Assembly (NCBI GenBank): GCA_963663995.1 | Contig: OY760660.1 | Coordinates: 1,890,001 to 1,922,000 of the forward strand | Direction of reading: 5' to 3' | DNA: 32,000 nucleotides | Origin: Erysipelotrichaceae bacterium | GTDB lineage: Bacteria; Bacillota_I; Bacilli_A; Erysipelotrichales; Erysipelotrichaceae | Shown here: positions 1-32,000 of the stretch, in pieces | Numbering within the stretch: the stretch's first letter is position 1 | How the letters are laid out: the number at the start of each line of letters is the position of its first letter | Program-made: the position numbers and the translations under genes | Notes under the pieces: generated by a model | The model's input: only the letters and a program-made list of their open reading frames with translations | Databases searched by the model: none | Told to the model about the DNA's origin: nothing

Positions 1-72
1 AAAAATAGTGAGCTCGAAGTCTTAGATGGATACTTTGAAAAGATCGATCAAGCGCTTGCGAGCATACAGTAA
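1..72 (+). CDS. V-type ATPase subunit A, C-terminal fragment (partial, runs off window start)
   Basis: Frame 1 is open from the window edge to TAA at 70-72 (...ELEVLDGYFEKIDQALASIQ*). It ends just before an AAGGAGG SD and the subunit B start. The assignment rests on A-B-D operon order; the fragment is too short to confirm by sequence alone. Confidence 0.5.
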   Translation, partial: KNSELEVLDGYFEKIDQALASIQ

Positions 73-84
73 GGAGGGACAATT

Positions 85-1524
85 ATGAGCGTTCAATATA
101 AAGGCTTAAAAGAAATTAGAGGTCCCCTTATTGTTTTAGATAATATTCAAAATGTAGGTTTTGAAGAGATGGTCGAGATTGAACTTGAAAATGGTTCAAC
201 ACGTACCGGTCGTGTCATTATGATTGAGGGTGAAAAGATTGTTGTTCAAGTTTTTGAAGGAACATCAGGTCTTTCTCAAATCAACACAAAAACTAAACTT
301 TTAGGACACCCAATGCAAATTGCTTTATCAAAAGAAATTTTAGGTCGTGTCTTTAATGGTGCTGGAACAGCTATCGATGGTTTAGGTGAAGTTTTCGCTA
401 ACGAATATGCTGATATTAATGGTAGTGCATTAAATCCTGTTATGCGTAAATACCCACGTAACTATATCAACACAGGTGTTTCTGGCATTGATGGTTTAAA
501 TACATTGATTCGTGGTCAAAAACTACCTATCTTCTCAGGGTCAGGTTTACCACATAATCAATTAGCTGTACAAATTGTTAGACAAGCAAACATTGCTGCT
601 GAAGCAGGACAAGAATTTGCGATTGTTTTCGGCGCTATGGGTGTTAAAAATGACGTCGCTGATTATTTCAGAAGATCATTTGAAGAAACCGGTGTTATGG
701 AAAAAGTTGTTATGTTTATGAACTTATCCAATGACCCAATTATTGAGCGTATTTTAACGCCTCGTTGTGCTTTGTCAGCTGCTGAATACTTAGCCTATCA
801 AGTAGGTATGCATGTTTTGGTTATCTTAACGGATATTACATCTTACTGTGAAGCATTACGTGAATTCTCTTCATCAAAAGAAGAAATTCCTGGACGTAAA
901 GGTTATCCAGGTTATATGTATTCTGACTTAGCATCATTATATGAAAGAGCAGGGATTGTTGAAGGACGTAAAGGTTCTGTAACACAAATTCCTATCTTAA
1001 CCATTCCTAATGACGATATCACTCATCCAGTACCTGATTTAACGGGTTATATTACAGAAGGTCAAATTGTTTTAGATCGTAATTTACATCAAAATGGTTT
1101 GTATCCACCAATTGGTATTCTTCCATCCCTTTCTCGTTTGATGAAAGATGGTATTGGTGAAGGTTATACACGTAAAGATCACTCATCTTTAGCAACACAA
1201 CTCTTTGCATGTTATGCGAAAGTTCAAGATGCTAGATCACTAGCATCCGTTATTGGTGAAGAAGAACTATCAAATGTTGATAGAAAATATATGGCTTATG
1301 GTCGTCTATTTGAAAAACTCTATATCGCTCAAGGTTTTGATACAAATCGTGCGATTGAAGATACGCTTAACTTAGGTTGGCATCTATTATCTTTATTACC
1401 AAAGAAAGAACTCGATCGTATTCCCCAGGAATTAGTAGAAGAGTATTATGATAATCATAATGCGATTGCTTACTTCATGGCCGCTATGGGTGGCGATGTT
1501 GACGAGATACTAAAAGAGGCTTAA
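85..1524 (+). CDS. ntpB: V-type ATP synthase subunit B
   Basis: 479 aa with full-length resemblance to V/A-type ATPase B subunits ([14 protein letters not shown] in place of a P-loop; [22 protein letters not shown]). SD AAGGAGG lies upstream. Confidence 0.95.
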
Positions 1525-1527
1525 CAG

Positions 1528-2157
1528 ATGGCCGCAACAAAAGTATCCCCAACTAAAGGGAATTTACTCCATACAAAAAAATCACTTCAACTAGCTAAAC
1601 TCGGTTATGATCTAATGGATCGTAAGCGTAGCATTTTGATTCGTGAGATGATGATGTTGGTAGATAAAGTTAAACTGTTGCGTGACGAAATTACTGAAGT
1701 ATACGAAGAAGCTTATCTAGCTTTACAAGCTGCCAATATTTCATTAGGGGTAGTTTCTGAAATCTCATCTGCAGTGACTATTGAAACAGGTGTGAATATT
1801 GTCTATCGTTCAGTTATGGGGGTAGAAATCCCGTCTGTTAGTTGCACAGATAAAGCTGTCGAATTTGAATATGGTTTTGAAGATTCAAACTCAAAGTTAG
1901 ATGAGGCAACCATTAAGTTTAACCAAGTTAAGAAAATGACCATCTTGCTCAGTGAAATTGATAATTCAATTTATCGCTTGGCTAGAGCTATTCAAAAAAC
2001 GCAAAAAAGAGCCAATGCTTTACAAAACATTGTTCTTCCAAATTTAAAAGCGGATATTAAATATATTGCTGAAAGTTTAGAAGAAAAAGAACGTGAAGAA
2101 TTTACACGCTTGAAGGTTATTAAGTCACAAAAAGAAAACGCAAAAAATGCAGCATAG
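1528..2157 (+). CDS. ntpD: V-type ATP synthase subunit D
   Basis: 209 aa. The N-terminus PTKGNLLHTKKSLQLAKLGYDLMDRKRSILIRE is typical of V-ATPase D. It starts 3 nt after ntpB. Confidence 0.9.
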   Translation: MAATKVSPTKGNLLHTKKSLQLAKLGYDLMDRKRSILIREMMMLVDKVKLLRDEITEVYEEAYLALQAANISLGVVSEISSAVTIETGVNIVYRSVMGVEIPSVSCTDKAVEFEYGFEDSNSKLDEATIKFNQVKKMTILLSEIDNSIYRLARAIQKTQKRANALQNIVLPNLKADIKYIAESLEEKEREEFTRLKVIKSQKENAKNAA

Positions 2158-2183
2158 CAATATGTTGTATTTTTTTAGGACTT

Positions 2184-2546
2184 TTGAGAATGAGTGCATT
2201 TATATATAGTATGAAGCTCTATCAATTTGAAGAACTAGATACCTTAGTTCGATTCCACTTACGCTTTTACAAAAAGCAAAAAAGTAGAGAAGACTTCTAC
2301 GCTAATCATCTAGAGGTCGGTGAGGCACAAACCGTTAAACCACTAGAAAAAGTCTATGTTTATTGTATTGAACAATCCTTAGAAGAATTGAGTGAAGATG
2401 AACGATTAATTCTGATCAAAGAGAACCTCGAATCAGTCTCAAAAAACTGGTGGATGGAGTACTTTTCTAAGAGTACTTACTATCGAATAAAGTATAAAGC
2501 AATGGACCGTTTTATTCATTGTTTACATTCCGAAAGCATGATATGA
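2184..2546 (+). CDS. hypothetical protein (start uncertain: TTG 2184, ATG 2190 or ATG 2211)
   Basis: ORF only; I recognise no family. It sits between the V-ATPase genes and ptsI. Confidence 0.35.
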   Translation: MRMSAFIYSMKLYQFEELDTLVRFHLRFYKKQKSREDFYANHLEVGEAQTVKPLEKVYVYCIEQSLEELSEDERLILIKENLESVSKNWWMEYFSKSTYYRIKYKAMDRFIHCLHSESMI

Positions 2547-2611
2547 TGTTTGTGAAAATTTCGACTTGAAAACATTTTTTAAGTCGCTATTACAAATCTA
2601 AGGAGAAACAC

Positions 2612-4321
2612 ATGCTAAAAGGTATTGCTGCAAGTAGTGGCGTAGTCGTCGCGAAAGCCTATAAAATGGTTCAACCCGTTTTTGAAATTACAAAGAAATC
2701 TGCCAATGTAGAGGAAGAATTAGCAAAGTTTGAAGCGGCTATTCTAAAGACTCGTGCTGACATCGAAAGCATTAAGGCAAAGGCTGTTGGAAAATTGTCT
2801 GATGAAGAATTAGCGATTTTTGATGCCCACATTATGGTTACAATGGATCCAGAATTCACAGGCCAAATGGAAGAAATGATTAAGAATGATGGCGTTAACG
2901 CTGATTATGCTTGTCATGAAGTATCAAGTATGTTTATCAATATGTTTGATAGTATGGAAGATCCATACTTCAAAGAACGTGCAGCTGACATTAAAGATGT
3001 TAGTTACCGTTTAACTTGCCATATCTTAGGCTTAGAAATGGCTGACTTATCTTTAATTAATGAAAAAGTTATTATCGTTGCCCACGATTTAACTCCATCA
3101 GATACAGCTCAATTAAATAAAGAATTTACTTTAGGTTTCGCTACTGCGATTGGTGGTCGTACATCTCACTCAGCGATTATGGCTAGATCATTAGAAATTC
3201 CTGCAATCGTTGGGATTAATGGCTTATTAGAAGAAATTAATCATGGTGATCTAATCGCTCTTGATGCGATTGATGGTGAACTTTACTTAAATCCTACTGA
3301 AGAAGAAATCAAAGACTTTGAGAAAAAAGCTGAACGTTATGCAAAACTCAAAGAAAGCTTAAAAGTATTAAAAGATGCTGAATCAATCACAACAGATGGA
3401 CATCACGTTGAACTTGTTGCTAATATTGGTACACCTAATGATGTTGATGGCGTATTAAATAACGGTGGTGAAGGTGTTGGTTTATACCGTACTGAATTCC
3501 TTTATATGGATGCTAAAGACTTCCCAACAGAAGATGATCAATATACTGCTTATAAAACAGTTTTAGAGAGAATGGGTAAAAAACCTGTTGTTGTTAGAAC
3601 CTTAGATATCGGTGGAGATAAAGAGTTAAGTTACTTAGACTTACCTCACGAAATGAATCCATTCTTAGGCTATCGTGCGATTCGTTTATGTTTAGATCGT
3701 CCTGAACTATTCAGAACTCAAATTCGTGCACTTCTTCGTGCGAGTGTCCATGGTAATCTATGTATTATGTTCCCAATGATCGCTACATTAGACGAATTCA
3801 GAGCGGCTAAGAAATTCGTTAAAGAAAACGAAGCTGAATTAAAAACTGAAGGCGTTGAAGTCGCTAAATACCAATTAGGTATTATGGTTGAAATTCCTGC
3901 TGCTGCTGTTCTTGCTGATCAATTTGCTAAAGAAGTTGACTTCTTCTCAATTGGAACCAATGACTTGATTCAATATTCTATGGCAGCTGATCGTATGAGT
4001 GAAAAAGTATCTTACCTCTATCAACCCTATAATCCATCATTATTACGTTTAATCAAAATGACCATCGACGGTGCTCATAAAGAAGGTAAATGGTGTGGTA
4101 TGTGTGGTGAAATGGCTGGTGAACCTTATGCTGTTCCTCTACTATTAGGTTTAGGTTTAGATGAATTCTCAATGTCTGCTACCTCAATCTTACAAGCACG
4201 TAAAATCGTTCGTTCATTAAGTTATAAAGAAATGCAAGATTTATCTGCAAAAGCGCTTAACTTAACAACAATGACTGATGTACTTGACCTTGTTAAAGCA
4301 AGCGTAAAGTTCGACGACTAA
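2612..4321 (+). CDS. ptsI: phosphoenolpyruvate-protein phosphotransferase (PTS Enzyme I)
   Basis: 569 aa. Active-site His region [22 protein letters not shown]-terminal PEP-utilising domain ([14 protein letters not shown]). SD AAGGAGA upstream. Confidence 0.97.
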
Positions 4322-4333
4322 TTAAATAAGATG

Positions 4334-4366
4334 AGTCTCACTCGTTAAAAAGTGAGACTTTTTTCT
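4334..4366 (+). terminator. rho-independent terminator after ptsI
   Basis: Perfect 9-bp stem AGTCTCACT/AGTGAGACT with an 8-nt loop, followed by TTTTTTC. Confidence 0.8.
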
Positions 4367-4444
4367 TTGTTTTTTAGCGTTAAAATAGGTGAGCTTTTTA
4401 TCAAATTAAAAAAGTTTTACATGAATTCGCTTACATTTGTGTTT

Positions 4445-4460
4445 TGTGATATATATCACA
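4445..4460. promoter_or_regulatory. perfect palindrome TGTGA-N6-TCACA (Crp/Fnr-type or Rex-like operator) upstream of pflB
   Basis: TGTGATATATATCACA is a perfect 16-bp palindrome, centred about 42 nt upstream of the predicted TSS that follows a TGaTAGATT extended -10 at 4480-4488. Confidence 0.5.
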
Positions 4461-4479
4461 TTTAAAGTTAAAGAAAGTG

Positions 4480-4488
4480 TGATAGATT
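4480..4488 (+). promoter_or_regulatory. putative extended -10 element (TGaTAGATT) of the pflBA promoter
   Basis: TG-n-TAGATT lies about 22 nt upstream of the pflB start codon, at class II activator spacing from the palindrome. Confidence 0.35.
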
Positions 4489-4510
4489 TAAATCGAAAAG
4501 AGGGTAAGAT

Positions 4511-6736
4511 ATGAAAAATGCTTGGAAAAATTTTAAATCTGGTGCGTGGGAAGAAGAAATAAATGTTGAAGATTTTATTCAATCAAATTATACCTACTAC
4601 ACTGGTGATGATTCATTTTTAGCACCAATTACTTCTAAAACAAAAGCTGTTTGGGAACGTTGTGAAGAACTACTTTTGGAAGAAAGAAAATTAGGTGTTT
4701 TAGATATAGAGATGGATGCCATTTCTGGTGTCAATAATTTTAAACCTGGTTACATCCTTAGAGATTTTGAATCAATTGTTGGACTTCAAACTGATGCTCC
4801 ATTAAAAAGAATAATCAATCCTTATGGCGGTATTCGTTTAGCCGCAAAAATATTAAAAGTGTATGGTCGTGAAATCAAACCAGAATTCATGACATTCTTT
4901 GATGAATATGGAAAAACACATAATCAAGGTGTTTTCGATGCTTATAACGATGATATGCGTAAAGCCAGACATACCGGATTATTAACCGGATTACCTGATG
5001 CTTATGGACGTGGTCGTATTATTGGTGATTACCGTCGGGTTGCTTTATATGGGATCGACGCATTAATCGAAGATAAGAAACAAGACTTAAAATTCATTAA
5101 AGATATTAATGATGAAACTATTCAACTTCGTGAAGAAGTTAGCGACCAAATTAGAGCTTTAGGTGACATTAAAAAGATGGCGGCATCTTATGGTCTAGAT
5201 ATTTCTGAACCTGCAACATCAGCGCAAGAAGCTGTTCAATGGTTATACTTTGGATACTTAGCTGCGGTTAAAGAAAACAATGGTGCTGCGATGTCTTTAG
5301 GTCGTACATCAACTTTCTTAGATATCTATATTCAAAGGGATTTAGAAGCCGGAAAAATCACTGAGGATGTTGCGCAAGAATACATTGATCAATTCATTAT
5401 TAAACTCCGTTTAGTTCGTCATTTAAGATCTCCTGAGTATGATGAACTATTTGCCGGTGATCCAACTTGGGTAACCGAATCAATTGGTGGAATGTCACGC
5501 AATAAAACACCTCTTATTACTAAAAACTCATTTAGATACTTACATTCTTTAACTAATTTAGGTCCTGCACCAGAACCAAATATGACTGTTTTATGGTCTG
5601 AGGCACTTCCTGAAAACTTTAAGAAATATACAGCTAAGATGTCCATTGAAACGGGTGCTATCCAATATGAAAATGATGACTTAATGTCACCAATTTATAA
5701 TACTGATTATGCAATCGCTTGTTGTGTGTCAGCGATGGGTATTGGTAAGCAAATGCAATACTTTGGTGCTCGTACCAATATGGCAAAAGCATTACTCTAT
5801 GCGATCAATGCTGGTTATGATGAAGTTTATAATGAAAAAGTTGTTGATGGCATTGATGCGATGAATGACGACGTATTAGATTATGACAAAGTTATGAAGT
5901 CCTATACTACAACTTTAGAAAAAGTTGCTAAGCTTTATGTTGATACAATGAATATCATCCACTATATGCATGACAAATATGCTTATGAAAAATCACAAAT
6001 GGCTCTACATGATACCTATGTTGAGCGTTTGATGGCTTTTGGCATTGCAGGTTTATCAGTTGTTGCGGATTCATTATCTGCGATTAAGTATGCAAAAGTT
6101 AAACCAATACGTAATGAATTTGGTATTGCTACAGATTTTGAAATTGAAGGAACTTTCCCTAAATTTGGTAATGATGATGATCGTGTTGATGATATCGCTA
6201 TTGAAGTTGTCACAATGTTCTCAAATATGTTAAAGAAACATCCATTACATAGAAATGCAAAACATACATTATCTATTTTAACAATTACTTCTAATGTTGT
6301 TTATGGTTTAAAAACAGGTTCAACTCCTGATGGACGTCATAAAGGCGAACCATTTGCACCTGGGGCTAATCCAATGCATGGACGTGATATTGAAGGCGCA
6401 CTTGCTTCATTAAACTCTGTTGCGAAAATTCCTTATGAAGATATCTGTCAAGATGGTGTATCCAATACCTTCTCGATTATGCCTGAAACTTTAGGTAAAA
6501 CAAAAGGTGAACAAGTTGATAATACTGTTTCTATTTTAGATGGTTACTTTAAATCAAATGCTCATCACTTAAATGTTAATGTATATTCTCGTGAAGTCTT
6601 AATGAAAGCTATGGAGCATCCTGAACTCTATCCAAATCTTACGATTCGTGTTTCAGGTTATGCGGTTCATTTCCATCGCTTAACTAAAGCTCAACAACTC
6701 GAAGTGCTTAACCGTACTTTCCATGAGTCAATCTAA
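4511..6736 (+). CDS. pflB: pyruvate formate-lyase (formate C-acetyltransferase)
   Basis: 741 aa. Active-site Cys-Cys (IACCVSAMG) and the C-terminal glycyl-radical motif [11 protein letters not shown]. Confidence 0.97.
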
Positions 6737-7466
6737 AACAGCTTACATCCAAAAAATTGAAAAACTAGGAACCTTTGATGGACCAGGGATCCGTACAGTA
6801 TTCTTTCTTTCAGGCTGTCCTTTAAGATGTTTATACTGTCATAATCCTGAAACTTGGCAAAGCCAAAGTGGTGAAGTTATCAGTTCCGACGATGTTTTAA
6901 AAATTGCTCGACGTAATCGTAATTATTATGGTCAAAATGGGGGCATTACCTTCAGTGGAGGAGAACCCTTAATGCAAGCTGAATTTGTGGATGAATGTTT
7001 TAAACTTTTAAAGGCTGAAGGTTTCCATACCGTACTGGATAGTTCTGGTTATGGGGCAAGTCCTTTGATTGATTCAATTTTAGAAAACACAGATTTAGTT
7101 TTATATGATTTAAAGGCAGCTGATAAAGACATGTATCACTCAATTACTTTAGGTCAAAAAGAAGTAACTGATCATTTTTTAGAGAGAACGCAAGCACATG
7201 ATTGCAAGTTATGGATAAGACAAGTCTTGGTTCCAGGTATTAATGATAATGATATTAATCTTGAACAAAGTGCAGTGTCGATTGCTAAACTGAAAAATGT
7301 AGAGCGAATTGAAGTCTTACCTTATCATACCTTGGGGATTGCTAAGTACGAGAAGCTTAATATTGAATATCCATTAAAAGGTTTAATCCCAATGGATATG
7401 TCAGTTGCTCAAACATTTCAAAAACGCTTAGAAAAAAGAATTGAAGAAATAAAAGCTTACCAATAG
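6723..7466 (+). CDS. pflA: pyruvate formate-lyase activating enzyme (radical SAM)
   Basis: 247 aa. [10 protein letters not shown] (CxxxCxxC) radical-SAM cluster motif and [11 protein letters not shown]. Overlaps pflB by 14 nt. Confidence 0.95.
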
Positions 7467-7481
7467 ATTTGTAAGCTTTTT
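7451..7481. terminator. bidirectional hairpin between convergent pflA and azlD
   Basis: 10-bp stem AAAAGCTTAC/GTAAGCTTTT flanked by A and T runs. It spans the pflA stop and abuts the azlD stop. Confidence 0.65.
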
Positions 7482-7809
7482 AAATAAAGATGATATTAAC
7501 ACAGACAAGATAAATAACTAATCCAATAAAGATACTGACTAATGTATTTTTCTTATAAAGATGGATGAATGTTATAGATATTAGGGATATTAGTTCAGAT
7601 GCTCCATAAGGATAGCTGTTAAAACTTGTACCCTTTAGGGCATATACAACTAGCATCCCTAAAGATGCATACGGAAGCGTGTCTCCCAATTTTTTGAGCC
7701 AATGAGGAATTGCTTTATTTTCTGGGAAAAACCAAAAGGGTATGAATCGAGTTAAAATCGTACCACCAGCCAAGGCAAAGACCATAAACCAACGTTGCAT
7801 ATCAGTCAT
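7480..7809 (-). CDS. azlD: branched-chain amino acid transport protein AzlD
   Basis: Small 4-TM protein following azlC. I prefer the ATG at 7809 (MTDMQRW...), which overlaps the azlC stop (ATGACTGA), over the longer 7839 start. Confidence 0.75.
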   Translation of the reverse strand: MTDMQRWFMVFALAGGTILTRFIPFWFFPENKAIPHWLKKLGDTLPYASLGMLVVYALKGTSFNSYPYGASELISLISITFIHLYKKNTLVSIFIGLVIYLVCVNIIFI

Positions 7810-8479
7810 GTTGAGGCTCCTTCTTAAAGATGATCGCAAGTAATATTAAAACCATGCTCCCAAGTAAGAAGTTATTTGGACCTAAGACTAAAAGCGAAAG
7901 CAGCGTTGCGATAACTCCTATCATCAAATAAGGGCGATGTTTTTGATGTTCCCACTGGTTTAAGAAAAGAATATAAAACAAAGCAGTTAAAACAAAATCA
8001 AAACCTTGTATGGATGATGGGACAAACTGTCCTAAGAAGAAACCCAATAGACTAAAACTATTCCAATACATATAACAAATTAGTCCAATCCAAAAATAAA
8101 ACCAGCCATGATTGGTTTCATTATCAAGTTCAACTGCTACTTGAACAGAGAAAGCTTCATCTGCCAACATATAGATTGTAAAGAATTTCTTAATACCCAT
8201 GTTTCGGTACCTAGAAAGCATTGAGATGCCATAAAAAATATGACGGATATTTACTAGTATTGCGAGTGTAAACGCCGCTATTGGGTTAAAAATACTGATT
8301 AACAAAGGAATAGCCGCAAATTGTAATGCACCTGCAAAAACAATGCCACTCATCGCCATGACCCAGTAAAAATCAAGCCCACTATGATTCATGAGTAAAC
8401 CATAGGCTAAACCTAAAAAACCATATCCAGTTAAGATGGGTAAGGTATAAGGAAAGGCTTTTTTAAGACTTTGGTGCAT
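7802..8479 (-). CDS. azlC: AzlC family branched-chain amino acid permease subunit
   Basis: 225-aa polytopic membrane protein with an AzlC-like N-terminus (LPILTGYGFLGLAYGLLM). Paired with azlD. Confidence 0.8.
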   Translation of the reverse strand: MHQSLKKAFPYTLPILTGYGFLGLAYGLLMNHSGLDFYWVMAMSGIVFAGALQFAAIPLLISIFNPIAAFTLAILVNIRHIFYGISMLSRYRNMGIKKFFTIYMLADEAFSVQVAVELDNETNHGWFYFWIGLICYMYWNSFSLLGFFLGQFVPSSIQGFDFVLTALFYILFLNQWEHQKHRPYLMIGVIATLLSLLVLGPNNFLLGSMVLILLAIIFKKEPQHD

Positions 8480-9281
8480 ACATAGAACTCAATTCATCTT
8501 GGATTTCCGCTGCTCGATTTTGAGTCGCACTAAATGTATCTAAAACTAATTGATCAATTGCTTTATCTAAAATGGCTAAACCTTCAACGGTTGTCCCATT
8601 CTTAGAACTAACATTTTTTATTAAGAGATCCAAATCTATGTCATTAGCTTTAGCCATTTCAGCTGCCGCTACAAAAGTTTGGGCAACCAAGGCTTTCGCA
8701 TTAAATTCATCGATACCATTATCGATTGATGCTTTAACAAAAGCAGACATCAAACGATAAACAAAAGCAATACCAGAACCACTATTAGAGACAAAAACAT
8801 TCATATCACTTTCTTGGATAGGTGTAAGTAAAGCAACTGATTCAAAAATGGATCGTACTTTTTGCAGATCACTTGTCTTAATTTCTTCATTACAACATAA
8901 AGCGATACTACCTTTTTTAATTGAAACAGCTGTTGTTGGCATCATCCGAATCAATTTATGATTTCTACCCAACCATGTTTCCAATAATTCTAAATTAATC
9001 CCAACGGCAATAGATATAACATATGCATCTTCAGGGATTGCATCTTTTATTTCTAAACATACATCATAAAGTTGTTGAGGTTTTACTGCTAAAACAATAA
9101 TATCTGCGTTTTTAACACAATTGACATTAGTTCTTTCAGCGACAAAATGAAAATCTTCTCTCAATTTATCTAATGATTCTTGACGTCTTGATGACACATG
9201 ATGAACCAAAGAAATATTTCCTTCAAAACCTTTAAGAAATGATCTAGTCATATTGCCTGCGCCAATCCACGATATTTGCAT
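8463..9281 (-). CDS. proC: pyrroline-5-carboxylate reductase
   Basis: 272 aa. N-terminal Rossmann motif ISWIGAGNM and a C-terminal P5CR dimerisation region (SKNGTTVEGL). Confidence 0.88.
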   Translation of the reverse strand: MQISWIGAGNMTRSFLKGFEGNISLVHHVSSRRQESLDKLREDFHFVAERTNVNCVKNADIIVLAVKPQQLYDVCLEIKDAIPEDAYVISIAVGINLELLETWLGRNHKLIRMMPTTAVSIKKGSIALCCNEEIKTSDLQKVRSIFESVALLTPIQESDMNVFVSNSGSGIAFVYRLMSAFVKASIDNGIDEFNAKALVAQTFVAAAEMAKANDIDLDLLIKNVSSKNGTTVEGLAILDKAIDQLVLDTFSATQNRAAEIQDELSSMYAPKS

Positions 9282-9374
9282 AATAAATCCTCCATTAATA
9301 TGTATAATTTATCATATCCTACTAAAAGAGTCATTTCACTTGAATCAACAAGCTAAACTGAGTACATTTTAACT

Positions 9375-9782
9375 ATGAACAATCCCATTGAATTTACCTT
9401 ATCAACCCCTACATTACTGTTTTCAGCCATATCACTTTTAATGTTGGCTTATACAAATCGTTTTGTTGTTATTGCAAATCTTATCCGCGATCTCTATGAT
9501 CGTTACCAAAAAGAACCCAGTGAAATCATTTCAAATCAGCTCATTAATTTAAGACGCAGAATGAGTATTATTCGTAATATGCAAGTTCTGGGGGGACTAA
9601 GTTTTTTCTTTTCAGTTTTAAGTTTATTATTGATTCTTGTAAAACTGATTGGGCTTGCAGAAATTAGTTTTGGGATTAGTGTATTACTACTTCTTGGTTC
9701 ATTGGCTTTGTTGATTATTGAACTTAATATTTCAGTAAAAGCATTGAATATACAATTAAAAGATTTCAAAGAAAAAGACTGA
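9375..9782 (+). CDS. DUF2721-like membrane protein
   Basis: 135 aa with 3 TM segments. LLFSAISLLMLAYTNRF...IRDL resembles the DUF2721 N-terminal pattern as I recall it. Confidence 0.45.
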   Translation: MNNPIEFTLSTPTLLFSAISLLMLAYTNRFVVIANLIRDLYDRYQKEPSEIISNQLINLRRRMSIIRNMQVLGGLSFFFSVLSLLLILVKLIGLAEISFGISVLLLLGSLALLIIELNISVKALNIQLKDFKEKD

Positions 9783-9797
9783 TTAATTTCAGTCTTT
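9774..9797. terminator. bidirectional hairpin between convergent genes
   Basis: 9-bp stem AAAGACTGA/TCAGTCTTT with a 6-nt loop and A/T runs on both sides. It overlaps the 9782 stop. Confidence 0.6.
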
Positions 9798-9798
9798 A

Positions 9799-10839
9799 TT
9801 ATTCCCATTCAACAATTTGATCAGTCTCGACGACTTGAATCCAAGTATTACCTGGTTTGATTATAAGTTCTGTATCATCATCTAAAAACCAGTGAGTGAT
9901 ATCATCTTCGAAACCTTTTGTCCATGAACCAGATATATGTTTTCCATCTATAAAGTAATCTGCTTGACCTGCATATTTAAATTCTACTAATACATAACCA
10001 TGCACTTCTGAATGTTCAGCGTATTGAACAATTATATTGGTTGCGCTAATTTGTTCATCGTATAAGGCATCCATGTGTTCTTTGCCCTCGATAAAGCGCA
10101 AATATTGACCACTCGTTTGATCAAATTCATAAGTCACTAAATTTGGTGTTTCAGTTGGATAATCAATTGAAATTGTGTTGGCAATGTCTGAACTTGTACT
10201 GAAATCTTCCTCATCAAAATTAAAATGTTTTGGTGGCCACATATCTACATTTTCAATATCAGCAAATGCTTCTTCTAATTTGATATATGCATTATGTGGT
10301 GCGGGTTTATCAGTGGTTCTAAAGAAGTAATCATCATTGATTCCAGCAACTGCATCAAAACGATATGGAATAAACATGTCAGGCAACATTGATAATGCAT
10401 TTACTTCTGAAGGGTTTGCAGTACCATCTTGTGCTATTGGACCAGACCCACCATAATGTACTAAAGCAGTATGCCACTCATTATATATTCTGACAAACGG
10501 AACACGAATAGATCTAAGTGGCCCAACTTTTTCTGGAATCTCACCTTCAAAGTAAGCCATAAACCGTGTTTCATAATATTCATCTTTGATGACTTCATAA
10601 ACAATATCAGCTTTTGAAATACCATATTGTGGACGCGCTACGGCTGAATTATTGATCATAACAGCGAATGCCTTGTAATGTATTGTTTCACCATCTTCAA
10701 GTGCTGAGCCATCAAAAATATTTCTATTGATTACGACTTCAGGTTCTTCAACTACAACAGGTTCTTCAACAACTTCGTCTTTAGCACAGGCCACTAATGA
10801 AAAAAACACAACAAATCCAATGATTAATTTTTTATACAT
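9799..10839 (-). CDS. DUF3048 (YerB-like) lipoprotein
   Basis: Lipobox FFSLVAC. AVMINNSAVARPQYGISKADIVYEV matches the conserved DUF3048 N-terminal block. Confidence 0.75.
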   Translation of the reverse strand: MYKKLIIGFVVFFSLVACAKDEVVEEPVVVEEPEVVINRNIFDGSALEDGETIHYKAFAVMINNSAVARPQYGISKADIVYEVIKDEYYETRFMAYFEGEIPEKVGPLRSIRVPFVRIYNEWHTALVHYGGSGPIAQDGTANPSEVNALSMLPDMFIPYRFDAVAGINDDYFFRTTDKPAPHNAYIKLEEAFADIENVDMWPPKHFNFDEEDFSTSSDIANTISIDYPTETPNLVTYEFDQTSGQYLRFIEGKEHMDALYDEQISATNIIVQYAEHSEVHGYVLVEFKYAGQADYFIDGKHISGSWTKGFEDDITHWFLDDDTELIIKPGNTWIQVVETDQIVEWE

Positions 10840-10925
10840 AGTAGAAATTTCCCCTATTCTTAAATTCTATTATAAACAAAATTGCAGTGATATAATGAGT
10901 AAAAAGGATTAATTGTAGGTTAAAA

Positions 10926-11843
10926 ATGAGAAACAAGAAGACATTTATCACAGCCCTCGCTTTTTTTTCGGTTTATCTATTCTGGGGTGGTACATACATA
11001 GGTATGAAATTTGCAATAGAATCCTTTCCTCCGTTTTTGATGGCAGGGATTAGACATCTTACAGCTGGAGTAATCTTATTGAGTTATGCATTGATAAAAG
11101 GGGAAGAAAAACCTAATTTAACACAGTTAAAACATGCCGCTATTGTCGGTATTGTGATGTTGATGTTTGGAAATGGTTTGGTTGCTTATGCAGAAAAAGT
11201 AATTCCATCATCGATTGCTTCACTTGTTATTACGACAACTCCATTTTGGATACTTTTACTTAATTGGAAGTTTGGTGATCATAGTCGTCCTAAACGGATT
11301 GAAATCATAACTTTACTCATCGCTTTTTGTGGAATTTTATTATTAATCTTTCAAGGTGATGATATCAATGTTGAACAGTTAGATTTAATGGGCATGATCA
11401 TCATCGCTATTGCCGCATTTTGTTGGTCAGCTGGTTCACTCTATTCTCGCTATAAACCAGTCCCTAAATCATCTTATTACAACATTGCTTCGCAAACGAT
11501 TAGTGGCGGCATTGTACTATTAATTTTCTCATTTACTATTCAGGAAGCTCAAACATTTGATGTTTATGCAATAACAACGAATTCAATCATCGCGATGGTC
11601 TATTTAATTGTATTTGGATCAATCATTGGCTATAGTGCTTATATCTGGTTAATGAAAAATGTTAGTCCTAGTTTAGCTAGTTCTAATGCCTTTATTAATC
11701 CAGTTGTTGCATTAATCTTAGGTTATGTCTTAGCTCATGAGGTCTTAAGTACTCAATCATTAATAGCGGCATTTATTATTATATTAGCAGTCACTTTATT
11801 AACATTAAGCAAACGTAAAAAATCATCGAAGGAGAATTTATGA
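10926..11843 (+). CDS. EamA/DMT family transporter
   Basis: 305 aa, about 10 TM, with the two-EamA-repeat architecture. ATGA overlap with the next gene. Confidence 0.85.
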   Translation: MRNKKTFITALAFFSVYLFWGGTYIGMKFAIESFPPFLMAGIRHLTAGVILLSYALIKGEEKPNLTQLKHAAIVGIVMLMFGNGLVAYAEKVIPSSIASLVITTTPFWILLLNWKFGDHSRPKRIEIITLLIAFCGILLLIFQGDDINVEQLDLMGMIIIAIAAFCWSAGSLYSRYKPVPKSSYYNIASQTISGGIVLLIFSFTIQEAQTFDVYAITTNSIIAMVYLIVFGSIIGYSAYIWLMKNVSPSLASSNAFINPVVALILGYVLAHEVLSTQSLIAAFIIILAVTLLTLSKRKKSSKENL

Positions 11844-13333
11844 AAAAAGAAGAAGCCTTAAAACAATATGAAGAAGTTCGAGAAAAAATAGCATCCTATC
11901 GCTTAGCACTAAATACAAGCTCATGGGATAATGCGACCGTTGCACCCAAAAAAGGAGCAGCTTATCGAAATCAAATGATGGCGATATTATCAGGAGAACT
12001 CTTTAGTATCGAAACGGATCCAAACTATTTAGAACTGATAGAAACGTTAAGCCAAATGGATCTAGAAGATGAGCTCAAAAGAGAGATCATTCAAATCAAA
12101 AAAGACCAAGATAAATCTAAATATATTCCAAAGGATGTTTATATCCAATATGCGCAACTTCTTCATGATGGGGAAACACTATGGGAAGAAGCAAAGGATA
12201 AGAAAGATTATCAGTTATTTAAACCTATGCTCAAACAATTAGTGGAAATGACAAGAAAAGTTGTTTCCTATCGAAAAGATAATCGAAGTGTTTATGATCA
12301 ATTGCTTGATGATTTTGAACCAGATTTTAATGTTGAAAAATATGATATATTCTTTGAAAAATTAAGAACGGATCTCGTTCCTTTAATCCATCAAATAAAT
12401 CAATTAAAGACAAAACGTTTTGCTTGGTTAGATGAAGAAGTCACAATTGATGTACAACGGAAATTAGTTCATAAATTAGCTGAATTTTTACAGTTTTCTA
12501 AAGAAACAGGCTTAATCTCAGAAAGTGCACATCCTTTTAGTGAAGGATTCTCAGCCTTTGATAATCGTGTAACCGTAAAATATCACGAAGATAATTTCAC
12601 ATCATCACTCTTTGCGCTTATTCACGAAGTGGGACATGCGACCTACAATGGACAAGTGGATGAGAAATATAATGGTCACCATGTGGCTAATTCAATGTCT
12701 TATGGTATGCACGAATCACAATCAAGATTATTTGAAAACATGTTAGGACGTTCTAAATCATTTTGGACTAGCCTTTATCCTTTCTTTCAAGAAGAGGTAA
12801 TAAGCTTAAAAGAAGTAAGTTTAGATGAGTTTATTTTAGGAGTTAATTTTGTTGAAAGTTCACTCATTCGTATTGAGGCAGATGAACTCACTTATCCTTT
12901 ACATATCATGGTTCGATATGAGATTGAAAAAGATCTCTTCAATGAAGTGATAGATGTTGAAGGATTAGATGAAGTTTGGGCTAATAAATATGAAGCCTAT
13001 TTAGGCATACGTCCACAAAATGCTTCAGAAGGCATTCTACAAGATATCCATTGGTCAGGTGGTGCATTTGGATACTTTCCAACCTATGCTTTAGGTTCAG
13101 CTTACTCAGCGCAATGGATGCATCAAATGCGAAAAGATCTAGATGTAGATCAGATATTAGAAAGTGGAAATATCAAAGATATCTTAGATTGGTTAAAAGA
13201 AAAAATACATCATAGTGGTGGATTATACAAAGCTGAAGAACTTTTAAATGAAGTCACGACTGAAGCATTTAATCCTCAATATTATGTCGATTACTTAGTC
13301 GATAAGTTTAAAACTCAATATCAAATAAAATAA
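11840..13333 (+). CDS. carboxypeptidase M32 (Taq-type metallocarboxypeptidase)
   Basis: 497 aa. HEVGHATY (HExxH), HESQSRLFEN and IRIEADELTYPLHIMVRYEIE blocks are typical of family M32. Confidence 0.9.
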   Translation: MKKEEALKQYEEVREKIASYRLALNTSSWDNATVAPKKGAAYRNQMMAILSGELFSIETDPNYLELIETLSQMDLEDELKREIIQIKKDQDKSKYIPKDVYIQYAQLLHDGETLWEEAKDKKDYQLFKPMLKQLVEMTRKVVSYRKDNRSVYDQLLDDFEPDFNVEKYDIFFEKLRTDLVPLIHQINQLKTKRFAWLDEEVTIDVQRKLVHKLAEFLQFSKETGLISESAHPFSEGFSAFDNRVTVKYHEDNFTSSLFALIHEVGHATYNGQVDEKYNGHHVANSMSYGMHESQSRLFENMLGRSKSFWTSLYPFFQEEVISLKEVSLDEFILGVNFVESSLIRIEADELTYPLHIMVRYEIEKDLFNEVIDVEGLDEVWANKYEAYLGIRPQNASEGILQDIHWSGGAFGYFPTYALGSAYSAQWMHQMRKDLDVDQILESGNIKDILDWLKEKIHHSGGLYKAEELLNEVTTEAFNPQYYVDYLVDKFKTQYQIK

Positions 13334-13356
13334 AGACCTTCGGGTCTTTATTTTTC
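13332..13356. terminator. bidirectional rho-independent terminator
   Basis: AAAGACC-TTCG-GGTCTTT hairpin followed by ATTTTT and preceded by an A run. It lies between convergent genes. Confidence 0.75.
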
Positions 13357-13905
13357 ATAGATTAGTTCTGCTTTTGAGACAAAATAATTCGTATCATCAT
13401 AGTCTAACTTTAGTTTTTTAAATTCTGATATCATTTCTTCGATTGTTTCGAATTCATAGTCATAGTTCGGGGACGTATTTTCCATTTCTATAAATAAGAA
13501 CGCATGATTAACCCATTGCGTAATTAAACTAAACTTACCATTATAGTAAACTCGACATTGATCAAAGACATTAATCAATACTTTATAATTTAAACTTTCA
13601 AAATATTTAATGGTATTATCACGGTTATAAATCGTGAAATCAAAATCTTTTTGATCAAGAATATCTCCGTTATCTGAATAGTCTTTTTCTTTATAGATTA
13701 TTTTATAGGAATCTCTGTTTTTTCGTAAGATGAGACAACGTTTTAAAATATCTTGAAACTTCATGATATTTGTATTAACTGTATTTGAAATAAAGTAAAT
13801 ATCATCCAAATCAAAATCTTCAATTTGTTTGAAATGTAGTTTTTTTAATTGTTTATCTAAATGGTCTAAATCACCATTCATTCGGACTGTAATCTCATTT
13901 TTCAT
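13348..13905 (-). CDS. CYTH-like domain protein (putative; degenerate ExExK)
   Basis: Start moved to ATG 13905 (MKNEITVRM...), because the upstream 17 codons of the tracked ORF are the terminator of the preceding gene. EITVR..DDIYF..LILRK..YKEK..FLFIEME spacing resembles the CYTH/CyaB-like beta-barrel pattern. Confidence 0.4.
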   Translation of the reverse strand: MKNEITVRMNGDLDHLDKQLKKLHFKQIEDFDLDDIYFISNTVNTNIMKFQDILKRCLILRKNRDSYKIIYKEKDYSDNGDILDQKDFDFTIYNRDNTIKYFESLNYKVLINVFDQCRVYYNGKFSLITQWVNHAFLFIEMENTSPNYDYEFETIEEMISEFKKLKLDYDDTNYFVSKAELIYEK

Positions 13906-13924
13906 AATCAATAGTATTATTATA

Positions 13925-13956
13925 AAACAAAAAAAGTGAAAACATGGCGTTTTCAC
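13925..13956 (-). terminator. rho-independent terminator after the GGDEF/HD-GYP gene
   Basis: Minus strand reads GTGAAAAC-GCCAT-GTTTTCAC followed by TTTTTTTGTTTT, starting 2 nt after the TAA at 13958-13960. Confidence 0.8.
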
Positions 13957-13957
13957 T

Positions 13958-16507
13958 TTAAGCTCTCAGTTCAATATCGAAGGACTGGGCACGAGTTGGC
14001 TCAATCATAACTTCACCTTGATTGATTAAATTAATAAAGATATCAGCGAGTTTTGGATCAAACTGTGCTCCAGCATTACGTCTAATTTCTTCTATCGCAT
14101 ATTCAACCGTATGATTGGTTTTATAATGACGATCAGATGTTATCGCATCAAAGGCATCAGCTAAACAAATACATCTTGCCCCAAATGGAATATTTTCTGC
14201 ACATAACTTTCTAGGATAACCGCGTCCATCATAGCGTTCATGATGCCCAATAACGGCTGGGATAACTTTACTAAAGGTTGGTAAGTATTTAATGATGGTG
14301 ACAGATAGATCAACATGTCGTTTCATAACTTCAAATTCTTCATTCGTTAAACGATCTGTCTTTGTTAAGATGTGCTCAGGAATACCAATTTTGCCGATAT
14401 CATGAAGCAAGGATGCTTGACGGATAATTTCAATTTCACTCTCACTAGCACCTGCTGCATGAGCAATTGCAGTCGCATATTTGGCAACCCTTTGTGAATG
14501 ACCAAATGTAATATGATCTTTCGCATCAATTGTTGCGGTTAATGCATAAATTGTCGCCCATTGATTTTCACTTAAATCAAATTCAGCGACGGGAGTTTCA
14601 GCTACTTCATTTGTATAAATGGTTGTTCGATTACGACCATTACGTTTTGAATAGATTAAAGCAGTATTTGCATTTTTTAATAAACTGACGGCTTCACTAC
14701 AGGCACTTGGATAGACACATAAGCCTACAGATACAGAAATATAGCGTTCAGTTTCATTGATGTTAGAGACAGATAAACCTTCAATTTGAGTACGTATCTT
14801 TTCAGCTAAATCATAACTTTGTTTAGTATCAGCACCATTCAGAAGGACACCAAAAATATCACCGGCATATCTAAAGACTAAGGTTGACTCATGAACACTA
14901 CGTTTAATTCGATCAGCGACTTTTGTTAGTACGATATCACCTGCAAGATGACCATAAATATCGTTATAAACAGTTAAGGAATCAATACCAAATAGAGTTA
15001 AAGATAAACTTAATGGTTTAGACTCAACTTGTTTGTTGAGAGCTTCCATGAAATATCGATGATTATAAGTTTGGGTCAATGAATCAGTAATAGCCTCAGT
15101 TTGCGTTCTTTCGAAAAGCAAAGCATTGGTGAGGGCCATTGCCGCAGTTGAACACATTAATTCAATAGATTCAATATGGTTAAAGGCTTCAATAGAACGA
15201 TGATCATTATGACATAAAAGCATGAATCCAATTAAATCATGGTGAACTTTAAGAGGGATCGCAACTTCGAATAATAATTCATTTAAAGAATTAAAATCTT
15301 CTTCCCACATGGATTTAAAGAGTGGATGTTGATAGAGGTCTTCGCCACGAATTGGCGTATCATCATTTTCAAACCACTTTGCAAAGGCGTGATTTAAACT
15401 AAATTGTAATCTCTTTCGCTCTAGTTTTTTAGATGATGCATAACATTCATATTTTTCCTGAACAGTATTTTTCAAGTAAAGATGAATCTTACCGTGTTCT
15501 AAAATGGATTGAGACACTCTAATCAATTCTTCACTAATTTCTTTAGCATTTAAATTATTCGCAACAGATTGAGTGAAATTATGGATTTCTGCTTCTCTTT
15601 TGATTTCATCTTTATAAAAGAATTTATTAATAAGTTTATGTAAAATCATAAAAATAGGTTGGAAAATTAGAATACCGATGACAATAGCTACAACTAACAT
15701 GATGGATTCATCAATACCTGTATTTAATGATTGAAAGAAAGCCCATGCGTTATTCAAAAGAACAGATGTGCCAATCGATAATAATACTAAAGCCACACTT
15801 AAAGTTAATGCTTTCGTAATTACAATCTTTAATTCAATAATACGATTTGCGTAAACAGCTTTCATCATTATAAGCACAGCAATCGACCCAGCAAAGAAGT
15901 CAAAAGGATATTTACCAATAACCGGAACTAGATTAATCCCCATCCCAACAAAGATAATAAATAATGAAATGACAATTTGTTTTAAACCTTTATTGATTGA
16001 AATGGATGATTTAATATGATTACGAGCGATGAGGAAGCACGCCATTAATTGAAGGAATATAATGCCATATGAAACATATGCTCCCCACGTTAATGTGTAG
16101 TTAAGTTGTGTATATGGAGCGACTGATAATGTAACCATTTCAGCTTCTGTCGTCACAAAACCTGTAAAAATTAGTCCGAGAATGAAAACATCTAAAAGCC
16201 CCCAAAGGATTAATGGTAACCAACGTTTTCTCTCGATATATACATTTAAGAAAATATAACTAGCATAGGGTAGAACAGCACTACCTAAAATCATCATATG
16301 ATTATAAAAGAGAGTACCAGGGTAAAAATTAAGTTTCATCAAAAGTGATGATGCTGTCCAAATAGCCATTGAGAAAACAACAAAAGTAAAAGATTTTATG
16401 GTGGCATCTTTCTTCGATAAAACCAGAATGCCTAATAAGCTTAAACTTAAAAGGAATGCAATTGAAGGGAGTCCCCAGTAAAATAGTGTTAAACCATAAT
16501 CACTCAT
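13958..16507 (-). CDS. membrane sensor protein: N-terminal polytopic (7TM-type) domain, GAF-like linker, degenerate GGDEF (AGDIF), HD-GYP c-di-GMP phosphodiesterase domain
   Basis: 849 aa. About 290 aa of TM helices. GGDEF-fold blocks (DSLTQTYNHRYF, GIDSLTVYNDIYGHLAGD), but the signature reads RYAGDIFG. HD-GYP signature is intact (HSQRVA, LLHDIGKIGIP, HHERYDGRGYP). ATGA overlap with the upstream GH3 gene. Confidence 0.9.
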   Translation of the reverse strand: MSDYGLTLFYWGLPSIAFLLSLSLLGILVLSKKDATIKSFTFVVFSMAIWTASSLLMKLNFYPGTLFYNHMMILGSAVLPYASYIFLNVYIERKRWLPLILWGLLDVFILGLIFTGFVTTEAEMVTLSVAPYTQLNYTLTWGAYVSYGIIFLQLMACFLIARNHIKSSISINKGLKQIVISLFIIFVGMGINLVPVIGKYPFDFFAGSIAVLIMMKAVYANRIIELKIVITKALTLSVALVLLSIGTSVLLNNAWAFFQSLNTGIDESIMLVVAIVIGILIFQPIFMILHKLINKFFYKDEIKREAEIHNFTQSVANNLNAKEISEELIRVSQSILEHGKIHLYLKNTVQEKYECYASSKKLERKRLQFSLNHAFAKWFENDDTPIRGEDLYQHPLFKSMWEEDFNSLNELLFEVAIPLKVHHDLIGFMLLCHNDHRSIEAFNHIESIELMCSTAAMALTNALLFERTQTEAITDSLTQTYNHRYFMEALNKQVESKPLSLSLTLFGIDSLTVYNDIYGHLAGDIVLTKVADRIKRSVHESTLVFRYAGDIFGVLLNGADTKQSYDLAEKIRTQIEGLSVSNINETERYISVSVGLCVYPSACSEAVSLLKNANTALIYSKRNGRNRTTIYTNEVAETPVAEFDLSENQWATIYALTATIDAKDHITFGHSQRVAKYATAIAHAAGASESEIEIIRQASLLHDIGKIGIPEHILTKTDRLTNEEFEVMKRHVDLSVTIIKYLPTFSKVIPAVIGHHERYDGRGYPRKLCAENIPFGARCICLADAFDAITSDRHYKTNHTVEYAIEEIRRNAGAQFDPKLADIFINLINQGEVMIEPTRAQSFDIELRA

Positions 16508-18135
16508 GAAACTTTCCTCCCAAAGGCACGTTTAAGTATTTCTACCACATCAAAGTGATTTGGATTTACGCGCGCAACTTTGTGATGAATCGTTTTTTGA
16601 TAGGCACTAATGGTCCCAAAAGGTAAAACAGTAATTGTTAAAGGATCAATTCCTAACATTTTCTTTAAATTTTTAAAATCTTGATCAACATAAGCAAAAT
16701 TTAATTCTAATTGAGCTTGAATTAAATCAACTCGATCCCATCCTAAATCATCTTGTTTGTGATTAAGCTCAATCGCTAGATTCAAATAAGGACGTTGTTG
16801 ATCATCGTAACACTTACGTGCAAACCAATTGGATATTGGTAAACGTGATAATTTAATAACTTCGGTAAGTGTTTCTTCAGTAATACGGGTAAAACCAGCT
16901 AAGTCTACGACTGGATCAACTCGATCAATATATCTTAGATGTGGCAAAGCAATGCCATCTTTTGTTCGTTCTAATACTTCACATTTAAAGACATCACCAA
17001 CACGATATCTGGCAAAAGCACCGCCTTTAAAAGTAGTGATAACTAACTCATAAGATTCATCTTCTTTTAGTTCATCCATTAAATATGTTTTTGGTTGATA
17101 ATTAGGATCTTCCAAATTTGCATAAAATTCATGCATCGGAATGAACTCATAGAAACAAATATGTGGTAGGAAGATTAGACCGTCTTTCTCCCATGATTCC
17201 ACACCAATGCATGTAGGTTCTGTACCACCAAACACCTCTAGTGGAACAACACCCCAGTAATCTGCAATTCTCTTTTTGAAATGCAGAGTATCTGTACCAA
17301 TACAAACAAAGCCTTTTAAATCAAATACATCTTTTGGGTAAATTGGTTGCTTAGAAAAATGACTCTTGATTTTTGCATGAGCAAATTTTGATATTTGAGA
17401 CAATTTAAAATCTAATAAATTTGCACTACCAGAAGTTCCTTCACTGAATTGTTCAGACATTCTAACAATGACAGAACTTAAACCATAGAATAAGTCTAAT
17501 CCTTGTTGAATCCCCATTTTAAAGCCTTCTTTATTTCTTTGTGAGAAGCTCATTTTTAAGCCTTCATCAATAGGTGGAAAATAGTTAACACTAAAATCAT
17601 CTCGAATGACATCAGGTAATAGTCCTGTTAAATATGGAAGAGGAGCCATACCATTAAGGAAATTCATTCCAGGTTTTAAATCAAAGTGCCCTTTACGACG
17701 TGAGGATGCTAACATAATGCACGTAAAAGCAGAATCACGGTAATTGCGAATCATTGCTTCGGTATATGGCGCAAGTTTGATTGGTGCTTTACCACCAACC
17801 CAAGTTGTTTCAATCCAAATGGCTGCTGGTGCAGGTAACATATTTTCTTGTTTACTCAAGAGAATATCAGCGTAATCTTCATAAGATGTTAATGGTACTT
17901 TTGTTCTAAATTCACTCATCGAATTTATTTGCTGACCATTAAATAATTTTTGTCCTAATTCACATTTATTAAAGAGTTGAATTTGTTCTAAAAGAAGTTG
18001 TTCTTGAATAGCCATAAACTCAGAAACTGATAAATCTAAAAAGCCACAATAACGATTCCATAGTTCTTTGTGGTTTTTACGTTTCAGATGTTCATCAAAA
18101 CTTAAGTGCGATGTACTTAAGATGGATTCTGACAT
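16504..18135 (-). CDS. GH3 family protein (acyl-acid amido synthetase-like adenylating enzyme)
   Basis: 543 aa. The N-terminal FRTKVPLTSYEDYADIL block and overall length/architecture are typical of bacterial GH3 'auxin-responsive promoter' family proteins. Confidence 0.75.
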   Translation of the reverse strand: MSESILSTSHLSFDEHLKRKNHKELWNRYCGFLDLSVSEFMAIQEQLLLEQIQLFNKCELGQKLFNGQQINSMSEFRTKVPLTSYEDYADILLSKQENMLPAPAAIWIETTWVGGKAPIKLAPYTEAMIRNYRDSAFTCIMLASSRRKGHFDLKPGMNFLNGMAPLPYLTGLLPDVIRDDFSVNYFPPIDEGLKMSFSQRNKEGFKMGIQQGLDLFYGLSSVIVRMSEQFSEGTSGSANLLDFKLSQISKFAHAKIKSHFSKQPIYPKDVFDLKGFVCIGTDTLHFKKRIADYWGVVPLEVFGGTEPTCIGVESWEKDGLIFLPHICFYEFIPMHEFYANLEDPNYQPKTYLMDELKEDESYELVITTFKGGAFARYRVGDVFKCEVLERTKDGIALPHLRYIDRVDPVVDLAGFTRITEETLTEVIKLSRLPISNWFARKCYDDQQRPYLNLAIELNHKQDDLGWDRVDLIQAQLELNFAYVDQDFKNLKKMLGIDPLTITVLPFGTISAYQKTIHHKVARVNPNHFDVVEILKRAFGRKVS

Positions 18136-18668
18136 GAACTTGTCTCCTTTAACTTTATAAATAGAAATGGTACTTTTTCTTGATAATCAAGATAACCAGG
18201 TATCGATTGCGGAAAAATTACTGTATCTTGTATCGCCACATGAATTAAATCAAAGATTGACCAAATAATTGCGGTTAATAAAATTAGGAAACTGCCAGAT
18301 GCTAAGGTAAAACCAAGCCCCATGAGAATAAATCCCCAAACGCCAGGATGACGACATAGTGAATATATACCATGATCAACTAATTTTACTTCATCTAACT
18401 TCGTGTATGTATCTGCATAAGGTAGGGCAAAAAACAAAGCATAAATTTGTTCAATTGCACCAATGACAACTAATGAATAGAAAAGATAATTGGAAGAAAA
18501 TGTACCATATAGATCTTTTTGAATGAAAATCATTGTCAATGAAACGATAAGTAGAATGATTGAAAAAGGGAATAAAGCATTCAAAATATGATGCCATTTA
18601 TAAATTTTATTCAAGTCAAAAAGAGTTAGTAAAATGAATGATGTACAACCAATTACGATCCAGTTCAT
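18117..18668 (-). CDS. ICMT/PEMT-like membrane methyltransferase family protein
   Basis: Polytopic. GIYSLCRHPGVWGFILMGLG resembles the RHPxY-type motif of isoprenylcysteine carboxyl / phospholipid methyltransferase-like proteins. ATG 18668 is preferred over TTG 18692 (GGGGAAGGG SD-like upstream). Confidence 0.6.
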   Translation of the reverse strand: MNWIVIGCTSFILLTLFDLNKIYKWHHILNALFPFSIILLIVSLTMIFIQKDLYGTFSSNYLFYSLVVIGAIEQIYALFFALPYADTYTKLDEVKLVDHGIYSLCRHPGVWGFILMGLGFTLASGSFLILLTAIIWSIFDLIHVAIQDTVIFPQSIPGYLDYQEKVPFLFIKLKETSSCQNPS

Positions 18669-18693
18669 AAAACCCTTCCCCTGGGTCAACAAA

Positions 18694-18795
18694 CAAAAAA
18701 CCGACCCAAAAACGTGGCCGGTTACGCTACTAGCTCATACAGGGGATAAGCGTCCAAATTTACCCTGTAATCAAGGCTTCCGATATATACTTGTA
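18694..18795 (-). promoter_or_regulatory. candidate c-di-GMP class II riboswitch with intrinsic-terminator expression platform
   Basis: Minus-strand RNA: CGGAAGCCUUGAUUACAGGGUAAAUUUGGACGCUUAUCCCCUGUAUGAGCUAGUAGCGUAACCGGCCACGUUUUUGGGUCGGUUUUUU. It shares the AAAUU(U)GG, GAGyUAGUAG and AACCGrCC blocks of the class II aptamer as I recall it. Two helices show compensatory changes (ACAGGG/CCCUGU and ACGC/GCGU). ACCGGCC also forms the 5' arm of a terminator (pairs with GGGUCGGU, then U6). Confidence 0.65.
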
Positions 18796-18800
18796 GAGCC

Positions 18801-18829
18801 ATTATAGAATCAAAAAATGCCCACTACAA
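18801..18829 (-). promoter_or_regulatory. sigma-A-type promoter of the riboswitch-led operon
   Basis: Minus strand reads TTGTAG, a 17-nt spacer, then TATAAT, placed immediately upstream of the aptamer. Confidence 0.5.
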
Positions 18830-19017
18830 GCCTTTTTAAGTCGAAAATCGCATATTATTGAAAAGTTTTCATAAAGATTATATGAATGTGAATATATATA
18901 GACATATTCATAATAAAAGGGTAAATATTTATGAAGAATTATAAATCATAAAACTTATTTGTAAGATAATAAGACTATCCTATAAAATAAACTAAAGAAG
19001 TAAAGGAAGAAAAATTA

Positions 19018-19872
19018 ATGAAATTATGTGTATTTATTGAAAATAATGAAAAACAAATAGGAATTAAAACGGACAAAGGAATTATTCACCTTAGAAAAAC
19101 GGCTGAGTTAGCTCAAATCAATTTTCCACAATCAATAGAAGATATTATTGAAAAAGGTTTTGATGAAATAAAAGAGCTTTGTAATAAAGAAGTCGTTTTA
19201 TGTGATGAGAGTGAAATTACTTTTGCTCCAGTTCTATCAAATCCAGAAAAGATACTTTGTGTTGGTTTAAATTATCAAAGTCATCAAGAAGAAACGAAAA
19301 TGGCTAAACAAGATTATCCAACCATCTTTTCCAAATTTAATAATTCACTCGCAGCTCATAATGAAGACATTAAAACGATAGCCTTTGCCTCACAATATGA
19401 TTATGAAGTAGAGCTAGTTATCGTTATGGAAAGAGAATGCCGTGATGTAACTGAAGCCAATGCTCTTGATTATGTCTTTGGCTATACTATCGGAAACGAT
19501 GTCAGTGCACGTGATCTACAAACTCGTACGAGTCAATGGTTGATGGGAAAAACTTTTGATGGCTTTGCGCCAATTGGACCATATCTTGTCACAAGTGATG
19601 AAATTGATCCAAGTAATTTAAAGATCACAACGAAAGTTAATGGTGAAATTAGACAAGATGGTTATACAAAAGACATGATATTTGATTGTAAGTATATTGT
19701 TAGCTATTTATCAAAATATATGACTTTAAAACCAGGAGATATTATTTTCACTGGTACACCAAGTGGTGTTATTCTTGGCTATCCTGAAGATAAAAAAATA
19801 TGGTTAAAAGCAGGAGATGTCATGGAAGTCAGTATCGAAAATATCGGTACATTAAGGAATCGATTAATCTAA
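19018..19872 (+). CDS. fumarylacetoacetate hydrolase (FAH) family protein
   Basis: 284 aa. VGLNYQSH, YEVELVIVM, GYTIGNDVSARDLQ and GDIIFTGTPSGV blocks are typical of the FAH / 2-keto-4-pentenoate hydratase family. Confidence 0.9.
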   Translation: MKLCVFIENNEKQIGIKTDKGIIHLRKTAELAQINFPQSIEDIIEKGFDEIKELCNKEVVLCDESEITFAPVLSNPEKILCVGLNYQSHQEETKMAKQDYPTIFSKFNNSLAAHNEDIKTIAFASQYDYEVELVIVMERECRDVTEANALDYVFGYTIGNDVSARDLQTRTSQWLMGKTFDGFAPIGPYLVTSDEIDPSNLKITTKVNGEIRQDGYTKDMIFDCKYIVSYLSKYMTLKPGDIIFTGTPSGVILGYPEDKKIWLKAGDVMEVSIENIGTLRNRLI

Positions 19873-19889
19873 AGAAAAAGGAGAGAAAT

Positions 19890-19915
19890 TGGAGTAGTAA
19901 AGTAAAAGTAGACAC
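19890..19915. repeat. IS left terminal inverted repeat
   Basis: TGGAGTAGTAAAGTAAAAGTAGACAC compared with the reverse complement of the right end, TGCAGTTGTAAAGGATTTGTAGACAT. Confidence 0.6.
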
Positions 19916-19980
19916 AAGAAAAAAGAAATTTCTTGATTAAAGTCTACTTTTTTCTTATACCTAAATAAAAGGAGGAAACT

Positions 19981-20373
19981 ATGGGAAGACCAAAAGGAAG
20001 CACAGGAAAAAAATTACATAAATGGACAGTTGAAGAAAAATTAGAGATCGTTAATAAACATTTAATAGATCACATGAGTTATGAGCAAATTAAGATTAAC
20101 TATCAAGTTGGTTTAGCACAAATACATAACTGGGTAAAACAATATCACGAGAACGGAGAAGAAGGACTTCTCCCAAAAGAAAATAAACGTAATATAATGG
20201 CTCATCTATATCGAAAGAAAAACCTAAACAAACTTGAGAAATTAGAACTTGAGAACTTCAAATTAAAACTAGAAGTTGAACGATTAAAAAAAGGTTACAC
20301 AGTGAAAGGAGTTGGTTCAAACAAGGAATACGTTCCTACATCCAAGACGAATATCAAATCATCAAAGAATTAA
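19981..20373 (+). CDS. IS3-family transposase OrfA (HTH + leucine-zipper region)
   Basis: 130 aa. N-terminal HTH (WTVEEKLEIV...GLAQIHNWVKQY) and a heptad-Leu region (LEKLELENFKLKLEVERLKK). The slippery run lies near the 3' part. Confidence 0.85.
   Translation: MGRPKGSTGKKLHKWTVEEKLEIVNKHLIDHMSYEQIKINYQVGLAQIHNWVKQYHENGEEGLLPKENKRNIMAHLYRKKNLNKLEKLELENFKLKLEVERLKKGYTVKGVGSNKEYVPTSKTNIKSSKN
20286..20293 (+). promoter_or_regulatory. programmed -1 ribosomal frameshift site (A AAA AAA G)
   Basis: The run of seven A then G is read in the orfA frame as TTA AAA AAA GGT. Frame -1 is open from here to 21227 and encodes the DDE domain. Confidence 0.7.
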
Positions 20374-21227
20374 GTAATGAGTATTCAGTTGGATTTTTAT
20401 GTGGAGTATTAGATGTCAGTCGTAGTGGTTATTATAAATGGTTAAAACGTTTAGACACACTCAATCGGCATGAACAGAATAGAGAAGATCTTATTAAACT
20501 TATCGAAGAGATACATACAGAACATCCATCATACGGTTATCACGATATAACGGCAGTCATCACTACGCGTACAGGTTGGAAATTATCTGCATTAACGGTA
20601 CATAAAGCCTGTAAAGCGATTGGCGTTAAATCAGAAACTAAGCATTACAAGTGGAAGAAACCAGGAGAAGAACACGTCACTTATAAGAACGTCGTTTCAG
20701 GAAACTGGGAGGTATCTCGACCCTTAGAAATCGTGACGAGCGATATGACTGTACTCACCCATAGAGGAAAACAATATGAGTGGACATTCATCGTTGATGT
20801 GTTCAATAACTCCATCATCGCATCATCACTTAGTTCAAGACGAAATGATAATTCTACCTATTACCATTGTCTTGATCAACTCATTCACATCATCAAAAAA
20901 GAAGAATATTCCGAACCCATCATTTTCCACAGTGACCAAGGTGCAGTTTATTCTTCAAAAGGCTTCCAAGAAGCTCACAAAAATTATAACATTATTCGAT
21001 CTATGTCGCGCGTAGGCACACCAACTGATAACGCAGTTATAGAATCACTTAATGGTTGGATCAAAGCTGAAATAAAATGTGATTATAATCTTAAAGAATG
21101 GGATTCACTTGAAACTTTCATTGATCAATACATAGAGTTCTTTAATAATGAAAGACCAGCTTACAAACTCCAATATAAAACCCCTAACCAATTCTTAATT
21201 GATCAAGGGTTCACTGTTTTTTATTAA
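20292..21227 (+). CDS. IS3-family transposase OrfB part (DDE integrase-like catalytic domain; expressed as OrfAB fusion)
   Basis: My manual translation of frame 3 is open from 20283 onward: ...RLHSERSWFKQGIRSYIQDEYQIIKELSNEYSVGFLCGVLDVSRSGYYKWLKR... It then continues into the tracked ORF. DDE triad candidates are TSDMT, HSDQG and ESLNGW. Confidence 0.85.
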   Translation, partial: RLHSERSWFKQGIRSYIQDEYQIIKELSNEYSVGFLCGVLDVSRSGYYKWLKRLDTLNRHEQNREDLIKLIEEIHTEHPSYGYHDITAVITTRTGWKLSALTVHKACKAIGVKSETKHYKWKKPGEEHVTYKNVVSGNWEVSRPLEIVTSDMTVLTHRGKQYEWTFIVDVFNNSIIASSLSSRRNDNSTYYHCLDQLIHIIKKEEYSEPIIFHSDQGAVYSSKGFQEAHKNYNIIRSMSRVGTPTDNAVIESLNGWIKAEIKCDYNLKEWDSLETFIDQYIEFFNNERPAYKLQYKTPNQFLIDQGFTVFY

Positions 21228-21253
21228 ATGTCTACAAATCCTTTACAACTGCA
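21228..21253. repeat. IS right terminal inverted repeat
   Basis: ATGTCTACAAATCCTTTACAACTGCA, ending in CA; see the left IR. Confidence 0.6.
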
Positions 21254-21272
21254 AGAAATCTCCTTTTATATG

Positions 21273-22316
21273 TTATTTGAATAATTCAGGATCGAAGGCG
21301 TGACGGACAGCTTCTTCTTTACTAATAATATTTGATTCAAGTAATTTCCTTAAACTTTCGTCCATCGTGATCATGCCATCATCTTTGGAAACTCGGATGG
21401 TCGCATTTAATTGATGTGTTTTACCTTCACGTATTTGATTACGTATGGCGGTGTTGTTGACCATTACTTCAAAGGCAGGGTGAATTTGTTGATCAAGAGT
21501 TGGGACGAGTTGTTGTGATATAACAGTTTGAAGAACCATTGCTAGTTGGATTCGAACTTGGTGTTGTTGTTCAGATGGGAAGACATCAACGATTCGATCA
21601 ATGGTATTACTTGCCCCTAATGTATGAAGAGTTGAGAAAACTAAGTGGCCAGTTTCTGCGGCCGTTAGGGCTAAAGAAATTGTTTCTAAATCACGCATTT
21701 CTCCAACAAATAATACGTCTGGAGATTGTCTTAATGCAGATCTTAAAGCGATGGCTGTGCTTTCACAGTCTGTTCCAATTTCTCTTTGTGTGACAACTGA
21801 TTGATTATGTTTAAATAAGAATTCAATCGGATCATCAATCGTAATAATATGACCTTTTCTTGATTTATTGATTTCAGTTAGAAGCATAGCCATTGTTGTC
21901 GATTTACCACAACCTGCTGGACCACTAACAATCACTAAACCTTTGCTTAATTTCGCAAAACGCATAACATTTTCAGGTACATGCATAATACTAGGCTCAG
22001 GAATATCGAAACGCACAATTCTTAGAACAGCTGCTAAACTCGAACGTTGTGTATAAACATTCGCTCTAAATCTTGCGACATGAGGTATAGAGAATGAAAA
22101 GTCATCATCTCCATTTGTATTCACTTTATCCATAGAACGATTAGCTACTTGATAAATTGTCTTAATCAATTCATAGGTATCATCTGGCATTAAGCGAGCA
22201 CCATCTAATTGTTTGAGCTCGTTTTTTATTTTTAAAGCTAAACTAGTACCAGCAACAATAAAAAGATCGGATGCTCCCAGCAACATAGCTTTTTCAATTA
22301 GTTCATTTAAATTCAT
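21273..22316 (-). CDS. pilT: PilT-family type IV filament ATPase (retraction-class hexameric ATPase)
   Basis: 347 aa, collinear with PilT. GASDLFIVAG, Walker A GPAGCGKST, DDPIEF, GEMRDLETISLALTAAETGHLVFSTLHT and a PilT-type AIRNQIRE motif. It lacks the long N-terminal domains of PilB/GspE. Confidence 0.9.
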   Translation of the reverse strand: MNLNELIEKAMLLGASDLFIVAGTSLALKIKNELKQLDGARLMPDDTYELIKTIYQVANRSMDKVNTNGDDDFSFSIPHVARFRANVYTQRSSLAAVLRIVRFDIPEPSIMHVPENVMRFAKLSKGLVIVSGPAGCGKSTTMAMLLTEINKSRKGHIITIDDPIEFLFKHNQSVVTQREIGTDCESTAIALRSALRQSPDVLFVGEMRDLETISLALTAAETGHLVFSTLHTLGASNTIDRIVDVFPSEQQHQVRIQLAMVLQTVISQQLVPTLDQQIHPAFEVMVNNTAIRNQIREGKTHQLNATIRVSKDDGMITMDESLRKLLESNIISKEEAVRHAFDPELFK

Positions 22317-22759
22317 TATTGACCTCCATATACAGGATCACCATTGAGTGAATAATCTTGAGTATTTATAATACTTAAACGTTTTGATTCCAAAATTAAA
22401 TTTTTATTTTCATGATTAATATCTAATATTACTTTTACCATTTGTGTTTCACTGACAGTCTCGATTGTGATTACATCTTCTTCTTTATCGTAATTCACCA
22501 TCTCTAAATTGTCTATCTTCATTAAGAATTCTTCAAAACTTGACTGTGATTGATAGATTTTATTAACTTCAGCGATTTGCAGATCAGTCTCTTTTTCAAT
22601 CATATATGAATCAGCTACAAAATCCATACTTTTCAAAATGCTGTTATGTGTTTGTCTAACATCGACAAGTAAGACAGATACAACGGAATAAACTAAGATT
22701 AAAATTAGAATAGAGAGTAAGGTTGGTAATCCAAAAGGATTAAATCCACGTTTCTTCAT
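22316..22759 (-). CDS. small bitopic protein, ComGG/minor-pseudopilin-like N-terminus (KKRGFNPFG...)
   Basis: Start set at ATG 22759 (ATGA overlap with the upstream stop). MKKRGFNPFGLPTLLSILILILVY has a basic-Gly-Phe junction followed by a hydrophobic helix but no Glu at +5. The stop overlaps the pilT start (TAATG). Confidence 0.5.
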   Translation of the reverse strand: MKKRGFNPFGLPTLLSILILILVYSVVSVLLVDVRQTHNSILKSMDFVADSYMIEKETDLQIAEVNKIYQSQSSFEEFLMKIDNLEMVNYDKEEDVITIETVSETQMVKVILDINHENKNLILESKRLSIINTQDYSLNGDPVYGGQ

Positions 22760-23118
22760 CGTGACACCCCCACATCCCATGATGTGATCACTTGACCCTC
22801 ATCATCTTTTAGGCTAATACTAATCCAATTGAAATCATTGGTATTTTCTTTATTAAGATAAATGGTATAGATAGGATTTTGATTTGTTCTATTACCACTA
22901 ACATCAAACATAATCGGAACTAATGAACTTTCAGTATTAAGTGTCTCTGATATATTCATCATCTCTGCTTGAATTTTAGATAAAGCCAAATTTTCCTGAT
23001 GTGTTTTATTAGCCAGTAAAAGAAGATAAAATGCAAGGAACAAACCAAAACTTAAAAAGATAACATTCAATATAATCTCTAACATAAAGTTCTTTTGAGG
23101 TTTATTCATATGATTCAC
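22756..23118 (-). CDS. small bitopic protein (120 aa) with an atypical N-terminal ...KNFMLEIILNVIF... helix
   Basis: One N-terminal TM helix, with FMLE reminiscent of but not matching G/FTLxE. Translationally coupled on both sides. The start could be ATG 23109. Confidence 0.5.
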   Translation of the reverse strand: MNHMNKPQKNFMLEIILNVIFLSFGLFLAFYLLLLANKTHQENLALSKIQAEMMNISETLNTESSLVPIMFDVSGNRTNQNPIYTIYLNKENTNDFNWISISLKDDEGQVITSWDVGVSR

Positions 23119-23542
23119 CAGCTTGTACTCGATAATTCAATGTGATGACTTCATTTGCTTCATTAATGTAAGTTATTGTTACTAATTGATTGTCTATTTC
23201 AACTTTAAAATCTTGAACAAAAGCGAGCTCTTCACCATTTCCATAGCGAACAGGATCAATCGAAACTTGTTCCATCAATGATTGATTTTCTTCATAGACT
23301 AAAAGGTAGTAACCATTTAGATCAAAAATTAAGGTTGAATCTTTAACTGACAGTGAGTCTAAAATATCATTTTGTTTGAATCGATTATTAAAATATAATC
23401 GAATACTTCGATCATTTAACTCAATGTCACTTTGAGCTTGAATTTCTTGTGTTAAAGAAGCACCAAAACTAATCAGTAAAGTCGAGGCAAGAACAAGAAC
23501 TAAAATCATCAAAAGGGATAAGGCTGTACTATTTTTTTTCAT
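23102..23542 (-). CDS. small bitopic protein (146 aa), possible minor pseudopilin/assembly factor
   Basis: N-terminal MKKNSTALSLLMILVLVLASTLL helix and a beta-rich C-terminal part. Its size matches ComGD-class proteins, but there is no canonical prepilin motif. It shares a 1-nt overlap (TAATG) with the upstream gene. Confidence 0.5.
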   Translation of the reverse strand: MKKNSTALSLLMILVLVLASTLLISFGASLTQEIQAQSDIELNDRSIRLYFNNRFKQNDILDSLSVKDSTLIFDLNGYYLLVYEENQSLMEQVSIDPVRYGNGEELAFVQDFKVEIDNQLVTITYINEANEVITLNYRVQAGESYE

Positions 23543-23832
23543 TAGTTTTCCCCTCCCAAACGATAGATGTGGATAGTAGGTCTAAGGTTAGAAGCAAAAA
23601 CTTTATAGGTCACAACAAACTTATCATCGACAACTACACCATAATAATTGATTAAATATTCAAGTTGAGCAGGGTAAAAACCTTCTTGTGCATAACAAAG
23701 CGTTAGCGCATTTTGTATCGCTTTTTCTAAACTTTGTTGATTAAGGGCAACTTGATCATTTTCCATTCTACTGATTAGCAGAAAGCTAAGAAGACAAGCA
23801 GCGATAAAAGTTGTTACTGAAGCTTTTTTCAT
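23542..23832 (-). CDS. small pilin-like protein (96 aa) lacking the canonical prepilin cleavage motif
   Basis: An N-terminal hydrophobic helix continues into an amphipathic helix, followed by ...YAQEGFYPAQLEYLINYYGV..., which resembles the alpha-beta loop region of ComGC/major pilins (EGxxPxxLxxLxxxGY). There is no G-F-T-L-x-E. Confidence 0.45.
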   Translation of the reverse strand: MKKASVTTFIAACLLSFLLISRMENDQVALNQQSLEKAIQNALTLCYAQEGFYPAQLEYLINYYGVVVDDKFVVTYKVFASNLRPTIHIYRLGGEN

Positions 23833-23835
23833 TTT

Positions 23836-24858
23836 TTATCCTAAGGTAGACATCACATTTAATAAGGGTAAAATCATTGAGAACACAATCGCAAAAACCA
23901 TTGCAGTCAAACTAGTGATTAACCAAGGTTCAATTCTATTTAAGCTAGAGTTTAATTGATTTTGTGCTCTTTGATTAAGTAAATAAGATAAATCATCAAG
24001 AGCATTTTCAAGTTGTCCAGCTTTTGCGGCAATGTTTAACGTACTTAAATCTATTGATTCATAAAGGGTATTGTTTAACAAGAGTTCATATAAACCTTCA
24101 GAAGGATCAAGTTTAGCTTTAGCTTTGTTGAGTTTTTCTTCAAATTTAACACTTGTATCATTCGCTTTGACCATACTAAGTGCACTTCGATTATCAATAC
24201 CGCCAGATAAAGCTATATACGCCATTGATGTATAATAAGCAACTTGTGAAGTTTCATATGCTTTTGGGAATAATCTTAATAATCGAGTATCCCAAGAAGG
24301 TTGACTTTCTGGTTTTTTTTGATGTTTGATTTCTCCTAGGATAAACCAAAGAGCGATTAAAGCATAGCTAGTCATTAAAGCTATACTAAAGCCTTTTAAA
24401 GCATATAAGAAAGCACGTAAGCTTGCACTTTGAGCGATACCAAGTTGAGTAAAGAGATTTTGAAATATTGGTAGAATGGTGAAAGACATTAAAGTTAAAA
24501 TTATCCCAAAGATCGCTAATAAAATTAATGGCAGGCTCAAGATTTCTTTTAAGAACTGTTGAAGTTCAGATTGACGAGTAAAATGTTTCGCCATTTGTTT
24601 AAAGAGTTTTTCTTCCTGTCCTACTTTTTCAGCAATTACTAATGCATCAATGAAATAGTGTGGGAAAGCAGCATCTTGTTTGAAAACATAACTAAGACTT
24701 GGATTTTCACTAAAATGTGTTTGCCAAGATTTATAGTCATAGATTTCACTTTTTTCAAGTAAACTTAAGCCTTTATCTAGACTAGTACCTGAAGCATACA
24801 AATAACTAAGTTGTTGACATAAAGAGGCAAGTTCTTGTGCAGTATATTGTTTTCTCAT
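23836..24858 (-). CDS. GspF/PilC/ComGB-family type IV filament platform protein
   Basis: 340 aa with two T2SSF-like repeats (cytoplasmic helical bundle then TM). N-terminus ELASLCQQLSYLYASGTSLDKGLSLL; C-terminal TM ILPLLNVMSTLG. The size is ComGB-like. Confidence 0.8.
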   Translation of the reverse strand: MRKQYTAQELASLCQQLSYLYASGTSLDKGLSLLEKSEIYDYKSWQTHFSENPSLSYVFKQDAAFPHYFIDALVIAEKVGQEEKLFKQMAKHFTRQSELQQFLKEILSLPLILLAIFGIILTLMSFTILPIFQNLFTQLGIAQSASLRAFLYALKGFSIALMTSYALIALWFILGEIKHQKKPESQPSWDTRLLRLFPKAYETSQVAYYTSMAYIALSGGIDNRSALSMVKANDTSVKFEEKLNKAKAKLDPSEGLYELLLNNTLYESIDLSTLNIAAKAGQLENALDDLSYLLNQRAQNQLNSSLNRIEPWLITSLTAMVFAIVFSMILPLLNVMSTLG

Positions 24859-24866
24859 AAATCTCC

Positions 24867-25805
24867 TTAATAACGATCTTGGTCTTGATATGACCCATCA
24901 TATTCGCCCATTGAATCAAAAGTTGGATCAACTCTTTTCCATTCATCACTTGCAAAATAAATACTTGGATTTATCCATCCTTGATCATCTAAATAAACTT
25001 CAACCCATGCATGATAACCAACATCCGTCATACCCGTGATAATTCGAGTTGGTATATGTTGTGCTCTAAGCATAGCCGTCATTAATGCAGCATAATCAAA
25101 ACAAATTCCTTTTTGTTGGATATATGTTTCGTCAATGATAGGAAGAATGAATGTTGACTTGGCTACTTCAGCTTTATCGTAATCATAAGTTATATTTTCA
25201 GTGATATAAGTGTATATTTCATAGACTCTTAATAAATCACTATTAGCGTCCTGCGTTAAATTGAATGATTCTAATACAGCTTTTGTATTCGCATCATAGT
25301 CAACCATTTGATTGGGATAAATGTAAGGACTATTTTCATCTTCTAAGTTAACAGTGATATTGGTAGAGGCAAGAATGCTGTAACTTGTACCTTCAATGTT
25401 TTTAAGCGCTCGAATGGTATAGTCGCCATTGCCCAAATGCATAGGAACAATCACATATTCATTCGCATGAAGATCATAAGTATAAGTTTGGTCATTTAGA
25501 ATAACTTGAACTTTTTGTTTGGAAGTACTATCACTCGTTTTGATACTAACATATCCAAAATTCGCATTTGAATAATCAATGCTTATCCCGTTGTTTTCAA
25601 AAAGGGAAGTTCCAGGTTGAGTAGGTAAAAGTAAGTCAGAAAGTTTATACGCTTCAGAGGGTGTTCCCTCTTCTGGATAAGCGCTTGTACTTGCTTGACT
25701 TGGACTTGTTCTTTCTTGAATTGTAGCAGGCTTATCACTACTGCATGCACTTAAGAAAATAACAATGCAGAATAGAATAAGTATATGGCTTATGGGTTTA
25801 TTCAT
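24867..25805 (-). CDS. transglutaminase-like (Cys-His-Asp core) lipoprotein
   Basis: Lipobox FLSAC. The C-terminal core GICFDYAALMTAMLRAQHIPTRIITG...GYHAWVEVYLDDQGWINP...VDPT matches the transglutaminase-core/cysteine-protease fold. Confidence 0.85.
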   Translation of the reverse strand: MNKPISHILILFCIVIFLSACSSDKPATIQERTSPSQASTSAYPEEGTPSEAYKLSDLLLPTQPGTSLFENNGISIDYSNANFGYVSIKTSDSTSKQKVQVILNDQTYTYDLHANEYVIVPMHLGNGDYTIRALKNIEGTSYSILASTNITVNLEDENSPYIYPNQMVDYDANTKAVLESFNLTQDANSDLLRVYEIYTYITENITYDYDKAEVAKSTFILPIIDETYIQQKGICFDYAALMTAMLRAQHIPTRIITGMTDVGYHAWVEVYLDDQGWINPSIYFASDEWKRVDPTFDSMGEYDGSYQDQDRY

Positions 25806-25828
25806 TTTTACCTTTATTTCTTTATTTA

Positions 25829-25837
25829 ATTATAGCA
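25829..25837 (-). promoter_or_regulatory. extended -10 promoter element TGCTATAAT upstream of the transglutaminase/filament genes
   Basis: The minus strand reads a perfect TGnTATAAT about 24 nt upstream of ATG 25805, directly downstream of the adhesin terminator. Confidence 0.45.
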
Positions 25838-25840
25838 CTG

Positions 25841-25867
25841 AAAAAAAAGAGCCTAAGCGGCTCTTTT
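25841..25867 (-). terminator. rho-independent terminator after the adhesin gene
   Basis: Minus strand reads AAAGAGCC-GCTTA-GGCTCTTT followed by a T run, starting a few nt after TAA 25874-25876. Confidence 0.8.
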
Positions 25868-25873
25868 AACACA

Positions 25874-28800
25874 TTATAGTTCAATAATTGTATTGTATTC
25901 TTCGTCTTGTTCAGCAGGGATTAGAACAGTGTGAACTAAATGACCATGAAGCACGAAGTTAACGGTTAGATTACCTAAGTGTTTTGCGAGACGTTTGTAG
26001 ATTGTTACATCAATTTTGGCAAGATCTACTAAGTTTTTATCATTAAGATCAACAATGAATACAGTTTGATCATCATCAGGTTTTGATAGACGACGTCGTA
26101 ATGTTTTTTCTGTTCCATCCTTAGTGATTAATGTGTATCTAATATTAGGTCTAATAAAGGCTAGAAGAAGTGGAAGTAATCCAAGTAACCAGTATAACCA
26201 ACTAAAGTCCATTGGTAATGCGGCTAGAGGCGTTTCCTCTGGTTCTTCAACCAAGATAACACCTTGTGTCACATCAATCACAACTGAAGCAGTATTTGAA
26301 TCAAGTTCACCATCATTGGCGATGAAGCTAAAGCTATCATTACCAACGAAGCCATCGTTAGGCGTATAAGTAAATGAACCATCATCATTGAAGACTAATG
26401 TACCATTCGAGACGGATGATACTAAAGCAAATGTTAAGGCATCTCCATCAGCATCACTTGCACTTGCTTGACCACTAATAGCTGTTTCAAATTCAGTTGA
26501 GTATGTTCCTGCATTAGCAACTGGAGCTGTATTCAAGGCAGCTAGAGGAGTAGGTGTAGGAACGACTGTAACTGTAACTGGAGGTGTAGTAGGAGGAGTG
26601 GTTGGAGGTGTAACTGGAGGAGCAGGAGGAGCAGTAACAGTAATCGTAACTGTAACTACATTAGAATCATCTTCACCATCATTGGCATGATAAGTAAAGG
26701 TATCTGTTCCAACAAATCCAGCAGTAGGTGTATAAGTAAATGAACCATCAGCGCCTAATACTAAGGCACCATTGACAACATTAACATTTAGAACAGCTGT
26801 TAATGAATCACCTTCAACATCAGTATCATTAGCTAAGACACCAGCAGCAGCGATACTTAAGCTTGCAGTATTAACGACTGTATAAGCTTCAGCAACGGCT
26901 ACAGGGGCATCATTCACTGGAGTTACTGTAATATAAATTGTAGCAACTTCAGAAGTATCAACACCATCACTTACGGTGTAAGTGAATTGATCGTCCCCAA
27001 CGTAATTAGCGTTAGGTGTATAAGTAATTGCTGATCCTGTTCCACTTAGAACACCATTGGTAGGAGCAGTTGTGAGGAATGTTAATTCATCTTCATCAAC
27101 GTCTTCACCAAAGAGGGTAATAAGAAGTGCTGTATCTTCAGGAGTTGTTAACTCTTGACCTTCAGCTACAGGAACATCATTGATAGGATTAACAGTGATT
27201 TCTACAGTTGCGCTAGCACTAATGTTTCCATCAGTAATGCTGTAATCGAAACTATCTAAACCATTGAAATTAGCAGCAGGTGTATAAGTGAAAGAACCAT
27301 CAATATTCATGGATACACTACCACCATTAACACTTGTTGCATCATATGCACTAATTTCTAATGCATCACCATCAACGTCTGAATCATTGTCTATGACTCC
27401 ATTAACAGCCAATACAACCAGAGGCGTATCTTCATCAGTTGAATATTCATCATCAACAGCAACAGGAGCATCATTAATGTTTGTTACATTAATGGTAATC
27501 GTAGCTGCTACTGAACTTAGAACACCATCAAATGTTGTAAAGGTGAATGAATCTTGACCGACAAAATCAGTGTTTGGAGTATAAGTAATTTGATCATCAT
27601 TTAGAATGCTTAAAGTACCATTTGTAGGTTGAGAAGCGATAGCGAATGTAATGCTATCCCCATCAATATCTGAACCAGTTAAGGTAATGAGTAAAGCTGT
27701 TTCTTCAGCTGTATCTACAGTTTGATCATTAGCAGTAGGAGCATCATTTATTGGGTTAACAGCGATTTCAACAATTGCTATATCCGTTAAACTACCATCA
27801 CTAACTGTGTATGTGAATGTATCACTATCTAATCCCACTCCATTAAAGTTTGCAGCAGGTGTATATGTAAATGTACCATCTAAAGCCATCGATACAGTAC
27901 CACCGTTGGTTGTTGTAGTGTCATAAGCACTTACAAATAAACTATCACTATTAGCATCAGTGTCATTGGCTAGAACACTATTAGCAATAAGTACTGTTAA
28001 TGGAGTATCTTCATCAGTAGTATATTCATCATCAACTGCAACTGGAGCAGTATTATTAACTGAAATATAAACAGTAGCTATGTTGGAGTTACTTGTTCCA
28101 TCATAAGCCATATATGTGAAATGGTCTGTACCATTGAAACCTGAATTTGAAGTATAAGTGAATGATCCATCAGCATTTAATGATAATGTACCATTTGAAA
28201 CATTATCAACTAATATAGCAGATAGAGAACTACCTTCAACATCAGTATCATTTCCTAAAATACCAGGAGCTGCTATTGATAGTTCAACAAGTTGAGCAGC
28301 AGTATAATTATCATCTGTGGCAACAGGAGCATCATTGACTGCATTAATAGTAATATTGACAGTCGCTGTATCACTTCCACCATTTCCATCACTGATTGTA
28401 TAAGTATAAGAATCAGTACCATTAAAATCAGAAGCAGGTGTAAAAGTAATTGTATTATCAGCATTAATTACTACTGTACCGTTTGATCCTTGTGTTACTG
28501 AAGAGATTGTTAAAACATCACCATCAATATCAGAATCATTAGCTAATACATTAGTTGTAACTGCAGTATCTTCATCAGTAAAATCTGAATCATCTACAGC
28601 AACAGGAGCATCGTTAATCGGTGTAACTGTAATGTTTACAGTACCAGTAACTGATGTTGTACCATCGCTTAATGTGTATGTAAATGAATCATTCCCATTA
28701 AAATCATCAAAAGGTTCATAACTAAATGATCCGTCAGATCCTAAATAAGTTAGGTCACCATGACTTGGATTAGTACCAGCACTTATTGTTAAAGGATCAC

Positions 28801-29869
28801 CATTTGGATCACTGTCATTAATTAATAAATGATTTACATCAGAATTTGTAACTTTTAATAATCCATCTTCGTCTACGGTATAAGTATCTGTGCCAGCCAC
28901 AGGACTGTTGTTTGTAACAAGAATAGTAACAGTTGCTTCATTAGAATCAGCAGTACCATCATTTGCTATATATTTGAAAGTAACAGTTCCGTCAAATCCC
29001 ACTGAAGGAGTATAATCAAAAGAACCATTACTATTAAGTATTAATGTTCCATTTGCGGGATCACTTACTTTTGTCGATGTAAGTACTGTTCCTAAATCAA
29101 CATCACTATCATTTCCTAAAACACCACTTGCAACAATTGATAATGTTGTGTTTTTAACCAATGTGTAAGAATCATCAACAGCTACTGGTACATCATTTAC
29201 AGGTGTTACTGTAATTGTGACAGTAGCAGTATTTGAATCGACATGTCCATCATTTGCTGTGTATGTAAAACTATCTGTTCCATTATAATTTGCGTTTGGT
29301 GTATATGTGAATGAACCATCAGCATTTAATGACAAACTACCATTAGTGGTATTGCTAACAAGAACCGCTGTTAAAGGGTCAACATCTCCACTTACATCAT
29401 TAGCTAGAACACCTGGCATAGAAATTGTTAATGGAGTATCTTCAAGTGTTGCATACGTATCAGGATTAGCTATCGGAACTGTATTTATACGATAAACTGC
29501 TGAAATACCAACGAATTTCACATTAGTATTTGCAGGTTGTTCATATATTACAACCTCGACAAAGAATCCCAAAAATACATAACCTGAATATTCAAGTGCT
29601 GTAACTTCTGGGAAATTATCTCGAACGAAATTATCGGCATTTGATCCAACAGTTAGACCAGAACTTGTCCATAAAGTATCTAGTTCATTTAAATAATGAT
29701 ATTCATAATTGCCATTTCCTTGACCATTATTTATTGAGTCATCAATACTAATATGAATTTCTAATGTTGGAGAATTTTGAGAAGCTAATATTGGTGTTAT
29801 GTTCCAGGAACTAAACGTAAGTGTGAAAACCATTAAGATTTTCGAAATTCTAGTAATTGTTTTTATCAT
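25874..29869 (-). CDS. giant surface protein: signal peptide, ~100-aa N-domain, 11 cadherin/Ig-like (VCBS / Big_9-type) repeats, P/T-rich linker, C-terminal TM helix and 92-aa cytoplasmic tail
   Basis: 1331 aa. The repeats follow the pattern NDAPVAVDDxYTTDEDTPL...VLANDTDVDGD.LT...NGT...NADGSFTYTP...F.GTDSFTYT..DG...SN.ATV.ITV.P. SD AGGAGGA lies 7 nt upstream. Confidence 0.85.
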   Translation of the reverse strand: MIKTITRISKILMVFTLTFSSWNITPILASQNSPTLEIHISIDDSINNGQGNGNYEYHYLNELDTLWTSSGLTVGSNADNFVRDNFPEVTALEYSGYVFLGFFVEVVIYEQPANTNVKFVGISAVYRINTVPIANPDTYATLEDTPLTISMPGVLANDVSGDVDPLTAVLVSNTTNGSLSLNADGSFTYTPNANYNGTDSFTYTANDGHVDSNTATVTITVTPVNDVPVAVDDSYTLVKNTTLSIVASGVLGNDSDVDLGTVLTSTKVSDPANGTLILNSNGSFDYTPSVGFDGTVTFKYIANDGTADSNEATVTILVTNNSPVAGTDTYTVDEDGLLKVTNSDVNHLLINDSDPNGDPLTISAGTNPSHGDLTYLGSDGSFSYEPFDDFNGNDSFTYTLSDGTTSVTGTVNITVTPINDAPVAVDDSDFTDEDTAVTTNVLANDSDIDGDVLTISSVTQGSNGTVVINADNTITFTPASDFNGTDSYTYTISDGNGGSDTATVNITINAVNDAPVATDDNYTAAQLVELSIAAPGILGNDTDVEGSSLSAILVDNVSNGTLSLNADGSFTYTSNSGFNGTDHFTYMAYDGTSNSNIATVYISVNNTAPVAVDDEYTTDEDTPLTVLIANSVLANDTDANSDSLFVSAYDTTTTNGGTVSMALDGTFTYTPAANFNGVGLDSDTFTYTVSDGSLTDIAIVEIAVNPINDAPTANDQTVDTAEETALLITLTGSDIDGDSITFAIASQPTNGTLSILNDDQITYTPNTDFVGQDSFTFTTFDGVLSSVAATITINVTNINDAPVAVDDEYSTDEDTPLVVLAVNGVIDNDSDVDGDALEISAYDATSVNGGSVSMNIDGSFTYTPAANFNGLDSFDYSITDGNISASATVEITVNPINDVPVAEGQELTTPEDTALLITLFGEDVDEDELTFLTTAPTNGVLSGTGSAITYTPNANYVGDDQFTYTVSDGVDTSEVATIYITVTPVNDAPVAVAEAYTVVNTASLSIAAAGVLANDTDVEGDSLTAVLNVNVVNGALVLGADGSFTYTPTAGFVGTDTFTYHANDGEDDSNVVTVTITVTAPPAPPVTPPTTPPTTPPVTVTVVPTPTPLAALNTAPVANAGTYSTEFETAISGQASASDADGDALTFALVSSVSNGTLVFNDDGSFTYTPNDGFVGNDSFSFIANDGELDSNTASVVIDVTQGVILVEEPEETPLAALPMDFSWLYWLLGLLPLLLAFIRPNIRYTLITKDGTEKTLRRRLSKPDDDQTVFIVDLNDKNLVDLAKIDVTIYKRLAKHLGNLTVNFVLHGHLVHTVLIPAEQDEEYNTIIEL
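26270..29485 (-). repeat. in-frame tandem array of ~95-100-codon divergent repeats (11 units; a P/T linker precedes the last)
   Basis: I counted repeat-initiating (N)D/T-(A/V/S)P(V/I/T)A motifs at 11 positions. The DNA copies are diverged rather than identical. Confidence 0.8.
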
Positions 29870-29885
29870 AAAATTGTCCTCCTTT

Positions 29886-29992
29886 TTGAAAATAAAATGA
29901 CCGGTTTTCTGCTAAGTGCAGTTGACCGGTCATAGATTACTCTTTAGACGCCTAACTTTGTGCCCCAAGTTTTCACTTGGTTTACCTTTTGA
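29886..29992 (-). promoter_or_regulatory. candidate c-di-GMP class I (GEMM-I) riboswitch, promoter-distal (gene-proximal) copy, with its own terminator
   Basis: Minus-strand RNA: AAAAGGUAAACCAAGUGAAAACUUGGGGCACAAAGUUAGGCGUCUAAAGAGUAAUCUAUGACCGGUCAACUGCACUUAGCAGAAAACCGGUCAUUUUAUUUU. This parallels the Vc2-type core GGCAAACC-stem-GAAA-stem-GGGACGCAAAGCC. The terminator is ATGACCGG...CCGGTCAT plus a U run, followed by the SD and ATG 29869. Confidence 0.62.
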
Positions 29993-30065
29993 CAAAGACG
30001 ATTTACTTTTTAATACCTTTTCTCAAATAATAATCTCCTTTAGAGGAATTAAGACATTCTTTTTT

Positions 30066-30172
30066 AATAAAAAATGACCAGTCCTCTGCTATGTGCAGTT
30101 GACCGGTCATAGATTACTCTTTAGACGCCTAACTTTGTGCCCCAAGCTTTCACTTGGTTTACCATTTTACAT
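30066..30172 (-). promoter_or_regulatory. candidate c-di-GMP class I (GEMM-I) riboswitch, promoter-proximal copy, with its own terminator
   Basis: Segment 30071-30163 differs from 29894-29986 at 5 of 93 positions. It has the same aptamer core (GGUAAACCAAGUGAAAGCUUGGGGCACAAAGUU...). The terminator is AUGACCGGUC...GACUGGUCAU followed by UUUUUU. Confidence 0.62.
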
Positions 30173-30184
30173 ATTGGTGTTTAC

Positions 30185-30213
30185 ATGATACACGATATAT
30201 GTTCTTATATCAA
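30185..30213 (-). promoter_or_regulatory. putative sigma-A promoter for the tandem-riboswitch leader
   Basis: Minus strand reads TTGATA, a 17-nt spacer, then TATCAT, about 15-20 nt upstream of the first aptamer. Confidence 0.4.
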
Positions 30214-30351
30214 TTTATCATTAATTTCTATGCATAAATACATTGATATATACTATGTACTTAAATTATAGAACTTTAAAATTCTAAGTCAATAATACTG
30301 CTCATGAACTTTTTGTCACAAACATATTAGATTAATAAAAATCAATAAAAT

Positions 30352-30370
30352 AAAAAAGCCAATTGGCTTT
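30352..30370 (-). terminator. hairpin terminator downstream of tRNA-Trp
   Basis: Palindrome AAAGCC-AATT-GGCTTT followed on the minus strand by TTTTTT. Confidence 0.6.
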
Positions 30371-30382
30371 CAAATCTAATAA

Positions 30383-30456
30383 TGGCAGGGGTAGTAGGAG
30401 TTGAACCCACATTATTGGTTTTGGAGACCAGTGCTCTACCATTGAACTATACCCCT
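30383..30456 (-). tRNA. trnW: tRNA-Trp (anticodon CCA), CCA end encoded
   Basis: The reverse complement AGGGGTATAGTTCAATGGTAGAGCACTGGTCTCCAAAACCAATAATGTGGGTTCAACTCCTACTACCCCTGCCA folds as a cloverleaf. It has a 7-bp acceptor stem, anticodon loop CUCCAAA and a GGTTCAACTCC T-arm. Confidence 0.9.
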
Positions 30457-30470
30457 ATAGGTGCTAAAAC

Positions 30471-30499
30471 ATAATAGCATAGCACTATAGTGTTTTCAA
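30471..30499 (-). promoter_or_regulatory. putative promoter of tRNA-Trp
   Basis: Minus strand reads TTGAAA, a 17-nt spacer, then TATTAT, ending 14 nt upstream of the mature 5' end. Confidence 0.45.
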
Positions 30500-30527
30500 T
30501 ATTAAACTGTTTCTCTATACTTAAATT

Positions 30528-31328
30528 ATGGAAATTATAATAATAATATTGCTTATCTTTATATTTATTATGATGTATAGACAATTTGTCCCTCGATATC
30601 GCATTTTTAACAATCCTTGGATGAATGCACATTTTGCCCATCGTGGCTTATATGCAAAGGATCAAAGTATTCCTGAGAATTCAATGGCTGCTTTTAAAGA
30701 AGCTATTAAATATAGTTATGGAATAGAATTGGATATCTCTTTAAGTCTTGATGATAAATGCATGGTCTTTCATGATGATGATCTATCAAGAATGTGCAAT
30801 ATTAATAAGAAGATAAATGAACTTAGAGCTAAGGATTTAAAGTGTTTGAAACTTAAAGATACTAATGAGCCTATTCCACTATTAGAGGATGTCTTAACTT
30901 GTGTAAATGGACAAGTTCCTTTAATGATTGAGTTAAAGACATCTAAATATCCAAAGAAATTAGTTTTATTATTTAAAGAAGCTATTAAAGACTATCATGG
31001 AAATTATTGTGTTGTAAGTTTCGATCCAATGATTTTGTTCTATATAAAACTTGAAATGCCAGAAGTATTACGTGGCCAAATTGTGATGAATTTTAAAAAG
31101 AAAAAAGAATACTCGTTTTTAGTCCGACTGATACTTCATTATTCACTTCTCAACTTTTTAGTTCGACCAGATTTTTTGAGTTTTCATTATGAAGCAATTA
31201 ATAAGTTATATAAGATTCATCGTCATTTGAAAGGTTTTGGTTCAATTTGGCCATTAAATTCGACAAATCTTGAAAAAAATTTCCAAAATGAAGCAAATTG
31301 CATTATTTTCGAATATTATCGTCCGTAG
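30528..31328 (+). CDS. glycerophosphodiester phosphodiesterase (GDPD) family protein with N-terminal TM anchor
   Basis: 266 aa. FAHRGLY...PENSMAAFKEAIKYSYGIELDISLSLDDKCMVFHDDDL is the GDPD catalytic N-terminal block. No clear SD, so the start is uncertain. Confidence 0.85.
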   Translation: MEIIIIILLIFIFIMMYRQFVPRYRIFNNPWMNAHFAHRGLYAKDQSIPENSMAAFKEAIKYSYGIELDISLSLDDKCMVFHDDDLSRMCNINKKINELRAKDLKCLKLKDTNEPIPLLEDVLTCVNGQVPLMIELKTSKYPKKLVLLFKEAIKDYHGNYCVVSFDPMILFYIKLEMPEVLRGQIVMNFKKKKEYSFLVRLILHYSLLNFLVRPDFLSFHYEAINKLYKIHRHLKGFGSIWPLNSTNLEKNFQNEANCIIFEYYRP

Positions 31329-31391
31329 GAATTTTAGAGTGCTATACTTTTACTCATGAAGTTATATAATGCAGTCTTGAATTTGTTTAGA

Positions 31392-32000
31392 GTGGAGAAT
31401 TTAATTCCCCAAAAACACCAAACACATCCATTACCATCTTCGAAAGAAGTTTATAAAAATACCATAAATACAGCTTGGCCATCAGCGGTTGAATCCCTTT
31501 TAATTGCACTTGTTTCAATAGTTGATATGATCATGGTTTCATCCATTGGTACAGAAGCTATTGCTGCAGTAGGGATTGTTACACAACCTCGTTTTATTGT
31601 GATGTCATTTGTTATGGCACTTAATGTTGGGACTACCGTAGTTGTAGCAAGACGAAAAGGAGCTAATGATAAAGAAAGTGCTAATGTCGCATTAAAAAAT
31701 GCATTCATGCTAAGTATCATCTTTTCTTTGCTTACTACCATCATTGGTGCGATATTTGCGCCACAAGTATTAATCTTTGCTGGGGCAACAGCTGATTACA
31801 TGGATTATGCGGTAGGTTATTATCGCATCATTCTAATCGGTGCCTTTTTTCTTTTAATATCACTCACCATTTCATCAGCCCAAAGAGGGGTAGGAAATAC
31901 TCGTGTATCAATGGTGATTAACATTACTGCAAACTTAGTTAATGTCCTATTTAATTATTTATTAATCAATGGTATATGGATTTTTCCTAAACTTGGCGTG
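31392..32000 (+). CDS. MATE family efflux transporter (partial, runs off window end; start uncertain)
   Basis: Frame 3 is open from 31380 to the window end. My translation ...KEVYKNTINTAWPSAVESLLIALVSIVDMIMVSSIGTEAIAAVGIVTQP...VARRKGAND... is a typical MATE N-terminus. There is no in-frame ATG after the stop at 31377; candidate starts are TTG 31383, GTG 31392 and ATT 31404 (after GGAG). Confidence 0.8.
   Translation, partial: MENLIPQKHQTHPLPSSKEVYKNTINTAWPSAVESLLIALVSIVDMIMVSSIGTEAIAAVGIVTQPRFIVMSFVMALNVGTTVVVARRKGANDKESANVALKNAFMLSIIFSLLTTIIGAIFAPQVLIFAGATADYMDYAVGYYRIILIGAFFLLISLTISSAQRGVGNTRVSMVINITANLVNVLFNYLLINGIWIFPKLGV

Follow-up and report, generated by a model that had tools for sequence, protein, structure and literature searches.

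A conserved Bacillota gene trio that may link an uncharacterised lipid-like metabolite to c-di-GMP signalling

Organization of the operon

The window, a 32,000-nt stretch of DNA from an Erysipelotrichaceae bacterium (GCA_963663995.1, OY760660.1:1890001-1922000), carries on its minus strand three overlapping genes that are preceded by a riboswitch leader and closed by an intrinsic terminator. Gene 1 (18668..18117; 183 aa counted from its ATG) encodes a membrane methyltransferase, gene 2 (18135..16504; 543 aa) a GH3 acyl-acid amido synthetase, and gene 3 (16507..13958; 849 aa) a 7TM-GAF-GGDEF-HD-GYP protein. The longest ORF for gene 1 starts at a TTG at 18692 rather than at the ATG at 18668, upstream of which lies a ribosome-binding site (GGGGAAGGG). 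The translational coupling claimed in a preliminary description of the locus was borne out by the 19-nt overlap of genes 1 and 2, taken from their coordinates, and by the ATGA overlap of genes 2 and 3, read directly from the sequence. So was its strong 3' terminator, identified at 13933..13959 (minus strand) by a terminator scan and direct reading as a hairpin with a 12-bp stem, a 3-nt loop and a T-run that begins directly after the TAA stop of gene 3. All of the features in that description (ORFs, couplings, riboswitch leader and terminator) are present in the sequence, and its family assignments for the three products (PEMT/ICMT-type, GH3 and GGDEF/HD-GYP) were right. The parts of its interpretation that are unsupported or in need of correction are the novelty of bacterial GH3 function, the co-occurrence of the riboswitch with the genes elsewhere, the derivatisation of carboxyl groups by both enzymes, and a third protein that is solely a phosphodiesterase.

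The three gene products

The product of gene 1 is an integral-membrane methyltransferase of the PEMT/ICMT fold (class VI) with ~5 TM helices. It passed the Pfam model for PEMT (PF04191; 32.7 bits, E 1.1e-7, residues 80-144, cut-off 25), which its relatives carry as a precomputed assignment, and failed that for ICMT (PF04140; 17.7 bits, cut-off 24), yet its closest solved relatives are ICMTs. A profile search of the PDB matched Ma-ICMT (4a2n, E 1.8e-5) and also the ICMT 5v7p, and the top Foldseek matches of its AF2 model (pLDDT 85.8) were 4a2n, 5vg9 and 5v7p, the ICMTs being the best solved fold match (prob 1.0, TM 0.46). Gene 1 shares with class VI enzymes (4a2n, the Tribolium ICMT 5v7p, PF04191) a polytopic helical fold, a C-terminal SAM-binding region and the RHP and GY..Y motifs; RHPGV and QD...F....GY.DY...VPFL are conserved within its subfamily and align to the motifs of Ma-ICMT. 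Compared with the class VI SAM motifs (RHPxY...G and EE..L...FG..Y..Y), the subfamily has V/L for Y and QD for EE, and because of the changes from EE to QD and from RHPxY to RHPGV, methyltransferase activity has to be assumed; the protein is also small. These matches do not establish the proposal that a carboxyl group is the target of both this enzyme and the GH3 protein, as the model passed is that of lipid N-methylation while the nearest structures are ICMTs, and either O- or N-methylation is therefore possible.

Gene 2 is by family an adenylate-forming GH3 acyl-acid amido synthetase, with its catalysis predicted from sequence. It cleared the Pfam GH3 cut-offs (GH3_M 53.7 bits and the GH3 N-terminal domain 29.5 bits, both above 23.6; PF03321 / PF23571), so that the suggested check on whether the 543-aa protein is GH3 by HMM came out in favor of the assignment, with no match to GH3_C in the window's protein. 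Its profile found plant GH3s in the PDB (E about 4e-8), and its AF2 model (pLDDT 83.4) has the two-domain ANL/GH3 fold, matching AtGH3.15 (E 4e-18) and JAR1 (TM 0.66, the highest for a plant GH3) in Foldseek searches in which PaaK ligases scored equally. The nucleotide-binding motifs of gene 2 are ETTWVGGKAPIK, FGGTE and RYRVGD, and the core residues of the family versions (TTW.GG..P.K, FGGTE and RYR.GD) are invariant in 23 homologues; compared by eye with the plant and OlsH motifs (PMC12493201), they agree with (S/T)(S/T)G..G..K, (Y/F)G.(S/T)E and YR.GD. The plant enzymes (JAR1, GH3.5, GH3.12 and GH3.15) thus share with gene 2 Pfam GH3, the two-domain fold (TM <=0.66) and the three motifs, but at ~15% identity and a length of about 575-610 aa, and its context, unlike theirs, is bacterial, operonic and membrane-associated. 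A 685-aa homologue (P0037) was considered as a possible GH3-methyltransferase fusion, which it is not; its C-terminal domain is duplicated.

Gene 3 consists of HisKA_7TM (aa 1-~300), GAF (~300-465), a degenerate GGDEF domain (472-627) and HD-GYP (660-820). The last two were assigned by Pfam (GGDEF 113.6 bits; HD_5, i.e., HD-GYP, 125 bits). HisKA_7TM (PF16927) was matched when residues 1-300 were scanned alone (33.2 bits, cut-off 28.6), was not reported from scans of the whole protein or residues 1-465, and is matched by 16/24 family members. The GAF assignment came from the family profile: 17/24 members match Pfam GAF, and the best solved match is the Persephonella marina GAF-HD-GYP phosphodiesterase PmGH (PDB 4mcw, E 4e-12). 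PmGH shares with gene 3 the GAF-to-HD-GYP arrangement and the HD / HHExxDGxxGYP motifs, but is soluble and has neither the 7TM nor the GGDEF domain. A homologue search with the 7TM-GAF region gave 2 matches, its candidates having been swamped by TM-rich words. The HD-GYP domain has the HD dyad and HHExxDGxxGYP signature (LLHDIGKIG and GHHERYDGRGYPR), with the H, D, HHE, DG and GYP residues invariant in 64/64 homologues, and gene 3 is accordingly a predicted c-di-GMP phosphodiesterase, as had been proposed. It is, however, not a phosphodiesterase alone, as it has the 7TM, GAF and GGDEF domains in addition, and an intact GGEEF is found in 26/64 aligned family members. In the window and its three close relatives the motif is degenerate (RYAGDIF); [S/G]GKEF is the form of the Lachnospiraceae/Oscillospiraceae-type clade, and degenerate forms are those of the Erysipelotrichales.

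Conservation of the trio in the Bacillota

The trio was found in the same order and on the same strand at 75/76 loci with enough upstream flank, and gene 3 follows the GH3 gene at 78/78 loci with downstream flank; one locus (L057) has the GH3 and phosphodiesterase genes without the methyltransferase. Its hosts are Bacillota, including Erysipelotrichales, Desulfotomaculaceae, Syntrophomonadaceae, Lachnospiraceae and Oscillospiraceae, and GTDB species genomes yielded at least 570 confirmed relatives. At most junctions the spacing is -4, -1 or another small overlap, and across Bacillota orders the gene order, strand and overlaps persist at 44-66% GH3 identity, amid flanking genes that all differ. 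The question of whether the genes are neighbours in any relatives was in this way answered in the affirmative for many Bacillota families, and the trio is more than a chance neighbourhood. Pairwise-identity correlations among the three proteins are high (0.79-0.94), which we treat as co-inheritance only and not as evidence of interaction.

BLAST clustering of the neighbours at 80 loci revealed two additions. In 13 of the 80, of the Lachnospiraceae/Oscillospiraceae type, a DegV fatty-acid-binding gene is translationally coupled to the cassette, overlapping the methyltransferase start, a finding that lends support to the earlier suggestion that a lipid or a small molecule is conjugated; in 13 loci of the Syntrophomonadaceae/Pelotomaculum type a class-I SAM methyltransferase is inserted. 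Beyond these and generic ABC ATPases there were no recurrent neighbours in the 80 loci, nor was an OlsI-like alpha/beta-hydrolase O-acyltransferase among them, as judged by the clustering and not by an OlsI model. In a literature search, no paper joined GH3 to c-di-GMP, HD-GYP or DegV in such a role, and the trio is described in none of the papers searched.

The c-di-GMP-II riboswitch leader

The operon promoter has a TATAAT -10 box (18801..18806, minus strand) that is identical in the window and the three relatives aligned with it and lies ~12 nt upstream of the aptamer. By eye, its -35 element is weak (TTGTAG, 17-nt spacer), and as this matches at only 3/6 positions the promoter was not listed in a promoter scan. 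The riboswitch claimed for this leader is real and of class II (RF01786), with its aptamer at 18707..18789 (minus strand; 49.5 bits, E 6.6e-10, full model 1-84). It is 4 bits short of the Rfam gathering score of 53.5 bits and was therefore overlooked by the whole-window gathering scan and caught by a local E-value scan; of the orthologous leaders, L082 and L083 pass (54.6 bits) and L081 scores 52.5 bits. Three pairs of the P3 stem are changed on both sides in L082, compensatory changes whose statistics are weak at n=4 sequences (four leaders exist, and in the MAFFT alignment L082 is off by one column). The pseudoknot complement was found by eye, loop GACGCU pairing with AGCGU, and GG with CC, in the conserved 3' segment.

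The expression platform is an intrinsic terminator at 18693..18723 (minus strand), comprising the hairpin AACCGGCC.AC/GU.GGGUCGGUU (18723-18699) and a U-run (18698-18693); 18686-18730 folds at -13.2 kcal/mol with z -2.4. Its 5' arm (18723-18713) sits within the 3' part of the aptamer, the hairpin and T-run are kept in the relatives, and riboswitch and overlapping terminator are conserved in 4/4 close relatives of the window. Such an arrangement is consistent with ON logic. At low c-di-GMP the leader terminator (18723-18693) would form and transcription would stop, whereas at high c-di-GMP the aptamer pseudoknot and P1 would sequester AACCGGCC, so that ligand binding would block the terminator and the three overlapping genes would be transcribed. 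In C. difficile, all four c-di-GMP riboswitches of class II turn expression on (PMC6366702). Like the window's, these switches (e.g., Cdi-2-4 upstream of pilA1) have an aptamer of class II and, behind it, an intrinsic terminator that competes with the ligand-bound fold, and the same ON response is predicted here. The known ones of C. difficile govern pilin or adhesin genes, whereas that of the window governs a c-di-GMP phosphodiesterase and two enzymes.

The description of the operon as c-di-GMP-induced therefore fits the leader, but only in the window's lineage. Rfam gathering scans showed no c-di-GMP riboswitch in 22 diverse trio loci, nhmmer with a single aptamer sequence had no matches in all loci, and a class II / class I core regex had essentially none upstream of the methyltransferase gene. 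On these grounds we no longer regard the riboswitch as part of the ancestral cassette. Its expected co-occurrence with the trio elsewhere does not, in these scans, reach beyond the close relatives of the window, so that c-di-GMP induction, as predicted here, is an addition particular to one lineage; the universal c-di-GMP link of the cassette is the HD-GYP protein itself.

A putative lipid-amide pathway tied to c-di-GMP breakdown

A tentative reading, and the one that we favor while holding it with less than even confidence, is that the conserved cassette couples the breakdown of c-di-GMP to a lipid-amide pathway, in the window's lineage under a c-di-GMP-II ON riboswitch. The GH3 enzyme would adenylate a carboxylic acid and couple it to an amino acid or amine; the acid is most likely a free fatty acid, and the product would, by analogy with OlsH, be an N-acyl-amino-acid-type lipid. 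The methyltransferase would then methylate this lipid in the membrane, at a carboxylate (ICMT-like, giving a methyl ester) or at an amine (PEMT-like). The HD-GYP domain of gene 3 would hydrolyse c-di-GMP and so exert negative feedback on the operon's own inducer, and its 7TM-GAF sensor would most likely read the lipid product or a precursor. Such lipid sensing would account for the phosphodiesterase gene staying joined to two enzyme genes, and it is this invariant linkage that suggests it.

The nearest precedent is the OlsH-OlsG-OlsI operon of Singulisphaera acidiphila (PMC12493201). The statement that bacterial GH3 proteins lack an established function is now outdated, since OlsH, a bacterial GH3 described in 2025, uses ATP/Mg to join free fatty acid to ornithine, giving N-acyl-ornithine, and its operon also encodes an N-methyltransferase, OlsG (PMC12493201). 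Both systems have a GH3-type amido synthetase, ATP-dependent in OlsH and predicted to be so here, with conserved nucleotide-binding motifs and a known or probable lipid methyltransferase beside it; papers call OlsG kin of phospholipid N-methyltransferases, and a literature search found none connecting it with PEMT. The use of free fatty acids by OlsH is in line with the DegV link of the cassette. The DegV or class-I methyltransferase additions in some clades, together with the OlsH precedent, point to a methylated N-acyl-amino-acid-type lipid, and with no conserved OlsI-like O-acyltransferase nearby the product would therefore be of the lyso type. A lipid substrate is also favored by the polytopic nature of gene 1, whose nearest solved relatives use lipid-anchored substrates. 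Against the lipid-amide reading, the GH3 model fits plant GH3s no better than CoA ligases of the aromatic-acid PaaK type, DegV is present at only 13/80 loci, and the match of gene 2 to the OlsH equivalog model NF052613 is negligible (20.3 bits against a cut-off of 620, over the N-terminal 120 residues only). The QD and RHPGV changes in gene 1 and its failure of the ICMT model, the L057 locus and the sub-threshold aptamer score count against the reading as well. The cassette also differs from the Ols operon in lacking an OlsI-like alpha/beta-hydrolase, in belonging to a different phylum (Bacillota) without reported aminolipids, and in always being joined to the 7TM-GAF-GGDEF-HD-GYP gene, for which the Ols operon has no counterpart.

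To our knowledge, there are few Gram-positive c-di-GMP phosphodiesterases with a known input signal, and a 7TM-GAF phosphodiesterase genetically linked to a pair of enzymes whose probable product is a methylated lipid amide offers a concrete candidate ligand. The lipid-amide pathway would carry bacterial GH3 chemistry into the Bacillota, where aminolipids are undescribed, and could reveal a synthesis route for N-acyl amino acids or their methyl esters. With the cassette in at least 570 species-level genomes, those of gut Lachnospiraceae/Oscillospiraceae and syntrophic Syntrophomonadaceae included, any function would apply widely. In the window's lineage, a c-di-GMP riboswitch over a c-di-GMP-degrading enzyme would be direct RNA-level negative feedback; riboswitch control of c-di-GMP metabolic genes was called rare in a 2019 review.

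Alternative explanations

The first alternative, which we consider unlikely, is bulk membrane remodelling without sensing, in which the product of genes 1 and 2 would be a structural aminolipid of the sessile, high-c-di-GMP state, comparable to methylated ornithine lipid, with the phosphodiesterase co-expressed for feedback only. The OlsH/OlsG precedent is indeed a structural membrane lipid (PMC12493201, PMC12971839), and a neighbouring operon with tandem c-di-GMP-I riboswitches encodes an adhesin and pilus genes, so that c-di-GMP drives a surface-remodelling programme here. A structural lipid, however, gives no reason for the linkage to a 7TM-GAF-HD-GYP gene at 75/76 loci, most of them without any c-di-GMP riboswitch, the neighbour clustering at 80 loci showed no conserved second acyltransferase for a diacyl lipid, and aminolipids are undescribed in Bacillota (PMC12971839).

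We give rather little credence to a non-lipid conjugate, in which the GH3 enzyme would activate an aromatic or short acid (e.g., phenylacetate or an indole acid, as plant GH3/PaaK do) and the cassette would make or inactivate a soluble signal. Such a role would suit the ranking of PaaK-type phenylacetate ligases beside plant GH3s in the fold search and the use of IAA, JA and benzoates by the latter, but not an integral-membrane partner whose nearest solved relatives have lipid-anchored substrates, a recurrent accessory gene of a fatty-acid-binding family, or the use of C14-C18 fatty acids by the sole characterised bacterial GH3. No better placed, and an elaboration of the favored lipid-amide pathway, is a self-contained lipid-signal circuit, in which the GH3 and ICMT-like enzymes would produce an N-acyl amino acid methyl ester, neutral and membrane-permeant (AHL-like, of the NAME type), with the 7TM-GAF region as its receptor. 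NAME-type lipids, AHL-like compounds with biosynthetic genes that are not known, would be the expected outcome of GH3 amide synthesis followed by carboxyl O-methylation, an analogy alone; the phylum is another than that of the cassette. If true, cell-density or membrane-borne lipid information would set c-di-GMP hydrolysis directly in hundreds of anaerobic Bacillota species, and in the window's lineage c-di-GMP would turn the circuit on via the riboswitch.

Modification of a protein or peptide, with the GH3 and ICMT-like enzymes acting on a C-terminal or side-chain carboxylate, possibly of the sensor itself, in the way that ICMT modifies prenylated proteins, was among the options of the preliminary description and takes its appeal from the ICMTs as closest solved relatives of gene 1. 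It is highly improbable: the neighbourhood has no conserved gene for a substrate peptide, prenyltransferase or CaaX protease, the ICMT Pfam model failed, the DegV linkage favors fatty acids, and no GH3 found here (PDB matches, OlsH) has a protein substrate. An operon of convenience, with enzymes unrelated to c-di-GMP, is hardly credible either, for although the genes are linked by synteny rather than experiment and the riboswitch is confined to one lineage, that very synteny, with order, strand and overlaps kept at such GH3 divergence between differing flanks, already disfavors it.

A conserved three-gene operon

A coupled three-gene operon at 13958-18668, as claimed in the preliminary description, was confirmed at these coordinates. 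On the minus strand of the window, three ORFs follow one another head to tail, namely gene 1 (18668..18117, 183 aa from its ATG), gene 2 (18135..16504, 543 aa) and gene 3 (16507..13958, 849 aa); genes 1 and 2 overlap by 19 nt, genes 2 and 3 share an ATGA that was read directly from the sequence, and a 12-bp hairpin followed by a T-run begins where gene 3 ends, at its stop codon. The longest ORF for gene 1 opens at a TTG (18692), and its homologues begin MNWI at the ATG.

That these genes might also be neighbors in relatives was borne out on a broad scale. A scan with a GH3 alignment of one genome per GTDB species confirmed at least 570 relatives, and synteny was examined in the best 80 of these (44-66% identity), using phmmer with the window proteins against the locus ORFs. 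The methyltransferase gene was directly upstream of the GH3 gene in 75 of the 80, and the 7TM-GAF-GGDEF-HD-GYP gene was directly downstream in every locus that had flanking sequence. Cassette junctions were mostly -4 or -1, and the genes flanking the cassette were not conserved among the best 80 loci. Cultivable organisms that carry the cassette include Anoxynatronum, Pelotomaculum propionicicum and Lachnoclostridium sp. An14. Four of the five loci with no upstream methyltransferase are contig ends, and L057 (1-7617) is the only locus of the 80 with ample upstream flank, a GH3 gene and a phosphodiesterase gene in which a methyltransferase gene was not detected, tblastn included. A 3.4-kb contig labelled Fermentimonas sp. 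(L034) carries a GH3 and phosphodiesterase fragment of a Bacillota-type cassette in a Bacteroidota-labelled MAG, which probably reflects misbinning and not horizontal transfer.

Two accessory genes were found, each in 13 loci. The first encodes a DegV-family fatty-acid-binding protein (FakB-like; Pfam 187-230 bits), lies immediately upstream of the methyltransferase gene and overlaps its start, and is thereby translationally coupled to the cassette (L037, L046, L058, L061, L067-L070, L072, L073 and L078-L080, all Lachnospiraceae/Oscillospiraceae-type). The second encodes a Methyltransf_11 protein, a class-I SAM methyltransferase about 212 aa long, and sits inside the cassette in Syntrophomonadaceae/Pelotomaculum-type loci, either upstream of gene 1 (L024, L026, L027, L031), between genes 1 and 2 (L033, L035, L039-L041, L043, L059, L062) or, in the truncated L028, upstream of GH3; it supplies these lineages with a further methylation step.

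The cassette proteins

Gene 1 passed the Pfam PEMT model (32.7 bits) and did not pass ICMT (17.7 bits). When a profile of 22 homologues was searched against solved structures, the only meaningful relatives were Ma-ICMT (4a2n, E 1.8e-5) and Tribolium ICMT, and the AF2 model (pLDDT 85.8, about five TM helices) had 4a2n, 5vg9 and 5v7p within its best four Foldseek matches, at probabilities of 0.97-1.0. The subfamily conserves G.Y..CRHPGV and QD...F....GY.DY...VPFL, motifs that align to the SAM-binding motifs of ICMT but with V in place of Y and QD in place of EE. Gene 1 is thus predicted to be a class VI membrane methyltransferase; judged by sequence, its acceptor atom may be O or N.

Gene 2 clears the cut-offs of both Pfam models for GH3, its profile matches plant GH3 structures (E about 4e-8), and its fold matches plant GH3 with a TM of up to 0.66, PaaK ligases being similar in score. 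All three nucleotide-binding motifs are kept invariant. It was rejected as an equivalog of OlsH, the bacterial GH3 protein of Singulisphaera acidiphila (20 bits against a cut-off of 620). One GH3 homologue of 685 aa (P0037) has a duplicated C-terminal GH3 domain in which residues about 395-540 are repeated; the duplication may be genuine or may have arisen in assembly.

In gene 3 the domain order is HisKA_7TM, GAF, GGDEF and HD-GYP, where the GAF call is family-level evidence and the best PDB match is the GAF domain of the HD-GYP enzyme PmGH (4mcw). An alignment of 64 homologues revealed no variation in the HD and HHExxDGxGYP residues, while the GGDEF motif differs by clade: it is GGEEF in Desulfotomaculaceae/Syntrophomonadaceae-type loci, [S/G]GKEF in the Lachnospiraceae/Oscillospiraceae-type loci, including the very 13 that carry DegV, and degenerate in the Erysipelotrichales (AGDIF in the window). 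Because of this difference, the conserved output of gene 3 is predicted to be phosphodiesterase activity. A search of the 7TM-GAF region against 1.84 billion representatives returned 676 representative relatives, 221 of them at E <= 1e-10; most were about 830-860 aa long, as is gene 3, and the others about 620-720 or about 960-1150 aa, and owing to this spread in length the sensor module is likely also paired with other output architectures.

A riboswitch in one lineage

A whole-window Rfam scan at the gathering threshold produced two tandem c-di-GMP-I aptamers and a tRNA, roughly 11 kb away, and nothing else. When 18500-19100 was scanned locally, it gave a full-length match to the c-di-GMP-II aptamer (18707-18789, minus strand; E 6.6e-10), its 49.5 bits falling below the gathering score of 53.5. 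The same leader is present in all of the close relatives recovered by exact-protein look-up, L081 to L083, whose GH3 proteins are 81-87% identical to that of the window, and L084, whose gene 1 is 67% identical. It scored 52.5 bits in L081 and 54.6 bits in L082 and L083, and was recognised by alignment in L084; the P3 stem has three compensatory pairs in L082, and a TATAAT just upstream of the aptamer is invariant in the alignment.

Directly after the aptamer, and overlapping its end, is a terminator (18723-18693, minus strand; -13.2 kcal/mol) consisting of the hairpin AACCGGCC.AC/GU.GGGUCGGUU and then UUUUUU. The conserved AACCGGCC supplies the 5' arm of this hairpin and, in the Rfam alignment, makes up the end of the pseudoknot region plus the P1 3' strand. 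Since AACCGGCC belongs to both, the ligand-bound aptamer and the terminator would be mutually exclusive, and therefore the leader is predicted to be an ON switch. The four class II c-di-GMP riboswitches of C. difficile are all ON (PMC6366702). When the whole leader is folded to its minimum free energy, the P3 3' strand, CCCCUG, is paired to CAGGGG in the ribosome-binding region (18676-18745, minus strand), a hint of extra translational control, or possibly a chance match, as L082 does not keep the complementarity.

Outside these close relatives the riboswitch was not seen with the trio: Rfam at the gathering threshold found no c-di-GMP riboswitch in 22 diverse cassette loci, nor did core-motif regexes when applied to the sequence upstream of gene 1 in 75 loci. 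The cassette is old, and the riboswitch joined it recently and in a single lineage.

A candidate lipid pathway

The preliminary statement that no function is established for bacterial GH3 proteins is outdated, for the GH3-like OlsH converts free C14-C18 fatty acids, with ATP/Mg and ornithine, to N-acyl-ornithine (PMC12493201). Its operon also carries genes for OlsG, a lipid N-methyltransferase, and for OlsI, an O-acyltransferase, and the authors of that study expect other N-acyl amino acids from homologues elsewhere (PMC12493201). OlsH is UniProt L0DAW6, and OlsG is Sinac_1600. Our literature search found GH3 not paired with c-di-GMP, HD-GYP or DegV in the sense of this cassette. In the best-supported reading, the GH3 enzyme would join an amino acid or amine to a fatty acid, the membrane methyltransferase would methylate the resulting lipid, and the dedicated 7TM-GAF-HD-GYP protein would degrade c-di-GMP; in the window lineage c-di-GMP would switch on the whole unit, giving negative feedback. 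It is an attractive, if speculative, chemical logic that an ICMT-like enzyme might act on an N-acyl amino acid. For ICMT itself, a lipid-anchored cysteine that is N-acetylated and has its carboxylate free is the minimal substrate.

One rival is a structural aminolipid with no sensing, for which the ornithine-lipid operon is a ready parallel; the linkage of phosphodiesterase to enzymes is unbroken with or without the riboswitch, which argues that the gene 3 sensor reads the product or precursor of genes 1 and 2. An aromatic, non-lipid conjugate would suit the plant GH3 and PaaK matches of gene 2, and suits less well the fatty-acid-binding partner in the DegV loci. Modification of a protein would suit the ICMTs as the nearest solved relatives of gene 1, and sits less easily with fatty acids as the substrates of OlsH. 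Mere co-location of the three genes is hard to square with a trio kept intact amid changing flanks. The preliminary interpretation was supported in part: the family assignments, the coupling, the riboswitch and the terminator stood, and the absence of a GH3 function did not. The cassette is assembled from known parts and is widely conserved, and we found no description of it.

Neighborhood of the cassette

Just past the operon terminator is an ORF of about 186-202 aa (13348-13956, minus strand, likely true start near 13905) with its own TATAAT, no Pfam match and, at 30 bits in NCBIfam, a weak match below cut-off to class IV adenylate cyclase CyaB/CYTH. L081 and L084 have this ORF and L082 lacks it, so it lies outside the conserved cassette. 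On the other side, a FAA-hydrolase gene diverges from the cassette and is separated by an IS3-type element (19981-21227, plus strand; an HTH_28/HTH_Tnp_1 ORF at 19981-20373, then an rve integrase-core ORF at 20733-21227) from a second c-di-GMP-controlled operon; no transposase was among the genes called in the corresponding interval of the syntenic L081, L082 and L084. This second operon, on the same strand as the cassette and about 11 kb from it, lies downstream of the tandem c-di-GMP-I aptamers (29914-29996 and 30091-30173, minus strand; 61.6 and 62.0 bits). Its genes (25874-29869, 24867-25805, 23836-24858 and 21273-22316, minus strand) belong to an adhesin and pilus-like set, in which a surface protein of 1331 aa with 11 Big_9/cadherin-like repeats is followed by a transglutaminase-like protein, T2SSF, small pilin-sized ORFs and a T2SSE ATPase.

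Follow-up and report, generated by a model that had tools for sequence, protein, structure and literature searches.

A predicted class II c-di-GMP riboswitch in the leader of a PEMT-like/GH3/HD-GYP operon of an Erysipelotrichaceae bacterium

The stretch of DNA analyzed here (the window, 32,000 nucleotides of contig OY760660.1 from an Erysipelotrichaceae bacterium) contains on its minus strand a run of four genes preceded by a riboswitch-like leader (Table 1). Genes 1 and 2 overlap by 19 nt and genes 2 and 3 by 4 nt. The product of gene 1 matches Pfam PEMT at residues 80-144 (32.7 bits, cut-off 25) and, weakly, the ICMT structure 4A2N at residues 92-172 (E = 0.021). Gene 2 matches GH3_M with 53.7 bits and the GH3 N-terminal family with 29.5 bits, both over the cut-offs, and its family profile matches plant GH3 structures with E about 1e-7. 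In 24 of its homologues the strings TTW.GG, FGGTE and YR..D do not vary, and these columns probably correspond to the three GH3 nucleotide-binding motifs. Gene 3 codes for AGDIF at residue 548, HDIGK at 702 and HHERYDGRGYP at 755-765, with 125 bits for HD_5 and 113.6 bits for the GGDEF domain fold, and its homologues carry HisKA_7TM. All the catalytic HD-GYP motifs are present, and the protein is thus a predicted c-di-GMP phosphodiesterase; 71 of 73 homologues keep these motifs intact. The GG(D/E)EF motif is absent from gene 3, being AGDIF in the window and its close relatives and GGDIF in one relative (L086), and GGEEF is found in only 27 of the 73 cassette homologues. An operon with PEMT/ICMT-like, GH3 and HD-GYP products had been proposed from the letters alone, and the Pfam and structure-profile matches agree with it. 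The description of gene 3 as HD-GYP was correct but incomplete, since the protein has a degenerate GGDEF (AGDIF) and a multi-pass membrane N-terminus as well.

The CYTH-like gene that follows gene 3 was missing from that earlier description. It matches TIGR00318 with E = 3.2e-7, below the cut-off, and a homologue is present in the relative L081, apparently also in L141, and absent in L082. Elsewhere the window holds two c-di-GMP-I riboswitches, located upstream of an adhesin and pilus-like cluster.

Table 1. Features of the leader and of the operon. Positions are those of the window; parts written 5' to 3' on the minus strand run from higher to lower numbers.
Feature	Position	Strand	Evidence
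-35-like hexamer TTGTAG	18824..18829	-	3/6 match to TTGACA; TTG kept in relatives
-10 hexamer TATAAT	18801..18806	-	17-nt spacer after the -35; perfect TATAAT in relatives
c-di-GMP-II aptamer (predicted)	18707..18789	-	RF01786 match 49.5 bits; R1 82.1 bits
P1 5' strand GG, pairing with C18717 and C18716	18780..18781	-	both G-C pairs in 50/51 subclass sequences
Bulged A	A18779	-	adjoins P2 5' strand
P2 5' strand AGC, pairing with GCU 18734-18732	18776..18778	-	99% of cells paired in the 53-sequence alignment
Putative kink-turn-type internal loop CUUGAU, opposite UGA 18737-18735	18770..18775	-	aligns with RF01786 conserved gaUGAa / gGA
P3 hairpin: UACAGGG (18769-18763), 18-nt loop, CCCUGUA (18744-18738)	18738..18769	-	7/7 pairs change on both sides
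Pseudoknot 5' partner UGGACGC, within P3 loop	18750..18756	-	pairs with GCGU (18727-18724) and CCG (18721-18719)
Aptamer 3' segment GCGUAACCGGCC	18716..18727	-	aligns with RF01786 conserved GUGCAACCGgCc; overlaps terminator 5' arm
Intrinsic terminator: AACCGGCC 18723-18716, loop 18715-18707, GGUCGGUU 18706-18699	18695..18723	-	MFE fold
GACCC (18687-18683) and purine-rich Shine-Dalgarno region AGGGGAAGGG (18682-18673); possible sequestering / anti-sequestering element	18673..18687	-	alternative pairings
Gene 1, PEMT/ICMT-like membrane methyltransferase-family protein, 183 aa, ATG at 18668	18117..18668	-	Pfam PEMT
Gene 2, GH3-family adenylate-forming ligase, 543 aa	16504..18135	-	Pfam GH3_M and GH3
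Gene 3, 849 aa: multi-pass membrane N-terminus, degenerate GGDEF, intact HD-GYP	13958..16507	-	Pfam GGDEF, HD_5, HD
Gene 4, CYTH/CyaB-like protein, start uncertain	13348..13956	-	weak TIGR00318 match

The promoter TTGTAG-17-TATAAT that the original prediction had placed ahead of the leader is present on the minus strand. Its TTG and TATAAT recur in the relatives, where the latter is perfect and equally far from the aptamer whenever enough upstream DNA is available, and transcription would start near A18794. A consensus scan for promoters and terminators listed neither element of the leader, the promoter because its -35 matches at only three of six positions and the terminator because its 9-nt loop exceeds the limit of 8 used by the scan. 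We rejected a plus-strand reading of 18694-18829, where Rfam matches were insignificant (E above 1) and no ORF was found.

In the scan of a 501-nt segment, minus-strand positions 18789-18707 gave a full-length match to RF01786 (c-di-GMP-II), over model positions 1-84 of 84, with 49.5 bits and E = 5.5e-10. The match that cmsearch was expected to give is therefore significant, though 4 bits short of the gathering score of 53.5 bits. For this reason the gathering-threshold Rfam scan of the whole window gave no match at 18789-18707. Our own covariance model (R1) gave 82.1 bits to the aptamer, its sole match in the window. The shortfall on RF01786 is explained by a weak P1 and four pseudoknot substitutions; two swapped pseudoknot pairs lower the score because a covariance model cannot credit such swaps. 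Values between 40 and 67 bits were found for members of the subclass with this pseudoknot, among which the score of the window is typical.

Part by part, the RNA follows the plan of the RF01786 family and of the Clostridium acetobutylicum aptamer 3Q3Z, with P2, kink-turn, P3, a pseudoknot from loop to tail and, in reduced form, P1. The conserved blocks GGA, UGA, UUGG, GAGCUAGU and AACCG of the family are found in the window. The strings AAAUUUGG, GAGCUAGUAG and AACCGGCC, cited by the original prediction as shared with class II, are likewise present and align with blocks that are conserved in the Rfam consensus, which was the sole comparison. The differences from the family are the 4 bits under gathering, the P1 of two pairs and the two swapped pairs of the pseudoknot. 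In P1 only these two pairs look secure, the outer ones being weak or absent: the third is formed in 61% and the fourth in 39% of the sequences, and in the window the third is C-A. The UGA and GA nucleotides of the internal loop are conserved in the subclass, and the loop would be a kink-turn by what is known of class II. Among the k-turn riboswitches listed in the literature is 3Q3Z itself (PMC4316175). The pseudoknot, UGG-ACGC / GCGU-AA-CCG, comprises seven pairs, with 99.5% of the cells paired, and its loop side is kept in 51-53 of 53 sequences although it lies outside the search pattern. Against the Rfam consensus two of these pairs are compensatorily swapped, one from G-C to A-U and the other from A-U to G-C. 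The compensatory changes claimed for two helices are thus found in the pseudoknot, where ACGC/GCGU replaces the consensus GCAC/GUGC, and in P3, where UACAGGG/CCCUGUA covaries among relatives. The pseudoknot 3' partner, the binding-pocket AA and the P1 3' strand are all held by GCGUAACCGGCC. With residues numbered after 3Q3Z by a presumed correspondence, 11 of the 13 listed pocket nucleotides are kept in the window, and the two differences are C68U, compensated by G40A, and A74G, at a position variable in the Rfam consensus. The 13 are the nucleotides listed as ligand-proximal for PDB 3Q3Z (PMC7288161).

Six independent close relatives have this element in the corresponding place (62.7-kb scan; 47.1-54.6 bits, E = 2.5e-9 to 3.4e-7), and the leader shared by L082 and L083 reaches 54.6 bits, above the gathering score. 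The aptamer is also present in L141 and L140. All the relatives of the operon with a GH3 79-92% identical keep the leader at the same place, with compensatory changes in P3 and diverged surroundings. From eight operon-linked leaders RNAalifold recovered P3 unaided, with four compensatory pairs, so that the covariation that the original prediction had proposed to look for in homologous GH3-operon leaders does exist. A wider sample came from scanning metagenomic sequence for the 3' motif, which gave 52 loci and about 50 aptamers with the pseudoknot of the window. In the alignment of 53 sequences 87% of the cells pair, versus 78% in shuffles (none of 500 shuffles reached 87%) and 24-44% with the partners shifted against each other; these percentages are inflated because the alignment, whose 3' half is fixed by the search pattern, was fitted to its own covariance model. 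Within the operon-linked clade the pseudoknot is invariant, and for that reason it draws its support from comparing it with the consensus of the family. Taken with the full-length match and the relative above the gathering score, the covarying elements at the same position uphold the class II assignment. We consider 18789-18707 a real but ordinary class II c-di-GMP riboswitch, with c-di-GMP binding predicted.

The expression platform is an intrinsic terminator with a stem of 8 bp, a loop of 9 nt and a run of six U (18700-18695), of which the first two close the stem. Sequence and folding both support the earlier proposal that the 3' segment of the aptamer serves as its 5' arm, with U6 following. 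The hairpin alone has -11.1 kcal/mol, and terminator plus P3 have -19.6 kcal/mol versus -7.6 for the secondary structure of the aptamer without pseudoknot or ligand. The MFE fold of the whole leader has a z-score of -1.3, uninformative because the switch is pseudoknotted. The 5' arm is made of the pseudoknot CCG, the AA and the P1 CC of the bound fold, so that aptamer and terminator are mutually exclusive, and ligand binding should therefore prevent termination. The arrangement is not particular to this leader: the terminator 5' arm lies within the conserved UAACCGNCC in 43 of 49 distinct expression platforms of the subclass. In Clostridioides difficile the class II switches studied are ON, with a terminator formed without c-di-GMP and read-through with ligand (PMC6200980, PMC6366702). 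The ON logic of the original prediction is in line with all of this.

We propose that transcription would start a few bases past the promoter and that the first ~85 nt would fold as the aptamer, with a short P1, a P2 of 3 bp, the kink-turn loop, P3 and the pseudoknot. In the absence of ligand, AACCGGCC would pair with GGUCGGUU to form the terminator, and RNA polymerase would stop at the U run before gene 1. With c-di-GMP bound, the tail would be kept in the pseudoknot, the pocket and P1, no terminator would form and the polymerase would read into the operon, whose four genes are presumably transcribed together. The HD-GYP of gene 3 is intact and its GGDEF broken, and therefore high c-di-GMP should induce a phosphodiesterase, a negative feedback, together with two enzymes. 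We estimate at roughly 85% the probability that the leader is a class II c-di-GMP riboswitch working as a transcriptional ON switch of this minus-strand operon.

Translation could be controlled too, which would elaborate this explanation and not replace it. The GACCC upstream of the Shine-Dalgarno region can pair with either the GGGUC of the terminator 3' arm or the GGGU of the Shine-Dalgarno region itself, and might act as a sequestering or anti-sequestering element. With ligand, the freed GGGUC (18707-18703) would take up GACCC and leave the Shine-Dalgarno open, an idea that we hold with little confidence. Without ligand, the terminator hairpin would persist and ACCC would pair with the GGGU and block initiation, and to this half we give the same limited credit. 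The ACCC/GGGU hairpin over the Shine-Dalgarno region appears in the MFE folds of the window and of two relatives (L084 and L082). Adding GGGUC/GACCC to the aptamer gives -14.9 versus -7.6 kcal/mol for the aptamer alone, and adding the sequestering hairpin to the terminator gives -24.1 versus -19.6 kcal/mol. An ACC(C)/GACC tract stands directly upstream of the Shine-Dalgarno in 8 of 10 operon-linked leaders with differing flanks, and in the relative L087 the arm GAUCG has its counterpart in a CGAUU further downstream. However, the sample is of about ten closely related sequences, the helices are G/C-rich and of 4-6 bp, so that chance complementarity to GGGUCGG is likely, and L140 has a different expression platform.

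A quite improbable alternative keeps the fold and the terminator logic and changes the ligand, the ACGC/GCGU subclass being then a specificity variant for another nucleotide signal such as 3'3'-cGAMP, pGpG or c-di-AMP. Reviews caution that matches to a riboswitch class can conceal variants (PMC5473149), and the clan does include two variant families in Rfam, c-di-GMP-II-GAG and c-di-GMP-II-GCG. Most members of the subclass are under the Rfam gathering score (16 of the 23 with the pseudoknot type of the window, the other seven passing it), and A13 and A61 vary within it. The pair beside the AA bulge is A-U and not G-C, and by the numbering presumed above position 68 is one of those listed as ligand-proximal in 3Q3Z; this swap may have an effect on affinity or selectivity. 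Nevertheless, both changes in the pseudoknot are Watson-Crick compensations, and A14-U60, U37, G39, A69, A70, C71, C72 and G73 show little or no variation. Several members sharing this pseudoknot lie above the RF01786 gathering score, by as much as 14 bits, the highest with 67.2 bits. RF01786 was the best-scoring family in every clan competition, for the window, the relatives and the subclass (lower-scoring overlapping clan matches being left out), and the Rfam gathering scan of the window found no match at gathering score to either variant family. Finally, the genes are the classic ones for c-di-GMP, adhesins, surface proteins and an HD-GYP protein. Other members of the subclass stand before genes for secreted surface proteins that have SLH, Big_2, SpaA and InlB-repeat domains. 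These, the HD-GYP operon and the c-di-GMP-I switches of the window form a gene context that points to c-di-GMP as the probable ligand.

We find it very improbable that the aptamer is a decaying relic, with the hairpin and U run left over as an attenuator that is always active, or as a pause site, in an operon unresponsive to c-di-GMP. The score under the gathering threshold and the weak P1 are what such decay could look like, and there is the precedent of C. difficile, where 5 of 16 predicted c-di-GMP riboswitches are non-functional (PMC6366702). Yet every conserved core nucleotide is intact, and all the relatives with 79-92% GH3 identity retain the element, with their compensatory P3 changes, while the leader diverges. 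A constitutive terminator right after a strong -10 would moreover silence a conserved operon. That the ligand should favor termination or occlusion of the ribosome-binding site, making an OFF switch, is hardly credible: it has no specific support beyond the fact that class I c-di-GMP riboswitches can work in either direction (PMC6366702), the bound fold uses nucleotides of the terminator 5' arm, so that binding removes the terminator, and all tested C. difficile class II switches are ON.

The cassette of PEMT-like, GH3 and 7TM-GGDEF-HD-GYP genes is widespread: of 80 loci from reference genomes across Bacillota, with a GH3 44-66% identical to that of the window, nearly all contain it. The idea that GH3 operons in general carry the riboswitch was rejected, since neither a regular expression for the aptamer (zero matches) nor our own covariance model (no match at E below 0.1) found it in any of these 80 loci. 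Rfam gathering scans of 29 of them gave no c-di-GMP family, and the scan in E-value mode of the six closest found no aptamer. In the closest reference loci TATAAT is only about 25-35 nt ahead of the start codon, leaving no room for one. Among the loci analyzed the riboswitch is confined to one narrow clade, which appears to be related to Erysipelotrichales. Full-text literature searches found no paper tying c-di-GMP-II, or c-di-GMP, to GH3, which agrees with the earlier remark that no c-di-GMP riboswitch is known to have been described ahead of GH3 or ICMT-like genes.

The proposed ON switch is like Cdi-2-4 (upstream of pilA1) and the other class II switches of C. difficile in its terminator logic, a likeness of mechanism and not of aligned sequences. 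The targets are different: pili, adhesins or CmrRST in C. difficile, whereas here they are cytoplasmic or membrane enzymes and a predicted c-di-GMP phosphodiesterase. According to reviews, c-di-GMP riboswitches rarely feed back on their own ligand. The variant families c-di-GMP-II-GAG and c-di-GMP-II-GCG are likewise members of clan CL00127, within which RF01786 always came out as the best-scoring family. The class of RNA and its mechanism were already known, and our understanding of class II riboswitches is not changed; what is new is the gene context and the likely negative feedback. The class II regulon of uncultured Bacillota is probably under-counted, because 16 of 23 sampled aptamers with the pseudoknot variant miss the Rfam threshold.

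As to the role of the cassette, the riboswitch gives a first clue that can be tested, namely that it would act at high c-di-GMP. That GH3-like enzymes of bacteria are able to link fatty acids with amino acids is shown by OlsH, a lyso-ornithine-lipid synthetase of this type in planctomycetes (PMC12493201). Gene 2 is of the GH3 / adenylate-forming superfamily too. Its partners are PEMT-like and HD-GYP proteins, where that of OlsH is the acyltransferase OlsI. We rejected gene 2 as an OlsH orthologue because the match is weak (20 bits, cut-off 620) and N-terminal only. Full-text searches found no description of the PEMT-like/GH3/7TM-GGDEF-HD-GYP cassette. One speculative possibility, which we hold with little confidence, is that the cassette is an undescribed c-di-GMP module. 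In such a module the GH3 and methyltransferase-like proteins would act in the synthesis or modification of a fatty-acyl amino-acid or lipid compound, and the membrane HD-GYP protein would sense it and lower c-di-GMP, with riboswitch control added in this clade. Were this true, it would be a self-limiting loop that links the second messenger with remodelling of the envelope or of lipids. Certain lineages have a DegV fatty-acid-binding gene ahead of the cassette.

The leader in front of the four-gene operon is a member of a known riboswitch class with a known mechanism. The original prediction had placed it at 18694-18829, and these boundaries are exact, from the -35 hexamer through the G that follows the U run. 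Scanning the whole window with Rfam at the gathering threshold returned one tRNA and two c-di-GMP-I aptamers, with no match at the leader site. In E-value mode, RF01786 (c-di-GMP-II) matched the site over 84 of 84 model positions with 49.5 bits (E = 5.5e-10), below its gathering score of 53.5 bits, and all other families gave E >1 there. Equivalent RF01786 matches in a 62.7-kb search had E-values from 2.5e-9 to 3.4e-7. The match is not due to chance and lies just below the curated cut-off, so that the proposed class II identity stands, as a full-length and significant match under the gathering score. The low score is explained by mismatches at the outer P1 positions and by four conserved positions that depart from the consensus (UGGGCAC to UGGACGC and GUGC to GCGU). 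All four lie in the pseudoknot, on its two strands, where they compensate each other (G-C to A-U and A-U to G-C), as had been noticed beforehand for GCAC/GUGC against ACGC/GCGU. Since pseudoknots are beyond what a covariance model can describe, such swaps are counted as plain mismatches.

Elements of the leader and of the operon that follows it (window positions)
Feature	Position	Strand	Remarks
-35 hexamer TTGTAG	18829-18824	-	read from the sequence
-10 hexamer TATAAT	18806-18801	-	17 nt past TTGTAG; ~12 nt then to the aptamer
c-di-GMP-II aptamer	18789-18707	-	RF01786 aligns end to end
Terminator hairpin AACCGGCC / GGUCGGUU	18723-18716 with 18706-18699	-	
Run of six U	18700-18695	-	first two U close the terminator stem
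Gene 1 ATG	18668	-	purine-rich Shine-Dalgarno region just 5'
Gene 1	18668-18117	-	Pfam PEMT; weaker match to ICMT structure 4A2N
Gene 2	18135-16504	-	GH3 family; TTW.GG, FGGTE and YR..D columns invariant
Gene 3	16507-13958	-	multi-pass membrane N-terminus, GGDEF and HD-GYP
Gene 4	13956-13348 (start uncertain)	-	weakly CYTH/CyaB-like

The GH3 protein has many homologues, and the same leader is found at the same position in all the closest contigs (GH3 identity 79-92%) with enough upstream DNA; L141, a second genome-sized contig (~1.96 Mb), carries it too. The leaders of the relatives L081, L082/L083, L084, L086 and L087 scored 47.1-54.6 bits on RF01786, that of L082 exceeding the gathering score. 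The contigs L085 and L142 end inside the aptamer, and L140 is a locus from the metagenome scan. The comparison of related GH3 leaders for covariation, as had been suggested, showed it in P3, where the changes are compensatory (UACAGGG/CCCUGUA, UAUAGGG/CCCUAUA, UCAGGG/CCCUGA and AGAUUGGGG/CCCCAUAUCU). RNAalifold, which uses no knowledge of the family, recovered this helix independently, with 4 of its 7 pairs compensatory. The relatives also retain the terminator, the Shine-Dalgarno region and, of the promoter, TTG and TATAAT; the spacers diverge.

A metagenome collection was scanned for GAGCTNGTAGCGTAACCGNCC, and the 52 loci obtained were used to build the covariance model R1. Across the collected loci R1 found 54 aptamers (53 distinct), and in the window it matched the leader and nothing else. 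In the resulting alignment, whose 3' half was fixed by the search pattern and which as a whole was fitted to our own model, the proportion of paired cells is 87%; column shuffles gave 78% (0 of 500 reached 87%) and a control with slid partners 24-44%. Pairing in P2 reaches 99% of cells, all 7 pairs of P3 vary on both sides, and the loop side of the pseudoknot reads UGGACGC in 51-53 of the 53 sequences although it lies outside the search pattern. On RF01786 these aptamers scored between 40.3 and 67.2 bits, with only 7 of 23 at or above the gathering score. The ACGC/GCGU pseudoknot variant is a widespread subclass, for which the 49.5 bits of the window are typical, and its best members are unambiguous c-di-GMP-II at the level of Rfam. 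A new point of practical value is that this subclass falls mostly under the Rfam threshold.

Several metagenomic contigs carried two subclass aptamers: L111 (13-109 and 1104-1202), L117 (1626-1723 and 1824-1921), L107 (336-433 and 554-651), L093 and L116. Some of these pairs, ~100-120 nt apart, are tandem switches with their own terminators, in agreement with the tandem c-di-GMP-II arrangements already reported (PMC9481103). On the contig L119 a class II c-di-GMP aptamer (2127-2210) is followed after ~1.96 kb, on the same strand, by a cobalamin riboswitch cut by the contig end (1-162, minus strand, 115 bits). They are probably separate units, because a predicted ORF of 556 aa beside the aptamer fills most of the gap.

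The nucleotides that bind c-di-GMP in structure 3Q3Z are A13, A14, U37, G39, U60, A61, C68, A69, A70, C71, C72, G73 and A74 (reviewed in PMC7288161), and an A-U pair takes up one guanine of the ligand in a minor-groove triple (PMC7583470). By a presumed mapping of the 3Q3Z numbering onto the window, A13, the A14-U60 pair of P2, U37, G39, A61, A69, A70, C71, C72 and G73 are kept, and C68 would be U, compensated by G40 to A. A74 would likewise be G, at a position in lower case in the Rfam consensus; the position so mapped is A in 27 and G in 26 sequences of the subclass. These differences leave a small chance that affinity or selectivity is altered in the ACGC/GCGU subclass. The Rfam clan also includes the variant families c-di-GMP-II-GAG and c-di-GMP-II-GCG. 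In every scan RF01786 was the best of the clan by clan competition, and within the window neither variant came up to its own threshold.

Taking the RNA as a c-di-GMP-II riboswitch, its expression platform has the ON design described for Clostridioides difficile, where the class II riboswitches, four of four, turn expression ON and Cdi-2-4 gives termination when no ligand is bound (PMC6200980, PMC11477304, PMC6366702). The 5' arm of the terminator, AACCGGCC, comprises the AA of the pocket, the CCG of the pseudoknot and the CC of P1, and since it belongs to both, the ligand-bound fold and the terminator are mutually exclusive. The terminator is present in the MFE fold of the leader; together with P3 it amounts to -19.6 kcal/mol, against -7.6 for the aptamer secondary structure computed without pseudoknot or ligand, which points to termination as the default state. 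Without ligand, the tail would pair into the terminator and transcription would stop before gene 1; with c-di-GMP bound, it would be held in the aptamer and read-through into the operon would follow. The ON logic originally proposed, in which the conserved 3' segment doubles as terminator arm, is supported by the platforms of the subclass: in 43 of 49 distinct ones a stem of 5 bp or more, free of interruptions, starts within UAACCGNCC and leads into a U-rich tail. A few others lead straight into the Shine-Dalgarno sequence without such a terminator. In L104/L113 and L134/L136 the Shine-Dalgarno and start codon are directly 3' (e.g., AACCGGCCUCAUAGUAUAAACUAGGAGGAGAUGUAUAUG), suggesting translational control instead. 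The sequence GACCC (18687-18683) has two possible partners, the terminator arm GGGUC once this is freed and GGGU of the Shine-Dalgarno region, and most of the operon-linked leaders likewise have an ACC(C) tract; an extra regulatory layer is only a lead, drawn from about ten close sequences.

What is new is the gene context. The ICMT-like / GH3 / HD-GYP operon first described matches the domains detected (PEMT with a weak ICMT hit to 4A2N, GH3, and an intact HD-GYP), and the overlaps of 19 and 4 nt argue for one transcript of genes 1-3. Gene 2 gave distant matches to plant GH3 structures and one far under cut-off to OlsH, a bacterial GH3-like lipid enzyme (PMC12493201). Gene 3 has HDIGK and HHERYDGRGYP intact and AGDIF at the GGDEF active site (residues 548-552), so it is predicted to be a phosphodiesterase and not a cyclase. 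High c-di-GMP would then induce a predicted c-di-GMP-degrading enzyme, a likely feedback that is also new. Elsewhere in the subclass, the aptamers stand before genes of secreted surface proteins with SLH, Big_2, SpaA, InlB-repeat or SpvB domains. The literature searched gave no link of GH3 with c-di-GMP-II or c-di-GMP, in line with the earlier statement that no description was known of such a riboswitch before GH3 or ICMT-like genes.

The ordered trio of PEMT-like, GH3 and GGDEF/HD-GYP genes appears in almost all of 80 reference-genome loci from Erysipelotrichales, Syntrophomonadaceae, Desulfotomaculaceae, Lachnospiraceae, Oscillospiraceae and others (for example L002 3572-8315 and L068 76-5666), and full-text literature searches returned no description of this cassette. 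Of 73 homologues, 71 have the HD-GYP motifs intact and only 27 a canonical GGDEF site (GGEEF), which in the others reads AGDIF, SGKEF, GGKEF, GGDVF, GEDTF and similar; all riboswitch-bearing contigs examined have AGDIF or GGDIF. It seems that the GGDEF domain has shifted from a cyclase towards a probable sensor repeatedly, in different lineages. None of the 80 loci (GH3 identity up to 66%) gave a c-di-GMP riboswitch by regular expression or R1, nor did Rfam at the gathering threshold in 29 of them or in E-value mode in the 6 closest. Because of this, and because TATAAT lies ~25-35 nt before the start codon in the closest of these loci, aptamer and terminator are an addition, ~110 nt long, that a single narrow clade carries. 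An ORF of 290-320 aa precedes the PEMT-like gene at a distance of 3-45 nt in at least 12 distant loci, and the 4 scanned were all DegV, a fatty-acid-binding family. This and the OlsH precedent hint at a fatty-acyl substrate; that the cassette forms a module for a lipid or small molecule, new to the literature and linked to c-di-GMP, we regard as rather unlikely.

Two tandem c-di-GMP-I aptamers (RF01051; 29914-29996 and 30091-30173, minus strand; 61.6 and 62.0 bits), each with its own hairpin and U run 3', bring two c-di-GMP riboswitch classes within 12 kb in the window. Downstream of them follow the gene of a 1331-aa Big_9/cadherin-like adhesin (29869-25874) and transglutaminase-like, T2SSF, small pilin-like and T2SSE genes. 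IS-type transposase pieces (19981-20373 and 20733-21227, plus strand; an HTH_28 and an rve integrase-core ORF) are located between the T2SSE gene and a FAA-hydrolase gene oriented divergently to the riboswitch operon; at the corresponding place in L141 no transposase-type ORFs were called. The window (30386-30456, minus) and L082 (4148-4218, plus) share an identical tRNA gene, with 64.3 bits in each; in L082, GDPD and MatE genes occupy the place of the pilus-like cluster. In L082 the tRNA gene precedes the riboswitch by ~1.1 kb and in the window the distance is 11.6 kb; the neighbourhood has been rearranged between relatives.

Follow-up and report, generated by a model that had tools for sequence, protein, structure and literature searches.

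Seven consecutive genes on the minus strand of a 32,000-nucleotide stretch of Erysipelotrichaceae DNA (hereafter the window) form a real, tightly conserved operon that appears never to have been studied before. The module fits no described type IV filament class. We are inclined, with reservations, to regard the block as a self-contained member of a widespread, undescribed subclass of type IV filament (pseudopilus) machines; its function is inferred, and there are no filament or expression data. The original prediction had placed the combination outside the described classes, and a compact module with its PilT ATPase last and without PilB, a prepilin peptidase, or PilMNO is consistent with that placement.

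The seven open reading frames occupy positions 21273 to 25805 and are given here beginning with the first gene.

24867..25805, minus strand: transglutaminase-fold lipoprotein, module gene 1 (312 aa; Transglut_core, E 3.2e-22; lipobox LSAC)
23836..24858, minus strand: platform protein of the GspF/PilC/ComGB family (340 aa; T2SSF, E 2.7e-17)
23542..23832, minus strand: s1, a pilin-shaped bitopic protein according to its predicted structure (96 aa)
23102..23542, minus strand: s2, DUF4860 family, with a predicted minor-pseudopilin (GspJ/XcpW-like) fold (146 aa)
22756..23118, minus strand: s3, pilin-like (120 aa as called; 117 aa from the ATG at 23109)
22316..22759, minus strand: s4, pilin-like, with a conserved Gly and no Glu (147 aa)
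21273..22316, minus strand: PilT-family hexameric ATPase, last gene (347 aa; TIGR01420)

From the ORF coordinates, neighboring genes are separated by gaps or overlaps of 8, 3, 1, 17, 4, and 1 nt, and the close packing and gene sizes noticed earlier are thereby borne out, with one shift at s3. The orthologues of s3 begin at the ATG at 23109, which leaves an overlap of 8 nt with s2. For s4, the ORF listing gives 154 aa, and the orthologues begin at MKK, corresponding to 147 aa.

The arrangement of these genes is widely preserved. Eighty metagenome loci were surveyed, and the order platform-s1-s2-s3-s4 was kept in 79 of 79 related loci. The PilT gene directly follows s4 in 33 of the 38 loci where this could be tested, and the transglutaminase-fold gene immediately precedes the platform gene in 34 of 45. 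Five loci carry the platform gene and s1 to s4 without an adjacent PilT, which counts against a self-contained machine. The same seven genes are found in loci L006-L010, where the PilT homologues are 54-65% identical. The dN/dS values between the window and its relative L001 are 0.06-0.26 for all seven genes, with dS saturated. Conserved order and constraint are far beyond chance. At E<=1e-3, s1 is matched by 784 clusters (50% identity), and there are at least 581 metagenome matches. Thomasclavelia, Lacrimispora, Hungatella, Faecalicatena, and Fournierella are among the source names. Since gut Clostridia and Erysipelotrichia commonly carry the module, it is not peculiar to this genome.

The platform protein is polytopic and about equidistant from ComGB, GspF, and PilC. 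The T2SSF match falls in two stretches, and the NCBIfam models for ComGB (the best, at 92 bits with a cutoff of 240), GspF (83), HofC (78), and PilC (73) all remained below cutoff; the comparison with PilC from Myxococcus xanthus (M. xanthus) gave E 5e-8. The ATPase passed a single model, TIGR01420 for PilT/PilU, with 395 bits against a cutoff of 319. It aligns over its full length with PilT from A. aeolicus (E 3e-95) and from P. aeruginosa, and it contains the Walker A sequence GPAGCGKST and the motif AIRNQIRE. The ComGA model gave 132 bits (cutoff 300), the PilB and GspE models were far below cutoff, and PilB and GspE match the core only, with no more than 95 bits. Judged by these matches, the ATPase is a bona fide member of the PilT family and the sole motor encoded in the module, in agreement with the earlier assignment of the last gene. 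PilT-family ATPases are known for retraction, and no member is known to assemble a filament alone, which weighs against our preferred reading.

None of the four small proteins has a canonical prepilin motif, as first noticed, and none matched N_methyl or any pilin family at threshold. All four are nevertheless pilin-like in predicted fold or N-terminus, with structural matches that are weak in E-value; folds unrelated to pilins, which would have spoken against the original prediction, were thus not encountered. The AlphaFold2 model of s1 (150-sequence alignment; pLDDT 95.6) consists of helices at 2-50 and 57-64 and two strands, and the predicted shape is that of a pilin "lollipop". Foldseek returned nothing significant for this model in the PDB, and no Pfam or NCBIfam family was found for s1. 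Its N-terminus is a plain basic leader followed by a membrane helix, without Gly-1, Glu5, or other class III features, and its head carries the conserved motif CYAxEGxYP...YG...N..P. We consider s1 the candidate for the main subunit. DUF4860 was matched by all 8 s2 orthologues (best E 2.7e-25) and only with 15.5 bits by s2 of the window (cutoff 25). The model of s2 (pLDDT 92.6) has a helix at 2-57 and 8 strands, and its top Foldseek matches were XcpW 5bw0_C (E 0.025, probability 1.00), 3nje_A (TM 0.48), 6utu_B, and EpsJ 2ret_B. We therefore read s2 as a DUF4860 protein whose fold, on the strength of this model, is like that of the minor pseudopilin GspJ/XcpW, supported by a weak E-value of 0.025.

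The N-termini of s3 and s4 read as degenerate class III-like sequences. That of s3, MNKPQKN-FMLEI, has the pilin Glu5 and a Lys instead of Gly at position -1. Of 66 family members, 56 conserve the Glu, and no more than 5 of these have a Gly at position -1; Gly-1 occurs in lineages L009, L048, L056, and L081. Compared by hhalign, the family profile of s3 lined up in register with E. coli GspJ over residues 2-44 (probability 80%) and also with GspH (63%), and the N-terminus also aligns with the signal peptide and alpha1N of MshA. In s4 (MKKRGFNPFG-LPTLL), a Gly precedes the hydrophobic helix and the Glu is absent. This Gly is the sole invariant column of the alignment. Of 49 members, 47 have a Gly adjoining the helix start and none (0/49) has an acidic residue there; the C-terminal motif is QDY..G.PVYGG. 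Subthreshold matches of the small proteins are concentrated in PilV, ComGE, ComGG, and GspI (PilV, ComGE, and GspI for s3 and ComGG for s4), and ComGF and ComGC also occur.

The product of the first gene is predicted to be a membrane-tethered lipoprotein with an intact Cys-His-Asp triad (GICFDYA / HAWVEVY / VDPT), in line with the transglutaminase-like lipoprotein of the original prediction. Of 45 module homologues, 39 retain the triad. The protein is also matched by DUF553 (E 3.4e-10), and its best solved relatives by sequence are 3isr, a "putative cysteine protease", and TgpA (6g49).

The window contains no other type IV pilus gene, so that the reported absence of a prepilin peptidase and PilM/N/O there stands. 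No second ATPase or A24 peptidase was found within about 8 kb in 90 related loci. An E. coli GspO query had no match in these loci or the window, and a GspE query found a single ATPase per locus where it matched, which was in 50 of the 90 loci plus window scanned. Peptidase_A24, a second T2SSE ATPase, PilMNO, and competence gene families are all missing from the 25 flank families listed, each of which was matched by at least two members. Within the loci scanned, the block is thus not a fragment of a com/pil locus with PilB, PilD, and pilin genes adjacent in relatives, an outcome that would have overturned the original prediction. Only loci were searched, not whole genomes, and PilB/ComGA or a prepilin peptidase encoded elsewhere could therefore still act in trans.

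Upstream of the module is an adhesin gene with its own control elements.

30173-30091 and 29996-29914, minus strand: tandem c-di-GMP-I riboswitch aptamers in the adhesin leader
25874..29869, minus strand: adhesin (1331 aa; Big_9 / cadherin-like / tandem-95 repeats)
25841..25867, minus strand: intrinsic terminator of the adhesin gene (9-bp stem, GCUUA loop, U-run)
25829..25837, minus strand: extended -10 promoter element TGCTATAAT of the module, read from the sequence, function inferred

The aptamers score 62.0 and 61.6 bits (gathering score 35), bearing out the riboswitch of the original prediction, and the adhesin promoter (30292-30265, TTGACT-16-TATAAT) is upstream of both; the L002 adhesin has only one aptamer upstream. 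A signal peptide and a C-terminal membrane helix are present in the protein, and its tail, about 92 aa long, is conserved in L001, L002, L006, L011, and L012. The terminator hairpin (-13.2 kcal/mol, z -3.6) is kept with compensatory stem changes in the same five loci. TGnTATAAT is found at the same place in 6 of 6 adhesin-linked loci, and in the window it is followed by a ribosome binding site AAAGG (25815-25811) and the ATG at 25805. We infer that the module is transcribed from its own promoter, separately from the adhesin unit. The adhesin adjoins the module in the window, L001, L002/L003, L006, L011, and L012. L007-L010 and most of the 80 metagenome loci have no adhesin neighbor; the link is confined to one Erysipelotrichaceae clade.

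In the machine that we propose, s2, s3, and s4 would assemble into an initiation or tip complex comparable to GspI-J-K or ComGD-GG, and s1 would be the body of a short pseudopilus crossing the cell wall. The PilT-family hexamer would turn the platform and drive both extension and retraction, by analogy with CpaF, the single ATPase of Tad pili. Because Gly-1 is missing from most family members and the module has no linked A24 peptidase, classical processing of the subunits is improbable, and they may remain membrane-anchored and act as a piston instead of a long fiber. Classical cleavage is possible at least where Gly-1 is present in s3 and for the nearly universal Gly of s4. The transglutaminase-fold enzyme may open or remodel peptidoglycan around the machine, or trim or cross-link its subunits, which is a guess. 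Within this Erysipelotrichaceae clade, the machine would have become the fixed neighbor of a c-di-GMP-riboswitch-controlled adhesin.

It is possible, though we think it unlikely, that the block is an accessory or retraction submodule that contributes PilT, an alternative platform, and a minor-pilin set to a Com or type IV pilus encoded elsewhere, which would supply PilB/ComGA, the prepilin peptidase, and the major pilin. The textbook PilT, the lack of a linked peptidase, the Gly-1 of some s3 and nearly all s4 proteins, the five loci without adjacent PilT, and the Com systems reported in 6 of 14 Erysipelotrichia (PMC7212644) would all suit such a role. However, the module brings a platform of its own and four pilin-like genes whose order is invariant, translationally coupled to PilT; Gly-1 is missing from most s3 proteins, s1 shows none of the class III features, and Com is reported in only 1 of 336 Clostridia genomes (PMC7212644), where the module is common. 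The missing Gly-1 in most lineages and the lack of a linked peptidase would also fit a static membrane complex of the pilin-like proteins with platform, PilT, and enzyme that descended from a filament machine, for example a wall-remodeling or signaling complex. The plain leader and membrane helix of s1 and the extracytoplasmic papain-like enzyme that is usually the first gene point the same way, but purifying selection has kept the s3 Glu, the pilin architecture (long alpha1, beta-sheet), and a complete PilT motor with intact motifs, and we hold this explanation to be rather improbable.

There is still less to recommend a DNA-capturing machine for natural transformation, as a counterpart of the Com pilus in Clostridia. 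The comG-like layout with four small proteins after the platform, ComGB as the best NCBIfam match of the platform, the subthreshold ComGE, ComGG, ComGF, and ComGC matches, and DNA uptake powered by PilT retraction in diderm bacteria (PMC7212644) could be cited for it. However, all Com family models are below cutoff, ComGA and ComC are absent, the 25 listed flank families include no competence gene family, and a literature search found no competence reported for these taxa. A machine dedicated to the adhesin, which would secrete it through the wall, anchor it, or release it with the transglutaminase-fold protease, seems the most doubtful. It would account for the adjacency and the conserved adhesin C-terminal helix and tail in the adhesin-linked loci, and there are loose analogies to LapA/LapG and to matrix-protein secretion in C. 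perfringens, which depends on a type IV pilus. The idea is weak because the neighbor is clade-limited and the terminator and extended -10 promoter define separate units; moreover, the enzyme is Transglut_core and not LapG family. Thus, where a surface-filament or adhesin-handling machine had been proposed, the filament-like module is retained and the adhesin handling is considered weak.

Returning to the filament-like machine, one of its closest counterparts is the Com pilus of Bacilli (ComGA-GG and ComC). Both have a compact operon in a single-membrane host, with a platform ahead of small pilin-like proteins that are similar in size, and both lack PilMNO and a secretin; ComGB is the best, though subthreshold, platform model, with weak ComGE and ComGG matches. 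The module differs in that its ATPase is PilT-family and last, whereas ComGA is first, and in having no GFTLxE signal, no linked ComC, four pilin genes rather than five, a transglutaminase-fold enzyme, and the different frequency in Clostridia given above. With PilT/PilU of type IVa pili the module shares the family model passed, the full-length alignment with solved PilT structures, and an AIRNLIRE-like motif. Classical PilT, encoded alone or as a pilTU pair, shares a platform with PilB and is dispensable for assembly (PMC6916266), whereas PilT of the module has translational coupling to a platform and pilin set of its own, and PilB is not encoded nearby. In Tad (type IVc) pili, the single ATPase CpaF serves both directions (PMC6668835). 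The one-motor concept and very small machinery are shared, but the Tad ATPase family, TadB and TadC platforms, Flp pilins, and TadV peptidase are absent from the module.

Transglutaminase-family surface peptidases are linked genomically to archaeal type IV pilus loci (Makarova et al. 2016; PMC4858521), a recurrent association that offers a precedent for the module and in which the role of the enzyme is likewise unknown. The ATPases, platforms, and peptidases there are archaeal, and PilT is not present in archaea (PMC4858521). LapA/LapG/LapD also combines a c-di-GMP-controlled large repeat adhesin with a transglutaminase-like cysteine enzyme. Control is by riboswitch instead of LapD in the present case, the enzyme belongs to another family, the adhesin and module are separate units, and the link is missing in most module family members; the resemblance is an analogy only. 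The T2SS pseudopilus (GspG and GspH-I-J-K, with GspE/F/O) differs from the module, which has no GspE-type ATPase, GspC/L/M, secretin, outer membrane, or peptidase, and s4 has 147 aa compared to 327 for GspK. GspK lacks the Glu, as does s4. The s2 model is closest to GspJ/XcpW/EpsJ, the N-terminus of s3 aligns with GspJ and GspH, and a short piston-like action would be plausible for the module as well.

Seven tightly packed ORFs on the minus strand, between positions 25805 and 21273 of the window, encode a transglutaminase-fold lipoprotein, a platform protein, four small proteins denoted s1 (96 aa), s2 (146 aa), s3 (117–120 aa), and s4 (147 aa), and a PilT-family ATPase. The ORF sizes and close packing given in the original prediction match the ORF list of the window, and the labels proposed there for the module genes were each upheld when the profile searches were run. 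The predicted start of s4 at 22759 was retained, but that of s3 was corrected, probably to 23109. The first protein carries a lipobox and matches Transglut_core (E = 3.2e-22) with an intact catalytic triad, and the platform protein matches T2SSF (E = 2.7e-17; 63.4 bits versus a cut-off of 25.2). The platform is approximately equidistant from the NCBIfam models for ComGB, GspF, HofC, and PilC and falls under every cut-off. Comparison of the window with the related locus L001 shows purifying selection on each of the seven genes (dN/dS of 0.06–0.26, with dS saturated).

The module ATPase matches T2SSE (E = 7e-42), and its motifs are intact. The protein had been described as PilT-class rather than ComGA/PilB-class, and the only family model it was found to pass is that for PilT/PilU (TIGR01420), with 395.1 bits against a curated cut-off of 319.1 over residues 3–343 of 347. 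It falls far below the cut-offs for PilB, ComGA (NF041000; 131.6 bits versus 300), GspE (119 versus 630), and the TadA family (43.9 versus 373). The alignment with solved PilT structures extends over the full length (A. aeolicus, E = 3e-95); PilB and GspE align over the ATPase core only. PilT is the textbook example of a retraction-only motor.

The small proteins were said to lack a canonical prepilin motif, and none of the four passes an N_methyl or pilin model. Profile searches of s1–s4 against PDB sequences gave nothing significant, and a homologue search with an alignment of concatenated s1–s4 returned no matches. The s1 protein, whose family has no Pfam or NCBIfam model, has a basic leader followed by a membrane helix, with the Gly or Glu signature in 0 of 150 representatives. 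An AlphaFold2 model of s1 built on a 150-sequence alignment (pLDDT 95.6) consists of a single 49-residue N-terminal helix and a tiny head made of a short helix and two strands, and the modeled shape is that of the pilin “lollipop”. Using this model as the Foldseek query, no significant match was obtained, full-length pilins being merely among the best TM-scores. A single Cys is nearly invariant within the sequence CYAxEGxYP of s1 (window 23542–23832; proteins P0128–P0277), and one Asn and one Pro are invariant in the head of ∼45 residues, where conservation is unusually strong for a pilin-like head domain.

The AlphaFold2 model of s2 (pLDDT 92.6) has a 56-residue helix packed against eight strands. 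Among PDB entries, Foldseek ranks minor pseudopilins highest, namely XcpW/GspJ (5bw0_C, E = 0.025, probability 1.00; 3nje_A, TM 0.48; 6utu_B) and EpsJ (2ret_B). The fold check thus left s1 and s2 as predicted pilin-like proteins, for s1 without a significant match. The window copy of s2 scores 15.5 bits against DUF4860 (gathering threshold 25), and all eight aligned copies, including that of the window, match this family at E ≤ 0.1 (best 2.7e-25). By orthology, s2 belongs to Pfam DUF4860, the window copy itself being below threshold, and “DUF4860 domain-containing protein” is the name of relatives in the public record. Neither s1 nor s2 of the window has the class III Gly-1 or Glu5.

In s3 a basic leader is followed by xx[LF][LFM]xE[LIM], and the Glu is kept in 56 of 66 members. 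The position five residues before this Glu, which is the Gly-1 site in pilins, is occupied by Gly in 5/56 and by Ser in 12/56; the window copy has the Glu with Lys at −1. The s3 family profile aligns in register with residues 2–44 of E. coli GspJ (hhalign 80%) and also with GspH (63%) and the MshA leader. Only s3 scored against the E. coli pseudopilins, and the hhalign results for s1, s2, and s4 were uninformative. In s4 a Gly directly precedes the hydrophobic helix in 47 of 49 members, with an acidic residue there in none. Sub-threshold NCBIfam matches of 102 s3 and s4 proteins are mostly to pilin families (PilV 6, ComGE 5, ComGG 5, GspI 3, and GspH 2). Because of the models, the Glu and Gly patterns, and the profile and sub-threshold matches, we conclude that the module encodes four pilin-like proteins with degenerate class III signals. 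The C-terminal motif N.QDY(T/S)Q.G.PVYGG of s4 is kept in the window (22316–22759) and in the Erysipelotrichaceae-type loci L001, L002, L006, L007, and L010; the presence of Gln residues beside a transglutaminase-fold enzyme invites the idea of cross-linking, which is speculation only.

A search based on the platform protein returned only seven proteins, with five close relatives, and a genome scan gave a single locus in an Erysipelotrichaceae MAG. A rare, lineage-specific module was nevertheless rejected, since searches based on PilT and on s1 gave a wide distribution; the few platform matches were an artefact of prefiltering on exact words or peptide patterns. The PilT homologues examined, at 54–65% identity, lie in the seven-gene block in every locus, including those of Thomasclavelia/Erysipelatoclostridium and a Lacrimispora (Lachnospiraceae) MAG, and the chromosomal neighborhoods all differ. 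An exhaustive search with s1 gave 784 clusters at 50% identity. When metagenomes were scanned with the s1 motif CYAxEG[RFS]YP, at least 581 relatives were obtained, of which 80 loci were retrieved and annotated using HMMs built on the first eight loci. In this synteny survey the order platform-s1-s2-s3-s4 was found in 79/79 loci, the pilT gene immediately 3′ in 33 of the 38 that could be tested, and the transglutaminase-fold gene immediately 5′ in 34 of 45. The source names include Thomasclavelia, Coprobacillaceae, Lacrimispora, Faecalicatena, Hungatella, Muricomes, Fournierella, and Ventrisoma. One lineage (L055, L056, L071, L073, and L083) retains the platform-s1-s4 core with no pilT gene after it, and the N-terminus of its s3 is MKHSRSSLFLMEM or similar. 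In L047, L080, and L089 the transglutaminase-fold gene is downstream of pilT and not upstream. Family members are currently labeled “DUF4860 domain-containing protein” or “hypothetical”, with one mis-annotation. Both NCBI and UniRef give the name “short-chain dehydrogenase” to the s4 orthologue of a Lacrimispora MAG (P0298, L009 9502–9990), which looks like an annotation error.

The six-frame ORFs of 90 related loci and the window were scanned with E. coli queries. GspO matched nothing in any of them, GspL and GspM gave no matches, and the GxGD motif was not found in the metagenome set (L011–L090). With the GspE query, 50 loci each gave a single ATPase, namely the PilT. Within the scope of these loci, no PilB or PilD gene adjoins the block in relatives, an arrangement that would have reduced the module to a fragment of a standard locus. 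The window was also said to lack a prepilin peptidase, PilM/N/O, and a secretin; it contains no A24 prepilin peptidase, no secretin ORF, and no other pilus-related gene. No recurrent partner emerged when 146 flanking ORFs were surveyed against Pfam, and PilMNO are not among the flank families listed; the most common are ECF sigma factors (6), GGDEF (4), S26 signal peptidases (3), and sortases (3).

The classification of type IV filament machines rests on the extension ATPase, the peptidase, and the pilins. On its ATPase and platform, the module clearly falls within this superfamily. The claim that it fits no described class was borne out for the Com, type IVa, type II secretion, and Tad systems, whose membership tests all failed. 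A Com pilus requires ComGA, ComGB, and ComGC, but the platform scores only 92 bits against the ComGB cut-off of 240, and ComGC is matched by no protein of the window and only by isolated sub-threshold hits in relatives. The type IVa pilus has PilB, PilM/N/O, and PilD beside PilT, whereas the module has PilT only. The module falls short of the GspE, GspC/L/M, and secretin required for type II secretion, and of the TadA/CpaF, TadB plus TadC, and Flp pilin of Tad/type IVc systems; it has a single platform gene. The sporulation operon SpoIIIA, which begins with a T2SSE-like ATPase and encodes different membrane proteins, was rejected on gene content.

It is possible, and we hold this with distinctly less than even confidence, that the module is the first example of a new type IV filament class, widespread in gut Firmicutes, with a PilT-family ATPase as sole motor, pilin-like subunits that are not processed by a prepilin peptidase, and a transglutaminase-fold enzyme as an integral extracellular component. 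The chief alternative to the self-contained mechanism inferred below would make the block dependent on a peptidase and a PilB/ComGA ATPase from elsewhere in the genome. Com systems have been reported in 6/14 Erysipelotrichia but in only 1/336 Clostridia (PMC7212644), and dependence on them is therefore disfavored as a general explanation. No mention of DUF4860 and no PilT/platform/transglutaminase operon in the host taxa was found in a literature search, and no such class is listed in the type IV filament surveys consulted. The case for the module is based entirely on sequence and predicted structure.

If the module does represent a new class, the PilT-family ATPase, as its sole motor, would have to drive assembly as well as retraction. 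We infer a short pseudopilus with s2, s3, and s4 as the priming tip and s1 as the body, which the PilT-family hexamer would drive through the platform while the transglutaminase-fold enzyme may act on peptidoglycan or on the subunits. A single motor serves both directions in Tad pili (PMC6668835), and transglutaminase-family peptidases are linked to type IV pilus loci in archaea, where their role is also unknown (PMC4858521). The operon is conserved in hundreds of lineages of Clostridia and Erysipelotrichia, many of them abundant gut commensals; in it, PilT is the lone ATPase beside a dedicated platform and pilin-like proteins, most of which are without the cleavage glycine. If self-contained, the operon would be a natural system for asking whether a PilT-type motor can run a filament both ways and whether prepilin processing is dispensable. 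DUF4860 and three unnamed protein families would also gain a role, and gut anaerobes, about whose adhesion and secretion little is known, would gain a surface machine. The module is carried by bacteria that can be cultivated, such as Thomasclavelia, Hungatella hathewayi, and Faecalicatena contorta, and the idea is therefore testable.

The module had been placed directly behind a riboswitch-controlled adhesin, a cadherin-like protein of 1331 aa encoded at 25874–29869 on the minus strand. The features of this region are as follows.

30265–30292, minus strand: near-consensus promoter TTGACT-16-TATAAT, upstream of the aptamers
29914–30173, minus strand: tandem c-di-GMP-I aptamers, two complete copies 94 nt apart, ahead of the adhesin
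25867–25841, minus strand: intrinsic terminator of the adhesin gene (−13.2 kcal/mol, z −3.6)
25837–25829, minus strand: extended −10 element TGnTATAAT, in the short spacer between adhesin and module

The riboswitches are real. The spacer holds a terminator and a predicted separate promoter, and the adhesin is missing in most loci. Adhesins that share a C-terminal membrane helix and a ∼92-aa tail lie upstream of the module in the window, L001, L002/L003, L006, L011, and L012; this neighbor is absent in L007–L010 and most metagenome loci. The terminator and TGnTATAAT are conserved in the spacer of all six adhesin-linked loci, with compensatory differences in the terminator stem, which argues that the module is, as predicted from these elements, its own transcription unit. 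c-di-GMP could act on the module only via read-through. No terminator-like expression platform was detected from the aptamers to the adhesin start, and L002 has a single c-di-GMP-I aptamer only. A LapG-type adhesin-release protease was rejected for the transglutaminase-fold enzyme, which matches Transglut_core and DUF553 only, with no NCBIfam LapG match.

The adhesin has no LPXTG sorting signal. Its C-terminus (25874–26230; also in L001, L002, L006, L011, and L012) consists of PLAALPxDxSW, the membrane helix, and the conserved tail, RPNIKYTL...RRRLxKPD...YKRLAKH..., which is maintained even where the extracellular repeats differ. This tail is probably cytoplasmic and has no Pfam match; a role as c-di-GMP receptor was dropped, the PilZ RxxxR / DxSxxG motif being absent by eye.

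Immediately downstream of pilT, ORFs of 130 and 164 aa on the plus strand (19981–20373 and 20733–21227) resemble pieces of an IS3-family transposase (helix-turn-helix and integrase-core parts), without a library scan. At this position L001 has an unrelated 110-aa ORF, and in L007 similar helix-turn-helix (HTH_28, weak) and integrase-core (rve) ORFs lie directly upstream of the module. A few kilobases from the module, at 13958–18692 on the minus strand, synteny with L001 identifies genes for a HisKA_7TM-GGDEF-HD protein (849 aa), a GH3-family protein (543 aa), and a PEMT-like membrane protein. GGDEF proteins recur in other module flanks (4/146 ORFs).

Follow-up and report, generated by a model that had tools for sequence, protein, structure and literature searches.

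Organization and conservation of the locus

The locus comprises eight minus-strand genes of an Erysipelotrichaceae genome, in the order adhesin, transglutaminase, platform, S1, S2, S3, S4 and pilT (Table 1; coordinates are those of the window, meaning the whole 32-kb stretch of DNA analysed). Four small overlapping genes, S1 to S4, are sandwiched between genes for a GspF-like platform protein and a true PilT-family ATPase. A preliminary description of this DNA had placed four ORFs at 22316-23832 next to a GspF/PilT pair; all four are found there on the minus strand, and the nature of their neighbours was borne out by a PF00482 match for the platform and an ATPase score above the TIGR01420 cut-off. 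The gene overlaps in the series are TAATG, ATGAATAA and ATGA, an arrangement that suggests translational coupling, and a ribosome-binding site is present at every S1-S4 start. The maximal S3 reading frame (22756-23118) begins at a GTG and encodes 120 aa; the source annotation also uses the conserved ATG listed in Table 1. An IS3-like remnant adjoins pilT, lies outside the operon and is missing from locus L001.

Table 1. Genes of the cassette, in order of window coordinates.
Feature	Coordinates	Strand	Length	Properties
PilT-family hexameric ATPase	21273..22316	-	347 aa	Only T2SSE-type ATPase of the cassette
S4	22316..22759	-	147 aa	Begins MKKRGFNPFG; maximal ORF 154 aa
S3	22756..23109	-	117 aa	From conserved ATG at 23109; begins MNKPQKNFMLE
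S2	23102..23542	-	146 aa	Begins MKKNSTAL; divergent DUF4860 protein
S1	23542..23832	-	96 aa	Begins MKKASVTT; bitopic
GspF/PilC/ComGB-like platform	23836..24858	-	340 aa	Strongly diverged; PF00482 in two stretches, E 2.7e-17
Transglutaminase-core lipoprotein	24867..25805	-	312 aa	Extracellular; PF01841, E 3e-22
Giant cadherin/Big_9-repeat surface protein	25874..29869	-	1331 aa	11 Big_9/Cadherin repeats

S1-S4 recur in the same order, flanked by the platform and PilT genes, in at least eight independent contigs or genomes, which argues that the four-gene set is more than a chance assembly. Homologues numbered 91 for S2 and 24 for S1. The full eight-gene cassette occurs in at least 8 loci. Across lineages whose small proteins are only ~22-45% identical, synteny of the eight genes is kept and each of them is intact. 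Invariant blocks are found in S1 (CYAQEGFYPA), S2, S3 (a Glu residue) and S4 (FGxPTL and QDY..GxPVYGG). In pilins the N-terminal helix is the best-conserved part, as it is in S3 and S4; in S1 and S2 conservation is lowest in this helix, and both helices are therefore probably plain anchors. We found no published description of this conserved cassette in a literature search for systems combining a transglutaminase with PilT and PilC.

Motor, platform and surface proteins

The cassette ATPase scored 395 bits against TIGR01420, the model for PilT/PilU retraction ATPases (cut-off 319), compared with 132 bits against ComGA (cut-off 300) and 115 bits against PilB. Its Walker A motif (GPAGCGKS) lies at residue 132, and the AIRNLIRE motif takes the form AIRNQIRE at residue 290. 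The linked ATPases of two more distant loci, L014 and L016, likewise belong to the PilT family (438 and 445 bits). The window platform reached 83-92 bits with the GspF and ComGB models, far under their cut-offs, whereas the platforms of L014, L015 and L016 scored 212-286 bits against GspF. An exact database look-up gave no match for the platform protein, and a scan of genome contigs recovered one relative only.

The transglutaminase lipoprotein has a lipobox (LSAC) and an intact Cys235/His265/Asp293 triad, and in L015 and L016, too, a transglutaminase-type gene is linked to the platform and the four small genes, in differing gene orders. The giant adhesin, encoded by the first gene of the conserved cassette, has a signal peptide, a C-terminal membrane helix and a cytoplasmic tail of ~95 aa; the tail is conserved in 8 loci and the number of repeats varies.

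Type IV filament machines are defined by pilins with class III signals, a prepilin peptidase and an extension ATPase. No PilB, PilD, major pilin or PilMNO was found in the cassette, the 32-kb window or the syntenic loci, where PilT and the platform were the only components present. Neither the window nor the 10 kb around 11 loci contained a Peptidase_A24 gene according to the gene tables, which also showed no PilB/GspE-type ATPase within 10 kb in any locus; the GxGDxK motif is absent from the window. The cassette also lacks the ComGA-type ATPase and ComGC major pilin by which a Com pseudopilus is recognized.

These data bear on whether the cassette might be what is left of a decaying pilus operon, with its four small genes non-functional. 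Lost processing motifs (see below), a very divergent platform and the IS3-like remnant beside pilT would be expected of such a remnant, but the eight genes are intact and syntenic, invariant blocks persist despite ~22-45% identity, the ATPase motifs and transglutaminase triad are preserved, and the insertion sequence sits outside the operon and is not found in L001. Pseudogene decay is rejected by this strong motif conservation across distant lineages, and we regard it as extremely improbable.

Processing signals in S1-S4

Type 4 pilins are recognized by a class III signal peptide (IPR012902 / PF07963 / TIGR02532), in which a hydrophilic leader with Gly or Ala as its last residue (PMC10191384) directly precedes 20-25 hydrophobic residues. 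S1, S2 and S3 have no such signal, and neither S1 nor S2 has a conserved small residue ahead of its helix. The Glu at +5, which is frequent and not obligatory, is present in S3 only and missing from S1, S2 and S4. The preliminary description had noted that none of the four places Glu at +5 after a Gly, and the G-F-x-x-x-E motif is indeed found in none of the four maximal ORFs. No alternative start reveals a canonical prepilin motif within these ORFs, and no upstream extension is possible, since the listed frames are already maximal. The broader statement that all four are without a class III-like signal holds for S1-S3 and fails for S4, where ~22 hydrophobic residues come after an invariant Gly and Glu5 is missing.

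None of the window proteins reached the N_methyl, TIGR02532, ComG or Gsp pilin HMMs, and S1-S4 and their orthologues likewise gave no match to the N_methyl or IV_pilin_GFxxxE models. Pfam and NCBIfam searches with S1-S4 and their orthologues returned only weak, scattered hits (GspJ, E 0.03; ComGG, E 0.16), together with DUF4860 for S2. A six-frame regular-expression scan of the 32-kb window detected no class III-type motif preceding a hydrophobic run.

S2 is a divergent DUF4860 protein

S2 is a divergent, pilin-derived member of DUF4860 (PF16152) in which Gly(-1) and Glu(+5) have both been lost. All seven S2 orthologues matched PF16152 (best E 3.8e-7); window S2 itself scored 15.5 bits, below the gathering cut-off of 25 bits, and several S2-family members carry a precomputed PF16152 label. 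The S2 profile retrieved 1160 representative clusters, some with canonical prepilin leaders, and recovered canonical DUF4860 proteins at E 1e-10 to 1e-15. Members of the wider family have canonical leaders such as RKG/YSFIE (the slash marks the leader end), and one protein, P0146, combines a DUF4860 score of 86 bits with scores at the N_methyl and TIGR02532 thresholds. Of 137 full-length DUF4860 representatives outside the window clade, 64 have an acidic residue where the helix begins, and in 10 of these 64 a Gly lies five residues upstream of it.

The AF2 model of S2 (pLDDT 89.8) is a pilin "lollipop" with a helix at residues 2-57 and 8 strands. A Foldseek comparison with pilin folds had been proposed at the outset; run on this model against the PDB, it returned the GspJ-type minor pseudopilins XcpW and EpsJ as top matches (probability 0.82-1.00), with TM 0.36-0.44 and E-values of 0.04-0.3 that are non-significant by themselves. 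A sequence-profile search of the PDB with S2 gave nothing. A tblastn search of plasmids with a DUF4860 protein gave no match, in a metagenome scan P0146 hit just one locus, an unrelated T2SS of high GC content, by way of the pilin N-terminus, and a literature search returned no paper mentioning DUF4860. The pilin nature and operon context of DUF4860 are new here, and a context is thereby given to a family that exceeds 1,000 sequence clusters and lacks any literature.

S1 has a variable membrane helix and an invariant head

The S1 family combines a variable N-terminal membrane helix with an invariant head, IQxxLxxCYAQEGFYPAxLxYL...FASNxRP. Positional homologues in L014, L015 and L016 were recovered by hmmsearch at E 5e-14, 7e-25 and 3e-14, respectively, and a class III leader is absent from every homologue seen, including these three. 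The AF2 model (pLDDT 82) consists of a 49-residue helix (2-50), a second helix (57-63) and then a beta-hairpin, and its head is small. S1 shows weak similarity to GspG and TcpA across alpha1 and the alpha-beta loop, and its best E. coli Gsp partner by hhalign is GspG over the same elements. A sequence-profile search of the PDB gave only TcpA, at a non-significant E of 0.85, and Foldseek against the PDB gave nothing significant, the best superposition being with the Thermus pilin PilA4 (TM 0.47, E 8.4). S1 had been likened to ComGC-type pilins. The predicted beta-hairpin head and the lack of a ComGC match by sequence profile or Foldseek lead us to reject this reading.

S3, S4 and their less derived relatives

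S3 has a pilin-like N-terminus, [KR]-x-[FL]-x-x-E-I-x-L-N-V, in which the Glu is invariant, while position -1, where Gly would be expected, is occupied by Lys, Arg, His or Gln in 9/9 orthologues. The FMLE sequence in S3 had been observed before and called off-register. The sequence is present but in register: its invariant Glu aligns with the canonical pilin Glu+5, as seen with E. coli GspJ, with KYRG/FTLYE of L014 and with the L016 counterpart. By hhalign S3 matched the S3-position proteins of L014, L015 and L016 at 76.7% (E 2e-5, 93 columns), and the L016 protein passes TIGR02532 (18.4 bits, cut-off 16.3) and matches ComGE.

In S4, the motif F-G(10)-[LIV]-P-T-L-L is invariant and constitutes a class III-like site without Glu5; the membrane helix after Gly10 is the most conserved of the four, and the C-terminus carries the invariant motif QDYxxxGxPVYGG. 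Attention had earlier fallen on a "basic-Gly-Phe" junction at Gly5. This position is either Gly or Gln and was rejected as a cleavage site for its lack of conservation; the invariant residue is Gly10. Given this Gly and the ~22 hydrophobic residues that follow, S4 formally fits the class III rule, and at the level of sequence it may well be cleaved after all. Gly10 aligns to Gly(-1) of MKRKG/ISTIV in L014, and proteins at the S4 position of L016 and L015 have the leaders KKG/ATSIL and NIG/LPIGT. S4 matched its positional counterparts at 84.8% (hhalign, E 7e-6). Sequence-profile searches of the PDB gave nothing for S3 or S4.

L014, L015 and L016 each contain a platform gene and four small genes in the window order. 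The window families paired with their positional partners at 99.5, 99.2, 76.7 and 84.8% for S1-S4, against off-diagonal values of at most 18%. Partners of S2, S3 and S4 carry G/xxxxE or KG/ leaders in two of these three loci; the leaders found include LRG/SSSLE, KYRG/FTLYE, KRKG/ISTIV, NG/NAVVE, NG/FTLMEI and KKG/ATSIL. For S3 and S4, hmmsearch E-values were 0.003-0.011 in a database of 204 ORFs, and it is the N-terminal motif, the operon position and such moderate profile scores that would tie these two proteins to the pilins. Compared with these loci, the leader appears to have decayed in the window clade, S2 lacking both Gly and Glu, S3 retaining Glu only and S4 Gly only.

Pilin derivation or assembly factors

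Two options had been left by the preliminary description, pseudopilins that dispense with PilD-type processing or membrane assembly factors of a different kind. Under the second, S1-S4 would be bitopic assembly or alignment factors of the PilN/PilO/GspL/GspM sort, unrelated to pilins and resembling them only in having a single N-terminal membrane helix. Pilin HMMs matched none of the window proteins, all S1 homologues seen are without a class III leader, and bitopic proteins of the PilMNO type do occur in monoderm T4P systems (PMC10191384). However, S2 is homologous to leader-bearing DUF4860 proteins and its model is GspJ-like rather than ferredoxin-like as in PilO/GspM; none of the top 50 structures that Foldseek matched to S1 or S2 was of the PilN/PilO/GspL/GspM kind. 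In HMM-HMM comparison, one of the checks proposed, S3 and S4 match proteins with G/FTL.E and KG/ leaders; hhalign of the four families reached at most 1.1% with E. coli GspL and GspM, compared with up to 31% for GspG/GspJ. We consider it improbable that S1-S4 are unrelated assembly factors, an explanation that is partly viable for S1 only. The evidence favors a pilin derivation of S1-S4 and, with it, the option of pseudopilins that may do without PilD-type processing.

A model for the cassette

We propose, with somewhat more confidence than doubt, that S1-S4 are a co-translated set of type IV pilin-derived proteins that forms an anchored, minor-pilin-like complex on a PilT-driven platform. The ancestral set would have had prepilin leaders at positions 2, 3 and 4, as kept in the less derived relatives; in the Erysipelotrichaceae clade of the window the cleavage signal would then have decayed, and S4 could still be cut. 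S1-S3, judged by their N-termini, are presumably uncleaved, and with these basic N-termini uncut they would not be extractable into a free filament. The four proteins may instead form a short membrane-anchored complex atop the platform, comparable to the initiation or tip complex that minor pilins form in T4P and T2SS, with S4 as the Glu5-less cap. Minor pilins are known to build an initiation complex, with a cap subunit that lacks Glu5 (PMC10191384). Acting through the platform, the PilT hexamer would turn the complex or pull on it, and the movement could be handed to the transglutaminase lipoprotein and to the giant adhesin with its conserved membrane helix and tail. Gene neighborhood points to such a functional link with the adhesin and transglutaminase.

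Alternatively, S1-S4 could function as minor pilins in an ordinary retractile pilus, of the type IV or Com kind, whose major pilin, extension ATPase and peptidase are encoded elsewhere. A relaxed peptidase would cut S4 after Gly10, and perhaps others, and the cassette would contribute the priming or tip complex, retraction motor and tip adhesin. The alignment of the invariant S4 Gly to Gly(-1) of canonical relatives and the retained Glu of S3 are consistent with this; prepilin peptidase genes often lie apart from the pilin genes, one enzyme serving more than one system (PMC6668835), and for L014 and L016, with their clear leaders, the peptidase must come from outside the locus. PilT is the retraction motor of T4aP (PMC10191384), and minor-pilin operons with a large adhesin are known, for example PilY1/PilC with PilIJK-type pilins (PMC13533445). 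On the other hand, Lys, Arg, His or Gln occupies the -1 position of all nine S3 orthologues where class III leaders have Gly or Ala (PMC10191384), no conserved small residue precedes the S1 and S2 helices, and these helices are poorly conserved, unlike those of subunits packed in a filament core. The cassette also owns a platform, which would be superfluous in a purely accessory module, and the adhesin brings a membrane anchor of its own and a conserved cytoplasmic tail. We judge a conventional pilus unlikely, while giving it appreciable weight.

A bolder extension of the anchored-complex model, which we offer tentatively as possible, is that the cassette and DUF4860 operons represent an undescribed Firmicute machine that is PilT-only, peptidase-independent and filament-free. 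An anchored pilin-derived stub would turn platform rotation into force or movement on the adhesin, and the transglutaminase/protease at the cell surface would act on the stub or adhesin by cross-linking or processing; one candidate substrate is the invariant Gln of the S4 tail, QDY..GxPVYGG. Such a machine would amount to a "retraction-only" engine for adhesion or surface remodeling.

The described classes of type IV filaments include no PilT-only system (PMC6668835, PMC10191384). In the anchored-complex model, this lineage keeps a platform and four pilin-derived subunits with PilT as sole linked motor, the processing signal having been lost progressively with intermediates in related operons. 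These would constitute a natural series for probing the needs for leader, Gly(-1) and Glu5. The model also predicts a link between a PilT motor, a surface enzyme of transglutaminase fold and a giant adhesin in Erysipelotrichaceae and other Firmicutes.

Comparison with known systems

Close parallels are the minor (pseudo)pilin initiation/tip complexes of T2SS and T4P (GspH-I-J-K, PilH-I-J-K / FimU-PilVWX, ComGD-GG). In both cases four small proteins, each with a hydrophobic N-terminal helix and a small head, are encoded consecutively beside a platform gene, and one member lacks Glu5 (S4 here, GspK there); the S2 model is nearest GspJ/XcpW, S3 relatives match ComGE/ComGF, and a large adhesin is in the operon, as with PilY1. 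They differ in that three of the four cassette proteins have no Gly/Ala(-1) site and that the cassette, with PilT as its sole motor, lacks a major pilin, extension ATPase and peptidase. The monoderm Com pseudopilus (ComGA-GG) is likewise specified by a compact operon with a platform gene and small pilin-like genes of similar sizes, and S3 relatives weakly match ComGE and ComGF; the cassette ATPase, however, is of the PilT family (395 bits vs. 132 for ComGA), no ComGC-type major pilin is present, and Com operons have no counterparts of the transglutaminase and adhesin. With the type IVa pilus the cassette shares its PilC/GspF-type platform and a genuine PilT that carries AIRNxIRE, but PilB, PilD, PilMNO and a major pilin are missing from it and its vicinity.

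S2 resembles the uncharacterised Firmicute family DUF4860 (PF16152) as a divergent member whose profile recovers the family, and its subfamily departs from it in having lost the acidic residue, kept by about half of members, and the Gly, kept by a minority.

A bacterial counterpart of archaeal FlaF/FlaG, pilin-like proteins turned into fixed machine parts, may be represented by S1-S4. FlaF has an incomplete archaellin domain without a class III signal peptide and is a membrane-anchored, non-filament component (PMC4425475). FlaF/FlaG and the cassette proteins have in common a monotopic, anchored, non-filament character, derivation from pilins or archaellins and absence of a class III signal peptide (PMC4425475). 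The sequences are unrelated, and FlaF/FlaG are S-layer-binding parts of an archaeal rotary machine that has FlaI as its ATPase; the parallel is one of mechanistic analogy only.

The four small genes and their operon

The four pilin-sized proteins of the preliminary description (S1-S4), encoded between the platform gene and pilT, correspond to real ORFs. They belong to a single minus-strand operon that also carries genes for the adhesin, the lipoprotein, the platform and the ATPase (table). Overlaps among the S1-S4 genes are TAATG, ATGAATAA and ATGA, and a ribosome-binding site is present at every start. The conserved start of S3 is an ATG at 23109, which yields 117 aa and agrees with the source annotation. 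The preliminary description had reported no class III consensus and allowed for missed start codons. Since the ORFs as listed are maximal, a canonical prepilin motif cannot be obtained from any alternative start, and a six-frame regular-expression scan of the whole 32 kb detected no hydrophobic stretch preceded by a class III-type motif; missed starts therefore do not account for the lack of a consensus. A motif scan for the prepilin-peptidase signature GxGDxK was likewise negative across the window.

Features of the window cassette and of the distant loci L014-L016 (slash, end of leader)
Feature	Coordinates	Strand	Description
Big_9/cadherin-repeat surface protein (adhesin)	25874-29869	minus	1331 aa
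Transglutaminase-core lipoprotein	24867-25805	minus	lipobox and intact Cys-His-Asp triad
GspF/ComGB-like platform	23836-24858	minus	340 aa; very divergent
S1	23542-23832	minus	96 aa, ORF listing
S2	23102-23542	minus	146 aa, ORF listing
S3	22756-23118	minus	120 aa with GTG start, ORF listing
S4	22316-22759	minus	147 aa; maximal ORF 154 aa
PilT-family ATPase		minus	347 aa; Walker A and AIRNQIRE motifs
L014			PilT-family ATPase (438 bits), platform (398 aa), 107-aa protein, DUF4860 (LRG/SSSLE), 186-aa (KYRG/FTLYE), 248-aa (KRKG/ISTIV)
L015, first part			transglutaminase lipoprotein, platform, 117-aa protein (CYAIEGFYPPNLDYL)
L015, second part			DUF4860 (RHIID), 200-aa protein (..SLFLIE), 164-aa protein (NIG/LPIGT)
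L015 transglutaminase-core gene	7374-8399
L016, first part			PilT-family ATPase (445 bits), platform, 113-aa protein, DUF4860 (NG/NAVVE)
L016, second part			178-aa protein (NG/FTLMEI), 219-aa protein (KKG/ATSIL), transglutaminase, 533-aa protein
L016 transglutaminase-core gene	12301-13101

The ATPase scored 395 bits against the curated PilT/PilU model, above the cut-off of 319, versus 132 bits for ComGA and 115 bits for PilB. The platform protein scored 83-92 bits against GspF and ComGB models, and some 55 residues at the N-terminal end of the GspF model have no counterpart in it.

Conservation of the cassette

The eight genes, in unchanged order, were found in an Erysipelotrichaceae MAG (L001), whose platform is 78% identical to that of the window, and on metagenome contigs L002-L005, L007 and L009-L011. 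A collection of 5.8 billion proteins held 24 homologues of S1 and 91 of S2; the S2 homologues furthest from window S2, at 21-22% identity, still lie inside the same cassette. Beyond pilT, the next gene is unrelated in every cassette locus reaching that far, and is on the opposite strand wherever strand is shown. Just downstream of pilT in the window (19981-21227, plus) are adjacent ORFs of 130 and 164 aa that resemble, by eye, an IS3-type transposase orfA and a truncated orfB; an unrelated 110-aa gene occupies this place in L001.

In all eight loci with a readable C-terminus, the adhesin retains its membrane helix along with a ~95-aa cytoplasmic tail. The tail matched nothing in Pfam or NCBIfam, and may be where the PilT/platform machine docks. 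Its pattern is RPNI.YTL...RRRLAKPD...YKRLAKH...TVNF (window 25874-26260, minus). Adhesin length ranges from 1129 to 1968 aa across loci with the number of extracellular cadherin/Big_9 repeats. The window also encodes, roughly 5 kb away from the cassette, a multi-pass membrane protein of 849 aa (13958-16507, minus) with a C-terminal part that reads by eye as GGDEF plus HD-GYP (cyclic-di-GMP turnover), and a GGDEF-EAL gene is also near the cassette in L011.

Relationship of S1-S4 to a set with prepilins

Three distant loci, L014-L016, combine a platform gene with four small genes (table). When HMMs of window S1-S4 were run against 204 ORFs, they picked out the positional counterparts exactly (S1, E = 5e-14 to 7e-25; S2, about 1e-18 to 1e-20; S3, 0.003-0.011; S4, 0.006-0.011), except for a near-tie confined to L016, where the S4 HMM ranked the S1-type protein marginally above the S4 counterpart (E = 0.0098 vs. 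0.011). A profile-profile matrix gave a clean diagonal (99.5, 99.2, 76.7 and 84.8% for S1 to S4) with off-diagonal values of at most 18%, and the alignments placed S4 Gly10 on Gly(-1), and the S3 Glu on Glu+5, of the L014-L016 partners. The 178-aa protein of L016 exceeds the TIGR02532 cut-off (18.4 vs. 16.3 bits) and matches ComGE with E = 2e-5. Given the positional matches, the matrix and the aligned Gly and Glu residues, S1-S4 are one-to-one relatives of a four-protein set whose less derived versions have recognisable prepilins at positions 2-4. Descent of S2-S4 from pilins is well supported.

Platform scores against the GspF model fall stepwise, from 255-286 bits in L014 and L016 to 212 in L015 and 83 in the window, and the entire machine has diverged, not the pilin-like proteins alone. 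The platform and four small genes are accompanied by a transglutaminase-core gene with an intact triad in three loci whose gene orders differ greatly; the enzyme is a lipoprotein in the window and in L015, and in L016 only an N-terminal signal sequence was recognised. This recurrent linkage suggests that a surface transglutaminase/protease is functionally tied to the pilin-like set.

N-termini of S1-S4

Among window-clade orthologues, S1 and S2 begin with a basic start followed by a poorly conserved hydrophobic helix, and their alignments contain no conserved N-terminal Gly, Ala or Glu. Mean column conservation over residues 1-30 (0.45 and 0.51, respectively) is below that of the remainder of each protein. 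S3 follows the pattern [KR]-x-[FL]-x-x-E-I-x-L-N-V, in which the Glu is invariant; aligned to E. coli GspJ and canonical relatives, it occupies Glu+5, with Lys, Arg, His or Gln at position -1. For S4, the membrane helix is the best conserved of the four. The basic-Gly-Phe junction originally described for it is not conserved, as Gly5 alternates with Gln, and the invariant Gly is residue 10, within F-G-[LIV]-P-T-L-L. The C-terminal motif QDYxxxGxPVYGG is also invariant. Speculatively, a transglutaminase could act on its Gln, or the tail could serve a partner as a beta-complementation strand. Nearly every S4 orthologue terminates with N-x-Q-D-Y-x-x-x-G-x-P-V-Y-G-G (window 22316-22360, minus).

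S2 and the DUF4860 family

All seven S2 orthologues compared matched Pfam DUF4860 (PF16152; best E = 3.8e-7); window S2 itself scored 15.5 bits, under the cut-off. In its AlphaFold model (56 homologues as input; pLDDT 89.8, pTM 0.74), an N-terminal helix of 56 residues leads into eight beta-strands. A Foldseek search, proposed in the preliminary description, ranked minor pseudopilins first in the PDB: XcpW (5bw0_C, 3nje), EpsJ (2ret) and XcpVWX (6utu), with probabilities of 0.82-1.00, E = 0.04-0.3 and TM scores of 0.36-0.44 to chains from which the membrane portion of the helix is missing. The modelled likeness is suggestive, not conclusive.

Searched with the S2 profile, a set of 1.84 billion representative proteins yielded 1160 relatives, whose N-termini form a graded series from canonical leaders, through the acidic residue alone, to neither. 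Some have canonical leaders (RKG/YSFIE, LRG/SSSLE, KG/SSNFE, NG/NAVVE, KG/QHNVD); many wider DUF4860 members (P0136-P0273) start the helix with [KR]-H-x-[IV]-[DE], retaining the acidic residue without the Gly; in the window clade both are gone. Among 137 full-length representatives outside that clade, 64 have the acidic residue, and 10 of these 64 the Gly five residues upstream. Because so many wider members lack the Gly, loss of the prepilin-peptidase site is common across the family and extends beyond the window clade.

One canonical-leader relative, P0146, clearly belongs to DUF4860 (86 bits) and lies at the thresholds of pilin models (N_methyl, 21.1 vs. 21.2 bits; TIGR02532, 16.2 vs. 16.3 bits). 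A metagenome scan with P0146 hit an unrelated high-GC T2SS-type locus (L013; Ga0315294_10039978, 1145-4432) encoding GspG, a small pseudopilin, a GspJ-like protein with TRG/FTFIEILFVMALLSL and a GspK-like protein. This match was confined to the pilin N-terminal helix, which shows how canonical the P0146 leader is.

The position of S1

In the S1 model (pLDDT 82), a long helix spanning residues 2-50 precedes a short one and a beta-hairpin. Foldseek gave no significant match, the best superposition being Thermus PilA4 pilin (TM 0.47, E = 8.4). The S1 profile matched TcpA alone among PDB sequences (E = 0.85), and GspG best among E. coli GspG-M in hhalign (31%), both over alpha1 and the alpha-beta loop; the resemblance to ComGC noted earlier was not recovered. 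No S1 homologue has a leader, including those in loci whose neighbouring genes have one. S1 is pilin-shaped as modelled, but this falls short of establishing a pilin ancestry. The preliminary description had offered pseudopilins or other membrane assembly factors. The pilin-type option is favoured for S2-S4, whose partners include proteins with leaders, and assembly factors unrelated to pilins stay open only for S1; against them, similarity to GspL or GspM is absent (hhalign at most 1.1%), as is a PilN/PilO-type fold among the structural matches.

A possible mode of action

The last residue of a class III leader is Gly or Ala (PMC10191384), and by sequence a cleavable site appears to be absent from three of the four proteins. 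Because of this, and because PilT is the only linked motor, the simplest reading is that S1-S4 would form a short minor-pilin-like complex atop a PilT-driven platform, kept in the membrane by uncut basic N-termini. Minor pilins form an initiation complex with a capping subunit that lacks Glu5 (PMC10191384), and S4 may be such a Glu5-less cap. The complex would probably partner with the transglutaminase-fold lipoprotein, with which it is co-inherited, and with the giant adhesin. Such a non-filament, PilT-only mode of action is our hypothesis. The main alternative is that the cassette contributes no more than an adhesin, minor pilins and the motor for retraction, with the peptidase, extension ATPase and major pilin encoded elsewhere. 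No PilB-type ATPase, Peptidase_A24 gene or canonical pilin was found within 10 kb in any cassette locus.

Our literature search found no mention of DUF4860 or of a system combining a transglutaminase, PilT and a platform. Every type IV filament class described so far has a prepilin peptidase together with an assembly ATPase (PMC6668835), whereas PilT is the sole motor linked to the window cassette. A precedent for the anchored complex is FlaF, an archaellin-derived protein that lacks the class III signal and acts as an anchored part of its machine (PMC4425475).

Follow-up and report, generated by a model that had tools for sequence, protein, structure and literature searches.

Tandem class I c-di-GMP riboswitches, each with its own terminator, predicted to control a cadherin-like repeat surface protein gene in an Erysipelotrichaceae bacterium

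The window, by which we mean the whole 32,000-nt stretch of DNA that was analyzed, carries on its minus strand a gene for a large repeat-containing surface protein. [quoted passage not shown] The features of the region, from the upstream tRNA gene to the end of that cluster, are as follows.

30456-30383: tRNA-Trp, upstream of the candidate promoter
30371-30354: terminator-like hairpin of the tRNA-Trp gene
30265..30292, minus strand: candidate sigma-70-type promoter, TTGACT-16 nt-TATAAT (consensus scan, 11/12 matches, pattern only)
30213-30185, minus strand: weaker alternative promoter, TTGATA-17-TATCAT (pattern match)
30091..30173, minus strand: aptamer of unit 1, c-di-GMP-I (GEMM-I) (RF01051, 62.0 bits, E 5.1e-10, model positions 1-87 of 87)
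30064..30110, minus strand: expression platform of unit 1, with hairpin 30110-30074 and a U-run (UUUUU A UU) from 30073 (folding)
29997..30063, minus strand: non-repeated spacer of 67 nt between the units (identity drop outside the 113-nt repeat)
29914..29996, minus strand: aptamer of unit 2, c-di-GMP-I (RF01051, 61.6 bits, E 6.4e-10, model positions 1-87 of 87)
29887..29933, minus strand: expression platform of unit 2, with hairpin 29933-29897 and then UUU A UUUU (folding, inverted repeat I2)
G30147/A29970, A30092/T29915, GG30084-30083/AA29907-29906 and T30080/C29903, minus strand: differences between unit 1 and unit 2 (pairwise alignment)
29867..29882, minus strand: ribosome binding site GGAGG (29882-29878) and ATG (29869-29867), outside the terminator hairpin (sequence, ORF list)
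25874..29869, minus strand: regulated gene, 1331-aa surface protein (ORF list, Pfam, translation)
25845..25867, minus strand: terminator-like hairpin of 9 pairs and then a U-run, directly 3' of the adhesin stop codon (consensus scan, pattern only)
21273..25805, minus strand: downstream same-strand cluster (Pfam Transglut_core, T2SSF, T2SSE)

The 1331-aa protein matches the Pfam family Big_9 (E 2.5e-224) in 11 stretches, together with Cadherin_5 and Cadherin_4. It is laid out as a signal-peptide-like N-terminus, 11 Big_9/cadherin-like repeats, a Pro/Thr-rich linker and a single C-terminal hydrophobic helix with a tail of about 100 aa behind it, and its translation contains no LPXTG motif. An earlier note on this DNA had placed the RNA segments in front of a giant adhesin gene; a large repeat surface protein is indeed encoded there, but 1331 aa does not warrant the word giant. 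Further along the strand, the downstream cluster encodes a transglutaminase-like protein, a ComGB/PilC-like platform protein, four small proteins with hydrophobic N-termini and a PilT/PilU-family ATPase (NCBIfam TIGR01420, 395 bits against a cut-off of 319), and the same gene order occurs at three further loci (L081, L083 and L084). The adhesin gene is certainly the target of the switch. The terminator-like hairpin behind its stop codon suggests that it would be the main regulated unit and that the genes downstream would depend on read-through, by which the cluster is possibly co-regulated. Because a GGDEF plus HD-GYP protein is also encoded in the window, 13 kb away and syntenic in L081, the organism should be able both to make and to degrade c-di-GMP.

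A search of the complete window with the Rfam 15 models, using their gathering thresholds, gave three matches, namely tRNA-Trp and two full-length matches to RF01051. The two units score 62.0 and 61.6 bits against the RF01051 gathering score of 35 bits, with E of about 5e-10 in the whole window and so well outside what chance would give. Both copies thus pass the check that the earlier note had proposed, and a model built in this analysis (R1) scores unit 1 at 104.3 bits and unit 2 at 103.9 bits. A third, degenerate unit further upstream was considered and rejected, since R1 matches only these two in the window at E-values up to 1. For comparison with the archetype Vc2 we took Vc2 numbering from Rfam model positions 11, 38, 83, 35 and 74, using a constant offset of 9 inferred from the model consensus. 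The cmscan alignment, read together with the sequence, assigns the ligand-contacting residues G20, A47 and C92 of Vc2, whose roles have been described along with that of the C44-G83 pair (PMC6140456, PMC4744006), to G30163, A30136 and C30095 in unit 1 and to G29986, A29959 and C29918 in unit 2. The interhelical pair C44-G83 has its equivalents in C30139-G30104 (unit 1) and C29962-G29927 (unit 2), and both units have a GAAA tetraloop (30151-30148 in unit 1) and the receptor-like UCUAAAG/CUAUGAC. Family membership and the contact nucleotides bear out the previous suggestion that the segments parallel the class I aptamer core.

Both units are members of the class I c-di-GMP aptamer family. Relatives that sense cGAMP have an A at position 20 (PMC6140456). 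Neither unit has an A at the equivalent of Vc2 G20, the criterion for cGAMP-sensing GEMM-Ib; both have G (30163 and 29986). The ligand to be expected is therefore c-di-GMP, and judging by their sequences both units would bind it. The P1 helix has five pairs in unit 1 and is weaker in unit 2, where it is reduced to two conserved pairs (GU/AC), an inequality of sequence that may make the two units non-equivalent.

The repeat search assigned the segments to a direct-repeat family of 113 nt with copies at 29882-29994 and 30059-30171 (91% identity, spacing 177), and both the search and the alignment show identity between the copies falling steeply outside these functional 113 nt. Pairwise alignment of the minus-strand 93-nt cores (30163-30071 and 29986-29894) gives exactly five differences, the number previously counted. 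One, G30147/A29970, affects the closing pair of the GAAA tetraloop, which is U.G in unit 1 and U-A in unit 2, and the other four lie in the hairpin loop, the internal loop or the 3' arm; the earlier note had described the first change in the same way and had correctly confined the rest to the 3' arm or loop of the terminators. Differences thus occupy 1 of 73 aptamer positions and 4 of the 20 remaining positions, a split that a uniform distribution would rarely produce (Fisher p = 0.007). According to the ORF list, no ORF of at least 80 aa overlaps the repeat region on either strand, and a protein-coding explanation for the repeats was rejected on this ground. We also rejected an assembly artefact, given that the copies differ at five positions, that their flanks differ and that the layout recurs in two related loci (L082 and L085).

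Folding predicts a hairpin and a following U-run in each unit. The hairpin of unit 1, which reads AUGACCGGUC..CUGC-loop-GCAG..GACUGGUCAU and then UUUUUAUU, has a minimum free energy (MFE) of -22.6 kcal/mol (z = -7.6 vs shuffles), while that of unit 2, reading AUGACCGGU...CUGC-loop-GCAG...ACCGGUCAU and then UUUAUUUU, has one of -19.7 kcal/mol (z = -7.2 vs shuffles). Each aptamer therefore has a separate expression platform, and the two hairpin plus U-run elements, with z of about -7, agree with the previous claim that each unit has its own terminator. A consensus terminator scan missed both of them because their stems have internal loops, and folding was used instead. The hairpin's 5' arm and inner stem (AUGACCGGUC AA CUGC) coincide with aptamer model positions 68-83. 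These positions take in the UAUG on the receptor side, the second helix's 3' strand and the C that pairs with the ligand. The overlap in AUGACCGGUC is real, as the earlier note had it in saying that the aptamer 3' region doubles as the terminator 5' arm, and because the same strand serves both structures, the aptamer and terminator folds are mutually exclusive.

With the aptamer pairs enforced and no ligand present, the two units are 19.0 and 19.1 kcal/mol less stable than the MFE terminator fold, by nearest-neighbour energies that leave out tertiary contacts and co-transcriptional kinetics. Because of this gap of about 19 kcal/mol, termination is the predicted default. Capture of the ligand during transcription would prevent formation of a terminator that uses the aptamer's 3' strand, which makes each unit a predicted ON switch. 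The class alone does not allow the direction to be assumed, since most of the class I c-di-GMP riboswitches of C. difficile turn expression OFF (PMC6200980), and it is taken here from the terminator overlap. The overlap and the modeled energy gap support the ON switch proposed earlier, and the direction in vivo is probably ON. Control is predicted to be transcriptional, because both the GGAGG (29882-29878) and the ATG (29869) of the adhesin gene fall outside all predicted helices of unit 2.

The two aptamers belong to the same class, lie on the same strand within one leader, 177 nt apart, and have no gene between them. No ORF of at least 80 aa was found between the units, where the spacer has only a 7-codon mini-ORF, and a consensus scan, which is a weak test, found no promoter-like site on the minus strand of the spacer (30063-29997). 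Read from its sequence, the spacer holds an SD-like AAAGGAG together with this mini-ORF, which starts at UUG. The candidate sigma-70-type promoter lies between the terminator-like hairpin of tRNA-Trp and unit 1. From this layout both units would be co-transcribed from one promoter, and we infer that they operate independently of each other.

Relatives of the transglutaminase-like protein of the window were found in Erysipelotrichaceae-like bacteria (Erysipelotrichaceae, Anaerorhabdus). At the closest of these loci, L081, the protein is 75% identical and the contig end cuts the adhesin gene before the leader. The next, L082 (71% identical), has a tandem pair of 65.2 and 62.2 bits, 172 nt apart, directly upstream of the orthologous Big_9 adhesin gene, and L083 (67% identical) has one unit of 64.4 bits upstream of the orthologous Big_9 adhesin gene. 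A metagenome contig, L085, carries a tandem pair (63.1 and 62.3 bits) in front of the gene for a further Big_9/cadherin-repeat protein.

Covariation was assessed over the seven units at these four loci (the window, L082, L083 and L085). In the aptamer fold 98.1% of cells are paired, compared with 21-39% in slid controls, and five pairs have changed on both sides. The terminator folds in 7/7 units on the same shared 5' arm; its covariation was tabulated from the per-unit folds, the MAFFT alignment having put the terminator 3' arms out of register. At model position 80, which takes part in both structures, C has changed to U in two units, and the terminator partner has changed from G to A in both. 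The aptamer partner has changed from G to A in one of the two and is kept as G in the other, giving U.G. Such a pattern at a shared position is what would be expected if both alternative structures were under selection.

The two aptamers of the window are 96% identical to each other and 82-90% identical to the units of L082 and L083, while identity within the pairs of L082 and L085 is 86-87%. A comparison of unit identities between the window and its relatives gave no clear first-to-first or second-to-second orthology. As read from the sequences, this history would fit gene conversion between the copies and repeated duplication equally. A scan of species-representative genomes covered 80 transglutaminase loci across Bacillota, mostly at no more than 57% identity, and found c-di-GMP-I aptamers in two (L023 and L026). 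Sensitivity was adequate because the model recovered 106 matches in the control set, and because only these two of 80 loci have an aptamer, we consider the aptamer link to be lineage-specific and not general to the gene cluster. A metagenome scan with the core pattern returned at least 120 stretches, nearly all from unrelated lineages, with L085 as the only close relative. More than one aptamer was present in 5 of 99 unrelated metagenome loci chosen by core pattern alone, in agreement with published records of tandem c-di-GMP-I riboswitches.

Taken together, it is highly probable that two complete class I c-di-GMP ON riboswitches in series, each with a terminator, gate the adhesin gene. Membership of the aptamer family, the terminators, the mutually exclusive pairing and the conservation with covariation are shown by the sequences; the course of events in the cell is proposed as follows. 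In each unit about 14 nucleotides on the 3' side of the aptamer would also build the 5' arm and inner stem of the terminator; they include the second helix's 3' strand, the C pairing with one of the ligand's guanines and the beginning of P1. When c-di-GMP is absent, the far more stable terminator would form and transcription would stop. Binding of c-di-GMP during transcription would hold the shared nucleotides in the aptamer, so that no terminator could form and the polymerase would read on. The transcript would reach the adhesin gene only after passing both checkpoints, with the result that the basal leak would be multiplied down and the response to c-di-GMP somewhat sharpened. High c-di-GMP, as in the sessile or adhesive state, would thus turn on the large surface protein with its cadherin-like repeats, and read-through might extend this to the transglutaminase and type IV filament-type genes next to it.

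The effect of two checkpoints can be illustrated with a toy model of independent hyperbolic ON units in series. In this model basal read-through is squared (from 10% to 1%, for example), and the 10-90% response range, 81-fold for one unit, narrows to some 40-50-fold, which corresponds to an apparent Hill coefficient of about 1.1-1.2. The main benefit of the tandem is therefore likely, in the model, to be stringency; the steeper response that the earlier note had expected is only modest.

Several other explanations bear on how many of the units act, and on what. Only one unit might be functional, the other being a redundant copy from recent duplication or gene conversion with no regulatory effect. 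The closeness of the two aptamers, which exceeds that to the units of any relative, fits a young duplicate or homogenisation, and both the single unit of L083 and the weaker P1 of unit 2 point the same way. Against this, the RF01051 scores are alike, every contact nucleotide and a strong terminator are kept in both units, and an intact terminator in a leader affects transcription whether it is needed or not. The tandem pairs of L082 and L085 are also far enough diverged within each pair to indicate that the tandem state persists, and the steep drop in identity beyond 113 nt disfavors a very recent simple duplication. We regard a single functional unit as unlikely. Alternatively, the units might not be in series, if a promoter in the spacer gave unit 2 its own transcript and unit 1 regulated something else or nothing. 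Promoter-like hexamers are frequent in this AT-rich genome (11 found in the region vs 6.9 expected), but none was detected on the minus strand of the spacer, the spacer has just the 7-codon mini-ORF, and the back-to-back layout is repeated in L082 and L085, which leaves this arrangement with hardly any credibility.

Other alternatives concern ligand and mode of action. The units could respond to 3'3'-cGAMP (GEMM-Ib) or belong to the c-di-GMP-I-GGC variant class. At a permissive threshold with clan competition, unit 2 is indeed placed under RF03167 (c-di-GMP-I-GGC; E 1.2e-11) while unit 1 stays under RF01051, but the RF03167 score of unit 2, 53.2 bits, is below the gathering score of 59, whereas its RF01051 score of 61.6 bits is above the threshold of 35. 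As both units also have G rather than A at position 20, with canonical A47 and C92, another ligand is very unlikely. The units could also be OFF switches, or act on translation or RNA stability rather than on transcription termination. The predominance of OFF switches among class I units in C. difficile gives this some footing, in that the aptamer class does not fix the direction. With the terminator 5' arm inside the aptamer, however, the ligand can only disfavor the terminator; no separate antiterminator element is evident, and the GGAGG and AUG are free of all predicted unit 2 helices. Induction of an adhesin by high c-di-GMP also fits known biology (PMC4933901, PMC6200980), and we consider an OFF switch or a non-transcriptional mode extremely improbable. 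Two ON riboswitches acting in series on transcription of the adhesin gene thus remain our preferred explanation.

A broader and rather doubtful idea is that the tandem switch, more than being a further tandem riboswitch, feeds c-di-GMP signals into a module for adhesin display in Bacillota that has yet to be characterised, in which variable cargo genes lie upstream of a conserved set. This set may consist of the transglutaminase-fold (Cys-His-Asp) enzyme, the PilC/ComGB-like platform, the four pilin-like proteins and the PilT-family ATPase. The cargo would be Big_9/cadherin-repeat proteins, which are encoded in the window, L082, L083 and L085, and thioester-domain proteins, which are encoded in L023, and each cargo gene may be gated by one or two c-di-GMP-I ON switches. 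In a loose parallel to LapG of the Gram-negative LapD/LapG circuit, the adhesin might be processed, cross-linked or released by the transglutaminase-like enzyme. If such a module exists, the differences between the units in P1 length and terminator strength could set two thresholds.

For annotation, the tandem riboswitches predict that in this uncultured bacterium the cadherin-like repeat surface protein is made only at high c-di-GMP and that its basal expression is kept very low by the two checkpoints. The known link between c-di-GMP-I tandems, adhesins and transglutaminase-like genes is extended by this locus to a further Gram-positive lineage, probably one that is gut- or anaerobe-associated. 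Knowledge of riboswitch architecture is left unchanged, as bacterial examples of the arrangement have been well described.

No other known tandem class is as numerous as that of the c-di-GMP-I riboswitches, which were counted as 347 doublets and 12 triplets and have been filed under multiple expression platforms with pseudo-cooperative behavior (Sherlock et al. 2022, PMC9481103); 'TPP' tandems appear in Table 1 of the same work (PMC9481103). A 2025 survey found COG1305 transglutaminase-like genes of Bacillota to be significantly associated with tandem c-di-GMP-I riboswitches, 94% of them doublets (PMC12452182). The window shares its architecture class with the catalogued doublets and has a transglutaminase-like gene in its cluster as well. 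It differs from the catalogued tandems in gene order, since the switches are followed first by the adhesin gene and then, beyond a terminator-like hairpin, by the transglutaminase-like gene.

In C. difficile, riboswitches of the c-di-GMP-II class precede pilA1 and adhesin genes and turn expression on at high c-di-GMP by relieving termination (PMC6200980). The window would be similar in being a Gram-positive case in which high c-di-GMP turns on adhesin or type IV pilus genes, but the class II aptamer is non-homologous, and the class I units of C. difficile are mostly OFF switches. With Vc2 of Vibrio cholerae, the GEMM-I archetype, the units have in common G20, A47, C92, the C44-G83 pair, the GAAA tetraloop and the CUAA/UAUG receptor-like sequences. 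The pair beside G20 is U-A in the window where the Rfam consensus has C-G, a compensated change, and in contrast to Vc2 the distal helix is shorter (four model positions deleted), P1 is short and the platform is a terminator. A tandem of another class, the TPP arrangement of Bacillus anthracis, reportedly consists of two complete independent riboswitches in series for one and the same ligand, which give a sharper response than one (Welz and Breaker 2007). It differs from the window in its ligand and in its OFF logic.

In Bacillus thuringiensis, the class I riboswitch Bc2 lies upstream of the collagen adhesin gene cap/cbpA (PMC4933901, PMC7423583). The window resembles it in having a class I aptamer and, as predicted here, terminator-based ON control of an adhesin gene, but Bc2 is a single unit and its adhesin belongs to a different family. 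The earlier note had cited a tandem upstream of an adhesin gene in the Bacillus cereus group; such a tandem is known, but it is a triplet in front of cspABCDE, an operon for surface proteins, whereas only one riboswitch precedes the collagen-adhesin gene (PMC4759541, PMC4933901). [quoted passage not shown] 2016, PMC4759541). The window differs from it in having two units, in its lineage, which is Erysipelotrichaceae-like to judge from protein relatives, and in its target, a Big_9/cadherin-repeat protein whose gene precedes a transglutaminase and type IV filament-type cluster. Both place complete class I units of high mutual similarity with ON logic, predicted in our case, in one 5' UTR upstream of surface-protein genes. 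In both, each unit has a terminator of its own to which the ligand-site C, P1 and a portion of the last helix contribute nucleotides, and the logic of Bc4 is the same. The stringency obtained from our toy model likewise agrees with the 'more stringent and digital' behavior measured for Bc3-5 (PMC4759541).

The leader that carries the two tandem c-di-GMP-I riboswitch units of the adhesin gene is bordered and interspersed by four further features of the window.

30383-30456, minus strand: tRNA-Trp (CCA) gene, directly upstream of the adhesin leader
30371-30354, minus strand: terminator-like hairpin belonging to the tRNA-Trp gene
30206-30250: 13-nt inverted repeat, TATATCAATTTAT / ATACATTGATATA, with arms 92% complementary and 19 nt apart
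~30003-30038, minus strand: Shine-Dalgarno-like AAAGGAG in the spacer between the units, followed 8 nt on by a UUG-initiated mini-ORF of seven codons (MRKGIKK)

The upstream neighbours of the leader are different at two relatives' loci with a related transglutaminase-like gene, L082 (a tandem riboswitch pair) and L083 (a single unit), and the upstream junction is therefore not conserved. The inverted repeat, which lies upstream of unit 1 and downstream of the best promoter candidate, could be an operator, a leader hairpin or a chance occurrence in AT-rich DNA. The spacer motif and its mini-ORF may be a relic of a duplicated unit that included a ribosome-binding site; AGGAGG also occurs in the spacer of L082, but no start codon there is suitably spaced from it.

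At its other end, the adhesin gene is adjoined by a compact type IV filament-like cluster, and the window holds the following features on that side.

25845-25867, minus strand: terminator-like hairpin of 9 pairs with a U-run, directly 3' of the adhesin stop codon
21273-25805, minus strand: the cluster, encoding a transglutaminase-like protein, a ComGB/PilC-like protein, four small proteins and a PilT/PilU-family ATPase
19981-21227, plus strand: insertion-sequence remnant with two ORFs, one HTH_28/HTH_Tnp_1 and the other a truncated rve integrase core (GTG start)
13958-16507, minus strand: 849-aa protein with GGDEF and HD-GYP-type (HD_5) domains

The hairpin lies 40 nt upstream of the transglutaminase-like gene, with no promoter-like site seen between the two, and this layout suggests that read-through from the adhesin gene into the machinery genes would be attenuated. 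Such attenuated read-through is frequent downstream of major pilin genes. Residues C235, H265 and D293 of the transglutaminase-like protein are invariant in 25 homologues, and all four small proteins have hydrophobic N-termini, including KNFMLEIIL in one and KRGFNPFGLPTLL in another. Neither a prepilin peptidase nor a PilB-type assembly ATPase was seen within the cluster. The insertion-sequence remnant sits just past the pilT-like gene and is missing from the corresponding place in L081, another of the relatives' loci. The gene for the GGDEF/HD_5 protein is syntenic with the adhesin gene and the pilus-type cluster, and its L081 counterpart is also annotated with a HisKA_7TM sensor domain; the window's protein may be what supplies or removes the c-di-GMP signal.

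Related transglutaminase loci number at least 594 in Bacillota genomes. At one of the 80 that were scanned for c-di-GMP-I aptamers, from an Oscillospiraceae MAG (L023, 179-10885, plus strand), four successive genes, each with an aptamer of its own (76-81 bits), stand directly upstream of the same transglutaminase and T2SSF-type cluster as in the window, and three of these four genes encode thioester-domain (TED) proteins.

Multi-copy arrangements were also found in unrelated metagenome contigs selected by the c-di-GMP-I core pattern alone, and tandems are therefore common for this class.

L171, 18-2577, plus strand: four c-di-GMP-I copies
L102, 668-907, minus strand: c-di-GMP-I doublet
L127, 3977-4324, minus strand: c-di-GMP-I doublet
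L138, 117-399, plus strand: c-di-GMP-I doublet

In a further metagenome locus chosen by this pattern (L169, 1598-1840, plus strand), two aptamers (71.0 and 68.6 bits) are separated by just 8 nt and followed by a single GC-rich hairpin with a U-run; the adjacent aptamers appear to have one common expression platform. While the window has two complete units, L169 thus apparently has one expression platform for two aptamers.
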